A stretch of 64,000 nt of DNA from Octopus bimaculoides (taxonomy: Eukaryota), in NCBI RefSeq assembly GCF_001194135.2, contig NC_068991.1, positions 7,085,615-7,149,614 of the forward strand, given 5' to 3'. Under the pieces are notes generated by a model, which was not told the DNA's origin, searched no databases, and saw only the letters and a list, made by a program, of their open reading frames with translations. Shown piece after piece: positions 1 to 64,000 of the stretch (positions are counted from its first letter, which is position 1; the number at the start of each line of letters is the position of its first letter). The position numbers were made by a program, and so were the translations under genes.

Positions 1-537
1 ATATATATATATATATATATATATAAATACAAGACACTTCCAAATGATTTCCGTCTACCAAATTCTCTCAAACAGCAACAGTTGGCCTGGAGCTACAGAA
101 GACACTTGCTCAAGGTATTGTGCAGTGGGACTGAACTCGAAACCACATGGTTGCAAAACAGGCTTATTAATTACACTGCTATGCCTGTGCCTATCCTTAG
201 GTGTGCATTTTACTAAATTGTAAAAATTTACAGAAAATTGGAAGGACAGAACCGAAGAAATGTAGAACAAATGCACAAATTTAGGCCCTGCTTATTAAGT
301 GAAAGACTATAGTGGTCAACCACCCAGATTATTATTCCCAATTATGGTTACCAAATTGTGCTAATCCTGCAACTGAATTGGAAGCAAGAGCAATCCAGTT
401 TTTGCCCTGCTGATACTACTGGGAGAGGTTGAAAGCTTTAAAACGCTCTCTCACTTTTTGACTTTTAGACATAATTAAGTTGTATAAAATGTTTCAATGA
501 ATTTAATTACCATGGCTTAAAGCAGAACTCTACTTAC

Positions 538-623
538 GCTTTTTAGTTCTTCACGCATTTTTGCAGCTTCTGCAGGATGGTTGAATCTGAACATATTGGT
601 TTTACCGAGCAGAATTACAGCTC
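538..623 (-). CDS. KIF16B: KIF16B exon 20
   Basis: (G)[28 protein letters not shown]; AG/GT flanks, 86 nt. Confidence 0.92.
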
Positions 624-3600
624 CTGTTTAAATTAAAGTGTAGTACATAGTTATACAGAAAAGAATTATATATTCAGTCCATGATAAAAATAAAAGAAAT
701 GGCACAATAACCTTAATCAGTCCTCTAATGATCAATAAATCAATCCAGCTGTGATGAGTGATACTGACCATTATAAATCGTACTTATGATATGAAGCTTT
801 GATATCAACATAAAAAAAAATGAAATACAGAAATAATATGCACATGCAAAAAATGGATGGTATGTCTTAAAGTATAACATTGGTATTTACTTTACTGACC
901 ACATTCATCATCATCATCGTCGTCGTTTAACGTCCGCTTTCCATGCTAGCATGGGTTGGACGATTTGACTGAGGACTGGCGAACTAGATGGCTACACCAG
1001 GCTCCAATCTGATCTGGCAGAGTTTCTACAGCTGGATGCCCTTCCTAGCGCCAACCACTGTGAGAGTGTAGTGGGTGCTTTTACGTGCCAGTCAGGCGGC
1101 ACTGGCGACGGCCACGCTCAAAATGGTGTATTTTACATGCCACCTGCACAGGAGCCAGTCCAGCGGCACTGGCAACGATTTTGCTCGAATGTCTTTTCAC
1201 GTGCCACTGGCACAAGTGCCAGGGAGGCGACATTGGTAATGATCAACAGCCACGCTCGGAATGGTGTATTTTATGTGTCACCTGCACAGGGGCCAGTCCA
1301 TCGGCACTGGCAAGAAAAATACATTTGACTAAATTTGACTGAATTTGGCAGTGGAATGGTAGAATAATTGACCATCCCAGACCTGGGCTCCTGAGTCTAA
1401 CTTTACCCTCCACCTAGGCTCCTGGGCCAGAAAATAAATAGCTGCATATCAAGCTCAAGAGTAAACAATTGCAGGCAAACTAATGGACAGAATCAGCTGC
1501 ATCTTCCATTTCTAAATATGGTGTTCATTATTGTTTTACCAAAAATCCAGCAGAGATGATGCTTAACCTATTTCTGCTATAGTGGGAATACAGCATGACA
1601 GGGCCAAGTTCAAAGTTGCGTGTGCATGTGTATGTTTGTGTGTTTTCTTTTTTTGCCTTATCTCGGCATTGCATGATAGTTATACATGAACGCCACTCTT
1701 ATACAAGCAGTGTCATTTGTTTCCAATATTCTGCAAAAATATATCTCGCTTTGGGGAAACAAAATATTACCTAGCTTGGAAGCAGGTGAGGGTTAGCAAC
1801 GGGAAGGGCATCTGGCCATAGAAAACCTGCCTCAATAAACTTTGTCCACTCCATACAAGCATGGAAAAGTGGATGTTAAAAGTAAAAAAAAAAAAAAATG
1901 ATGTACATTGTAAAAACTGTAACATACCTTGCGTGAGTTTAGCTGAACCTTGGATATTAGCACCATTGATGGTACACAGGGCATTGTTGATTGGGTAGAG
2001 AGTGACCACACTGTCATCATTTTCAATAACACAATGTTCTGATTGCACATCTACTCCAGCCAACACTAGAAAATATAAGGAGCCATTTAAATTTCCAAAC
2101 AAATCTTAATAATCAATTAATATGGAAAAAAAATATTGTTTGACCTCCCCACCTCCTCTACCCAAGCAAAACAGGTCGCTCTAAGAATGAGCATCATTTC
2201 TTTGATCAGGAGGAGAGTTTGATAGAAGTCAGTAAGTTCATTTGGTGTGGGGAGTCTAGAGTTTAACCGTTTAACATTCAGAATACTCTACCAAATGTAA
2301 AGCTTATTCATTCATTCATTGTTTTGAATAAAACATGCGTTATTTTGTAGCTTTGAGATTTCAATGATGTGATTGTTTATTATTTGAATGACATTGTAGG
2401 GTAGGTGTGAGAGGCCAAATCTGGTAGGTTTGAACATAAAACAGGTAGGATATTTGATTATTTGGGCTGGATATGACCAGTTTAAATGCTAAAGAGTTAA
2501 TGTTTCAGGGCCTTGCCCGTTGAGAGTGATAAAAGGTAGAAACAGTAGTATTGTTATTTAGATTGGGGAAAAAGCAACATTAAGTTCAGACCACTTATTC
2601 TAGATTGTTCCTGATTAACAAGCAAGCAGTGCTTTCTCAAGAAAGGGTTGCCTAGTCACTCCAGATCCTGCCAAATCTCTCCATTGGCATAATTTGGAGG
2701 GAAAAAAAAAAAGTTATCAATATCTCAGGCCACCTATGAACAAGTTTGAAATTATATATCGTGATAAAAATTAAAACAAAAAATATTACAGTAATAAAAA
2801 CTAAAGAGCTGTAATATATATTCACCAATATCTTGTTCAACTTCAGCATCACCTCTGCCAATAGTCGTCTTTCCAGCCTATAGGAATGAAGCAAGCAGGT
2901 TTTTTTTTTTACTTTTCTTCATACAACAATACATTATAAACGATCAGAGCAAATTAAATTTGTTTGAAAAATGGAGAAAATTCATGTCGATTGATGTATA
3001 AATGAATAAGCTTATGAAATGGTTTAGTGAATTTACTATCAGCACTTTAACAACTTAAGAATGAAATTATAAAAAGATGAAATGTTACCTTAAGATGATA
3101 AAGCATGATACCAGTGCTTAGGATGTCATCATCAATACCAATAAGATGTGGAAGTTCAGAATCAAGAACAACACCAAGGCCTTCCTTTCTCAGAGCAAGA
3201 GTTGTTTGTTCCTATCAAGCAATATAAAGAACATAATTTAGAATCAAATCATCTACTTGATGACATAAAAGACACACAGGCATATTCGACAAACTCCAGT
3301 TACAGTAGTGTATAGTCAGGAAAAACAAAAGTTTTTCAGTGCATTAAAGGTTATGGGAAGCCCAACTTTGCAATATAGCATCTGGAGTGATTTTCTTGAG
3401 ACATTTTTTAATAAAAGAAAAAGTGCATCTTATAAGCCATCATAAATGGTAAGGAACTATAATAAATAAAAAAAGTCATAATATTCATTAGAAACAATAA
3501 GTCAACAAATGATGCATTAATAAAAATAAAATTAATTTTGTCATGAAAACCTAAAATAGGCCAGAATAAAATTTAGTTTCACATCATCCACATTTTTCTA

Positions 3601-6600
3601 ATCGTTTATTCATTTGCAACTCTTTAAGCTAAACATTAACTGCATCAATCTCAAAAGACCAAAGAATATATGGTTTTATATATATCTATATATATACCAT
3701 CATCATTCTTTAACATCCATTTTCCATGCTGGCATGAGCTGGACACCTGGCAATATATATATATATATATATATATAAAACACAAGTTAGATAAGTTATC
3801 AAAATTACTATGTCATAACAGAAATGTTCAACTCACCTGAAGTATACAGGCTGTTTCTTTCCATTTACCTGCCCATTCATCAGTTAGAACTTTCACCTGT
3901 CAAAGGTAAATGAAAAAATAAATAAATAAATGAAACAAATCAAATTCAGACATGTAATTTTGAGCAGGGAATTATTAAAATTAGAGAGCTTTCAGTCCTT
4001 AATATTCAGTATTTAGTGATGGATTGGTAGGACTGGAAGGATGGTAGACAAAAAGGGTTTACAGTATGTAGTGGTGCCTCTTTAGATTTTGAACTCAAAA
4101 GGTGCGAGGGTCAACTTGATCTTTAATCCTTTCTGAGATGATAAAGTATCAGTAATAAACTGGTAACAAGCTGGTAGAATCATTACCACATTGGACAAAA
4201 TGCTTAGCAGTATTTCTTCCAGCTCTTTATGTTCTGAGTTCAAATCCCACTGAGGACAACTTTGCTTGTCATCCTTTTGGGGTTAACAGTGAAGTACTGG
4301 CGGCAAGGTGGAGGTGTGTGGTTTAGTCATTAGGGTGTTGAACTTGTAAGATTGTGGTTTCCATTCCTGAATTGGGAAACGTGTCGTGTTCTTGAGCAAA
4401 ACACTTCATTTCATGTGGCCCCAGTCCACTCGGCTGGCAAAAATGAGTAATCCTGTGACAGACCAGCGTCTTGTCCATGTGGGGAATTTATATGCCAAGG
4501 GAACCAGGAAACCAGCCCTTATGAGGCGGTATGACTTGGGAAGGTAACTTGATCTTTTTTTTTGTTTTGTTTTTAAAGATGGCAAGCTGCTAGAATTGTT
4601 ATTGTGCCAGAAAAAATGCTTAGTGGCATTTCTTCCAAGTTTACATTCTGAGTTCAAATGCTGCTGGAGTTGACTTTGCCTTTCATCCTGTCGGGGAATG
4701 ATAAAATAAGTTCTGGGGTGAGTGTAATCAAACTACCCACTCCCCTGAAATTGTTGGCTTGTGCTAAAATTTGAAACCAATATTACCATACTTAAAAAGG
4801 GAGAAAACACAGTAAGTATGCAATGATTCTGCAAAGAATTCACATATTTCTCTGAAAGTAATTAGAAAACTTACCCTTGCTTCATTTTCATGGAGTTTCT
4901 CCTGTACTTTTGGTGTCGTGATGTTATCCTTAAACAGAAGATATTTTGGATGGGTTAATTCTAATGTAATCAAATTCATTACAAAATATTTAATAATGTT
5001 CTTATTCTACATCATGTTCTAAAACAAATCTACTTAGACCAATTCAACTTGTTCAGCTCAGTTCAAATTGTTTAGCTCAGTTCAACTTGCTTAGAGCTCA
5101 TATCAACTTGCTTAGAGCTCAACTGGGACAATGGCTAATTATCCAACCATCTCGTTCTTGCTCTACCGCTAAATCTCCTGCCAGTTGGCTCGGCTTGAAG
5201 AATGTCTTGTGATTCTTTCCTGCAACATTCTAATCACATGGGTGTAGTATTGTAGCTGTGACCTCTCAATATGGAAATGTAGTGACTTGACCTGGGGCGA
5301 CTCCCTGATCTCCATACTGTGCACACTGTTAAATAACGTTAACCCAGAGATGTTTTGGATAAACCCTATTTCTGCTATATGTATTCATGATTGTATGCTT
5401 TTATAAAATGAAATTACATTTTAGATAAGCCAAAAAAAAAAAACCCATTAAGATAAATGAACATTGAAGAAAATGACAACATTTACCAGAAATTAAAAGA
5501 AACTACAAACTTCAATAAAAATATTAGCAAATGGAGAAATAATTGGAGAAACCTATTGGTTTCATTACTTACAATATTTCCACCCAGCATTGCACGGAGA
5601 CGAGCAATTTCAGCACGGAGTTCTCTAATCAGACGAACATTAGGATCCTGGAAAACAGAGAAAGTATATCTCTTGAGAATGCTTAATCTATAATAAATAA
5701 ACTAGTAAAACAGTATTTAGTATAATCCCTACTAATGTCTCTAAAAACAAAGTGAGTATAGTTTGTACAGAAATAGCTGTATTTTTCAGCTGCCATGAAA
5801 AGAATATTTAAAAGGAAAACAATTTAAACTATTTCAATGATGACAACAAAGAACAATGTTTTCTGATTTAGGCACAAGGTTAGAAATTTTGAGTGGGAGG
5901 GTTTAATTAACTTGACTGGTATTTTATTTTATTTTACTGACCCCCAGAAGGAAGAAAGGTAAAGCTGACCTCAGTAGGATTTGAACTTGGAATATAAAGA
6001 GTCAGAATAAATAATATATGCCCTTCCTGTTACAAACTCTCTTTCACCTAAATTACACAAAAATGAAATTAACACTGACATCTCATTTTAACAGATATAT
6101 TTACCAAAATTACATAAAAATATCTACAGCTGGATGCCCAACCACTACGAGAGTGTAGTGGGTGCTTTTTACATGCCACTGGCATGGAAGCCAGTCAGGC
6201 GGCACTGGCATCAGCCACGTTTGGATGGTGCTTTTTACATGCTACTGGCACAGGAGCTAATTAGGGGGGGGGCTGGCAAGTCTGGGCAGGGATAATTACA
6301 TATAATTATTAATTGTGAAATTCTTTTTAAAAGGATGTAATAATATTCTAACCTCGTTTATTGTTGGTCTGTTAATTATGTTCTTTGCTCTGTTTGCATA
6401 TCGTAAGGTACTCAATGTTTCACCATAGTTAACGTCTGCTGGAGATATCGCTGTAAAAAGAAATCAAAGGTTTATTTATGCCAGTGGGAAAACCTCATAA
6501 CAAATTCTGATGAATGTTTTCTTGAAATGATCTGAATTTAAATTTCTGTCATATTGAAGTGTAAAAGACAAAAAAATGTCATGATTTTGTAAACTAGGAA

Positions 6601-7262
6601 ATCCTTAATAGCTCACTGGAACTTTCAGTGTGACCCTAAGACTCTCAATCCTATTTAGTGGCCAGTAGATAAAATGTCTGTTCCCCACAGCTGTCCATTT
6701 AAAGATGTGGAAGCTCAAATAGCCTGCTTCATCACCTGACATCACTTCATCTCTTTCTTCTGGTGCATCAACAACTAGCATCCCCTTTCACTTCCAGTCC
6801 ATCATCTGCTCTGCCACAAATATAAATGTTGAAGTAATATTACTTACTTGCAACCATTATGGTTCTTGAATTGCCACCAAGACTGTCTTTTAAAAGCCAA
6901 GTCAAAACGGAGTTCCGATATGGAATGAAAATACTTTTTACTTTCTTTTCAGACATCTCAGCTGTAATGAAATAAGAAATGAATATTAATCAGTTAATTG
7001 TAAGTATGAAGACTGCACTTTTACCACCAATATTATAGAATCTCTGGAAAAATTGTCTTCTACTATAGGATCAATGAAAGCGTTGTAAGTTGATTTATTA
7101 GATGAAAACTGAAAGAAGCCCATCATCACCATCATCATCATCATTTAACATGTTGAACAGTTTGACAAGGAGCTGGCAAGGCCAGTAGCTGCACCAGGTT
7201 CAATAATTGTCTGTTTTGGCATGGTTTTTATGGCTGGATGCCCTTTCTTACATCAAAGTACA

Positions 7263-7293
<31 letters not shown>

Positions 7294-10200
7294 CTCCTTG
7301 TTTTGATATTGTTAGATTGTTGTAAATAAATGGCATTCATTTCCAATATTCTGTAGAAGTTACATGTCAAGTTACGAGGAATTATTATCTTCCTCAGAAA
7401 CCAGTAAGGGTTTGGTGACAGGAAGAGCATCCAACCAGAGAAAGTCTGCCTCAGTAAATTCTGTCCAACCCATGCAAGCATGGAAAAGTGGACATTCAGA
7501 GGATGATGATGATGATGATGATTCAATAGTGTTGAAGTTGTCATTTAGAGGAAACCTACCTAAAACTGATATTACGTTACCAAGTGTAACCAATGACTTG
7601 TTGATACTGGCTCCTTCCTTAAGTCGTTGTCCAGTTGCTCCAGTAGCATCAGCCCGTTCACTTGAAAAAGAAAACTGATTTTTAGCACAAAAAGGAATAA
7701 TTGAATAAAGAAATAATATAGGATGTCATCAGTAAAATTTAATTTAATAGACTGGATGCAAACAACAATGCCTCAGCAGCAAAGAAGCCAACTATTCAGA
7801 TCACTGTCAAATGTAACACTTACGCAGTCACATCGTTTAAAATTAATCATGCATTATTACAAAGCTTTGTGATTTCGATGATGTGATTATTACCTCTGCC
7901 TTAGCGAAGGCAGAGGTATTGTTTTCAGTTGTGTTTGTTTGTTTGTCTTTGGACAAAACATCTCAAGAACTGCTGGATGGATTCGGATGAAACTTTCAAG
8001 GATGTTTGGCCTCATGACTGGCATGAACTGAGTAGATTTTGGGATTGATCCAGTACCGGACAAGGATTCTGGATTATTTTTCCGGTTTCTTTACTTAATT
8101 TTTGAGAGTGGTCGGGTTCATTATTAGTATTCTCGTTTGTGAGAGCAGTCAAGTTTATTTCAGATATTCTCATTTTAAAAATCATCTCTGCCTAATCGTT
8201 GAAAGGACATTGGTGTTGCCTTGGCGAAGGCTTGCACTCTCTGAGTGCTCTTGTTTATTTTTAAAATGACAATGAATGGTAGGTGTAAAAGGTCAAAGGT
8301 GTGACCAGTGTGAAGATAAAACAGGTAGATTATTTCAGGTGGATATGGCCAGTTTAAATGCTAAAGGGTTAAATGACTAACAAAAAGAATCATGAATGAT
8401 AGAATAAATCTATTTATTATAAATGAAATTAAAGGCAATCCTACCTTCCAGCTAAATCAACTAAATGAATTTTGCTGTGGATCTCACTTGGCATATCTTT
8501 CACAAACTTGGCCTAAAATAGAGCAGAGAGAAATATACTTTTATAAATATGTGTGGGGCTAAAAAATTATTTTAAATAGTAAAAAACTAATGGTGATGAT
8601 CATTTAATGTCTATTTTCTGTGCTGACATGAGTGGAATGGTTTGGCAGAAGCTGGCAAGCCAGAGAGCTGCACCAAGCTCCAATTGTCTGTTTTGGCAAG
8701 CTCTCTATGGCTGGATGCCCTGTGCCTGGTAGAAATCACTGATTTGTTAAAATTGTTGATGAAAAATAAGCATATTAAATAAACGGGGGAAAAAAAAGCA
8801 AACAAATTTATCTGACCCAATACAATCAGCTACTCAGTCCAGAAATTGAACCCAGCAAATACTAGTCCACGTACCTTCACAACGTCAAGATATTAAGAAA
8901 TAATAAAAGAAAATACTCTAACCTGAGTGAAAAGTATGGTAAATATAGCATGGGATCGACTGCTAACATCATTCATATTGGTGGCCGCTGTTGTCCTAAT
9001 AACAAATATTTATGTGTTTAATAAAATTGCATACAAAAATTTCATAGACAACATTTTTATGTTTTGTTATTAGTTTTTAAAATAAAATCGTTTGCATAGT
9101 ATTTTTAAAAGATATTTATATTCAAGATTTATATAACTTTGACTATGCAGTCATAATATTTGCATCTTCTAAACAGCAGAGTAATGGAAGCTAATAGTAG
9201 GTGAATATAACTTAGAAGTGTGCTTAATTAGTAGCCCTAATCATATTGCATCTTTCCTCATTTATCATAGGGATTTGGTTCTCATAAAACACAGTGTTAA
9301 ATGAATCAGTGATAGATGAATCATCTTCACATACTTTGTAAATGGAACAACAGGTAAAGTCATTGATACCAAACTCACAACACACAGCATGTGAAGCTTT
9401 CACCTTCACATATTTTCTTGATTATCATTCATCATCATCATTTAACGTTTGCTTTCCATACTGGCATAGGTTGGATGGTTTGACTGAAAACTGATAAGCT
9501 AGGGAGCTGCACCAGGTTCCAATCTGATTTGACATGGTTTCTACAGCTGGATGCCCATCCTAATGCCAACCACTTTACAGAGTGTACTGGGTGCTTTTTA
9601 CATAGCACTGGCACAGGTGTTTTTTATATGGCACCATCACCAGTGCTTTTTACATGGCACCAGCATCCAAAATAATAATATTAAACTAATATCAAATTAA
9701 TTTATAATGAGAGAAAAATCATTCAACCAACTTTAATAAGTGTATTTAGTGTAGTGCTGTGCTTGAATGTAATATACTTTTCTAAATTCAAGAAAACTAA
9801 TAACACATTGGAATCAATTGACAAATGATTTTATCATTTTACAGAGAAACTGAAATGCATTTTACCTGTTAATATTACCATAATCCATCAGACTCTTAAT
9901 GTCATCATAGTTATGTACATAATGTTTTGATAACTCTGAAATACAAGAATAAGCGATTCATTGCAAAATCTACCTGATGTGAGTAAGTATTGTTATACAT
10001 TCTTATTTATAGGTTGGTTAACTTTCTTCTTTTTTACTTCAGTTCATTCAAAGTACAATATATATATATATATATATATATANNNNNNNNNNNNNNNNNN
10101 NNNNNNNNNNNNNNNNNNNNNNNNNNNNNNNNNNNNNNNNNNNNNNNNNNNNNNNNNNNNNNNNNNNNNNNNNNNNNNNNNNNNNNNNNNNNNNNNNNNN

Positions 10201-10438
10201 NNNNNNNNNNNNNNNNNNNNNNNNNNNNNNNNNNNNNNNNNNNNNNNNNNNNNNNNNNNNNNNNNNNNNNNNNNNNNNNNNNNNNNNNNNNNNNNNNNNN
10301 NNNNNNNNNNNNNNNNNNNNNNNNNNNNNNNNNNNNNNNNNNNNNNNNNNNNNNNNNNNNNNNNNNNNNNNNNNNNNNNNNNNNNNNNNNNNNNNNNNNN
10401 NNNNNNNNNNNNNNNNNNNNNNNNNNNNNNNNNNNNNN

Positions 10439-10476
<38 letters not shown>

Positions 10477-13400
10477 ATACACACATGCACGCTTGCCTTC
10501 CACACAGTTTCTGTCTATCAAATTTACTTACAAGACATTGGTCAGCCCAGGACTATAGTGGAAGACACTTTCCCAAGGTGCTGTACAGTGAGACTGAACT
10601 CAAGACCACAAGGCTGAGAAGCAAACTGCTTAACCAAAAGACAAAGTTGATATTTTTTTAACTAAAAGAGAAGGAGGCTTTCACCACCTTTAATCTAAGG
10701 ACCATTTTAATTCTAGAAAGTCTCTTCTTTTAGCTACAGAGTTAGTTAAAGAGACCAAAGATCTCATTACCTTGAACATAAGGACCGTCTTTGGGATGTT
10801 CTCGAACACGAAGCGTATGGAGGCCTTTATCATCAGCATGAGTTTTCTGCAGCAAATCTCGAACTTTTTCGTTGTAAATTTCTAAAAAGCTGAGAATGAG
10901 AAGTAGTTTCCAAAATATAATTAAACTCTTTCTCGTTAAAAAATTTTTTATACATTAAAAAACTTTGCAACTAATTTATGCATCACCTTTTAGTAAAGTA
11001 AAAAAATTACACTTATAAATGCAAACAAGAATGATTGAATATTACAGAGAGAGAGAGAGAGAGCAATTGTCATATGTATGTAGGTGCCTCCTTGTCTTGA
11101 CATCACATGATTGCTGTAAATGAATGTCACTCAGTTCAAATATTCTGCTAAAAGTGTTTGGCCATGGGAAAATATTACCTTGCTTGGAAATAGGTAAGGG
11201 TTGGCAACAGGAAGGGCCTGGATCAGATGGAATTTGTTGAGGCAGATTTTCTCATGGCCCTTCCTGTTGCCAATTCTCACCTGTTTCCAAGCAAGATAAT
11301 GCTTTCTCATGCCCAGACTTGTTTTGCACAGAACACTGGAAACAAACAACACTTCTTGTATAACAGTGATTCTCATTTACAACCATCATGTAATATCAAG
11401 ACAACACAAATACACACACACTCACTCACATGCACACACACACACACACACAAATGATGGGCATCTTTCATTTTCATTTCAGAGCTACAGAAGAAAACAT
11501 TTACCCAAGGTGCCACACAGTGGGATAGATCTTGAGACCATATGGTTGGAAAGTATTCTTCTTAACCACATGGTCATACCTGCAACTATACAGAATATTA
11601 ATCTCTGCCCTCTGCCTCTCCTATCAACCTGACAACACACAGAAAAGAACAATACCAAATCAATTATACCAACAGTTGATCGTTCTCTCATGTTACACTT
11701 ACCTGACTTCTGTTCGATAACTTGAATTACCATCAACCATCCTAGAAAATAGTTCCTGCAGAGAAACCAAACACAAAATATTCATCATCCAACAATAACA
11801 AGAAATTTTGAAATGGGATGAAATATTACTATAATCATCATCATTGTCATTGTTTAACATCCACTTTCCATGCTGCCATGGTTTGACCGAGAACTGGCAA
11901 GATGGGAGGCTGCAGCAGGCTCCAATCTGATTTGGCATGATTTCTACAACTGGATGCCCTTCCTAATGCCAACCACTCTGAGAGTGTAGTGGGCACCTTT
12001 TACATTCCACCAGCATAGGAGCCAATCAGGCGGCACTGGCATTGGCTATGTTCAAACAGTACTGTTTATGTGCCACCGGCATGGGTACCAGTCAGGGGGC
12101 ACTGGCATCGTCTATGCTCAAATGGTGCTTTTTTCATGCCACCGGCACAGCTGCCGATCAGGCAGTACTGGCATCGGCCACGCTCGAAGTGGGTATATGA
12201 AGTTTAAATAGTTAAAAGATAAAAAATATAGGCACTGGTGTGGCCACACCCATAAAAACTTGCCTGGAGTGGGCTGCCCTCATCGTCCCCAACACCTTAG
12301 TTCTGCTACTGTGACACACAACTGAACAGATATTTTCTACTTCTATTTTTACTTATTTTAGCAACATCAACTAAAAAGTATCATTACAAACATATAGCTC
12401 TACCGTGCATATTATTATACAAAAAAACCCAGTGATAACAATAACAGAAATTGCTAACAATAATTAATGTTACTGTTGATGATGGATAAATATAGAATAA
12501 TTATGAAAAGAGATAGAGCTTCAAACAATACTCACCTTACATATCCTTGGTATCAGCCCATGGTCATCCTGGTCATAAAATAATTAAAAGTACAAGTTAT
12601 TGAATGATATAGAAGGAAAATATAATTATATTTCTTTATAATTAACAACAAACTTCAGGTCATTTGGGGCAAGTGTTTTCCTTTTACCACAGATTCCTAC
12701 TGACCAATATCTTGAGAGTAACAAGAAACTGTGGATCTATTCCAACTCAATCACAGATTTTTAAAATTAATATTTTTAACTAAACAGTTTGAAACTTCGA
12801 ATACTGGTATAATTTCTCACATAGAACACAGTTTACTCTGAACGTTTTTGACAAAATTTGATATTTTGGAAGCTATTTCGTGTTAAAGTTTTGTCGTGTC
12901 TAATAAAGACTTTTTTGTTGACAGAAAGTGGCATACACACTCATTACCCACTTTTGTCGCTGATCTCATTGCTTATTTACATCTGACATCTCAATACGAA
13001 ATGTTGTAGCAAAAACTAGTGCTGACTGTAAGTTCTATAGGATATCTGTAGAAAAAACCTTAACAAGAATGATGATGATTGACTCACCTGGTTTCCCATC
13101 ATCGTGTAACTCTTACCAGAACCAGTCTGACCATAAGCAAATACACAGGCATTGTAGCCATCATATGCTGATCGGACTACATCAAGACCAAGTGACTGGA
13201 AAACCTTAAAGAAAGAACAACAGATTTAATAAACAAACAATGGAAATATTATCTGAACTTGACAATAGCATAAAATAGACGGATCTGTCTATGCTGTTCT
13301 CCATACATACAGGCATGTCTTCTGCAGGTGCTGGTGCCACATAAAATGCACTCATACCGGTACTGCATGAACACATCCATGCCAGTGGCACATAGAAAAC

Positions 13401-13528
13401 ACCCAGCACACTCTGTAAAGTGGTTGGCATTAGGAAGGGCATCGAGCTGTAGAAACCATGCCACAATAGACAGTTGGAATCTGGCCAGCTCCTGTTAAAC
13501 CATCCAACCTATGCCAGCATGGAAAACA

Positions 13529-13568
<40 letters not shown>

Positions 13569-16173
13569 CGCCAACCAATTGTGGCCAATACCAGTACCCT
13601 TTTGACTGGCTCTTGTGCCAGTGGCATGTAAAAAGCACCATCCAAACATGATCGATGCCAGGCCCGCCTGACTGGCTCCCGTGACAGTGGCATGTAAAAT
13701 GCACCCACTACATTCCCCGAGTGGATGGAATTAGGAAGGGCATCCAGCTGTAGAAACATTGCCAGATCAGAGTGGAGCCTGGTGCAGCCGATGGCTCTCC
13801 AGACCTCAGTCAAACCGTCCAACCCATGCTAGCATGGAAAACAGCTGTTAAGCGATGATGATGATGATGATGATGATGACATATGTCTGTGTATATCATG
13901 TGATAGTTGTAAGCGAATGTCACGATTGTACAAGCAGTGTCCTTTGTTATCAATCTTCTGAGATATGTCTAGTCTTGGGGAAATATTACCTTACTAGGCG
14001 TAGTCATTCTAATGTCCATAGAGCTATTCTAATTTGATCACTGAATACAAATAAAGACATAAAAGATAAGCAATACTAACATGATCCTGACTGGCAAAAT
14101 TTGTAGCTTTTGAGGCAGACCAAAAAGAAAAATCAAACGTGAATTCTTTCACTCTCATTGATTCCCGGCCACAATCTCCTTCTGATACTGTTTCAGGAAT
14201 CTAAAAACAGAAATGGTAGACAGTAAAATATTGTAAATTAAAAACAGACAAACAAAAAAAATAATAAATAAAAAACATGCAATTCTCAGAGAACAGATGT
14301 TAATATAGAAAATATTTATAATCATGCAAACTGAAAAGAAGAATAAAAGTTATTATTAGTATTTGATTAGTAAATAAAACACAAAAAGGTTAAGAGTAAA
14401 GACCCCCTTTGGTCAAAACTGACCGTGGAATTGCACCTAGAAAATTACCCAAGTCCAGGCAAGCTTGTTTATGGAAGCCTCCCCTCTTCATACCACTGAT
14501 GTTATCCAAGGGAAAGGCAAAGGCTGATACAGCTTGGCACCAGTGATGTTGTAACTCATTTCTATAGCTGAGTGAACTGGAGCAACGTGAAATAAAGTGT
14601 CTTGCTCAAGAACACAACACACAGCCCAGTCCAGGAATTGAACTCACAACCTCATGATTGTAAGTTCAATTCTTTAACCACTGAGCCATGTGCCTTTCAC
14701 AACAGAACAAAATGAAGAAAATAAAACAAATGATAAATATTAATGGAAATATCTAAAATTAAAAAAAAAAAAATAGTATTGCCAGTAATAAATTAAATGT
14801 TTTCAAAAGAAATTAACAGCTTGCTATCATCATAGTTTAATGTCCACTTTCCATGCTAGCATGGGTTGGACGATTTGACTGAGGACTGGTGAACCAGATG
14901 GCTACACCAGGCTCCAATCTGATTTGGCAGAGTTTCTACATCTGGATGCCCTTCCTAATGCCAACCACTCCGAGAGTGTAGTGGGTGCTTTTACGTGTCA
15001 CTGGCACAAGGGCCAGTCAGACGGTACTAGCAACAGCCACGCTCAAAATGGTGTTTTTTATGTGCCACCTGCACAGGAGCCAGTCCAGCGGCACTGGCAA
15101 TAATTAATATATTTTAGAATTATACCTTCCTATGTGATGATGGTCTCAGAGCTGACCTCAGAATACAATATTTTTTCAAGAATTTACTTTCTTCATCCAT
15201 TAAGAACTAACCTCCTTTATTTATGAAAACAAGGGTGAAGAGTTATGAGAAGATATAGGGTGCTGAGCTGGTTTAACTGTGACAGAGCATTTAGTGTGTC
15301 GTTCTTTTACATTTCAAGTTAAAATCCTACTAGTATCGAATTGGCCTTTCATAAAATAAACAAATTGTTTCATAAAATAAATACATACAACATACTAGCC
15401 TCGTATTATGCCTATGGAAGACACGAATATTAATATTAATAGAATAATGTTTGTCTTTTATTACATTTAATTTACTTTTCAATTCATTTTAGAAATTGCT
15501 ATAAACTCATACAATTATAAACTACAGATTGTATCACTATAATATGAAATTTAATCTTCATAACAGTCTGTCAAAGTAGAATTTTAGAAGTTATGAACCT
15601 CAGTTGAAAACAGAGCAGAGTAGTGTAGGAGTACAACTTTGAAATTGTGTAGCCAAGTGATTATGGTATTACATTTTGCAATCATGGGATTGCAGTTTCA
15701 ATTCCCAGACAGAGTGCTGAATTGTGTTCTTGAGCAAATGCACTTAATTACTTAATTTCCTGTTGCTCCAATTCCCTCAGCTGTAAATGAGTTGCTGCAG
15801 TGGCTGAGATGTTGACTCTGCGACAGACTGTCGCCCCACTTGAGTGGGTGGGTGGGTGTCGAGGGTGGGGTTGTAATCTCAACCACTTAAACGTTGTGGA
15901 AACCAGGTTAAGTTCTGGCCTTATATGAGTCCTAAGGTTCATGACAGATCTAAGGAATACTATGCTGACCCTTATAAAGGATACATTAGTTCCAATGTAG
16001 TTGAATGTAATTTGATAAGAAAACCCTGAGAAAAATTTAAAATTAATTTGGCATTTTTAAACGTATTTTGCTTCCACAGTCAGTAGTTTTAGGGCAAAAA
16101 GCCTACAGCAAAGAGAGAGCATAAGGTCAATGTAACTGCAGTCTTTTCTTGGGGTTTTTTCATCAGCTACTGA

Positions 16174-16204
<31 letters not shown>

Positions 16205-19200
16205 GTCACCTTGCCTTATCAGCTATAAGTATCAAGCAAGTAGTGTCCTATATTTTCAATCTTTCCTGACGATACGTCTGGTTTTGAGATAATATCACTT
16301 TGCTTGGAAACAGTTGAGGATTGGTGACAAGAAGGACATCCGGCCACAAAGAATCTGCCACGACAAATTCCCCCCAACCCATACAAGCATAGAAAAGTGG
16401 ATGTTAAAACAATGACAATGATGACAGTGATGAGTAAATATCAACAGCAGTGGAAATCTTGTGACTGAATACAATATAAACCCTGTGATTGAGCAGGACA
16501 ATCAGATTACCTTAAAAAATTGGGTAAAGATGCTCCTTGGTCATGAATAACCATGGTATTGCACCTACAAAGTTTCCCTCTGAGGTACAAGTCCGGTAAG
16601 GTTGTTTATGGAAGACCAGCCTCTTCTCTCCACACCACTGATATTATCCAAGGGAAAGGCAAAGGGGTCGATACAGCTTGGCACCAGTGATGTCGCAATT
16701 CGTTTCTACAGCTGAGTGAACTGGAGCAACGTGAAATAAAGTGTCTTGCTGAAGAACACAATACACAGCACCGTCTGGGAATCAAACTCGCAACCTCACG
16801 ATTGTGAGCCTGATGCTCTAACCACTGAGCCATAACTAGTAATTCTAAAATTAAGTGGTTTATTGTTTCAGTGATACCATGTCTAGGCTTCATTTATTTT
16901 CCATACATACTTAGAAACTCTCATCTATGGCCTAATCATGATGGACATAGCAACCCATAGTAACCTATAATCGGATACGTTAGATCTTTATATGAAAGTA
17001 TATGGTAAATGAATATATGCTTCATAACTAAGGCTATCATTTATAGTGTAAATAATGGGTCCTTCCTTTATATAAGAAAGAAGGAAAGATAAATAAATCT
17101 GGTAAGAAAAATAATGTTGTTGATGAAAGTGGCGAGAATGATGCAGTGAAAGGTCCTGCCCTGAGCATATACCTGTAGTTAGAAAAAAGGAAAGGAAAAA
17201 AAGGCACTTGCCCCGAAAGTCAGGGTACCCAAGGTTTTTTTATGGGGTTTTTCCATGGGCAGCTGTCAAGCGTCTCCTCCCTAATGAGGATTACACATTG
17301 TTGATTTCTTTCTTTTTTTTGTTAGTCTTGTTTACATGCAAAACCCTCACAACACACACACACACACACACATTCTTTGTTTTGTTCTGTATTGTCCATA
17401 ATGTTTTACTTACTGTAAACCCTTGTGATTAATAAAGAAATCATTATTATTATTATTATTAATTATTATTATTATTATTATTATTATTAAGATGGTGAAC
17501 TGCCAGAACAGTTAGCATGCCATGCAAAATGCTTAGAGGCATTTACCCATCTCATGTTCTGAGTTAAAATTCTGCCACGGTCAACTTTACCTTTCATCCT
17601 TTTGGGGTCGATAAAATAAGTACCAGTTGAGCACTGGGGTTGATGTAATCGACTTGTCCCCTCCCCTACAATTGATGCCCTTGTGGCAAAATTTCAAACC
17701 ATTATTATTATTATTATTATTATTATATTATCATGTTAATCTGAAAAAAAAAAATACAATTAAACAACATGAATGCTGAACCAAGATTACCTTACTACAG
17801 TTTTTTTTGCGTTTTGATCTTACTGGTCCCAAGTATTGACGTATCTGTTGTTTTATCATTGAAAATAAGTTATGTGGATGTTTAGTCCAAAAATGAAAAA
17901 AAATATATATATATATTTCCAACAACTTACAATTACAAAATATTTTCACAGGCATTTTTTATTTTTTTGGACTTAAATATGATATTAATTCGGTTATAGA
18001 TTATGCTCATTAAATTTGGTTCTTGGAGACACTAGTTTCATGGAATAACATTTCCACTTACGATAATACTTTGAAGTCTGGTAACTCCTTACTACCTTCC
18101 AAATTTCATCCCTTATCTCACTGGTTCTCAACCAGGATACATATGCCCTTTAGGGGTCCATGTAAGATTTTGTCATTAAAATATATATACAATAAATTGG
18201 TCATATTTCTATAATACACAAAATATTTTAACAATTTTTTTATACAGTTCTTAATAAAAATTTGATTATAAATATACAATAAGGGTTTGTTTTTTTTTCA
18301 TCAAATAGCTATGAGGGTTTGCCCGAGGAAAATAGGAGTCAAAGGAGTCCATAGGCAAAAAAATGGTTGAGAATCACTGCCTTAGTCATTTATTTCCAAT
18401 ATTCTCTGAAAACATGCCCAGCCATGGGGAAATATTAGCTTACTTAGAAACAAATAAGGGTTGGTGACAAGAACAGCATCTGGTTGTAGAAAATATATCT
18501 CAGTAAACCTTGTCCAACCCATGCAAACATGGAAAAGCAGATGTTAAAATGATGATGATGCAGCCAAGGCATCCAACATTTTAATAAGTTATTGTGTACT
18601 CTGCTACAACAAAACGAAGACAATGCTTTGCATCTTTATTAAATCAAATAGTAGCTTAATCTGTTCATAATTAACCTTACAAAACCTTATTAGTGTTACG
18701 ATGTGGTTGTTATAATGTCCATTACATAGTCAATAATACAAGTAAATCTTTCACTGACCTTGTTATTTATGATTGTGGTTTTATTGTCCTCCATAGAGAT
18801 TATAAACTTGCTATCAAGTTCTTCCTCTCTGAAAATGGAAAAAAAAAAATATCAATAACTGTTATAATTTAGTTCCGTAAAAAGCTGAAATATAAATAAA
18901 TTACCTCACATATTTTAATATATCTCAGATATATATATACAACACAAAAGACCACTGTATGATCCTTGTTGAAACTGCAGAGGCTTTGGAAGTTACTTAT
19001 TTTCATACCATTAGTGTTTAATGAATAGCTGCATTTGGGCCCCTAAAAATGTAGCTAATCAATTACCTGTAGTTCTTGCCACTAATGATTGACAAAAGGA
19101 CAGATGTAATCAGCTTTATTAGCTTGCAGCTGTTTTACTCAGAACTGAGTGTTTGTGCAATACCCAATAGCTTCCTCAGAGCCATTAAAATGAAATACAG

Positions 19201-19839
19201 TAATACCTCACTTTACATTTGAATGCAAATATGTTAATTGCCATTGTGTATACCACAGGAGAACGGTTTCTCTTTTATGACAAATATGTGTTTATAATAC
19301 ACTCAATTCATTATTGCAAGGGATTCTGGGACATTGGTGTTTTAACACGTGTCTTGTCAGCCAGAAGTACCAAGACTTAAGAATGTAACATGAACTGGTG
19401 TCCTGTTTACAATTTCAGTAAATAAACTGTTCACAGGCTCATACTGATATCTGCCAGCCAAAATTCTTTTCTGCTCTAGGCACAAGGCCAAAAATTTTGG
19501 AGGAGGGGGGGCCAGTCGATTAGATCGACCCCAGTACTCAACTGGTAATTAATTTATCAACCCTGAAAGGATGAAAGGTAAAGTTGACCTCGGGGGAATT
19601 TGAACTCAGAACATAAGACAGACAAAATACTGCTAAGCATTTCGCCTGGTGTGCTAACATTTCTGCCAGCAGCCAATATTAACACTTAAGACATCTGTAC
19701 AATCCTCCACTTCTTAAGTATTATCTCTGTAAATTGCTAAGTCCTGAAAATGTGCAGTACTTGAGACAAATTATTCAGCAAATTATTTTTTGTCATGTGA
19801 TTAACCAAATCTGCATAAACGTCTTTTATCCGTACACAC

Positions 19840-19884
<45 letters not shown>

Positions 19885-22800
19885 TGTTTGCATTTATCTC
19901 ATGCACATAAATATAATCATTTTCCAATTTTCTATAATATTATTTTTTTTTTCAGTCTCAATAGAGGGGTAAGCTGTGTCAATGGTCTTTTCAGGACCTC
20001 AAGGCCTGTGAGATTGTCAGTTACCGTTCCTCTTAAACAGTTACAGCTGCTGGAAATTAAAGAACAGGTGGGGAGGAGAGATTGTAGAGGGCTGAAATTC
20101 TGGTGTAGAAAGGAATGAGTAAAGTAGTTAATGTGAGGCCTAGGGGAGGGCACAATGACACAATATATGTGATGAATGGGACACAAGTGGGTTGGTAGTG
20201 GCACAAAAGTAGTCCACTCTGGGGAGCAGAGGCCACTGTAGTAGCCAATACCTGTGAGCCAGCAGTTGTTAGCAAATAACTTCAACTTAGCTAATGTCTG
20301 TGTGTCTCAACAAATTTTGTTTTCCTCATGTCTATAATATTCAGTCCCCTAAACCTTTTCAATTTTTAGGCCCCCTTCTTTTCCTTCTTTGTAGTTATTT
20401 TATGCTACAGTGGCCTCAAGCTTTGTTTGGGATAAACCCATAAAAAAACAAGAGCACTCAGAGAGCGGAAACCTCCGCCAAGGCAACACCAACATCCTCT
20501 CAACAATTAGCTGGAGATGATTTTTAAAATGAGAATATCTGAAATAAACTCGATTGTGCTCACAAACGAGAATACTAAAAATAAACCTGGCTGCTCTCAA
20601 AAATTAAGTAAAAAACAGGAAAAATAATCCAGAATCCTTATCCAGTATCGGATCGATCTCAAAATCTAATCAGCTCGTGCCAGCCACGAGGCCAAACATC
20701 CCTGAAACTTTCATTCAAATCCATCCAGCGGTTCTTGAGATATCTTGTCCACAGGCAAACAAACAAATACAACTGAAAACAATACCTCCGCCTTAGCAAA
20801 GGCGGAGGTAAAAATGAGAGATGATCTTTTGCTGATGCCCTAAGTTCCACATGGAGTCGCAGACTGGTGCAAAAGTATTATATATTAATAGAGTTAAAAA
20901 AGGTGCATAGAAAAGCCTAATTAGAAGATTTTTCAAATTTATGAATCAAATAATGAATTTAGTAAGAAATATGATGTTGGAATTAGTGCAAGATGCCAGC
21001 CTTAGCCATTCAAGAGACAAAAACTTTGTATATGTGGACCAACAGACACAATAGAAAAGATTTGTAGATATCTGTTGTTATATTTTTCTTCTTCTGTCAT
21101 ATGTTGTCACAACTACAATGAAAATCAAAATAACTGACAATAACAATATCTTTAAGATCAAATATAACATTTAAATGAAAATAAGAAAACAAAAATCTAT
21201 TAAACTGTCTCTATTGGGTCTGACAAGTTTTCCTGGTGCATGTACGGGGGATATGGGAACTGAAAGGTGGGGAGAGGAAAATTGAATGAGTCAGCTATCT
21301 GTGAGCTGTTTATGAAGTTAATGACACATAATTAGCAACATTTCCTTGTATAATGATGACCTTTCCCACTATATGCTTTCCATGACAATTCACGGCTTGC
21401 TTAAGCTCTCTTTCTCTTCTACCAACTGAACAAGAACAATTTACTTCAGTAATGGAAATAATAACAATACCACTATTGGCAGTGTGTAGACTAATTTCGT
21501 TATGGTGACTTTGTAAATAATCAAGGAAGTTAAATAAATACAGACATTCTGAATAACTATGTGCCTATTATATGTACCATATTTTACTTGGCATAAAAGA
21601 CACGCTTGCATCTTAAATGCACCTCAATTTCAGTAGCATGTCTTCAGGAAAAAGAACCTCAGGGATAAAATTAACATGAGAAGCCCAATTTTACATATAG
21701 AACCTGGGGTGATTTTTATGAGACGACTTTGTTTTTGGTAAAAAAAAAATGTGTTTTATATGCCATCAAATATGGTAACAAACCATATAACAGGATACAG
21801 AAACCTACAAAAGGAAGGATGTTTGCAAAACGGACACAAAAAAATCTACAATAGAGAATATATATACTATATATCTATACTATATATTAGAGATGTTGTT
21901 CAGATAAATAATCCAGTGAATTAATAAATCAACCATTGAAATTTTCAATGTGTCATTATTTTAGCTATAAGTACCAATTTAAAACAAAAAAAAAGATAAA
22001 TGAGAAATCTACTGTCTTTCATGTCTTTAATTGGTGCTTATTTCTAAAATTCCTGTTCTCACCAGGTTATTCTGTACTAGAAAACGAAGAGCAAAATTAG
22101 GACAGCTATAACCATTAATGCCTTTTACTCTGTGACTTTGACAGCTCAATAAATCATATCCTAACTCTACACCTAACATACAGATGCAGGCAGGCATGGC
22201 TTGTGTGGTTAAGACACTCACTTGACAACCATGCAATTTAGGGTTCAGACCCACTGCATGGCACCTTGGACAAGTGTCTTCTGCTATAGCCCTGTGCTGA
22301 CCAATGCCTTGCGAGTGAATTTGGTAGACGGGAACTGTGTGGAACCTCATCATATGTATATAATGTATACATGTATATATACATATGTGTCTGTGTGTGT
22401 GTGAGTGTTTGTCCCTCCATTGCTTGATAACTGGTATTGGTTTATTTACATCCCTGTAATTTAGTGGTTCGGCAAAAGAGACCGATACAATAAGTACCAG
22501 ACTTAAAAACAAAAAAACCCAAAATCCATAAGTAAGTATTGGGGTCAATTTGTTTAACTAAAACCCTTAAAAGTGGTACCCCAGCATGGCTGCAGTCCAA
22601 TGACTGAAACAATTAAAAGAAAGTAATTAAAGGTAAGACCAAATTAGGTGGAGCTGAGCCAATAACTGAAATAATCTAATGGCTTCGATTGAGGTAATTC
22701 AAATAGGTACAAGTGTACTGAATGACATAAGCATAAATTTCTTAATACAGTGAAATTTCTCTCTTAGTAAGCGAAAGAAAACAAAGGTCAAACAGTAATT

Positions 22801-25800
22801 GTAGGTGGCTCTCAAAAAGAAGGGGAGATAATTTTAAGAAATGAATGATTCATTATTGTGGGGTGAGTATTGCACATTAATGTGCTGGTTAGTCATCAGG
22901 ACTGAGCTATCAGTTTGATACTATCGGGACTTAGAGATCCTCCTAGGACACCTTTTAAATATTCTTTCTTCTTTCTTTTACTTGCTTCAGTCATTTCACT
23001 GCAGCCATGCTGGAGCACTATCTTTAGTCGATCAAATCGACCCCAGGATTTATTCTTTGTAAGCCTAGTACTTATACTATCGGTCTTTTTTGCTGAACCA
23101 CCAAATTACGGGGATGTAAACATACCAACATTGGTGTCAAGCAATGGGGGGGGGGGGGACAAACACACAGGCGAACACACACACACACACACACACATGA
23201 TTGGCTTCTTTCAGTTTCCGTATATCAAGTCCACTCACAAGGCTTTGGTCAACCTGAGGCTATCATATCACTGAATGGATTATTCTTTACAATATCAATA
23301 AGTCTAATTACTCTAATTACACATCAGATCCAGTATATATTGTTTTAATTAATTAATAAGAGATATGCTATATAATTAACAAAAAAGCCTTTTCAAAGAT
23401 GCCTTTTTATTCATTACACTTATAAAGCTCATGTTTCAAAACCATTTGCTATTATTTCTTAAATAAAATAAAGCAAAATTATAAATAGATTTATAGTCTG
23501 TCCTGCACAGCTTGACACAGAAACTAGTCAGACCTCCAGCTGCATGTCTAATTATATTTAATTTCTGTAAAGTCTTGGCTTGGGTCTAAGCAGCAGTTAC
23601 AATGACCAATATTATGTTGCACGAACTAGTAGCAAAACACAGGTGATTCATTCTAACAGTACAAATAAAAATGACTAAAATAACCGAGAGGACATATATA
23701 CTTTGGTTAATTGCTGGGTTCGACAGGATGTCTTTTCATTACAACACTTGACATATAAAATATACCAGCTATATTTCAAGGTACACTGTCAGATAAATTT
23801 GATTAATTATTTAATTACTTTCTTTTCAAAAGATTTGATACTTTGCTATTTTCTTTTTCATTTATCAACATAGATGTACAATCCTTCGTTAACTTCTTTT
23901 TCTCGTTAAGTCCTTTAAGTGTACATAGTAATGTTATCAAAACATTACCAATTATTTAAAGCTGGAAAAAAGTAAATATTTATAAAGCTAATTATTTGGA
24001 TTAATTTTTGCTTAGATTCATCAGGTGTGTTGTAAAGTAGGTACAGGCATTAGAGCAAGGTAGTGTTTGCATGAGTTTGGCTGTAGAGTTAAGAAATTTG
24101 CTTTTCAACGGCAAGGTTTCAGGTTCAGTCCCACTGTATGGTACCTTGGGCAAGTGCCTTGCACTAGCTAAAAACTTATGAGTGGACCTGATAAATGGAA
24201 ACTAAAACAGGCCTGCCAAAAATGTGTATGTCCTTGTATTGACATTATGCTATTTGTATCAGGGCAGTAAGCTGGCAGAATTGTTAGCATGCCGGACGAA
24301 ATGCTTAACGGTATTTATGTTCTGAGTTCAAATTATACGAAGGTCAACTTTGCCTTTCATCCTTTTGGGGTTGATAAATTAAGAACTAGCTGCATACTGG
24401 GGTCAATCTAATCGACTGGCCCCTGCCCTCAAAATTTCAGACCTTGCACCTATAGTAGAAAGGATTATGCTGTGTATCAATCTTCTGTGAAAACATATCT
24501 GGCGACAGCAAAATATCTTTGTTAGAAACAGGTGAGCGTTGGTGACAGGAAAAGTGTCCAGCTGCAGAAAATATGCTTCAAAAAAGTATGGAACAAACTG
24601 CCAGCATCAGTTGTTAGTTGTCGGAGCACTGCATCCTTCAAAACTTCCATGCTTCCTGAGATTCGCCAACACTACACCTGATTTTCTCCCCTCCATACAC
24701 ACGCAAGCATGTATCTGACTCATACACTGTTCACTTTCCAGACATTTGTACATTACTACATATGCTTTATACGCACTTTTGACAAGTTGTAGTGCACCTG
24801 AGCACTGTATACAATAATTTCATTATTATTATCATTATTATTATTATTTATCCTTTACAATGCAGCAGTGAACTGTTTAAGAATCATTGATCTCAATATA
24901 TAAAGTTTTAAAGGTGAAACAGATATGGTGCTAAGCGTTTTATCTCACAAATTGTGAATTTATTATCAGGAGGGCACATAGCCTAATAGTTAGAGTGATG
25001 CATTCACAATCCTGAAGTTGCAGTTTCAATTCCTAGATTGGGTGGTGCATTATACTCTTGAGCAAAACACTTCATGTTGTGTTACTTTGCGATCACTTCA
25101 ACACTTAATGTGTGATACCCCATGCACCTGTTCAGGTAATGTTAATTTGATGGAGGGAAGGGGCTAATGTACAGCACATGCATTTGATCACAATAAACAA
25201 ATCATTTGTGCAGGTCATTTGGCAAAAGTTGAACTCTTAAACGTCGTCTTTGATGGGTGAGTCTATCATACTATGTGGAAGAATATGATATCTATTCATC
25301 TACTCCATTTATCTAGGAATTACTCACTTTTACTTGTTTCAGTCATTTGACTGCGGCCAATAGGAAAAGAAATTGCAGTTGTATCAAAAGATTAGTTAGG
25401 AAGTATCACCATAAAAGGTGAAAAGTAATCAAGAAATGATTACATACAATTAGCGAGAAGACCACTTAAAAGTAAAAATCATAATATCCGTTATTCTTTA
25501 AAAGAGTGCACACTCACACTCACACACATTGTGTATCTTGCCATTGAGTTTGACAAGTCACCTACACAGCTAAGGTCACTCTCTGACCAGCCATAACAAA
25601 CAACCTTCTAAATGTGTGTGCGTGTGTGGCAGTGGTGGTGGTGGTGGACTCTTCTGTTGTAAATGATAGATGAGGTGCCACAACTTTTTGCTGAACAACC
25701 AGTGAAGATAGTTTGTTTACAGTGACCAAATGTATGTGCTGCAGGTCAGCTCATTCCCTCCATCAATTCAACGTTACCTGTACAGGTGCTCAATGCACCA

Positions 25801-28800
25801 TATGTCAGATGTTGAAGTGACTGCAGAGCAACATGAGATGAAGTGTTTTGCTCAAGAACACAATGCACCACTTGGGCTGGGAATCAAAACCATGATCTTG
25901 CAATCATGAGTGCCACACCCTAACCATTGGGCCATGTGGCTTTATTTGTGTGTGTGTGTATCCTACACACATACTTGGGACTAAACAACAACACCGTTGA
26001 AAACAGTCTTTATGGAGCTCTCTCTGTCAATGCAGCTGTGATCCGAGATTTGATTTTGTTCCCTTACACTCTGCCTTCTTGTCACCCCCCCCCTACAATA
26101 CCTATTCCTATGCAGATGAAACCATACTTCATACTTCCCTAACTTTCTGCATGCATCATTCACATTCAACATAAACACCTCACAGCAAATCTCTGTTGTG
26201 TTCATGGAAAAAGAGACCTTGATAAGAATTGTCCAAAGAAAGAGGTCATGCCAAACTTCTTTCCATCAACAATATAAAGACACAATCGCCATTCCTCCCC
26301 CCCTCCCCCATACATAGATAACATTCAATCAGAACCCCTGAGGTTGCCTCAAACACTAAACCTAATCATCACTGAGAAACTCCCCTGGCAAATACATGTT
26401 TTCAACATAAGAAGAACTGCATTAGAAAGACTGATCTGCCATTTCGGGGCCAGAAAACANNNNNNNNNNAAAGACACAATCGCCATTCCTCCCCCCCTCC
26501 CCCATACATAGATAACATTCAATCAGAACCCCTGAGGTTGCCTCAAACACTAAACCTAATCATCACTGAGAAACTCCCCTGGCAAATACATGTTTTCAAC
26601 ATAAGAAGAACTGCATTAGAAAGACTGATCTGCCATTTCGGGGCCAGAAAACATTTCAACACCCCTAATAACAACTAACCTGTTACAATGCACAGTTGAA
26701 ACACCTCAACTGGTTACATCTCCCACACCTGAGACAATGCTGTTACACACACACACACACATGCTCAATTGATTGGTATGAAATCATTCACCAACATACT
26801 CCGACCCCTGGCCCACACATATGCTGTCTCCTCTCCCTTCCTTCTCCTTCTGATTCACTGTAACTTCTCCACCCACAACCTAAATTATATTTACTCCACC
26901 CCAATTTCCCCCTACAAACTACCAATCCTTTCTTTCATTCTCAAAAATGTTGGCTCTGTGATATTGTCGAAAATTACCTTAGGAATGAGAACCCAGGTTC
27001 GAAACTTCCCCCAAGACACCTGATGAAGGCTGGAGGGTATATCAGCCGAAACGTTGTGTTAACAACAAACAAGTTAAGTACAAATATCCGTCAAATGTAA
27101 ATAATGTAAATAATTTCTCATCTCTTAAATATAGAACTGTATGAAACTAGTTGATGTAGAAAGGAGAGGATTGCAAATAGTTCAGTTTCTATGCCAAGAA
27201 TACACTGAAGTGCCAATGCCAATTTATATTTTTATTTTTTTTAACTGAATACTGCGTAGGATGATTACTGGTTCAGTGTTTACAAAATATCTAAATGAAA
27301 TATCGGGTGACGGTCAGGTCTAACATATATAAACATCATGGCATGGAAATAATTTGTAATGAGAAAACGTTTTGATATATACGCATTTGAAATATGTAAT
27401 ACATACTGATTTGTTAAAGCTATCTAACACAAAGAAAAAGAAAATAAAGCAAAAACGACACCGAGAGAGAAAACGGTGGTAGGGAAGCTGTGTCATCAGT
27501 CATCGGATGAAGTTAGATGTAAGAGAAAGTTTATGACGAAGAGAAAACAAGCAAATTGTGAACGAGACTATAAAGTGATAAAGTCTGGCTTTTAAGAAAA
27601 GTTCAAAAAGAAAGGAGATTAGTCCTTATATTATATCCTAAACAAAGTTTTTAAATAGATCTTCTTTTGTTGGCGTTATATTTTCAATTTAAGTAATTTT
27701 TATTAAAGTGTCTCAAAGACAAGAGTTATTTGCGTGTAAGGAAAAAACTCGTTGAACTCTGCAGAAATCATACCGAAATAACCCAGGGTGTTTAAAGATG
27801 CACACAAAAAGCAATACTTCACTGGGAACATTGACAAAACATTTACCTCATTCAGATATTTGAACGTTGCTGTATTTAACCCCAGGTCGGCCCTAATTAA
27901 GAAGAAATGGTGATTAACAAACATTTCAGCTGTACTCGGGACAAAGTATACTTTCTTTAAAATGGGCAGGGTGTTTATATGAGAGAGATTTGGCTGTTAT
28001 TTCAAAAAGTTGTGAATTTGTTCACTTTAATGTCTAAAACTGCAAAGGTAACAAAATCAATTTGTTAATAGTAAATCGAATTTTCTTTTTTTAGAAAAAA
28101 AAAAACCAAAAAAACTTCGCAGTATTGACATAATTAGAAACACTATTCTGCTTCGATCCATCTGTGACAATGCACAGTTTTTCTTCATTGTCAACGATTG
28201 TAGACAGACGGTAAAAAAAAAGTTGGACGTAAACAAAACGAATGTATATATATTTAAGAGTGCGAACGAATTAAATTGTCTACGAGAGTGCATGCAAGTA
28301 CTGAATATGCAATAATTAACCCCCAAACAAGTGCGTTATGACTTCATATGTTTAGAAGTAGATCCGATTCAACCACAAGTGATTAAATAGATCACAAGGA
28401 TAAAGTTCAAGTGATTAAAATTTGCCTTATAATATTTATATAGAATAAATGAAGGGCTTAAAACAAAGGGAGCATGTATACACACACACACACACACACA
28501 TATATAATATATACTCTTTTACTTGTTTCAGTCATTTGACTGTGGCCATGCTGGAGCACCGCCTTATTCTTTGGAAACCTAGTACTTATTCTATCGGTCT
28601 CTTTGCCGAACCGCTAAGTTACGGGGACGTAAACACACCANNNNNNNNNNTCCGTCTACCAAATCCACTCACAAGACTTTAGTCGGCCCGAGGCTATAGT
28701 AGAAGACACTTGCCCAAGGTGCCACGCAATGGGAATGAACCCAGAACCATATATAAAGGCTTCAAATTATTATCATTTTCTTTTTAATTGAAGATACTTT

Positions 28801-29809
28801 GCTAAAATAGAAGAAATTCATCGTCCAAAATATTTAATCAAAAACTTTCACCGAAATCACGATCTGTTGTTGTTTAGCCCAAGGTCAGTCCTAAATAGGT
28901 AAACCTATAATCAAAGGCGTTCCAGCAGTGACAAATTTGTCTTTTCCTACATCGGGGACAACTTTACCTAACGTGTCCTTCGTTTACAAAAATAGTAGTG
29001 TGTTTCTGAGGGATATTTTGCTGCTATTTCTCTCGTGTCGAGTAACCATGTAGCGGTTCCTTTGTTATTCTATTTTTGATAAATGATGTGCCTGTAATCA
29101 GGATTCAAGAAAGGGATTAATCCAAGAAAAGAGCCCCATAGATCTTACCAAATTAATTTTACATATTGGAATAAGAACTTTCGTTGAGATCACTGTTTAT
29201 AAAGTTTTTATCAACAATTCTCTACCTTTAATGCAAACATGAAAATAATAATTATTGTCAGCTTTATCTATTTTAGCAATAAAAGACTGTTTTTACAAGG
29301 AGAGAATATGTCATGAACTAATTCGTACCACAACAATGTTACTAACGAATGAAGTCTTTGAAGATTGAACCTCAAAAAGTTAGATACATAGCTACATGTG
29401 ATAAAGCTTCGACCTAGTAATGTCTTCTGTTTGTTTTCATAAATTAAATAACTTTCATTAACAATGGATATATTTACCCAACTTTTTTTGATTTTGTTTA
29501 CCTTAAAAGAGATCGTAGCGAATTGATGAACATATGCAAATCGAAATTAAATATAGACAAAGATATTAAAAGTGGAAGGAATTTGCGTTTTACTTGTGTT
29601 TGTCTTAAATAATCGTAAATAGTAATTAAATGTAAATGAAATAGACACCGTTTTATGAGAAACAAACATTAATATGTTTAATCATTAATGTTATAAAGTT
29701 TTATAAATATAAACTGTGCTGACAATGGGAAAGATATGACCTAACAGGCGAAACAAATAACAATTGCAGCTGACAGGTTCTACACTCAATCAAATACATT
29801 ATCAACACG

Positions 29810-29859
<50 letters not shown>

Positions 29860-29981
29860 GCAGTCACCAGCAACTTTTACTTTAGCAAATAAAAACAAAT
29901 AATGTGAAAGAAAATATAAAAGTAAGGCTCTTGCCTCTGGTTAATGGGCCTCACACGGACGGCTACTTTAACGGACGTCAT
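538..29981 (-). CDS. KIF16B: Kinesin-3 motor KIF16B-like, 5' part (20 coding exons, 557 codons: motor domain, neck, FHA); gene continues left of window
   Basis: Exons join in consistent phase with GT-AG sites (intron 1 GC-AG). Motifs: [13 protein letters not shown]-loop GQTGSGKS, switch I SSRSH, switch [18 protein letters not shown], plus KIF16B-typical [28 protein letters not shown] and FHA ...[11 protein letters not shown]. Confidence 0.93.
905..1313 (-). mobile_element. SINE family B ((GAT)n tail, RTE-like 3' end); other copies near 6123, 9431, 11840, 13320-13878 (+), 14827, 38915, 43545, 46085 (+), 63940
   Basis: Multi-copy, high identity within window: TTTAACGTCCGCTTTCCATGCTAGCATGGGTTGGACG... 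Confidence 0.8.
1928..2065 (-). CDS. KIF16B: KIF16B exon 19 (FHA)
   Basis: (V)[45 protein letters not shown]; 138 nt. Confidence 0.92.
2263..2500. mobile_element. TTAA-flanked (piggyBac-like) MITE, uninterrupted copy
   Basis: TTAACCGTTTAACATT ... AATGCTAAAGAGTTAA; homologous to 7793-8372. Confidence 0.7.
2826..2877 (-). CDS. KIF16B: KIF16B exon 18 (FHA start)
   Basis: [17 protein letters not shown]; 52 nt. Confidence 0.9.
3089..3211 (-). CDS. KIF16B: KIF16B exon 17
   Basis: [41 protein letters not shown]; 123 nt. Confidence 0.93.
3837..3896 (-). CDS. KIF16B: KIF16B exon 16
   Basis: [20 protein letters not shown]; 60 nt. Confidence 0.92.
4875..4928 (-). CDS. KIF16B: KIF16B exon 15
   Basis: [18 protein letters not shown]; 54 nt. 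Confidence 0.88.
5040..5125. repeat. Degenerate 18-21-bp tandem repeat, about 4 copies
   Basis: TCAACTTGYTTAG(AG)CTCA variants. Confidence 0.6.
5573..5647 (-). CDS. KIF16B: KIF16B exon 14 (neck coil)
   Basis: [25 protein letters not shown]; 75 nt. Confidence 0.93.
6353..6450 (-). CDS. KIF16B: KIF16B exon 13
   Basis: (T)[32 protein letters not shown]; 98 nt. Confidence 0.95.
6848..6961 (-). CDS. KIF16B: KIF16B exon 12
   Basis: (A)[37 protein letters not shown]; 114 nt. Confidence 0.95.
7560..7660 (-). CDS. KIF16B: KIF16B exon 11
   Basis: (S)[33 protein letters not shown]; 101 nt. Confidence 0.95.
7793..8372. mobile_element. Same MITE family, 5'-truncated, interrupted by a Helentron-type element
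   Basis: Colinear with 2263-2500 on both sides of the insert; ends AATGCTAAAGGGTTAA. Confidence 0.7.
7890..8252 (+). mobile_element. Helentron-associated (HINE/DINE-like) non-autonomous element
   Basis: 5' hairpin ACCTCTGCC-ttagcgaa-GGCAGAGGT, 3' subterminal repeat TTGGCGAAGG, stem-loop GCACTC-tct-GAGTGC, no TSD. Confidence 0.7.
8445..8512 (-). CDS. KIF16B: KIF16B exon 10 (switch II)
   Basis: [22 protein letters not shown](S); 68 nt. Confidence 0.95.
8923..8995 (-). CDS. KIF16B: KIF16B exon 9 (switch I)
   Basis: (R)[24 protein letters not shown]; 73 nt. Confidence 0.95.
9866..9935 (-). CDS. KIF16B: KIF16B exon 8
   Basis: (E)[22 protein letters not shown](R); 70 nt. Confidence 0.92.
10771..10889 (-). 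CDS. KIF16B: KIF16B exon 7
   Basis: (S)[39 protein letters not shown]; 119 nt. Confidence 0.95.
11703..11755 (-). CDS. KIF16B: KIF16B exon 6
   Basis: [17 protein letters not shown](S); 53 nt. Confidence 0.92.
12536..12568 (-). CDS. KIF16B: KIF16B exon 5 (33-nt microexon)
   Basis: [11 protein letters not shown]; CAG acceptor, GTGAGT donor. Confidence 0.92.
13088..13204 (-). CDS. KIF16B: KIF16B exon 4 (P-loop)
   Basis: [39 protein letters not shown]; 117 nt. Confidence 0.96.
14081..14200 (-). CDS. KIF16B: KIF16B exon 3
   Basis: [40 protein letters not shown]; 120 nt. Confidence 0.93.
14385..14700 (-). mobile_element. tRNA-derived SINE family E; other copies near 4310, 16520, 24970, 25640, 40290, 49490
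   Basis: Reverse-strand A/B-box head (TGGCTCAGTGG...AGTTCAATTCC) and CAGCTGAGTGAACTGGAGCAAC core. Confidence 0.7.
18119..18379. mobile_element. hAT (Charlie-like) MITE
   Basis: TIRs CACTGGTTCTCAACC / GGTTGAGAATCACTG; degenerate 8-bp flanks CCTTATCT / CCTTAGTC. Confidence 0.55.
18759..18828 (-). CDS. KIF16B: KIF16B exon 2
   Basis: (R)[23 protein letters not shown]; 70 nt. Confidence 0.92.
19960..20280 (-). mobile_element. L2/CR1-group LINE 3' fragment
   Basis: YYSGLCS...P..HLCP..H..CV...PR..NYFTHSF and (frameshifted) [10 protein letters not shown], resembling the C-terminal RTSxLWNSLP motif. Confidence 0.5.
20446..20812 (-). mobile_element. Second copy of the Helentron-associated element
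   Basis: Reverse-complement homologue of 7890-8252 with ACCTCCGCC-ttagcaaa-GGCGGAGGT. Confidence 0.7.
26276..26653. other. Identical 184-bp duplication either side of a 10-N gap (probable assembly overlap)
   Basis: 26276-26459 matches 26470-26653, separated only by Ns. Confidence 0.8.
26760..27140 (+). mobile_element. Penelope-like element terminal-repeat fragment (boundaries approximate)
   Basis: Inferred from the minimal hammerhead it contains; no RT/GIY-YIG ORF recognised. Confidence 0.45.
27015..27060 (+). ncRNA. Minimal type I hammerhead ribozyme motif (Penelope-like element type)
   Basis: GACAC-CTGATGA-A-GGCTGG...TCAGCC-GAAA-CGTT-GTGTT: both catalytic boxes, stem II, 5-bp stem I, palindromic AACGTT replacing stem III. 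Confidence 0.8.
29935..29981 (-). CDS. KIF16B: KIF16B exon 1 (start codon; GC donor)
   Basis: ATG at 29981-29979, [15 protein letters not shown](R); 47 nt ending AG|GCAAGA. Confidence 0.93.
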
Positions 29982-30400
29982 TTTGGAAGAACGAATTAAT
30001 AATCAGCGATGAAAAACATGGATATANNNNNNNNNNNNNNNACAGCTTTAATAGAGATTATATACAGAAAGAGAGAGAGAGATACAGAAAGAGAAAGAGG
30101 GGGAGAGAAAGAGATAGAGAGAGAAAGACGGGGAGAGAGTTTCTGTGACGGGCTGTAAGGGAGATAACTCCATTGCCTAGCTGTAGGTTGTCTTTACAGC
30201 AAAAGGGTAACAAAGGCAGATTATAGAGAGAATAGTTTTACAAGGATGGAGAACGGAAACAAATGAGCTAAACTCTGTTCCTTGGAATTCAATTTCCCGA
30301 TTCTACATTCGTCTCACTTTACCACGTCCCTAACAAACACCTGAACGTCGCAAAAAAAAAACAAAAAAACGAAAAGACACCTCCATTTCACTATCTTACT
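29982..30400 (-). promoter_or_regulatory. Probable KIF16B 5' UTR/promoter region
   Basis: Directly upstream of the ATG; SINE-free, CpG-retaining, GA-rich; TSS not determinable and a small N gap is present. Confidence 0.4.
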
Positions 30401-31374
30401 CTATTGTGTCTGAGTGAAAAAAAAAATCAATATACTTAGTTGATTTATTTTGCTTTAAAACTAAATAATGAAGACTGTCACTAATTAAAAGTCTCTTTCA
30501 GCTGAATCAGGAAGTTAATGAAAACAAATTTACAATGAACAACTGGGTTAAAAAGAAAAACTTGAGAGAAAGAGAGGTGGGCGTGGGGAGAGAGTCTTCA
30601 GTTATTTTACTGACATAATAGCGAATTGATTGATCAGAAAGTATCAGCAGGAGAAACCGTTCTTTAATGCAAGTTGCGATTACATTCACAAAGAAAGTTA
30701 CTAAAATAATTTGTGGAAACATTAAAAAGATATAAGCAATTAGAGAACAGAAAACTGACTCTCTGGAGTAAGTAGAAAAATAATTGTTACAGAATAAGCC
30801 AATAGAAACCAAAGTATAAGTCTACAATTAAAGTCGCTATTTTAAAACTTTTATTTCAAAAACCACTTAACAATTGTGTCAATGTAAGCAGAGATGTTAT
30901 ATGAATAAAAACAAACAAATCCTGTATTTCAAACTTTGTTCATAAAACATTCTACAAGAAAGAAACACTTCATTTAAATTACTCCCCTCTTCAATAATGA
31001 GGTTATAAAATGTCACGTGAGCACTCATATCTGGGCTAAGCATACGTGTAGCAGAAACAGCTTTAAGCTAATGAAAGTGATTTTGTAACCCCTGACAGCA
31101 GCGCTGGATTAACCATTAAGCAAAATAAGCACCTGTTTAGGGCATCAAGGGAGGTGGGAGCACCACAGAAATGGTAAATGGTTTACGGCACCAAAGAAAT
31201 CACTTTAAACTTGCTAAAATAATATTCGAAAGTGGTTTATATGATCGGAAATATAAATATAAATATATAAAAAAAGCCAGAGGAGTAACAAGAAGCTGGG
31301 TGTTAGGGGGATGGGATATGAGGAAATTCATGGTGGAACAGAATACATTATAAGAATGCTTTTTGGCAATCATC

Positions 31375-32585
31375 ATTGCTGTTATGGCTGGGTTTTCTTG
31401 AGCACAGGGAATTGCTAATAACCTTAGTCCTTTGTCATCTCCACCGTGAGGCTCAGCATCTTAAGATCAGCCTTCACTACTTTATTCCATGTTTTCTTGG
31501 GTGTCCCTCTTTCACAATTTCCATCCACTTTAAGTGACAGGCACTTCTTTGTGTCGCTGCCCTCATGGATACCTATCATATGGCCAAACCAACAGCCTTG
31601 TACACTACATTTGATAGATCTTACTTTAGCATTTTGTCTTACATGCACACTGTTAATCTACATCCATTGGAGCATACTGGTTTCATTCCTCTCTAGTGTT
31701 TGCATGTTCTCTGCATTCATGGCTTATGTATAACTATCATAGAGAATTGTTGTTCATACACAAGCATTATGCAATCTGCTTTTCATTCTGAGAGAGAGAG
31801 AGATCCTTTGTTGCCAACAGAAGTAATGATAATCCAAGCTTTCTTCACCCTATTCTTTTCTAGCAATTTTACTTTCAACACTTCCTCCTCCACTATTAAT
31901 TAGATTCACCTGGGTAATTGACACTACCCATTACCTCTAGAGATCCTCCAAGGCATTCAAGAAAACCTATTTCTTTTGTATTCTTAGCATTTATAGCTTC
32001 AGCACATCTTGCACATACAAACACTACTTCCTCTGTTAACCTTCCCATGATTCCACTGCAACTATGTGTTCATAGTTTGCACAAGGTACATCATATGGAA
32101 TTCCTGCCTACACTTTTCCTACATATCGAGCAAAGCTAATTACCAGAGGGGAACGAGGTCCTGTCTGTTTTTTTTTGGCTTACTAGAACTTTGGCCTTCA
32201 TTAAGTTATTGTTAAGACTCTTTGATTCCACACCTTGGATTTCTTTTCTAATTCTAAAACTCTGCAATGAGGAAAAGCCACATAACAGTTGCCAGGGGCA
32301 GCCAGTCTTGAATTCTTCTATTATGGTCTGAAAGATAATGATGCATAGGAGGGAACTGAGATTACCTGCACTCTAAACTCATCGCTGTATTCATGGTTAA
32401 CCCTCACTTGTCAATACTCTTGTTCATGGCTTGTATGGCTTTCACAAGCCATTTGTCTACTTCTAGTTTCCTCAGAGACAACCAGATCACAAAGTGTAGG
32501 ACTTTGTCCAAGGCTTTCTCCAAGTCAACAAATACCAAGTACAATGATTTACTTTTAGCTAAATACTTCTGCAGCTGTCTCTCAA
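31375..32585 (-). mobile_element. Decayed RTE-clade LINE, RT and 3' fragment
   Basis: Minus-strand RQLQKYLAKSKSLYLVFVDLEKALDK (RT), Cys-rich CSIC...CTLC...CARC segment, and 3' WFGH...ERGTPKKTWNKVVKADL; stops and frameshifts. Confidence 0.82.
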
Positions 32586-33253
32586 GATAAATAGTATCAG
32601 TAACACAACAAAGCCAAACTGCATTTCATTAAGTCTGGCTACGGGGAAATATCACCTTGCTTGGAAACAGATAGGAGTATTTGGCAACAGGAAGGGTATC
32701 TGGCTGCAGAAAATGTTCCTCCGTAAACTCTGAGTCTAACCCATGCAACATGAAAAAGTGAATGTTGAAACAATGATGACGATTACCCAATTTGTACTGT
32801 TTTTTTTTCATATTTATTTATTTAAATTGTGATTTTGAGCAAAAATCTATTGATGCTTCTGATAGTCAAATTCTTTCTCACTTCACTTGTATGGAGGTTT
32901 TCAATTTCAAGTCATCACTGCACATGGCTGTGTGGTTAAGAAACTGGATTATGTTCCAATTAAGCTGAAAAACTTGAGAAAATTAATGAATTGGTGATTG
33001 GTTCGTTACTAGATTATAATGGTGCTCACCTTTCAAAGAGAACTATCAAACCACCTGAAATACTTGATTTGTGACTTTATTATTATTATGTTAAATTGTA
33101 TAATCATAAAATCTAATTCCAGATTAAAGTTATACAATTGCTGTTAACTTTTACTAATTTTACAATTTCATATTTCATTGTTTTTCTTTTCCTTTATTTT
33201 ATTTTTTAAAGGAGGGTGAATGCAGTGATTTAATGTTCCTTTAAAAGTTGATG

Positions 33254-33368
33254 TGTTGTGTAGTCGGCGAGTCCACTCTCTTACTTAAGCAGAACGTTGA
33301 GTTGCGAGTGTCGTTCGTTGAATAAAGTCTTTAGTATATGGGATCACTTGTTGCTACTTCTTACAACA
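33254..33368 (+). mobile_element. Possible short solo LTR
   Basis: TGTTGT...ACAACA termini, internal AATAAA (33321-33326), CpG-rich in AT-rich context, flanks GATG/GATA. Confidence 0.4.
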
Positions 33369-35374
33369 GATACATAATCAAAATCAATACAAACAAGCTC
33401 CTCAGGCATGACATGAAACAACTCAGGGGGAAAAGAATACTATCAGGGAGCAAAAACAACATTGCAATGAAGAATTGTTTTCGAACCCTATTAGAAAATG
33501 TAGTTTAAGAAATACACCCCCAGTGAACATTCGAGCAGTCATTCTTGATGCTTTCAAAGAAGCTTTTGAGTAAACAGTTGGGATGATAGTAAAGAAGAAA
33601 AAAAAATCTTTTGAAAATCATGGATCAGTGAAGAGTTAAAATGTTTCAATAAACAACAGCATAAGCAATCACCGAACTAAATAACTAAACTCCAAATGAT
33701 AAACATGTATGGCTAAAGATATAATGTCAATGGTTTGATGAATTCATTTGTTTGCAAAGCTAAAGAAATGCTTAAACATTTGAAATATTTCCAGATTTCT
33801 TTCTTCCCCCAAAGCAAAACATTTACTCATTAGCAATAAACAGAAATATTGGAAAGAGTGAAACACTCTTCAGCAAACCAATACTTATACCATATTTACA
33901 AGCAGTGTCCTTAATTAAGATGGTATTTCTATTAATCCCTGAAGCAAATCAAACATGGATAACTGCTGAATTGTTTCTGTTTTATAGGGAAGCAGCTTAT
34001 ATGTACTGTATATTATATCATGAACATTGAAGTGAGGCTTGTAAGTCTAACATTTTAGATCGTGGGTTTGTAATTCTGTTCACCAGAATGCATAAAAAAA
34101 ATTATCTCAAGATTCCTTAAAAGAAACTGGATTTGATTTGGTACAGGTACTGCAGGTATATGCTATACAATGTCTTCTTGGGAAGGTGACTGAAACAATC
34201 TAAAACATTGTTCGCCTTCTTAAACTATCATAAAGTATCTGTTATGTTAGTCTCACACACAGTTGCTTGATATAAGTAAAATGGGCTTTCTAATACATAC
34301 CTCACTGTTCCAACTATTGTATTTGTACCAGAAAGATATCATGCAAAGATATGGTACCAATACTGTTGAATTGTCAATATTAAAAGGAATTAAACAAAGG
34401 TAGACCACATCACCTTCCCTTCTCAATATTTAGATCAGGAACCTCTATATGATGTTGATATTATGTTGATAAGACTTTCAGACAATAAACCTAAAGGATG
34501 ATATTCATTAGGTAAATGACACTGCACTAATCAGCCAGAATGTTGAGAAATGATTTTGCAGACATAGTGAACATTGTTTGCGATTAGTAGCTGCCAATTC
34601 TATGAAAATAAATGTCAAGCCAGTAATACATCAAACTCCCTCGTGAGAATCAAATAAACAAGAATATTCTCATTTCAAATGATTAGGTTCCACTAAAACC
34701 AATAATAGAAACTGTTTAATAGATATTTCTGCTTGTACACTTATAACAAAAAAGAAAATTCCTAGAGTCTGAAAACAAAAACTATGGAATAACTTATATA
34801 GAGGTGCATGCCTGGACATTTAATACATGAGAAAGATGCAAAATGTAATCTGTTGAGTTGTGGAGAAAGATGTTATGTATCTGCTTGCAGGAAAAGAGCA
34901 CAAATGACAGCATACTGGAAGAACTTGCATCTACTCTTAATGGGTACATATGATGCCCCTTTCTTGGTGTTGGAAAAAACAGCAACAGAACATCAAAAGG
35001 GGAAGGCTTACACTCAGTATATGGTCAGCATATCTTGATAAGATGTAGCTAAATAATGATCAACATTGCAAAACAAGTCAAGAGTGCAACAGGCAGTGAG
35101 TGTACTAGTGTTGTGTAGGTAGAAACAGCAGAAAAACAATAGTCAGTCAGTTGGTATGCAGAGATGATTTATTCTTGTTTATCTCAATTATGTTTTTCTA
35201 GTTGTTCTTCTTCAGTAATCTACTGGTTTGGTTTCACTTGAAGAGCTTTTAGACCAGCATTAATGAAAATATGAAGAAATGCAGAAGATCATGATTACAA
35301 TGGTATCAAGTTGAAAATAATTCATACAAGTCCAAAGGCTTAATTGCTTTTACATCACCAGAAATAACTTATTT

Positions 35375-35698
35375 TCACTTGTTTACAGAAGCGAGAACAT
35401 CTGAACTTTGTAATAAGGATATTTTGGTTTTTGGTAGCATGGCTTTTAGTTTGTCATTTAATTGCCTTATGCTTATGTCATTTGACAAGTTGGTCTTGTT
35501 GGAAAAATTTTGATCATCTAATGAGAGAAAAGGAATTAATTCCATGTTACTTTGAGAGACGTTTTCAAATGCATTCATTTCAGTGTCAGTCAAATTTTGT
35601 GTTTCACAGATCTTATTTCGGACAATACCCCATTCCAGAAACTTCAGATTTACAAGTTTTGTCACCAAGGCAAATGTGTTGCTGTTTATCACGGCAGG
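35375..35698 (-). CDS. MBD/F-box gene last exon (final LRR + stop)
   Basis: PAVINSNTFALVTKLVNLKFLEWG...LASVNK*; 324 nt. Confidence 0.85.
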   Translation of the reverse strand, partial: PAVINSNTFALVTKLVNLKFLEWGIVRNKICETQNLTDTEMNAFENVSQSNMELIPFLSLDDQNFSNKTNLSNDISIRQLNDKLKAMLPKTKISLLQSSDVLASVNK

Positions 35699-38600
35699 CT
35701 GACAAAATAAAAAAAATGTAATAAATGAAATGAAAATACAGGCACAGAGAGAAAGAGAGAGAGAGAGACACATACACACACACACACATACAATGAGTGA
35801 TTCAAAAGTCCCTTTAAAATATTAGTTTCAAATTTTGGCACAAGTCCAGAGACAACTTCTTGCCTTCAGTTCCAACAGACCAGCAGAGTCTGACCAACAG
35901 CAGAGCCTTCCAAGCAATCAATGGACTGATTGGCCACAGCTGGACACACTGTGCCATCTTCTCCCATGTGATGTCCTTCGTCATCACTGACAACAACAGA
36001 CAAAATAGTAGTAATAGTAGTAGTAGTATTGTTTTTAGTACAACTCAGCTGAACTGAAAGCTCAAATTTAAATTGCAAATTCCTAAAACTATATCTATTC
36101 CAAGTATACAGTAATGTTTATTCACTTCTTGTACAGGGGTGAGGGGTGGGAGTTTCTGCCTTCCTTTTGCAAGAAATCAATGAACTTCACTGACTAAAGG
36201 AATCTCGGCATCGTTCTGAACCAAGGTTTTTAAATATGTAATGTCCACTGCCAAATAACAAGCACTGACCTATGGTAAATAAATGGAGGTATAACATGCA
36301 GGTGGTGAATCTCCCCTGTTGAGGGGGGAGAGAGAGAGAAACGGAAAGAGAGAGAGGAAACAAATAGAGAGGAGACACAGAGAGAGGATGCAAAGACATA
36401 GAGAGCCCTAATGTTCTCACCTGATGAGTTGTGTCCGGCCAAATCACCAATTTTGAAAGATTAGTCAGTGGACTAAGTTTAGTGTGCAATTTGTCAGATA
36501 TGACAAAGAGCATTAGTTCAAGTTCTCTTAAACTGAAAGAAAACAAAAAGTGATCCAGTTAAGTATTTGAGTCCCTTCAACTAAAACCCACCCACCCACA
36601 AAACTAGGCCTCTTTTTTTTTAAATATTGAATGCAAGTAACCAATGTACTATTTATAAATAACATGGTCCCGCATCACAAGAATCAAAATCACTCATTAA
36701 AAACCTTGTTTTAATGACTGAATACAGTAAAGACACACAATTATAATTCTTCTATCTCCTAATTATGTGTCTGCCTGTAACTAATTTGTTGATATCATGA
36801 TTATATTAAATAATGAGCAATTTTCTTTTTCATTGTATATCAGTTTAAATTCTGGCCTATGTTTAACTAATATCATATCATCATCCACTTTTCTATGCTT
36901 GCATGGGTCTGATGGAATTTGTTGAGGGCAGATTTTCTATGGCCAAATGCCATTCCTATCACCAAACCTCACTTGATTTCAGGCAAGCCAATATTCCAAA
37001 GGGCCAGAAATATATTTCCCACAGAATGCTGGAAACAAACAATATTGCTTGTATGACAATGATGCTCATTTACAAATATCATGTGATGTCAGTACATATA
37101 TACTGGACTGGGTACACATACATACATGAAGGGCTTCTTTCAGTTTCCACGATTAAAAAAAACTAAAAAATTGGTTTTCCCAATCATGTGGAGTTCACTG
37201 AATGGTACCCTTGAGGAAGTGTTTTCTGCTATATCCTCAGAACAACCAAAGCCTTGTGAATGGATTTGGTAGACAGAAACTGAAAGAAGCCCATCATATT
37301 TGTGTGTGTGTGTGTCTGTTCTCTTGTATTGATTTTATGTGATTGTTGTAAAAGCATCATCATCATCATCATATAAGCTATGTTGTCCAGTTCTCCAGTG
37401 AAAAACATGTCCAGTTATAGGGAAATATTACCTTACTTGGAAACAAGTCAGGGTTGGCAACAGGAAGGGCATCCAGCCATAGAAAATATGCTTCAACAAA
37501 TTCTGTTTGATGCGTGCAAGCATAGAAAAGTGGACATTATGATGATGATGATGATAAATATATTTAATATAATTCTGAATGAAGTACAATAAATGCTACT
37601 CACCATTTTAAGTTGCCCAATGCCTTTGCCAAGCTGACATCATTTAAATTACCACCAAGTTCAAGATGAAGTCTTTCAAGATTCACAAGTTTACCTAACT
37701 GGAAATATGTCTATAAAAAAGAAGTGAATAGAATCCATTGAACAGAGGATAAAATTTGATATTTGCAAAAGAGATTTCATCAGTAAAAAAACATCATTGG
37801 TTGAGTGGAGATAAGTTAGATTTTGATATTGACCTCTCAGGTATTTGTGTCCATAGATTTATTAAAAGTTAAAATTTTATTAATGCCACAAGTTCAAACC
37901 CTAACACTGAGATCATCATCTAAGCAAGTACGAGTTGTAAAGTGATTTCAACAACTTGTTAGAAATAGCAGCTAAGTCTCCTTCAAATCACACCTTATCA
38001 TTTATAAACAAAAAAAGGACAAAAGGACATCAAATAGTGTAGGCCTTAAATCACTATGTGTGTGTATATGCATATATATAGATATACTTTATTTAAAAGC
38101 AGCTGCTTTTAAATAAAGCATATTACTCTACCTCTGGTATTTGAGTACTCTTTTTTCCACCTTGTTGCACATTTCATGTGCTNNNNNNNNNNNNNNNNNN
38201 NNNNNNNNNNNNNNNNNNNNNNNNNNNNNNNNNNNNNNNNNNNNNNNNNNNNNNNNNNNNNNNNNNNNNNNNNNNNNNNNNNNNNNNNNNNNNNNNNNNN
38301 NNNNNNNNNNNNNNNNNNNNNNNNNNNNNNNNNNNNNNNNNNNNNNNNNNNNNNNNNNNNNNNNNNNNNNNNNNNNNNNNNNNNNNNNNNNNNNNNNNNN
38401 NNNNNNNNNNNNNNNNNNNNNNNNNNNNNNNNNNNNNNNNNNNNNNNNNNNNNNNNNNNNNNNNNNNNNNNNNNNNNNNNNNNNNNNNNNNNNNNNNNNN
38501 NNNNNNNNNNNNNNNNNNNNNNNNNNNNNNNNNNNNNNNNNNNNNNNNNNNNNNNNNNNNNNNNNNNNNNNNNNNNNNNNNNNNNNNNNNNNNNNNNNNN

Positions 38601-41600
38601 NNNNNNNNNNNNNNNNNNNNNNNNNNNNNNNNNNNNNNNNNNNNNNNNNNNNNNNNNNNNNNNNNNNNNNNNNNNNNNNNNNNNNNNTATAATGTATTGG
38701 TATGTTTATTTTTTTATATATTATTTTTTTAATATATTATTTTCTTCATTTTGTACTTCTTTGTAAAAAACATTTTCATTCTCCCTCTTCTTGAAAATTT
38801 GCTATGCAATGAAAGCCGGTTAGAAATCTTTATTAAAATATGCTTCCAGTTTAGCATTCTGCCTTATTATTATTTTTCATTTTCCTATATATATATATAT
38901 ATATATATAAATCATCATCATTATCATCGTCTAATGTCCGCTTACCATGCTGGCATAGGTTGGACGGTTTGACTGGGGACTAGTGAGCCAGATGGCTGCA
39001 CCAGGCTCCAATCTGATCATATATATATATATATATATATAGATAGATAGATGTTCTCAACTATCAGAAAGAGTGTTAAGAGAAAACATTAAACATTTCA
39101 AAACTGAAATTATCATACAGCTGATGTTGGTGTGTTTACGTTCCCCGGAACTTAGCGGTTCAGCAAAATAGAATAGAATAAGTACTAGGCTTACAAAGAA
39201 TAAGTCCTGAGGTTGATTTGTTCAACTAAAGGTGGTGCTTCAGCATGACCACAGTCAACTGACTGAAACAAGTAAAAGAATAAAGGAATAAAGATACTTT
39301 GGATTAAAGTTTAGGATCGGTTTTGGTAACGCACTACCTACCTCAGATGTCCAGTTGATACATTCCCCCAACTCTAATACTTTCAAGTTACGGAGTTCTC
39401 CTAAGTAATCAAAGTCGTGATCACTGGCTTTCAAAGATGTAATAGACTGTAAAGAAAAAAGAAAAAAAATATATATATAGGCGACTAATGTTTTGCGAGT
39501 TAATATGGTAGACAAAAACTGTCTGTCTATCTATCTTAGTTTGTCTCCTCCACCACTACTGCTCAACAACCGATGTTGGTTTGTTTACATCCTCATAACT
39601 CAGCAGTTAAGCATAAGAGACTGATAGAACAGTACCGGACTTGAAAAAATGAAATGTACTTGCTGGAGTCAATCTGTTCAACTAAAACAAGCCTCAATCT
39701 AAATCCATGAAATATAATAAAAAGTTAATATGAAATAAAAAAAAAAAAAAGAAATTTACTTACAAGATGCCGAAGTTGCTTTAATTTAATCAATTCAAAG
39801 ATCCCAGATGGGAAAGAAGCAACTAAACCTCCCGTGCCACGTAGCTGTAGTTTCTTCAACATTTTTACATTACAAAATTTGGTCAAATCAATCTTGGTTG
39901 GTGTTGTCCTATCAAATGGAATGATACCAGAAGAGATTGCTCAATAGAATTATGTATTAACTAAACGAATAAAAAATTTCAATATATTACTGTTATTAAT
40001 GAATGTCATAATAAAATTCAGATATCAAATTCCTAATCGACTGGTCCCCTCCCCAAAAATTTTGGGCCTTGTGCCTAGAGTAGAAAAGAATATTTTCCCT
40101 TACACTTGCTACACCACAAATATAGCATAGATAGCATCATGTTCTAGAATCCAATTTATTATATTAATCGTTTTTTTTCAAGTAGTTTAATGACCATATT
40201 TGGTTAACAAACATCAGAACTTTGCCTGGAGTCACTCATATATTTCAAGCAGTTAATGATAATAGTTAGTAAAAGCATATAGGCTAGTGATTAGAGATGC
40301 ACTGAAGATCATAAGGTTGTGGTTTCAATTCCTGGCCTGGGCAGTGCATGGTATCCACAAGCAAAATACTTCATTTTGCATTGTTTCAGTTCACACAGAA
40401 GTAAATGAGTCCCAGTATTAACCAGGAAGTTAACCCTGCAACAGACCAGCATCCCCTTCCAGGGGAGTGTTGTAACCTCATACACCATAGAAACCGGGTT
40501 AAGCTCCAGTCTTAAGAGTCCTAGGGATCATGAGAGAATTAAGACCAAGTAACGAGGGTATTGAAGCAGCAGCCCTCATGGATAATGTCTTCCTATCCCA
40601 TATAAGCTTATTAACTAAAAGAGTAACCAGTACTTGTCTAAGTTAATTTGATGATCTCGTTAATTAAGAATAACCAGTGAGGCATCCTATCACCTTCTTC
40701 GGTTAAAATGAACAGGAAAAAAAAGATGTGGATTCAGCTAAAATCATTAATGGAGTAATAGAAATTTCAATTTGTTGTTATGAAATTATTTGTCATGTGT
40801 AGTATTGTTTTGGATAATCATGTGACAATACAAGTAATGCAAAAAGACTGAAAATAGTGAATTAGTGAATTTACAAGAAATAGCACAAAATAACATGTAC
40901 CATTGTTGTTCATTGCTGATATCACTTATTCTTTTAGCAGTCAACTCTTGCAAATTGGGGAGCTTCTCACAGACTGTATACAACATAAGAGCAGGTACTT
41001 GATCAAAGTAGATTCGTTTTAGTGTTGTCAGTTGATCTAGAACAGGAGTTAGTTGGTGCCAAATGCGATTCCAATCATCTCCTAACTTCATTCCTCGTAG
41101 ACTCTACAACAGTAGAACAGAAATTTATAATGCCACTTCACATTTCTAAAAGTAAGACAACGTTCTTAAAAGTAACACAAAACAAAATTTAAAGTATTTT
41201 ATTTTATTAGTTGTAACCCATTCGTTACCATACTTCAGTTGAAATACACAGTCTTGGCTTAAATTAATTTTGAAAATGAAGAATTATTCAAATATATGTC
41301 ATAATTAAACTGGTGTTTCAAACATAAATCAAGAAGAAATTCTGATAGGTTCTAATTTAGATTACTTTAAAACGGAATTTGTATCACAAAAATAGGAGCA
41401 GTTTCTGGTGGGTTAGTCTAAAAAAAGGTTAAATATAAACTACGAGTAAGTTTTGACACTTACTAATTCTTCAACAGTATATTTGTTAAAATATTTTGTA
41501 GCCAAAGTCCAATTAGAAATTCTTGTATTATTCAAATGAATGGCTTTCCACTGAAATAAAAATAACAAGGATCAGCAATGTGAGTATACATGTGAATGAG

Positions 41601-42465
41601 AGCATGCATAGATACACAGAACAAAAATAGCAAATCATGGTAGCCACAAATTTCAAGAGGTCATTAGGACAAAAATCGAAGTGAAGGAAAATATTAGGCA
41701 TTAACAAATTAAGTGATTAATATTATTTCTAGCTTAGGAAACAAAGCATTGTTCCTTCCAATATTACCACCATCATTTTAACGTCCACTTTTACATGTTT
41801 GCCAAAGAGGCATATTTTCTATGGTTGGATAGCCTTGCTGACACCAACCTTCACCTGTTCCCATGCAAGGTGATATTTCCCCATGGCCAGAAATTTTTTC
41901 ACAGGACATTGGAAATAAATGACTCTGCTTGCATGACAGTGGTACTCATTTACAGCTATCATGTAATGTCAAAACAAGAAGGCACAAACACGCTCACTCT
42001 CTCTCACACACACACTGGGCTTCTTTCAGCTTCCATCTTCCAATCACGAAACTTTGGTTGACCCAAAGCTATAGAAGACATTTGCATAAAGAGCCATACA
42101 GTGGGAAAGAACCCAAAACTGTCTGGTTGAGAAGCAAACTTTGAAACTACACAGCCACAACTGTGCCTATCTACATCATCACTATCATCATTTAACATTC
42201 ATTTCCCATGCTTACATGGGTTGAATGGGCTGAGAGCTGCACTAGGCTCCATTGTTTAGTTTGGCATGGTTTATATTCTTTTATCTGCTTCAGTCAATTT
42301 GACTGTGGCCATGCTGGAGTACTGCCTTTAGTCGAACAAACTGACCCCAGGACTTATTCTTAGTATACCTGATACTTATTCTATTGGTCGCCTTTTGTTA
42401 CAGGGACATAAACACACCAACATTAGTTGTCAAATGATGGTGGGGGAACAAATACAGACATACAA

Positions 42466-42498
<33 letters not shown>

Positions 42499-44203
42499 GA
42501 AAGATAGATAGATAGATAGAAAAGGTAAGACAATAAAAGAAAGTGACCTCGATATTATGTAAATAGAGGAATTTATCTGTAAATAATATGTGACAATTAT
42601 TCAGTAGCCATGATAAAACTCCGAGTTTCAGATACCGGCGCGGAAACCCACGCCGCCATCTCTTCAGTTATCTGGCCATTGAAGAATGCTATGAAAATGA
42701 CTGTTAAACAAAGGGACGTCATATATATGACGGACTTCTTTCAGTTTCCGTCTACCAAATCCACTCACAAGGCTTTCATCAGCCTGAGGCTATAGTAGAA
42801 GACACTTGTGCCAGCTTAAATTAGAATATGGTGTATTACTATATAAATATCAACTCCAAATACTAAATTAGTACTTTAATAATTTATTTCAAAATATACA
42901 GTTAAGTATGAATGAATAATTTATTAAACTTACCAGAGAAGGCTGAGTCGCAAGTTGGTGCCATGATTTACATACCAATGAGCATCTGTTGGAAAGAATA
43001 AGGAAGTAAAGGCTATTTAAATCAAGGAAACTAGATCCAATAACATTTACATAACCTTAGAAAAAACATCCATCCGTCCGTCCGTCCGAACATTGTAAAA
43101 TCCAGTGATTCCTTATCGTCTGAACCTTCACAATCTTATCATATAAAAGACTTGCAATCTACTTCAGACATCCCAGATAGCGCCTTCACTATATATATAT
43201 ATATGCAACGGGCTTCTTTCAGTTTCCGTCCACTAAATCCACTCACAAGGCTTTGGTCGGCCTGAGGCTCTAGTAGAAGACACTTGCCCAAGGTACCATG
43301 CAGTGGGACTGAACCCAGAACCATGTGGTTGGTAAGCAAGCTACTTACCACACAGCTACTCCTGCGCATATATTCATTTACAACTATCCTCTGATGTCAA
43401 AGCAAGGAGTTACACACACACACACACACACACACGACAGGCTTCTTTCAGTCACAGGAATATAAATATTTATGACAACTCTTATAAAACCACTCTAAAA
43501 GTGAAGAAAAGATTGCATTTTTTTAATTTGAAATTTTATTTTACATCATTATCATCATCGTTTAACATCCGCCTTCCATGCTAGCATGGGTTGGACGATT
43601 TGACTGAGGACTGGCGAACCAGATGGCTACACCAGGATCCAATCTGATTTGGCAGAGTTTCTACAGCTGGATACCCTTCCTAACGCCAACCACTCCTAGA
43701 GTGTAGTGGGTGCTTTTATGTGCCACTGGCATGAAGGCCAGTCAGACAGTACTGGCAATGGCCACACTCAAAATGGTGTATTTTACGTGCCACCTGCACA
43801 GGAGCCAGTCCAGCGGCACTGGCAACAATCTAGTTTGAATGTTTTTTCACGTGCCAGTAAGGCGATGCTGGTAACGATCACGCTCAAATGGTGCTATTTA
43901 CGTGCCACTGGCAAGGAAGCCAGACAGCTGCTCTGGCAATGATTACGCTCAGACGGTGCTCTTAGCACTGGGATTTTTATGATTTGAACATCCGGCATTT
44001 AGAATCTGGCAATTCATTATACACCAGTTAAGTTGAACAATGCAATAGATATGGTTTATACTATTCAGAATATGGTAATAAAAAAAAAATCAATAACATT
44101 AGTTCTTATGTATCATGTGCATCTACAAATCTTTGTTTCTTTGGAGATTATATGTATGCATATAATATGTAGTTGTGTGTGTGTGTTTGTGTATATATAT
44201 GTA

Positions 44204-44271
<68 letters not shown>

Positions 44272-47200
44272 GATGTGTTTGTTTTTGTGACATATATAAA
44301 AACAATTTCACATTAAACTGAAGAACTACTCAATATTTTTTAGTAGAGAACATGTTTATTAAATTTCTACAAGAAGTGGGTGAATAGTGACTTCGAAGTT
44401 TTGGCTTGTTAGTCTTCTTCACCCCTCTTCTCTCACATACACACAACTGTTTCAATAAAATGTCTCGTGTTTAAAACATTTCAGAATAAATTTATTCAGA
44501 AACTCACCTGACAAGATCTCCTGCACTTAAATAGTGAAATATCTGCAGCATACTAGAGTAGCCAGAATATAATTTTTTGAAAGGACACAGGTAGTTGTTG
44601 AATTTGTTTCTGCATTTTTGAATTTTGCTGATTGTTTTTGCAGATTCCAAGGTTTTACTTTTATCTACAGCTTGATTGCTTTCGCTTCCTTTGTTCTTCT
44701 CCGAGAGAGACACAGAGTAATCTTTGGTACTATCACCAGACACAGTACCCGATGAAAAGGTTATATTCATTGTGGTTGTGGAGCCACTAGGTACAGAAAA
44801 TGTCTTGGGGGGCAGAAAAACCTTTAACCCTTCAGGGGTGTTTATGCAACGAGATGGGGGGATAAAGAGTTGCATGTTATTAATGCGTAATGCAAGAGGA
44901 AGGGAGGAATCTAAACGCTTTGCTACTGCTAATGGTAATGTAAGAAGCTGGCCCGAGCGTGGGTAATTGTCTTTGCCAGCTTCACTATCACTGACATTAC
45001 TAGAACTACTCGGAGATGAAGATGGAACTTCCAGTTTAATGTTGGCTGATGATATATTAGGTTGTGAGTGAGTGGAAGTAAGGGATTTAGGGGATGAAAC
45101 ATTTACAGGACAATCAGATGGTGATGATGATGATGAGGTAGTAACATTCAAGTCTTTTGTGGTTTGAATGAGTGTATTGAGAGAAGCACTTGTAGAGGGA
45201 GTGTTTGTAACTGTGAAAGTGTTGGGTGCTGTAGTTTCAGAAATACTGCTGGTGTCTTTCAACACTGAAGAAGGAACTGGATGAGGTAAAGGTGGTGAAG
45301 AGTGAGACAGAGTCTTTGATGCGTTTAATGAGTTATTAGATTTATTTGATTTCAAACGAGGACTTACGGACGCTTGCAATGTATTGAGTGAAGCTTGGAT
45401 TTGAGACTTGCAATCTGGGATGTCTGAAGTAGATTGCAAGTCTTTTATATGATAAGATTGTGAAGGGTCAGACGATAAGGAATCGCTGGATTTTACAATG
45501 TTCATGACAACATATCTAGGGGATCCATTTGAAGCACTTTTTAACAGTTGAGAATCAGATTTGGATGCTTGAGATAAAAAGTTTGTATCTTTAGAAATCT
45601 GAATCACAGATGGCATGGTAGATTTTCTTCCCTTTTCATTATTCCATGAAGAATGATGTGTCTTGGATGTTCTATTACCAGACAAACTATTAGATGCAGT
45701 GGTCTCAACTGGGGGAATCCAATCACCAAGATCCATTTCACAGTTCTGAAATTAATCAAAATTAGAGGTAATAATTAATCTAATCATCTAACAAAGAGTA
45801 TAATTCAAAGTCAATTTAGTTTTAAGAAACAAAAAACATATTTGTAAATGGAAAGAAGAGAAGATTTGTCTGTCTTGTGTATCGCATGACACACACGACT
45901 TACTTGTCCGGTGTCAATGTATCATATCATACACATTCCCAATTTTAAAAAAAAATACCACAGTAATTTGGGACTTATGAAACGAAAACTTTATATTACT
46001 CAGAAAGTATGAAACACGCATGCACACATGTATATCATGATTCATACACTGTTCACTTGACTTTTGTACATAATTCTATGTACAAAGGGCATCCAGCTGT
46101 AGAAACTCTGCCAAATCAGATTGGAGCCTGGTGTAGCCATCTGGTTCACCAGTCCTCAGTCAAATTGTCCAACCCATGCTAGCATGGCAAGCGGACGTTA
46201 AACGATGATGATGATGTACATGAACCTTTGATGAGCTGTAGTGCACCTGAGCACCAGACACAGTAATTTCATTATTATTATTATTATAAGGATTAACTAA
46301 AAGTCTGAAAACCAGACATTTAGGACAAACTTATGAAAGTGTTTTCGACTGGCAACGGGTTAATAATAAGATTGATATAATTTTAAAAGTGCTTACTTTG
46401 CATTTGAAATTTTGGGGAACATCATCTTCTTTCAGGTTTACACATGAATTATGAAATAGACACATGCATATATCACAATGCAGTTGAGGAGGAATGCCTG
46501 TAAGGCCTGGACAGTTGAGGGAACATGGTTGAAAAGCATTTCTTTTGTTCATATTAACTCTGCAATAAATATAAATTGAAACATTTAACAAATTGTGATT
46601 TACAGTGGTCACAACAGATTGAACATACAATGAAGCAAGCTGCTGAGATTGTTTTTGGTTTAGCCATTTAAGTAGATTTAGAAAAGCACTGAAATCTAAA
46701 TTAATATTTGTGAAAAAAATATCATTCAATGCAAATTATTGAAAACTCTTTGTTTCAATCACTGGGCTGTGGCCATGCTGGAGCACCACTTGGAAAGGTT
46801 TCACTCCAAGAAATCAACCCCACACTTATTTTTGAGTTTGGTACTTATTCTATTCTATTGGCCAATTTTGCTGAACTATTTAAATTACGGGAATGTAAAC
46901 AAACCAACACTGGTTGCCAAGTGGTAGGGGGAGAGACAGACAGACAAAGGCACATACATATATATATATATGATGGGCTTTTACAGTTTCCAACTACTGA
47001 ATTTACTCACAAGGTATGTGCTGGCATGGGGCTATAGTAGAAGACACTTGCCCAAGGTGATGTGCAGTGGGACTAAACCCAGAATCATGTGGTTACAAAG
47101 CAAGCATCTTAACCACACAGTCATGCCTGCACCTTTACATGAATTCTAAACTACAAATAGAGAAAGAATTTAAGAGTTGTGAAGAAATTGTTGGAAAAAC

Positions 47201-50200
47201 TACAGGAAATAAATAAAAATACTTACAACATTGATTTAGAAATTAGAGTTGTACTTTTCCGAGCAACAGATTTTATTCGCTTTGGAGTTACCTCACTGGA
47301 ATTACTATTCTCCGCTTGACGTTTTGCAGGACTTGATTTGGATTTCAATTTGGAGAATTTGTTGTTTGTTTTACCACCTGACAGTGACAATTTCTTGTAC
47401 GGAGGACGTTCTATAAGCTGCACATCTGAATCGTCTTCAATAGTCATGGAATCATTACTTCCATAAGATTCTTTTCGAATTTTCTTACTAGTTTTCTTAT
47501 CAAATAAAAATTCACCGTCTGGGTTTCTGTGCCGGACTCCGTGGCTGCCAGCAGTACGCACCATCTCAAACGGCGGTTTATAAATAGATCGGCGGAGAAA
47601 GTTGAAGTTTTCAACTGTCAAGTTAGTGTCTTTTCCTTCTACTGAAAAATAAAAAGATAAATCAGCTAAATAGAAAAAACAAAACAAAAAAAAACAATAA
47701 AGAAACACAAAAATAAACTATATGAAATATTCATTATAACAAACTTTACAAAGTGTCCATTAATATATACTTCACAAATGACTAGAAACCCATAAGTCTA
47801 TTCCTTGGTAGGAATTTGTATCCTATGAAACTAATTAATAGATTCATGTTGAAAGCAATGAAGACAAGGAGAAAGAATCTTAATTAGAAAGAGACAATGA
47901 CTTGCATATTTATTTCAAAATAGTATTCTGGATAATATATTCAAAATGGATATACTGAAGAAAGTCACATAACTGCAGCATTTGTCTCGAGAAAGCTTCC
48001 CAAATAGACAAATAATGCTAAAAAATACAGAGGAATACCAGTAGTAGACAAAAATCATCCAGCAATGGAATTGCTAAATCCAATTTTCATCTGCTACTGA
48101 TATTCTTCTATGTATTTTAGCACTATACGTCTATACAAGATGCTTTCTTAAGATGAATAAAAAAGAACTTAAATGGTACTTACAGTAATTAACAATTTGT
48201 ACCATTGATCGCTAAAAAAAATATAAAAAAATGTTTAAAACAATTATTTAGAATATATTAAATATACAACTATATGCACACACACACACACACACATACA
48301 AAAATAACTCATTCACAGAAAACAAGCATGTTTGCTCACTCAATATCACTCAACACACAAACAGCGTTCTCTTTAACACATTATCACTGGCAATGAAAAA
48401 CGGTGCCTTTAAGTCAATATGAAGCAGCGAAAAGAATGGCTCAGCCCTGACAAACAAGCGACTCTGTGAGCAAAACAAGACCATCATCCTTGAAAGACCA
48501 TGTTGTGTGTATGGTGGGACTGGGAAGGCATAATTCTTTACGAACTGCTTGAGCACAACCCAAACACTCAATGTGGAGCTCTACGTTCAACATCAATGAA
48601 GCATTTCAGCAAAAAAAGACTGAATAGGTGAAATGGCATTCATCTGCAACACGACAATGCCTCTCCTCACATCGCCAATATAACCAAAGCCACGATTCAA
48701 AAACTTGAATGGGAAGTGCTGCCTCATCCTCCATACTCAAAATTGTCAGATTTTCATCTCTTTTGACCACATTTGAATGCTTTGTGCAGTGTATTGTTCA
48801 ATAATGATGTGGAATTAAGGGCTTGGTTGGACGAATGCTTTGAGTCAAGACCAGATTTCTATTGTCAGGGCATTGTAAAACTTATTGAACAATGGGAGGA
48901 AATCGTAAACAACAATGGAGAGTATATTACTGATTAATCTGTTGCAGTTTTTTTGTTTAAAATAAATTTCAAAAACATGCTCATGAATTATTCCTCAACC
49001 CAATATGAATGTGTGTGTGTGTGTCCTTGTGTCTGTGTTTGTTCCCTAACCATTGCTTGACAACCATTTATGTCCCTGTAACTTAGCAGTTCGGCAAAAG
49101 AAACCGATAGAATAAGTACCAGGCTTACAAAGAATAAGTCCTGGGGTCGATTTCTTCAACTAAAAGGCCGTTTAAGGCAGTGCTTCAGCATGGCCACAGT
49201 CAAATGACTGAAGTAAAAGATTAAAAGAAAAAACACCAATTACTATTACTGACAAATTGGTGATAAAACATAGGAAAGAGATGAACTAATAAATTCATTA
49301 CCAGTTTCTTGTTATCGGGAGTATAATAGTAAATATCTGCTGGTGCTGTCTTTGGTTTGCCTGACTTGGTGAATTCTTTATACACTGAACGAATAACAAC
49401 TTCTCTTCTCCAGCCTAGGAGGAAAAAAAAAATCAGAAAAATAAGGAAACTGTGAATTCACACATGACAGAAAAATCATTTGTAAAAGGGCGTGGCCCAG
49501 TCAGTAAGGGGTTACACTCACAATCATAGGATCGCGGTTTCGATTCCTGGACCTGGCAGTGCATTGTGTTTTAAGAGCAAAACACTTCATTTCATGTTGC
49601 TTCAACTCATTCAGCTGTAAATGAGTAACCCTGCGATGGTCTGGCATCCCATCCAGGGGGATGATGTGATCTCGATCACTTATACACCACAAGAACCTGG
49701 TCACCAGCCCCTAAGAGTCCTAGGACTCAAGACAATGTCAGGAGGAGGAGGAGGGGCTGTTGTTGATGATGATGATGATCATGATGAAAAATCATTCAAA
49801 CTCCTACAATTAGCATATAATTCTTTCTTTAGTCACCTCCAACAGTTATAGAAAGAAAAGGACAGATTGGGTGGCATGGTCCTGGTTGGATTGTGCCTGA
49901 ACAAAAGGACTAGAGAGTTATGGCTAGAATGCTTTTAATGATGGAACTAAACAAGTCATGTATAGAATGGTACAATATACAAATCTATAGAATAAACATG
50001 TCAAAATTTTACCTTGTTCAAAAGGTGCATATATTTTCTCTGCGTCAGCTTCTTTATATTTCTTTGAAGCTAAAATACAAAAAAGTAAATAAATAAATAT
50101 TATGATAGGAGCAGGAGTGGCTGTGTGGTAAGAAGCTTGCTTCCCAACCACATGGTTCTGGGTCAAATCACCAATTTGGTGGGTCATAAATTTAATCAGC

Positions 50201-53200
50201 AAAGCAACCATTAATACTGGTTTGAAATTTTGGCAGAAGGCCAGCAATTTCGGGGGAGGGAGTAAATCAAATACATTGACCCCAGTACTCAACTGGTACT
50301 TATTTTGTTGACCCTGAAAGGATAAAAGGCAAAGCTGACCTTGGTGGAATTCAAACTCAGAATGTAAAGACAGACAAAATGCTGCTAAGCATTTTGCCCT
50401 GCAAGTTAATGATTCTGCCAGCTTGACCATCTCCTTAACCCTTTCGTTACTGTATTTATTTTGAGATGCTGTGTGTTTCAATTAATTTTAAATATAACAA
50501 AAAATTCAGTAAAATAACTTAGTCATCATTAAGCTGGTGTTAGGAACACAAATTGTGACTAAGGTTTGGTGGAAAATTTTAATTCAAAACTTATGAAAAC
50601 AAAACATTTGTATTCAGAGCCAGAGCTGGATTCAGCTGGGTTGATAACGAAAGGGTTAATATCACCTCACATTAAAAAAAATATATTCTTACCTGTGGGT
50701 GACGTTTGCACAAATGATGCTGAAATGTTTGATGCCAGCATTAATGTTTCTTCGTTACCAATATCTTCAGAAGAATCTGCATTTGAAATTCGTTTACTCA
50801 ATGTTTTAGCTGGTTTGTTTTGTATGTCTACATCTGGACCTAAACCAATGAGATCAAGAACATTGAACTTAACTTTTGGTTGTCTTTGAGATCGCCTTGG
50901 TTCAGCCAAAGTATAATTGACAGCACCAATGGGAGAATTCCAGTTAGTTTGTGCTACACTGGAGGACTCTTGTTTATCATCAGTATTACTATTTTTACTT
51001 TCAACACTTGTGGTTTTATTATCAGATTCCTCGCTTGGTAAGGGCGAAGAAGTGTCGGTGATTGCGGTAATGTTTTCAGCAGTTAATTCTCGCTTGATTT
51101 GTCCATGTTCTTCATTATTTTCAACTGGGCGACTTGTTTCCATATCAACTTCCATCATACACTCATCAGTCTTCTCTGCTGGTTCTGATGTCCCATCATT
51201 AACCACATTTACTGAAGAACCATCAGAAGTTTCAACTTTTATGTTTTCTTTTATTAAAATAATCTGTGACTGAACCATATCGTTATCATCATCGTTTGTT
51301 TGTTGATCTAGATTTGTCATTGTAGAACTGCAAGTGTTACTTTCTGTATTATTTGGATGTGTTTTCGCAGTTGTTTTCTGATCAACAGAATTACTTGAGC
51401 TAACAGCATTCACTGGGCTATTTACATTATCTACAGAGAAGTGTTTATCCGTATTCTGATCATTCCCATCATTTTGGTCACTGGTAGAAATTCCTTGGTT
51501 TTTATCAGATTCAAGCAAACTATTCGAAGCACTCGCACTGACTGTTGTATTTTGAACTGCTTCATAACGCTTGTCAGACGCAGATGAGTTCTGGCAGTCA
51601 ACATCAGGAGATGCATTGCCAGCATCAGTACTGCTACTCAACAACAAATTATTTTTAGATTCATTATTAATTTTTCTGGGTTCAATATTATTGTTTAATT
51701 CAGCAGGTGAATGACGAATGTGTTGAGAAGTGACATTTTCTTCAGCATGGGTAACATTAGTATCCAAACATGCTGCTTCAGAAGTTGAAGGAAATGAGTC
51801 TTGAGCGTTATTTGGTGTAAGCTCAAGTGCAGATTTGTTAGAATCAAGTTTAGGATTAGAAAGACCAACACCTAAATCATTGTCTATTGAAGCCATTTTA
51901 TCATAAGCTGCTGGGGTGGATTGACCAGTAGATGATGACAAAGAGACCGTTGCAGTTGATGCAGTGGTGTCTTCCTCACATATTGAACTTTCTTCAATTA
52001 TCTTGCTTCCAGATGAAGAAGATACATTTCCAGCAGAAACTGTTGTTATTGTAGCATTAGATGTCTTCTCATCTCTTGATGTTGAAGTCTCATTGCAACC
52101 GGATGGGAAAAGTGAGTTGGTTTCATGAGTTATTACAAATGGTTGTCCAGATGCAGATGTAACATTTTCATTCAATAAGGAAGTGACTTTAGAGTCTGGT
52201 TCTGATGCTTTTCCTACACCTGAAGATGACTCTGCCATTTTAATTGGCGTTGATATTACTGTTTCACTTGTTGCAGGTACAGTAGCAGTATCCTGAGAAA
52301 TAGATTCTACGTTGGTGGTAGATGGTGAATTTACATGAGCAGTAAAAGAAAACGAGAGAGTGTTATCCCCAGCTAAAGCAGTGTCCTTCTCTCCTGACGT
52401 AGACCCAACCATGGCTCTTTCTACTGACAATGTTCTGTTACTGTCTGATGTCAAATCATGTGACTGAGCTGGGGCAACATTTGATTTGGATAACATGGCA
52501 TCTTTATTACAAGACAAAATTGAATTACTAGATTCAAGAATGGTGTCTTTTCTTTCGGAAATAGATTTACTATCACTGGGGCATAAATTATCATGAGATG
52601 TTCCTCCAGAACTGCTTGTACTATAGACTGAGCTGCTTGTTGGTATCACTGTAGATTCTTTGCTGCTCAGCTCTGCAATGAGTTCATTATGAGTAGATGC
52701 AGAAGTAGTGTGCAAAGAGTCTGAATTTGAAGATTCTTTGAAAAAACTGCTTTCGATAGCTGCATCACTTTGTTCTGGCTTCAGGTTATTGAAGTTGGAC
52801 ATTACAGAACTACTGGATACAGAAGGTATCTCTAGAGATTCTGGATTAATGGTTAAACTTGTAAGATTCTGTCTTGCATTATTATTATTAGTATGGTTAT
52901 TTGATACGTATACACTGGATGGAGAAAGAGTAGTAGCGGGGAAGGTTGAAACAGAAGTAGCTTGAAAGGGTTTGGAGGATGAACTGGATAAATCCTTATG
53001 CTGCTGTAAAGTATTTTGTGAATTAACACCATTTCCATCTGAAGGAATGGTCGATACAGGACTCTTTAGTTTATTCGTGCCATTATCTGAAGCTGGATTA
53101 ATTGAACTCAATATGGGAGGTTGAGCCACTGGATGAACCTGAGGGGGACAGTAAGCACTAGAAGTAGGAACAGCTTCAGAAGTCCTTTGAATTATCAAAT

Positions 53201-53972
53201 TACTATTACCAGCAATTAAGACGTCATCTGCAGATGCTGTTACAACTGGTGTTTGAGTTATGTATGGAGACATTTCAGTAGGGTTGTTATCTGGTTGTAA
53301 TGCAACTGAAGATTGTTGTAGGGAACTATTAGAACTCAGATGAGTACTAACAAGAGGAGTTGGAGGAAGCAATAAATCAGAGTGTCTTTCTAGGTTTCCT
53401 GATAACACTGGCTCAGAGTTTAAACACTGTTGATTGTTAGATATAGATACTGAACTGCTGACAGTATTAACTGAACTCAGGGGACTGCTCGCTGTACTAG
53501 CAGATACAACAGTTTGGCTGTTACTTAAATTACTAGAAGGATAATTCAATGGTCTTGAACTACCAGAAACAAGATTTAAATCTTGTACTGTTGAGTCTGC
53601 TAGATTATTAGGATTAAGAGATAAAACTGGCTTATTAGGGAGATGACATCGAACATTGGTTTGATGAGAATAATTAGAATCTCTTGGATGACTTGGCTCA
53701 GCAGTAATTTTCCTGGTGCTTTCATCATTGTTTTCCAACTGGTGACTAGGAGACTGATGCAGAAAGTGGTCAGCAGCATTTGCTAACAAATGCATGTTGC
53801 AGTCAGTAACCTGATTACCTGACGATCGCGTATCAGACGGGATTATCTTGCTAGTTTGATCCATTGATTCCTTTTGTTCAAATTCTAATTCATTTCTACT
53901 GCCTCCAGAATCACAATGGTCAAGATTATCCAAAGGTTTGCTATTATTTTTGGAAGTTGTATCTTCTTCCAT
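35375..53972 (-). CDS. MBD-PHD-F-box-LRR protein (14 coding exons, about 2123 aa)
   Basis: Exons join in phase to 6372 nt with GT-AG sites. Recognisable MBD (GWRREVVIR..ADIYYYTPDNKKLRSM..NFNF), C4HC3 PHD, F-box (MLQIFHYLSAGDLVRCSLVCKSWHQLATQPSLW) and about 9 LxxLxxLxL repeats. Start codon inferred as the first ATG in the giant exon. Confidence 0.88.
36421..36532 (-). CDS. MBD/F-box gene exon 13 (LRR)
   Basis: (C)LRELELMLFVISDKLHTKLSPLTNLSKLVIWPDTTHQ; 112 nt. Confidence 0.88.
37604..37710 (-). CDS. MBD/F-box gene exon 12 (LRR)
   Basis: TYFQLGKLVNLERLHLELGGNLNDVSLAKALGNLK; 107 nt. Confidence 0.88.
39342..39446 (-). CDS. MBD/F-box gene exon 11 (LRR)
   Basis: SITSLKASDHDFDYLGELRNLKVLELGECINWTSE; 105 nt. 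Confidence 0.88.
39764..39908 (-). CDS. MBD/F-box gene exon 10 (LRR)
   Basis: (W)TTPTKIDLTKFCNVKMLKKLQLRGTGGLVASFPSGIFELIKLKQLRHL; 145 nt. Confidence 0.88.
40901..41103 (-). CDS. MBD/F-box gene exon 9 (LRR)
   Basis: SLRGMKLGDDWNRIWHQLTPVLDQLTTLKRIYFD...LPNLQELTAK...; 203 nt. Confidence 0.88.
41464..41550 (-). CDS. MBD/F-box gene exon 8
   Basis: WKAIHLNNTRISNWTLATKYFNKYTVEEL; 87 nt; supplies the W closing the F-box. Confidence 0.88.
42934..42985 (-). CDS. MBD/F-box gene exon 7 (F-box C-half)
   Basis: (R)CSLVCKSWHQLATQPSL; 52 nt. Confidence 0.9.
43545..43968 (-). mobile_element. SINE family B copy
   Basis: Near-identical to 905-1313. Confidence 0.8.
44508..45745 (-). CDS. MBD/F-box gene exon 6 (PHD end, Ser-rich linker, F-box N-half)
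   Basis: NCEMDLGDW...MLQIFHYLSAGDLV(R); 1238 nt; matches the 410-aa ORF. Confidence 0.9.
46085..46216 (+). mobile_element. SINE family B 3' fragment, inverted relative to the 43545 copy
   Basis: About 7 mismatches over about 125 nt to the reverse complement of 43551-43678. Confidence 0.8.
46397..46559 (-). CDS. MBD/F-box gene exon 5 (PHD finger)
   Basis: ...CSLNCPGLTGIPPQLHCDICMCLFHNSCVNLKEDDVPQNFKCK; 163 nt. Confidence 0.9.
47227..47641 (-). CDS. MBD/F-box gene exon 4 (MBD end + basic linker)
   Basis: (L)EGKDTNLTVENFNFLRRSIY...KSTTLISKSM; 415 nt. Confidence 0.88.
48184..48211 (-). CDS. MBD/F-box gene exon 3 (28-nt microexon in MBD)
   Basis: RSMVQIVNY(L); TAG acceptor after poly-T, GTAAGT donor; needed for phase. 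Confidence 0.85.
48345..49005 (+). mobile_element. Decayed Tc1/mariner transposase 3' half with right end
   Basis: IITGNEK, KTMLCVWWDWEGII, QHDNASPH, EVLPHPPYS..SDFHLF, ...NNNGEYITD*; frameshifted; intronic and antisense to the MBD/F-box gene. Confidence 0.87.
49302..49414 (-). CDS. MBD/F-box gene exon 2 (MBD core)
   Basis: (G)WRREVVIRSVYKEFTKSGKPKTAPADIYYYTPDNKKL; 113 nt. Confidence 0.9.
50435..50659. mobile_element. piggyBac-like MITE
   Basis: Perfect ends TTAA-CCCTTTCGTTA ... TAACGAAAGGG-TTAA. Confidence 0.8.
50693..53972 (-). CDS. MBD/F-box gene giant first coding exon (1093 codons, S/T/N-rich low complexity)
   Basis: Stop-free 1125-aa ORF; acceptor TTTCAG at 53994-53999, ATG at 53972, donor GTAAGA after 50693. 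Confidence 0.88.
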
Positions 53973-54918
53973 GTTGAATTCATATACAGTTATCTGAAAT
54001 AAGGTTAAAAAATGGAAACTAATGATATTTGTTTTCTTTAACATTAATGATATTATTAATTAATGGCAAACTTCTTTCAAATGAAATACAATAAAATATG
54101 CTGCTAAAAACAGATACTAATTGCAAAAAAGAAAAAAGAAATAAAAACAAACATAGAAACAGGGCACAGTCATGGCTATGTGGATAAGAAGCTTACTTTG
54201 TAACTATGTGGTTCTGATTTCAGTCCCACTGCACAGCACCTTGGGCAAGTATTTTCTACAATAGCACTAGTGAGTGAATTCAGTAGGTGGAATCTGTGTG
54301 GAAGCCTGTCATATGTGTGTGTGTGTGTCTGCCTGCCAACCAACACCATTTGACAACTCGTGTTGGTTTGTTTACATCCCCATAACTTAGTGGTTTGGTA
54401 AAGGGGACAAATAAGTACCGGACTAAGTAACCAGGATGACTTGCCTTCTCAGTTACCATGCTGCAAGTCCACCAGACTTAAAAGAAAAAGAAGTTTTGGA
54501 TTCAATCTGTTAGACTAAAACCTACAAGGTAGTGCTCTAGCATGGCCACAATCCAATGATTGAAACAACTAAAAGATAACAAAAAAATCACAAGCCAAGC
54601 TTAATAACAGATGATCTGTGTGGCCACTTGATTACCTAGGACATTAGCAAGGCAACAGCACTGCCCCATAATTAAACAGTCCTTCAATATGGGTCTTACT
54701 AGAGTTTTGCAGAGAGCAGACAACAGGAAAAGCACTAGACTAAAATCCTACCTCAAATCAATTCCTGCCCAAGGAAAGACACTAGATGGTATTCAGAGAT
54801 CATAGTTCTGACCTAGGGTTAAACAACATTAGAATAAATAAACCCAATTTCTTCATTTATTTTCTAATTAAATTAAGATAAAAATCATATCAACTAAATT
54901 TCTGAGTATGAAACTGAA

Positions 54919-55054
54919 CCTCTAGATAATTGTTAACAGGAGCCTCTAGATAATTGTTAACAGGAGCCTCTAGATAATTGTTAACAGGAGCCTCTAGATA
55001 ATTGTTAACAGGAGCCTCTAGATAATTGTTAACAGGAGCCTCTAGATAATTGTT
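54919..55054. repeat. 24-bp minisatellite, about 5.7 perfect copies
   Basis: (CCTCTAGATAATTGTTAACAGGAG)n, no spacers. Confidence 0.95.
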
Positions 55055-56109
55055 CAAGCTGCTAAAAATAGTACCCAACAAGCTTACAGAAAGGCAAGCT
55101 GGATGCGACCTTGGATTTCCTGCACACATAGTCAAGTGAATGCTGCAATACCTTTGATCGTTGGTCTGTTCGACCAAGGTTAACTATTTCAAGATAAAAA
55201 GAACGTTCCTATCCATTTTTGTGTGCCTTTCCCTCCCACTTGTGACATACTTCCGTTATTCTATTCTTTAAATGATGATTATAACAGACATATATGAATA
55301 TATGTATCCGCATAAATTCAAATTGGCATAACCTGTTTCCTCTTGAGTGACTGCAAAATGGATATCTTAAAATAACATTTGCAGATGGCGTTGATTACGA
55401 ATATATCGGAATTTTATGCGAAACAAAAAAAAAAAAAAATGGAACGTATGAGGAAACAAAGTCAAGGTGCATAAATTATCCAGCCCCCTACTCAATTTAA
55501 AAAAAAAAAAATATATATATATGAAATTCCAACATATTTGTAATCTACCCCATCTGAATTGTATTAAGAAAATTTTGTTTAAAAATGTCGTTTTCAGAAC
55601 GTTTTGAAAAAACAAATCAAGGACTGTGAATTATCCGAAACTTCTCTCCAGCTCTCCGGAAAACAAAACAAACTTCGCAACAAATTCCGGTATAATCCTT
55701 CCTAACCTACACCTAAAACATATCCTTTGAAAATCTCATTAGAANNNNNNNNNNNNNNNNNNNNNNNNNNNNNNNNNNNNNNNNNNNNNNNNNNNNNNNN
55801 NNNNNNNNNNNNNNNNNNNNNNNNNNNNNNNNNNNNNNNNNNNNNNNNNNNNNNNNNNNNNNNNNNNNNNNNNNNNNNNNNNNNNNNNNNNNNNNNNNNN
55901 NNNNNNNNTAAACAGACAGTTTCACCTAGTTTTAGTGTTATAACAGTTAATCCCTTTTAATTTATCCGACGGAATGTATGAATAAAATAAGGAGTTTAAA
56001 TTCTTTTTCCACGTGGTATGAAATGAACAGTTGTTGTTTTTTTTAAACTTCTCTTTGTCCAAATTTTCATAAAGTATGATAAACTGTGACATCTAACAAA
56101 ACGAACGAT

Positions 56110-57000
56110 TAGATCGACCCCGGTACTTGAATGTTACTTTATTTTGCAGACCCTGGAGGACGAAACTAAAGTTTGAAATTCAAAAGACAATGAGCAAAAA
56201 TAATGATTATTTCTAGCATGGACACCACAGGTCCTGAAATGTGAGGCAGCGGCTTTGTCGGTGACATCGATTCCAGTGTTTGACAGATACTATGTTCTGT
56301 TGACCCCCGAAAGAATGAAAGTCAAGTTGACCTCGATGGGAGCTGAATTCAGAGAACGTTAAGAACAGGAATATGGTGGCGGTGGTAGTAGTAGTAGTAG
56401 TAGTAGCAATCCATTGTCATAGGCACAAAGCCTGAAATCTTTGGGGAGGGGGGACCAGTCGATTACATCGACCTCAGTGTTTCACTGGTACTTAATTCAT
56501 CGACCCCCGAAAGGACGAGAGGCAAAGTCGACCTCGGCAGAATTTGAACTAAGAACGTAGAGGCAGACGAAATACCGCTAAGCATTTCGCCCAAATAATA
56601 ATAATAATAATAATAATAATCATAGTTTCTAATCTTGACACAAGGCCAGCAATTTCGGAAGAGGAGGTAAGTCACATCGACCTCAGTTTTTAATTGGTAC
56701 CTATTTCATCGACCCTCGAAAGGATGAAAGGTGAAGTCGACCTACGTGGAATATGAACTCAGAACGTAAAGACGGACGAAATGCCGCTAAGCATTTTGTT
56801 CGGCATGCGAACGATTCTGCCAGCTCGAATAATAATGATACTTTCTACTATAGGCACAGTGCCTGAGATGTTGGGAGAAGCGGCTAATCGATAACATCAT
56901 CTCCCGTACTGATTGGTACTATATTTTATCGGCCCCCGAAAAGATGAAAGGGAAAGTTGACCTCAGCAGCTTTTGAAATCAGAAGGTAAAGATCCGGAAC
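56110..57000 (-). mobile_element. Cluster of five head-to-tail SINE family C copies; other copies near 4170, 4580, 17490, 19480, 24270, 50215, 61640, 63380
   Basis: Repeated GACCCCCGAAAGGATGAAAGGCAAAGTCGACCTCGG...GAACTCAGAACG core separated by short simple repeats. Confidence 0.75.
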
Positions 57001-60000
57001 CGGAACACAATAATAATTGTTTACATGTGGTGCCCTCTGTTAATTGTTTATTTTTTACTAATAACAATCAATCTATTTCATTGGCCAAAAGGACCAAGTA
57101 TGTTAGGAACAATAAAGGCATGAATTTTTTTAAAATGTGGAGTATTTACATCGGGTGAAACGGAGATCAACATTAACAATAAAGATATTGGTAACAATGC
57201 AGGACAAGGACCCTCAAGTTGTTACGGGTGATTCAGTACACCCCCACTACCAATCTAGCCAAGCCCCTTCTCGTAGTTCTTGCCGCCAACTTAACACCCT
57301 CATAAGAGTAGGTCCAATTAGCCACACCAATTTCGTCGCATTTCATAATTACTGCAATTGCTAAAGGGCGATGCCTTCCTCTCCCACCATCATTTTCCTC
57401 TTGCAGTTACGAGTTGGAAGAAGTTTGATGATAGATTGCCCCGAGAGGCAAAGCAGTCCCTCAAACCATTCAACCGTGTCCACCACAAATCTTCCACTCG
57501 ACAGAGGGAGACTACCCTATCTTCACTGCTAAAAGACACTAGGTCGATATTCACCATAGACTTGACTGGCAGTCGGATCTGTTCCGCATGATATCAATAA
57601 TACTAACATTACCCAAGAGTAGTAATAATGACGAACTTTATAAATAAAAGAAGGGTAATAATACACAACATCGCGTTCCACTGTTCTGCAAAACTGAACG
57701 AGAAAAAGTGCTGAATCGTGCACACCCTATCTTTATTATAAACAATATATATATACATGTATATATATAAATATGCGTAATTGTAATTAAGAAGGGAGAG
57801 TAACTGTTCGTTTTTTTTTTGTTTTTAATTGGAGTACACTTAGTTAATGCTTGTTAAGTAGTGGATGAATTATATTAGCAGGTTTTCGAATTAGGATTTG
57901 ATCAAAGTATAAACGCAAAATATACTGGATTTGTTAAATGTATGAAGAAAACAGCAAAACAATTAAGGTTGGATTTATAAAAAAAAAAGCCAAATGTTGG
58001 GAGCGCCATCTGTAGAGGAAAACCAGGTTGACAAGACATGAGTGTAATTATAATATTGTAAACAATAATAAACGATTCTGATTCATTCAAGCATTTCTTA
58101 ATGATAAAAGTTAAATTACTAAGTTTAAAAAGTAACACATATTCTATGTATATAATATGTATTAACAGAGAAAACAGGAAAATAAAACAAGTGGGGTTTT
58201 TTTTTTGAGATATTATATCAAGCTCTTCATGAAAGTGACTTTGTATATTTCTAATTAACTATTTTGTTAGGAAGGGGTTTATTATATTTTGAGAAGAGGA
58301 AATAAACATCTCTTTAAATGCATCTAAGACAGTTTGAGACGGGGTTTAAAGTAAGGAAGAGCTGCCATTGTAAACAGCCAAATGTGTCATCAGATATAAA
58401 TGAAGGGGCATAGGGGAAACAACAGTGTCAACAGGATAACAAATATGGATACAGTTAAAGCAGTNNNNNNNNNNNNNNNNNNNNNNNNNNNNNNNNNNNN
58501 NNNNNNNNNNNNNNNNNNNNNNNNNNNNNNNNNNNNNNNNNNNNNNNNNNNNNNNNNNNNNNNNNNNNNNNNNNNNNNNNNNNNNNNNNNNNNNNNNNNN
58601 NNNNNNNNNNNNNNNNNNNNNNNNNNNNNNNNNNNNNNNNNNNNNNNNNNNNNNNNNNNNNNNNNNNNNNNNNNNNNNNNNNNNNNNNNNNNNNNNNNNN
58701 NNNNNNNNNNNNNNNNNNNNNNNNNNNNNNNNNNNNNNNNNNNNNNNNNNNNNNNNNNNNNNNNNNNNNNNNNNNNNNNNNNNNNNNNNNNNNNNNNNNN
58801 NNNNNNNNNNNNNNNNNNNNNNNNNNNNNNNNNNNNNNNNNNNNNNNNNNNNNNNNNNNNNNNNNNNNNNNNNNNNNNNNNNNNNNNNNNNNNNNNNNNN
58901 NNNNNNNNNNNNNNNNNNNNNNNNNNNNNNNNNNNNNNNNNNNNNNNNNNNNNNNNNNNNNNNNNNNNNNNNNNNNNNNNNNNNNNNNNAGAGGATCTTT
59001 TGGGTTTGACTGACAACACTTGTTTTCTTAACGAAACAATTTCAAACTTGGGATACTGGTTCAATACTACTAAACTCTTTTCGCAAATCGACAAATGCAA
59101 AGTTCTGCTTAAAATATTTATAGTACGAATGATGTTCCATAGTTGTCTTTTCCAGTACCCCTTCCCCTCTTTTTCTCTGACTTCATTCGAAGACAAATTT
59201 CAATCCCGAAAGGTTTTATTTACACACGTTTTTAGTGATGGAAAATGTCGATCAAGCCAATTTAAGAAATGACTGTACAACGTAACGCTTATTTCAGTTT
59301 GGTACTTTCCTTTTCTTTCTAATCTGACATTATTAACAATAAAAGTAAATCTAATAATTACTATTGTTGTTTATAAAATACCCNNNNNNNNNNNNNNNNN
59401 NNNNNNNNNNNNNNNNNNNNNNNNNNNNNNNNNNNNNNNNNNNNNNNNNNNNNNNNNNNNNNNNNNNNNNNNNNNNNNNNNNNNNNNNNNNNNNNNNNNN
59501 NNNNNNNNNNNCCCCCCCCCCCCACGAACTGAGATGTTTTGAAGAAAACCAACAAAGAAAGTTGGATTTATTCGTTAAAGCATCATGTATCATTCCCAGA
59601 GGTGGGCGAATTGTTGGAGTGCATCTGGACACTCTTTGAAAAAATTGGACTTTTATTATAGAGTAAGAAACTTCTTGCAGTGTAGTTACCACTTAACTAA
59701 TGTCAAGTTGGTCAGGTCATCAAGTGAAAAGAACAACAGTCATGGAGAAACGTTGTACCAAAAGCATGCTGGTCTGAAACTGAAAAGAACATCCCCAGCT
59801 TATATCTTTAATGAGGATGTTGCTGGTAGGTTGGAATCATTTTCATCTTTCACTAGTAATTATCCTCCGATCTTCGAACATGGTTACACACATGCAATCA
59901 AATGTTTTCGCCCATGAGTAAATAATTGTGCCATTGTTTTTAAATGTCATAAAATCAAACTATTTCAGACCGTAAAACAAAAAATATCAGAATAACAGAA

Positions 60001-60053
60001 TGTAATGCAAGCATGAACGTCATTAAATTTTCAGATATTTAATTCCATTTTTT

Positions 60054-60206
60054 GGTAATTTATCAGATTAACACCCGCACGATTTTCGTTAGAGTTTGGG
60101 TTTACGGTTAGGGTTTGGGTTAGGGAATTCCGTCCCTAACCCTAAAACTAACCCTAACCCTAACACCCTAGTGAAGATCGTGCGGGTGTTGATCTGAAAA
60201 ATTACC
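60054..60206. mobile_element. 153-bp TIR element (MITE) with internal inverted telomere-like repeats
   Basis: 34-bp TIRs with 3 mismatches, 8-bp direct repeat CATTTTTT on both sides, interior TTAGGG-like then CCCTAA-like repeats. Confidence 0.8.
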
Positions 60207-60593
60207 CATTTTTTTTTTCTTTTTGAGTAGGGGATCGTTTGATCTCAAAGTAGATAGGCTATAAACAATAGCGTGTAAATACTGGGTTAAAAAACCCTTT
60301 GGATGGAAAAAGGCGAAGGCTGTCCTGGGACTCTAACCCACATTTACCGTAAACACGACAAACGTTCTATCATTAAGTATAAAATATAGGTATGCTCACA
60401 GAAATTACCGAGAAGTATGTTTACAGAAATCGACTCAAAAGGAAAGAATACCAAAATATTGAATGTCAAAAATAAATATTCAACAAAGTATTATTTGATC
60501 CACCAGAATTTTGTATATACGACGTAAAAAAAAGGCCCCTGCTTATAACTAAGTTTTTGTTTTTGTTATTTGAAATACTATTGATACTTTCAG

Positions 60594-60662
60594 ATAAAAT
60601 TGCTTTGAAAATTATGGAATCACGAAAAGTCAAAGATAACCCTATTATTGAATATAATCCCG
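60594..60662 (+). CDS. TFB2M: TFB2M-like exon
   Basis: (D)KIALKIMESRKVKDNPIIEYNP(G); TTTCAG acceptor, GTAAGT donor. Confidence 0.75.
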
Positions 60663-61173
60663 GTAAGTAGTTTATTGTTAAAGAGTTTATATGCAACTAT
60701 TTATTCTTTTGCACAGGAGCCCAGGTGGGGAGTAAAGGTAGACACAAGGTCTGATAGGGTTAAGTATATGAATGAAGTGTTAATATAACAGGAGTGGCTG
60801 TGTGGTAAGTAGCTTGCTTACCAAACACATGGTTCCGGGTTCAGTACTACTGCATGGCACTTTGGGCAAGTGTCTTCTGCTATAGCCTCAGGCTGACCAT
60901 AGCCTTGTGAGTGGATTTGGTAGACAAAAACTGAAAAAGCCCGTCGTATATATAAATATATATATATATGTGTGATATGTTTGTTTGTTCCCCCAACATC
61001 GCTTGGCAACCGATGCTGGTGTGTGTGCCATCGTCATCATCATCATCATCATTGTTCTGATGTCTACTTATCTATGCTAGCATGGATCAGATGGAGATTA
61101 TTGAGGTACGTGTTCTACATCTGGATGTCCTTCATGTTGCCAACCCATATCTGTTTCCCAGCAGACACATACA

Positions 61174-61225
<52 letters not shown>

Positions 61226-63301
61226 CACGACAGGCTGCTTTCAGTTTCCGTCTACCAAATCCACTCACAAGGCTTTGGTCAGCCCAAGATGCCATGCAGT
61301 GGGAATGAACCTGGAACCATGTGGTTGGTAAGCTAGCTCCTTACCACAAAGCCACTCCTGCGCCTATGTACAATAAAATTAAACATTTTAATCAGTAATT
61401 CCACTGGATAATTGTCTCTTCTCTTCATAAACATTTGTTAACTTAAGAATAAGTCGAACATCCTGTTCCTTTCTAAAAACAAGTCTCTCATCTCTCTAAC
61501 CTGCTACTAACTAGTTGCATACTGCCTCTGTCTCTCCAAATTATCTGTCCCTCTTCTGTTACCCTTACTGTGCCTCACTACCCAGAGTATCAACCGTTCT
61601 CTTTCTATCAACATTTTACCTTCAGATATCGACTGATTTCAAGTCTTAGCACAAGGCCAGCAATTTCGGTGGGAGGGGATAAATCGATTACATTGACTCC
61701 AGTGTTCAACTGGTATTTATTTTGTCGACCCTGAAAGGATGAAAGGCAAAGTCCATCTTGGCGGATTTTGAACTCAGGACATAAAGTCAGATGAAATGCT
61801 GCTAAGCACTTTTCCCTGCGTAGTGTCAGCTCACCACCTTAAGTTTACTTTCAGACGTTAACTTACAAGTGTCCAATGTATATACTGCATTAATCTGACT
61901 AGTTTTGGAGGTGGTCTGCGAAGTCATGGTTACTTCCCTTTATTTCTGATTCCCACAAAGTATGAAAAGAAGATTTTATTGGTGGAAGTGGTGATGATGG
62001 TGGTTGCTAGCTTTTGTTATTGTTGCTTAGCCCTAGGTCAGCCTAGATTGAGAAAACCTATGACCTGAGGCGTTCTAACCATGACGATCCTATACTTTTA
62101 AGGGTTTCTAGGACGATATAAACTATTGTGTCCTTTGAATGATAGCATAGAAATTTTGTCATTGGCTTACATCCATAGCAACAGTACGAAGATCGAATTC
62201 CAGCAGGATTATGTTATGGGGAGGAAGGACTGGATGTAATGGTCAGTGTATGGCTGGGGTGTTAGTGGCTACAATGAGAGGAGAGATGAGTAGGATGCAA
62301 ATGCCAGCTTCAAGGAGCAGAGGCTATTATCACAACATTAGAAAAAGCAGAGAGGTGGGGACAACACACACCTATGGGCCAGAAGCTGGTGTGTGGCTGG
62401 GACTGACTTTATGCCTATCAGAATGGTGACCCTTTTCAGGATATTTGTGTGTCCCAGATGTGGAATTTGATAATCTGCCTAAGACTTCTAGATAATCTTC
62501 AAACTTATTTTTTCGGGATAAGTTTAGTAAAATGTTGCCCAATAATTCCCATTGAATAACAACATTTACCACATTTACTCATGTATGAGTTGAGCTTGTA
62601 TATAAACTGCATTCGTATACAAGTCACACCTGTGCATAGGTCACACCTCAGTCTTTTTTCACTTAAAATCAAGTTAAAAATAGGGCAACTTATACCCAAG
62701 TAAATTTGATATATGAAGGTAAAGTACTCATCTTTTTTTTTTTTGTTGTTGTATGGATAACAATTTCATTCTAATACTATATTATATATAACCTTTTCTT
62801 TAGGGCCGTGTTTGCTTACAAAGAAATTATTTGAAAATGGTGCCAAATCTGTGATAGGAATTGAAGCAAAATTAGATTTCCAACCATATTTACAAGTGAG
62901 TTATACCCCTATCGTTTTTGTAGTTATTGCTGCATATTACATTTGACCTGCTTTCAGTACCTAGATGGAACCATTTTATTTCTATTACTGAGACTTTTGA
63001 GAAAAATATATCACAACAAAGGAGTCTCTATAAATCTGTTTAAACCTGCTAGAAAAAGTAGTCAAATAGCACAGATGTCTCTTCAAACAGGAAGGACATG
63101 AAGAATATTGTCCAAAATATACAAAAAAAACCCAAAAAACCTATTGATGTATAAATCATCCAACATATATTTGAATTCTGTTCTTTATTTTAGAGTACCA
63201 AACGTTTATTCAGAAGCAAATTTAGTTTCCACCTCTGGGATCCTTATGTGAATGTTCTATTTGATTCCAAGAAAATGTCAAATTTACATACTAAGGAAAA
63301 A
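60594..63301 (+). CDS. TFB2M: Mitochondrial dimethyladenosine transferase / transcription factor B2-like (partial; 5' exon unresolved, 3' off window)
   Basis: Exons 60594-60662, 62804-62895, 63194-63301 join in phase: DKIALKIMESRKVKDNPIIEYNPGPCLLTKKLFENGAKSVIGIEAKLDFQPYLQSTKRLFRSKF... The E-x-NPGP-x-x-LT...GAK...E pattern resembles the KsgA/Dim1 SAM-binding motif of TFB2M (ECNPGPGILT) more than TFB1M (EVGPGPG). Confidence 0.72.
60790..61030 (+). mobile_element. tRNA-derived SINE family A; other copies near 41 (-), 10498 (-), 22190 (+), 22970 (-), 28510 (-), 43205 (-), 46740 (-), 49010 (+), 54170 (+), 61230 (-)
   Basis: Head GGAGTGGCTGTGTGGTAAG...GGTTCAGT, body GGGCAAGTGTCTTCT...GGATTTGGTAGAC, then microsatellite. 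Confidence 0.75.
62804..62895 (+). CDS. TFB2M: TFB2M-like exon (SAM motif I)
   Basis: (G)PCLLTKKLFENGAKSVIGIEAKLDFQPYLQ; 92 nt. Confidence 0.8.
63194..63301 (+). CDS. TFB2M: TFB2M-like exon
   Basis: STKRLFRSKFSFHLWDPYVNVLFDSKKMSNLHTKEK; 108 nt, phase 0, GTGAGT donor. Confidence 0.65.
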
Positions 63302-64000
63302 GTGAGTTTTAAAGGAATAAAGCAGAAAGCTTGGTGTGAAGGTAATGTTATTTCCTTTAATATATATTGCTTTTTAAGGTGGCGAGCTGGCAGAAATGTT
63401 AGCACGCCAGGCGAAATAGCGGTATTTCGTCTGTCTTTATGTTCTAAGTTCAAATTATGGTGAGGTCAACTTTGCATTTCATCCTTCCTGGGTCAATAAA
63501 TTAAGTACCAGTTGCATACTGGAACTAAATGTTATTAGGAATTGTATTAAAAAATTGTTGAAATATTTTATGTATTGTAGAAGTATAAACAATTTATTGC
63601 AGATAAACTTTAACAACAAAAACCTTATATGAACCCCTGAGGGTCGTATGGACCCCAGTTAAGGACCACTGGGTTAGATCCTTTTGTTATTTTATAAGTT
63701 ATAAGGTGAACTGGTAATAACAGTGCAGTGTTAAATTAGATACCTTATGTAGTTTCATTGTTTCTAAATCTGGAATTAAAATTCTGACAGTGTTGACATA
63801 AACTTTCACAACTTTCTCCTCTGTTGTCAATAAAGTATCAATAATTATAATGAGGAGGAGGATGATGCTGATTGATTAATTTATTGTGTTACTGTCATCA
63901 TTGTCTTCATCACTATCATCTTTGTTCTTATTGTCATTCATCATCATCATCATCATCATCATCGTTTAACGTCCGCTTTCCATGCTAGCATGGGTTGGAC

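What the first reader, a model, noticed from the sequence alone, without database searches (positions are those of the whole stretch)
35375..53972. MBD-PHD-F-box-LRR protein: a candidate methyl-CpG-reading SCF ubiquitin-ligase adaptor
Seen: 14 phase-consistent exons give an about 2123-aa protein with, in order, a roughly 1090-aa disordered N-terminus, an MBD, a C4HC3 PHD, a Ser-rich linker, an F-box and about 9 LRRs. Established: FBXL19 and the C-terminal half of KDM2A/B have the order CXXC-PHD-F-box-LRR; CXXC binds unmethylated CpG and the F-box binds SKP1. Vertebrate MBD proteins (MeCP2, MBD1-6, BAZ2, SETDB) have no F-box. Inference: this is the mirror-image module, possibly bringing SKP1/CUL1 or a PRC1-like complex to methylated DNA, which in molluscs is mainly gene bodies. 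I recall MBD+F-box proteins appearing as an uncharacterised invertebrate group in MBD phylogenies but cannot verify this, so the family may be catalogued; I know of no functional characterisation.
Basis: partly seen in the sequence, partly recalled or inferred. Interest (0 to 1): 0.85.

Follow-up and report, generated by a model that had tools for sequence, protein, structure and literature searches.

The report
Octopus MBD-Fbox chromatin ubiquitin-ligase adaptor gene
This is a real octopus gene of the named but untested protostome "MBD-Fbox" family, joining a DNA-methylation-reader-like domain to a ubiquitin-ligase adaptor; whether it reads methylated DNA is still open.

Summary
Pfam scores above threshold: MBD 49 bits, F-box-like 55, LRR_14 41. 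The C4HC3 PHD pattern is present and conserved but scores below the Pfam cut-off.

The N gap lies inside an intron. Three mollusc orthologues, an intron-free transcript contig and the Octopus sinensis RefSeq protein all read straight across that junction.

One correction: the O. sinensis/vulgaris orthologue (91% identical, misnamed "serine-rich adhesin for platelets") shows a missed 57-nt exon at 50069-50013. It encodes the start of the MBD, giving 15 exons and 2142 aa.

The family is already catalogued as "MBD-Fbox" (de Mendoza et al. 2019), and I found no functional study. Named members come only from protostomes: molluscs, brachiopod, annelid, nemertean, chelicerates, myriapod, crustacean and insects.

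The KDM2/FBXL19 "mirror image" is an analogy of layout, not close kinship. The F-box/LRR part is generic FBXL, and the PHD is nearest PHF2/8/13.

The MBD is nearest the BAZ2 TAM domain, which ignores methylation, yet it keeps every canonical mCpG-contact residue. Methyl-reading is therefore plausible but unproven.

The parts
50693..53972 (-). Coding exon 1 (aa 1-1093 plus 1 nt). Ser/Asn/Thr-rich N-terminal region with no recognisable domain. ATG at 53972; an acceptor-like site lies about 25 nt upstream.
   Evidence: 1130-codon open frame, P about 1e-35. 87% identical to O. sinensis/vulgaris exon 1. No Pfam hit. GT donor.
50013..50069 (-). Coding exon 2 (57 nt, 'ASKKYKEADAEKIYAPFEQ'), the N-terminal part of the MBD. 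Because 57 = 3 x 19, skipping it keeps the frame.
   Evidence: Present in O. vulgaris CAI9730641.1 and O. sinensis XP_029642448.1. AG/GT, phase 1 to 1. Supplies the family consensus 'PFxxGW'.
49302..49414 (-). Coding exon 3, MBD strands b1-b2: 'GWRREVVIR...ADIYYYTPDNKKL'. Arg finger 1 at 49391-49389; Asp at 49337-49335; Tyr at 49331-49329.
   Evidence: Pfam MBD. Alignment to MBD2. Invariant R, D and Y in the family. Coordinates.
48184..48211 (-). Coding exon 4, a 28-nt micro-exon 'RSMVQIVNY'. It carries Arg finger 2 plus Ser (48211-48206) and the start of helix a1.
   Evidence: Found by a splice and frame scan. Identical in the octopus orthologue. Completes the Pfam MBD match, 18.9 to 47.7 bits.
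47227..47641 (-). Coding exon 5: the end of the MBD ('LTVENFNF'), the family-specific extra strand 'PPFEMVRTAG' (down to 47547), then a basic linker (22% K+R).
   Evidence: E, R and A are invariant. The equivalent residues form a C-terminal strand in the AlphaFold model of the Solemya orthologue.
46397..46559 (-). Coding exon 6: PHD-type zinc finger, first seven ligands (CSLNC...C..C....H..C...C), starting at 46525.
   Evidence: Pfam PHD 17.5 bits, below the cut-off.
44508..45745 (-). Coding exon 7. Contains: the last PHD Cys ('CKNC' spans the exon 6/7 junction), the Ser-rich linker (45739-44954), the mollusc-conserved motif 'QLLTLP..PLALRINN..EGLKVFLPPKTF' (44953-44792), and the first half of the F-box from 44560.
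   Evidence: 415-codon open frame, P about 1e-13. tblastn with mollusc orthologues. Motif present in 9 mollusc members. F-box Pfam hit.
42934..42985 (-). Coding exon 8: F-box helix H3, 'RCSLVCKSWHQLATQPSL'.
   Evidence: Pfam F-box-like hit on this piece alone, 24 bits..
41464..41550 (-). Coding exon 9: 'WKAIHLNNTRISNW...', the end of the F-box (down to 41533) and the first LRR.
   Evidence: Found by tblastn with Patella P0002. AG/GT. 97% identical in O. vulgaris.
40901..41103 (-). Coding exon 10: LRR.
39764..39908 (-). Coding exon 11: LRR.
39342..39446 (-). Coding exon 12: LRR. This is the last exon before the intron that holds the N gap (38183-38687).
37604..37710 (-). Coding exon 13: LRR, 'TYFQLGKLVNLERLHLE..'. 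This is the first exon after the gap intron.
   Evidence: Acceptor fixed by the orthologue alignment. The junction is identical in a transcript contig and in the RefSeq orthologue.
36421..36532 (-). Coding exon 14: LRR.
35375..35698 (-). Coding exon 15: the last LRRs, a variable loop and the C-terminal cap. Stop codon TGA at 35377-35375.
59060..59140 (-). Possible alternative upstream coding exon ('MEHHSYYKYFKQNFAFVDLRKEFSSIE'). It would splice to the acceptor just upstream of the 53972 ATG. Low confidence; it lies next to assembly gaps.
   Evidence: 89% identical to the extra 40-aa N-terminus of O. vulgaris CAI9730640.1.
43088..43181 (-). Intronic reverse-complement copy (91/94 nt) of part of exon 7 (45410-45503). 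It is a recent species-specific inverted micro-duplication and is not part of the protein.
   Evidence: Absent from the syntenic O. sinensis locus.

Best explanation
The locus encodes the octopus orthologue of the protostome MBD-Fbox family. I read it as a chromatin-tethered substrate receptor of an SCF (SKP1-CUL1-F-box) ubiquitin ligase.

Shown here:
- One 15-exon gene encodes a 2142-aa protein. In order it has a long low-complexity N-terminus, an MBD with a TAM-like extra strand, a basic linker, a PHD-type zinc finger, a Ser-rich linker, and an FBXL-type F-box plus a roughly 12-13-strand LRR solenoid.
- This layout is conserved across protostome phyla.

Inferred:
- The MBD and its basic flank hold the protein on double-stranded DNA. 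The family keeps every canonical 5mC-G contact residue: both Arg fingers, Asp, Tyr and Ser. BAZ2A, BAZ2B and MBD3 have each lost some of these. I therefore favour a preference for methylated CpG, which in octopus means the bodies of broadly expressed genes.
- The PHD adds a histone-tail contact. It is probably not H3K4me3, because the cage Trp is Leu.
- The F-box docks SKP1-CUL1-RBX1.
- The concave LRR face selects a chromatin protein, which is then ubiquitinated near the bound DNA.
For: Gene model: all splice sites are canonical and in phase. The model is collinear with O. sinensis XP_029642448.1 at 91% identity.

Domains pass the Pfam cut-offs.

Family size: 68 representatives at E<=1e-30. 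Of the 67 members in which both motifs were found, 28 of the first 42 tested also have a PHD, always in the order MBD, PHD, F-box.

The MBD contact residues R, D, Y, R and S are invariant from molluscs to Lepidoptera. In contrast:
- The BAZ2B TAM has Glu, Ala and Gln at the Asp, Tyr and Ser positions.
- BAZ2A has Lys at both finger positions.
- R-to-K changes cut MBD2 binding to mCG 8- to 30-fold.

The F-box/LRR profile and the predicted fold match SKP1-bound receptors: SKP2, FBXL2, FBXL17, D3/MAX2 and COI1.

Every named member comes from a lineage that, to my knowledge, retains DNA methylation. There were no Diptera or nematodes among about 40 named hits.

Octopus 5mC is concentrated in gene bodies.
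Against: - The closest solved relative of the MBD, by profile and by predicted fold, is the BAZ2 TAM domain. TAM binds the DNA or RNA backbone regardless of methylation.
- In BAZ2A, restoring the arginines does not restore mCG reading, because extra strands join the sheet and re-orient finger 1. The MBD-Fbox model also has an extra conserved C-terminal strand.
- The published MBD tree puts MBD-Fbox with BAZ2 and SETDB, outside the methyl-binding clades.
- Loop L1 carries a variable insertion of up to 7-8 residues.
- The F-box lacks the N-terminal Leu-Pro, having G-[YF] instead. All Pfam matches start at profile position 6-12, mostly 7-9.
- No binding, expression or substrate data exist.
- The phyletic pattern comes from a small named sample.
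Confidence: 0.4

Rival explanations
1. Same SCF-adaptor architecture, but the MBD works like a TAM domain. It grips the backbone of double-stranded DNA, or structured RNA, without regard to methylation. Targeting would then come from the PHD, the basic or AT-hook linker, or partner proteins.
For: - The best solved match by profile is the BAZ2B TAM (E 9.5e-12). The best by fold are the BAZ2B and BAZ2A TAM domains (TM 0.64, rmsd 1.2 A).
- An extra C-terminal strand is predicted.
- TAM is methylation-blind, and K-to-R back-mutation does not rescue mCG reading.
- The published tree places the family with BAZ2 and SETDB.
- GRP AT-hook motifs follow the MBD in Solemya, Patella, Batillaria, a crab and some Lepidoptera, as in BAZ2.
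Against: - Invariance of R, D, Y, R and S over the whole family is hard to explain if no base is read. BAZ2A and BAZ2B have lost several of these residues.
- Only one extra strand is predicted, against two in BAZ2A.
- The octopus protein has no GRP hook.
Confidence: 0.3
2. A non-degradative scaffold. As described for KDM2B in PRC1.1 (from my own knowledge), the F-box-LRR region would bind SKP1 and a partner complex and bring it to DNA. CUL1-dependent ubiquitination would not be the main output.
For: - The layout parallels KDM2/FBXL19.
- KDM2B aligns over the whole F-box-LRR (E 6e-11).
- The KDM2B-SKP1-PCGF1-BCORL1 structure 5jh5 is among the fold hits.
- The F-box is non-canonical, without Leu-Pro.
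Against: - KDM2A and KDM2B are not closer than the bona fide SCF receptors SKP2, FBXL2 and FBXL17.
- Nothing in the sequence points to a PCGF or BCOR-type partner.
Confidence: 0.15
3. The MBD is a protein-protein interaction module, as reported for MBD5/6 and as in the solved SETDB2 MBD-C11orf46 complex. In that case the protein is not tethered to DNA through the MBD at all.
For: - MBDs outside the MBD1-4/MeCP2 clades often bind proteins (introduction).
- The SETDB2 MBD complex 8hfp is among the fold hits.
- MBD5 and MBD6 appear among the profile hits.
Against: - Those matches are much weaker than the matches to BAZ2 and MBD2/3/4.
- The DNA-contact residues are invariant.
- A basic linker or AT-hooks flank the domain.
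Confidence: 0.1
4. Gene-model artefact: the MBD exons and the F-box exons belong to two neighbouring genes, or the assembly gap hides a break.
For: There is no RNA evidence from this species. One N gap lies inside the span.
Against: - The O. sinensis RefSeq and O. vulgaris models are collinear over all 15 exons.
- A single 1749-aa ORF with all four domains sits on a 6.7-kb intron-free contig from another species.
- The same layout occurs in eight phylum- or subphylum-level groups.
- The junction across the gap is confirmed three ways.
Confidence: 0.02

Closest known systems
MBD-Fbox family (named in de Mendoza et al. 2019, Genome Res 29:1277, PMC6673714)
   Same: An MBD and an F-box in one polypeptide. 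The Strigamia maritima member (UniRef T1JCQ3 = P0164) is among the hits to the Patella orthologue at 2e-69. The window protein is the octopus orthologue.
   Different: Nothing differs in kind. The paper only names the family and places its MBD in a tree. The PHD, the LRR solenoid, the TAM-like fold, the invariant contact residues and the pan-protostome spread are described here.
BAZ2A/BAZ2B TAM domain (PDB 7win, 7mwl, 7fhj, 5agq)
   Same: It is the closest solved relative of the MBD by family profile (E 9.5e-12) and by predicted fold (TM 0.64, rmsd 1.2 A, 30% identity). It shares 'GWxRE..iR' and 'P.GKKLR..EV..YL', has a C-terminal strand beyond the canonical MBD, and is followed by AT-hooks in several family members.
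   Different: BAZ2A has Lys at both Arg-finger positions. BAZ2B has Glu, Ala and Gln at the Asp, Tyr and Ser positions. MBD-Fbox keeps all five. BAZ2 proteins carry DDT, PHD and bromodomain modules and join ISWI remodellers; they are not F-box proteins.
KDM2A / KDM2B / FBXL19 (CXXC-PHD-F-box-LRR)
   Same: The order of module types is the same: CpG-related DNA-binding domain, PHD, F-box, LRR. KDM2B aligns across the F-box-LRR.
   Different: There is no CXXC and no JmjC. The F-box-LRR is no closer to KDM2 than to FBXL2 or SKP2. The PHD is nearest PHF2/8/13/23. This is a likely convergent layout, not a sister family.
Canonical methyl-CpG-binding MBDs (MBD2, MBD3, MBD4, MeCP2, MBD1)
   Same: The Pfam MBD match is well above threshold. 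Both Arg fingers and the Asp, Tyr and Ser are aligned and conserved.
   Different: There is an extra N-terminal helical turn and a C-terminal strand, a longer L1 loop, and an outgroup position in the published tree.
UHRF1 (SRA-PHD-RING). The comparison rests on my own knowledge.
   Same: It is the one well-studied protein that couples a methyl-DNA reader and a PHD to ubiquitin-ligase activity. It shows the mechanism is workable.
   Different: It uses a different reader fold (SRA, hemimethylated DNA) and a RING rather than an SCF adaptor. There is no homology.

Membership tests
MBD-Fbox family (de Mendoza et al. 2019) | MBD and F-box in the same protein | tested here: met
   Pfam MBD 49.2 bits and F-box-like 55.1 bits on one 15-exon model. 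The model is collinear with the RefSeq orthologue.
MBD-Fbox family (de Mendoza et al. 2019) | Sequence kinship with the species in which the family was described (Strigamia) | tested here: met
   The Strigamia maritima T1JCQ3 protein (P0164) is in the same HMMER hit set (E 2e-69 to Patella; 36% identity to the window protein over aa 1722-2072).
Canonical methyl-CpG-binding MBD (MBD1/2/4, MeCP2) | Pfam PF01429 above the gathering score | tested here: met
   49.2 bits against a cut-off of 21.
Canonical methyl-CpG-binding MBD (MBD1/2/4, MeCP2) | Two Arg fingers plus Asp, Tyr and Ser (MBD2 R166/R188; MBD1 R22, Y34, R44, S45) | tested here: met
   R1121, D1139, Y1141, R1151 and S1152 in the window protein. 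R, D, Y, R and S are invariant in the 9- and 14-sequence family alignments; R, Y and R also in the 24-sequence one.
Canonical methyl-CpG-binding MBD (MBD1/2/4, MeCP2) | Compact three-strand-plus-helix fold without extra strands joining the sheet | tested here: inconclusive
   The AlphaFold model of the Solemya orthologue (pLDDT 87) has an extra C-terminal strand. It superposes best on the BAZ2 TAM. This is a model of an orthologue, not of the window protein.
Canonical methyl-CpG-binding MBD (MBD1/2/4, MeCP2) | Preferential binding to symmetrically methylated CpG | not testable with these tools
   Needs EMSA or ITC.
TAM domain (BAZ2A/B) | Closest overall sequence and fold similarity | tested here: met
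   Profile E 9.5e-12 to 7win. Foldseek E 8e-7, TM 0.64.
TAM domain (BAZ2A/B) | Loss of base-contact residues (Lys fingers in BAZ2A; Glu, Ala and Gln in BAZ2B) | tested here: not met
   All five residues are retained.
TAM domain (BAZ2A/B) | AT-hooks directly after the domain | tested here: not met
   The window protein has no GRP motif. Such motifs are present in some other family members.
PHD finger | C4HC3 ligand pattern with PHD spacing | tested here: met
   C1310...C1354. The pattern is conserved in all seven PHD-bearing rows of the family alignment. phmmer E 1.6e-4 to the PHF2 PHD.
PHD finger | Pfam PF00628 above the gathering score | tested here: not met
   17.5 bits against a cut-off of 24.
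PHD finger | Aromatic-cage Trp before the His (H3K4me3 readers) | tested here: not met
   'CLFH' aligns to PHF2 'DWFH', so the Trp is Leu. The role of this Trp is from my own knowledge.
F-box / SCF substrate receptor | Pfam F-box-like and F-box above the gathering score; three-helix fold | tested here: met
   55.1 and 37.5 bits. Three helices precede the solenoid in the model of P0027.
F-box / SCF substrate receptor | N-terminal Leu-Pro motif | tested here: not met
   The family has G-[YF] there. All Pfam matches begin at profile position 6-12, mostly 7-9.
F-box / SCF substrate receptor | Binding to SKP1 | not testable with these tools
   Needs co-IP or a complex prediction.
FBXL class | LRR solenoid directly after the F-box | tested here: met
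   LRR_14 41.3 bits against a cut-off of 40. Profile hits to FBXL2, SKP2 and FBXL17. Foldseek top hits are SKP1-bound FBXL-type receptors.
KDM2/FBXL19 subfamily | zf-CXXC next to the PHD | tested here: not met
   No CXXC hit in the window protein or in the full-length O. sinensis orthologue.
KDM2/FBXL19 subfamily | F-box-LRR and PHD specifically closest to KDM2/FBXL19 | tested here: not met

The most novel reading that the evidence does not exclude
MBD-Fbox is a dedicated protostome reader of gene-body CpG methylation. It brings an SCF ubiquitin ligase to methylated, constitutively transcribed genes. This would give invertebrate gene-body methylation a direct biochemical output that vertebrates lack or have replaced.
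Probability: 0.2. Interest if true: 0.85.

Novelty: new member of a known kind. Interest (0 to 1): 0.55.

Why it matters
What gene-body methylation does in invertebrates, and which protein reads it besides MBD2/3, is an old open question.

This family is conserved across molluscs, brachiopods, annelids, nemerteans and all major arthropod groups. It keeps every methyl-CpG contact residue and is wired to a ubiquitin-ligase adaptor. That makes it a concrete candidate that can be tested with ordinary biochemistry and with bisulfite maps that already exist for octopus.

The work also has practical value:
- It corrects a misleading RefSeq name ('serine-rich adhesin for platelets').
- It adds a missed MBD exon.
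- It shows that the MBD sits between the TAM and canonical types, so the family is a natural experiment on what makes an MBD methyl-specific.

Tried and rejected
1. A candidate exon at about 36310-36265 ('GRFTTCMLYLHLFTI') has good splice signals. I rejected it because it forces the last exon into a frame with no LRR character, and it is absent from all orthologues.

2. A mini-exon 'VCPKCL' at about 46330 looked like a source for the last PHD Cys pair. I rejected it because the phase does not fit. The 'CKNC' formed across the junction of exons 46559-46397 and 45745-44508 fits, and it matches the orthologues.

3. An exact look-up of the 2123-aa model found nothing. This was explained later by the missed exon and the species difference.

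4. The first protein search, which included the Ser-rich linker, was flooded by low-complexity candidates. The profile searches returned LRR noise and unnamed fragments. The full HMMER scan of representatives, followed by cluster look-ups, gave the useful taxonomy.

I used the Solemya orthologue, which shares the long L1 loop, and P0027 for the F-box-LRR.

6. I tested the idea that the 94-nt exon/intron inverted repeat is a conserved ADAR editing-site complementary sequence. I rejected it as a conserved feature, because the intron copy is absent from the syntenic O. sinensis locus. It is also closer to its own exon (97%) than the two species' exons are to each other (90%).

7. I tested and rejected specific kinship of the PHD-F-box-LRR half with KDM2/FBXL19.

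8. No tRNA or Rfam family is present in the window.

9. Other ORFs of 110 aa or more in the window gave no Pfam hit, apart from a sub-threshold FHA match.

Full report
**The observation.** The gene lies on the minus strand of the window (36% G+C, CpG observed/expected 0.37, eight N gaps).

I listed the stop-free segments and read the splice junctions. This gave 13 exons with AG/GT borders and consistent phases. One is a 28-nt micro-exon (48211-48184, 'RSMVQIVNY'), found by a frame and splice scan of the intron. That exon raises the Pfam MBD match from 18.9 to 47.7 bits.

tblastn with mollusc homologues made two changes:
- It added exon 41550-41464.
- It moved one acceptor to 37710.

The two largest exons are open for 1130 and 415 codons, where a stop is expected every 15 codons (P about 1e-35 and 1e-13).

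**The gap.** The N run at 38183-38687 sits in the intron between exons 39446-39342 and 37710-37604. Four lines of evidence show no coding sequence is hidden there:
- Three mollusc proteins align without a break across '..NWTSE|TYFQLGKL..'.
- Four intron-free Logan contigs from a relative (P0027, 58-61% identical) carry the identical 'NWTSETYFQLGKLVNL'.
- The Octopus sinensis RefSeq protein has the same junction.
- The syntenic O. sinensis interval is the same length (839 against 846 nt), and no exon is called in it.

**A missed exon and the identity of the gene.** A full HMMER scan of 1.84 billion representatives with the Patella orthologue found 68 relatives at E<=1e-30 and 240 at E<=1e-10.

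One of them, P0147, is 89% identical to the 14-exon model over its whole length. Cluster look-up identifies it as O. vulgaris CAI9730641.1 and O. sinensis XP_029642448.1. It is named 'serine-rich adhesin for platelets isoform X1', evidently because of the Ser-rich low-complexity regions.

The only junction-level difference was 19 residues before 'GWRRE'. These are encoded in the window at 50069-50013, with AG/GT borders and phase 1 to 1. They supply the 'PFxxGW' that all family members have.

The supported model is therefore 15 exons and 2142 aa. It is 91% identical to the O. sinensis protein, with only small indels inside two low-complexity exons.

The O. sinensis locus is collinear at about 90% nucleotide identity, introns included. 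The window therefore comes from another Octopus species. O. bimaculoides is my guess, not a result.

An O. vulgaris isoform has 40 further N-terminal residues.

**Domains.** Pfam on the final model gives:
- MBD 49.2 bits (cut-off 21)
- F-box-like 55.1 (24.3)
- F-box 37.5 (20.5)
- LRR_14 41.3 (40)
- PHD 17.5 (24)

Nothing else is found, and in particular no CXXC or JmjC. The same holds for the full-length O. sinensis protein.

The PHD has a complete C4HC3 pattern, conserved in all seven PHD-bearing rows of the family alignment. It matches the PHD fingers of PHF2, PHF23, PHF13, PHF8 and PHF20 (best E 1.6e-4). The Trp of their 'WFH' is Leu here. Some lepidopteran isoforms lack the PHD.

**The family.** De Mendoza et al. 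[quoted passage not shown] Its MBD branches with BAZ2 and SETDB, outside the MBD1/2/3 and MBD4/MeCP2 clades. No other paper in the searched library uses the term. Reviews of mollusc, annelid and insect methylation toolkits found by my searches do not mention it.

Named members seen here:
- Mollusca: Octopus, Lottia, Patella, Batillaria, Babylonia, Nucella, Solemya, Ylistrum, Sinanodonta
- Brachiopoda: Lingula
- Annelida: Owenia
- Nemertea: Tubulanus
- Chelicerata: Limulus, Tachypleus, Centruroides, Argiope, Brevipalpus, Nymphon
- Myriapoda: Strigamia
- Crustacea: Chionoecetes
- Insects: many Lepidoptera, and Nezara

All are annotated as uncharacterised or misnamed. No deuterostome, cnidarian, dipteran or nematode appeared. 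The named sample is only a few dozen, so absence is not shown.

A 6.7-kb intron-free contig from an unidentified species carries MBD, PHD, F-box and LRR in one 1749-aa ORF.

**What kind of MBD.**

*Evidence for a canonical, base-reading domain.*
- With the single sequence, the best solved matches are MBD2 and MBD3 (E 3e-5).
- The alignment shows that the residues which read 5mC-G in canonical MBDs are all present: R1121, D1139, Y1141, R1151 and S1152.
- R, D, Y, R and S are invariant in the 9- and 14-sequence family alignments; R, Y and R are also invariant in the 24-sequence one.

*Evidence for a TAM-like domain.*
- With the family profile, the top solved hit becomes the BAZ2B TAM domain (E 9.5e-12), just ahead of MBD2 (2e-10).
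- An AlphaFold model of the Solemya orthologue's domain has pLDDT 87.
- That model superposes best on the BAZ2B and BAZ2A TAM structures (E 8e-7, TM 0.64, rmsd 1.2 A). MBD4, MeCP2, SETDB2 and MBD2 follow.
- The model has an extra C-terminal strand, made by the family-invariant 'E..R.A' motif ('PPFEMVRTAG' in the window).

*Why this matters.* Chen et al. 2021 showed that the BAZ2A TAM binds the dsDNA or dsRNA backbone independently of methylation. Its finger positions are Lys. Changing them to Arg does not restore mCG reading, because the BAZ-specific strands join the sheet and re-orient finger 1. The BAZ2B TAM is also methylation-blind.

*What still separates MBD-Fbox from TAM.* BAZ2B has Glu, Ala and Gln where MBD-Fbox keeps Asp, Tyr and Ser. 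R-to-K changes in MBD2 cost 8- to 30-fold in affinity.

MBD-Fbox is thus TAM-like in scaffold and canonical in its contact residues. I put a methyl-CpG preference at roughly even odds and nucleic-acid binding of some kind much higher. GRP AT-hook motifs follow the domain in several members, as in BAZ2, but the octopus linker is merely basic (22% K+R).

**The ubiquitin-ligase half.**
- The family F-box-LRR profile hits FBXL2 (1e-13), SKP2 (1e-12), KDM2B (6e-11), FBXL17 (2e-8) and KDM2A (9e-8).
- The AlphaFold model of P0027 (pLDDT 78, pTM 0.77) shows three F-box helices, then a solenoid of about 12-13 strands with one disordered insert.
- Foldseek returns SKP1-bound receptors first (SKP2, D3/MAX2, FBXL2, FBXL17, COI1). 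KDM2A ranks 23rd and KDM2B 50th.

This is a generic FBXL-class receptor. The KDM2/FBXL19 parallel is one of layout. One caveat: the family has G-[YF] where canonical F-boxes have Leu-Pro, and all Pfam matches start at profile position 6-12, mostly 7-9. SKP1 binding is likely but not shown.

**Mechanism and verdict.** I commit to a chromatin-tethered SCF substrate receptor:
- The MBD and basic flank sit on DNA, probably favouring methylated CpG. In octopus that means the bodies of broadly expressed genes (Macchi et al. 2022).
- The PHD contacts a histone tail.
- The F-box binds SKP1-CUL1.
- The LRR face binds the substrate.

Only the architecture and its conservation are shown. Every binding step is inferred.

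The main rival is the same protein with a methylation-blind, TAM-like DNA or RNA grip. Lesser rivals are a non-degradative scaffold and an MBD used for protein contacts. The artefact reading is effectively excluded.

The finding is a correct and careful observation of a member of an already named but functionally untouched family. That puts it at moderate rather than high interest.

Noticed in passing
window 45410-45503 (coding exon) and 43088-43181 (next intron): 94 nt of the Ser-rich coding exon have a 97% reverse-complement copy 2.2 kb downstream in the following intron. The borders are sharp and there is no other copy in the window. In pre-mRNA this would form a near-perfect duplex of about 94 bp, an ADAR-substrate-like layout. 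The copy is absent from the syntenic O. sinensis locus, so it is a recent species-specific inverted micro-duplication or an assembly artefact, not a conserved editing element.
   Followed up: yes
O. sinensis XP_029642448.1 / O. vulgaris CAI9730641.1 (P0288, P0147): The public orthologues are named 'serine-rich adhesin for platelets'. The name was evidently transferred from a bacterial protein because of low-complexity Ser-rich sequence. It hides the MBD-PHD-F-box-LRR nature of the protein.
   Followed up: yes
L006 25708-26495 (O. sinensis locus): In O. sinensis, a 99-nt unit holding the acceptor and the first 36 nt of the F-box exon (the window's exon 42985-42934) is tandemly repeated 7.9 times at 98% identity. 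The window has a single copy. This could create competing acceptors, or it could be an assembly artefact.
   Followed up: partly
window 44792-44953 (aa 1617-1670): A strongly conserved motif without a Pfam match, 'QLLTLPxAVxKRLxxxxPLAL(K/R)INNxQxxVPPSxxxxxxEGLKVxLPPxTF', lies 80-190 aa before the F-box. A strict pattern finds it only in the nine mollusc members tested. Lepidoptera have a looser 'LAVLNGRRFIVV'. Its function is unknown.
   Followed up: partly
window 59060-59140 (-): A likely alternative upstream coding exon of the same gene, 89% identical to the N-terminus of an O. vulgaris isoform. It is flanked by assembly gaps at 58465-58989 and 59384-59511.
   Followed up: partly
P0289 (O. 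sinensis isoform X2); P0007-P0010 (Lepidoptera isoforms): Annotated isoforms drop functional parts. O. sinensis X2 lacks the last 142 aa, which are C-terminal LRRs. Several lepidopteran isoforms lack the PHD. The family may therefore be regulated by alternative splicing.
   Followed up: no
window 35000-54500, introns (e.g. 43547-43678 / 46085-46216; 39566-39626 / 49049-49109 / 54353-54413): The introns are full of short interspersed repeats in both orientations and of (TA)n and (GATA)n microsatellites. The same repeats recur many times in the O. sinensis locus.
   Followed up: no
window 1767-2102 (-): A 111-aa ORF has a sub-threshold FHA-domain match (18.8 bits against a cut-off of 20.7). It may be an exon of a neighbouring gene.
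   Followed up: no
whole window: CpG observed/expected is low everywhere: 0.37 overall, 0.39 in the coding sequence and 0.32 in the introns of this gene. I did not interpret this further.
   Followed up: no
P0225 / P0307 (Biomphalaria glabrata, 2250 aa) and P0171 / P0301 (Argiope, about 2800 aa): Some relatives are much longer, and my simple patterns found an MBD motif but no F-box motif in them. One Argiope cluster member is annotated as a THAP-domain protein. Variant architectures of the family may exist.
   Followed up: no
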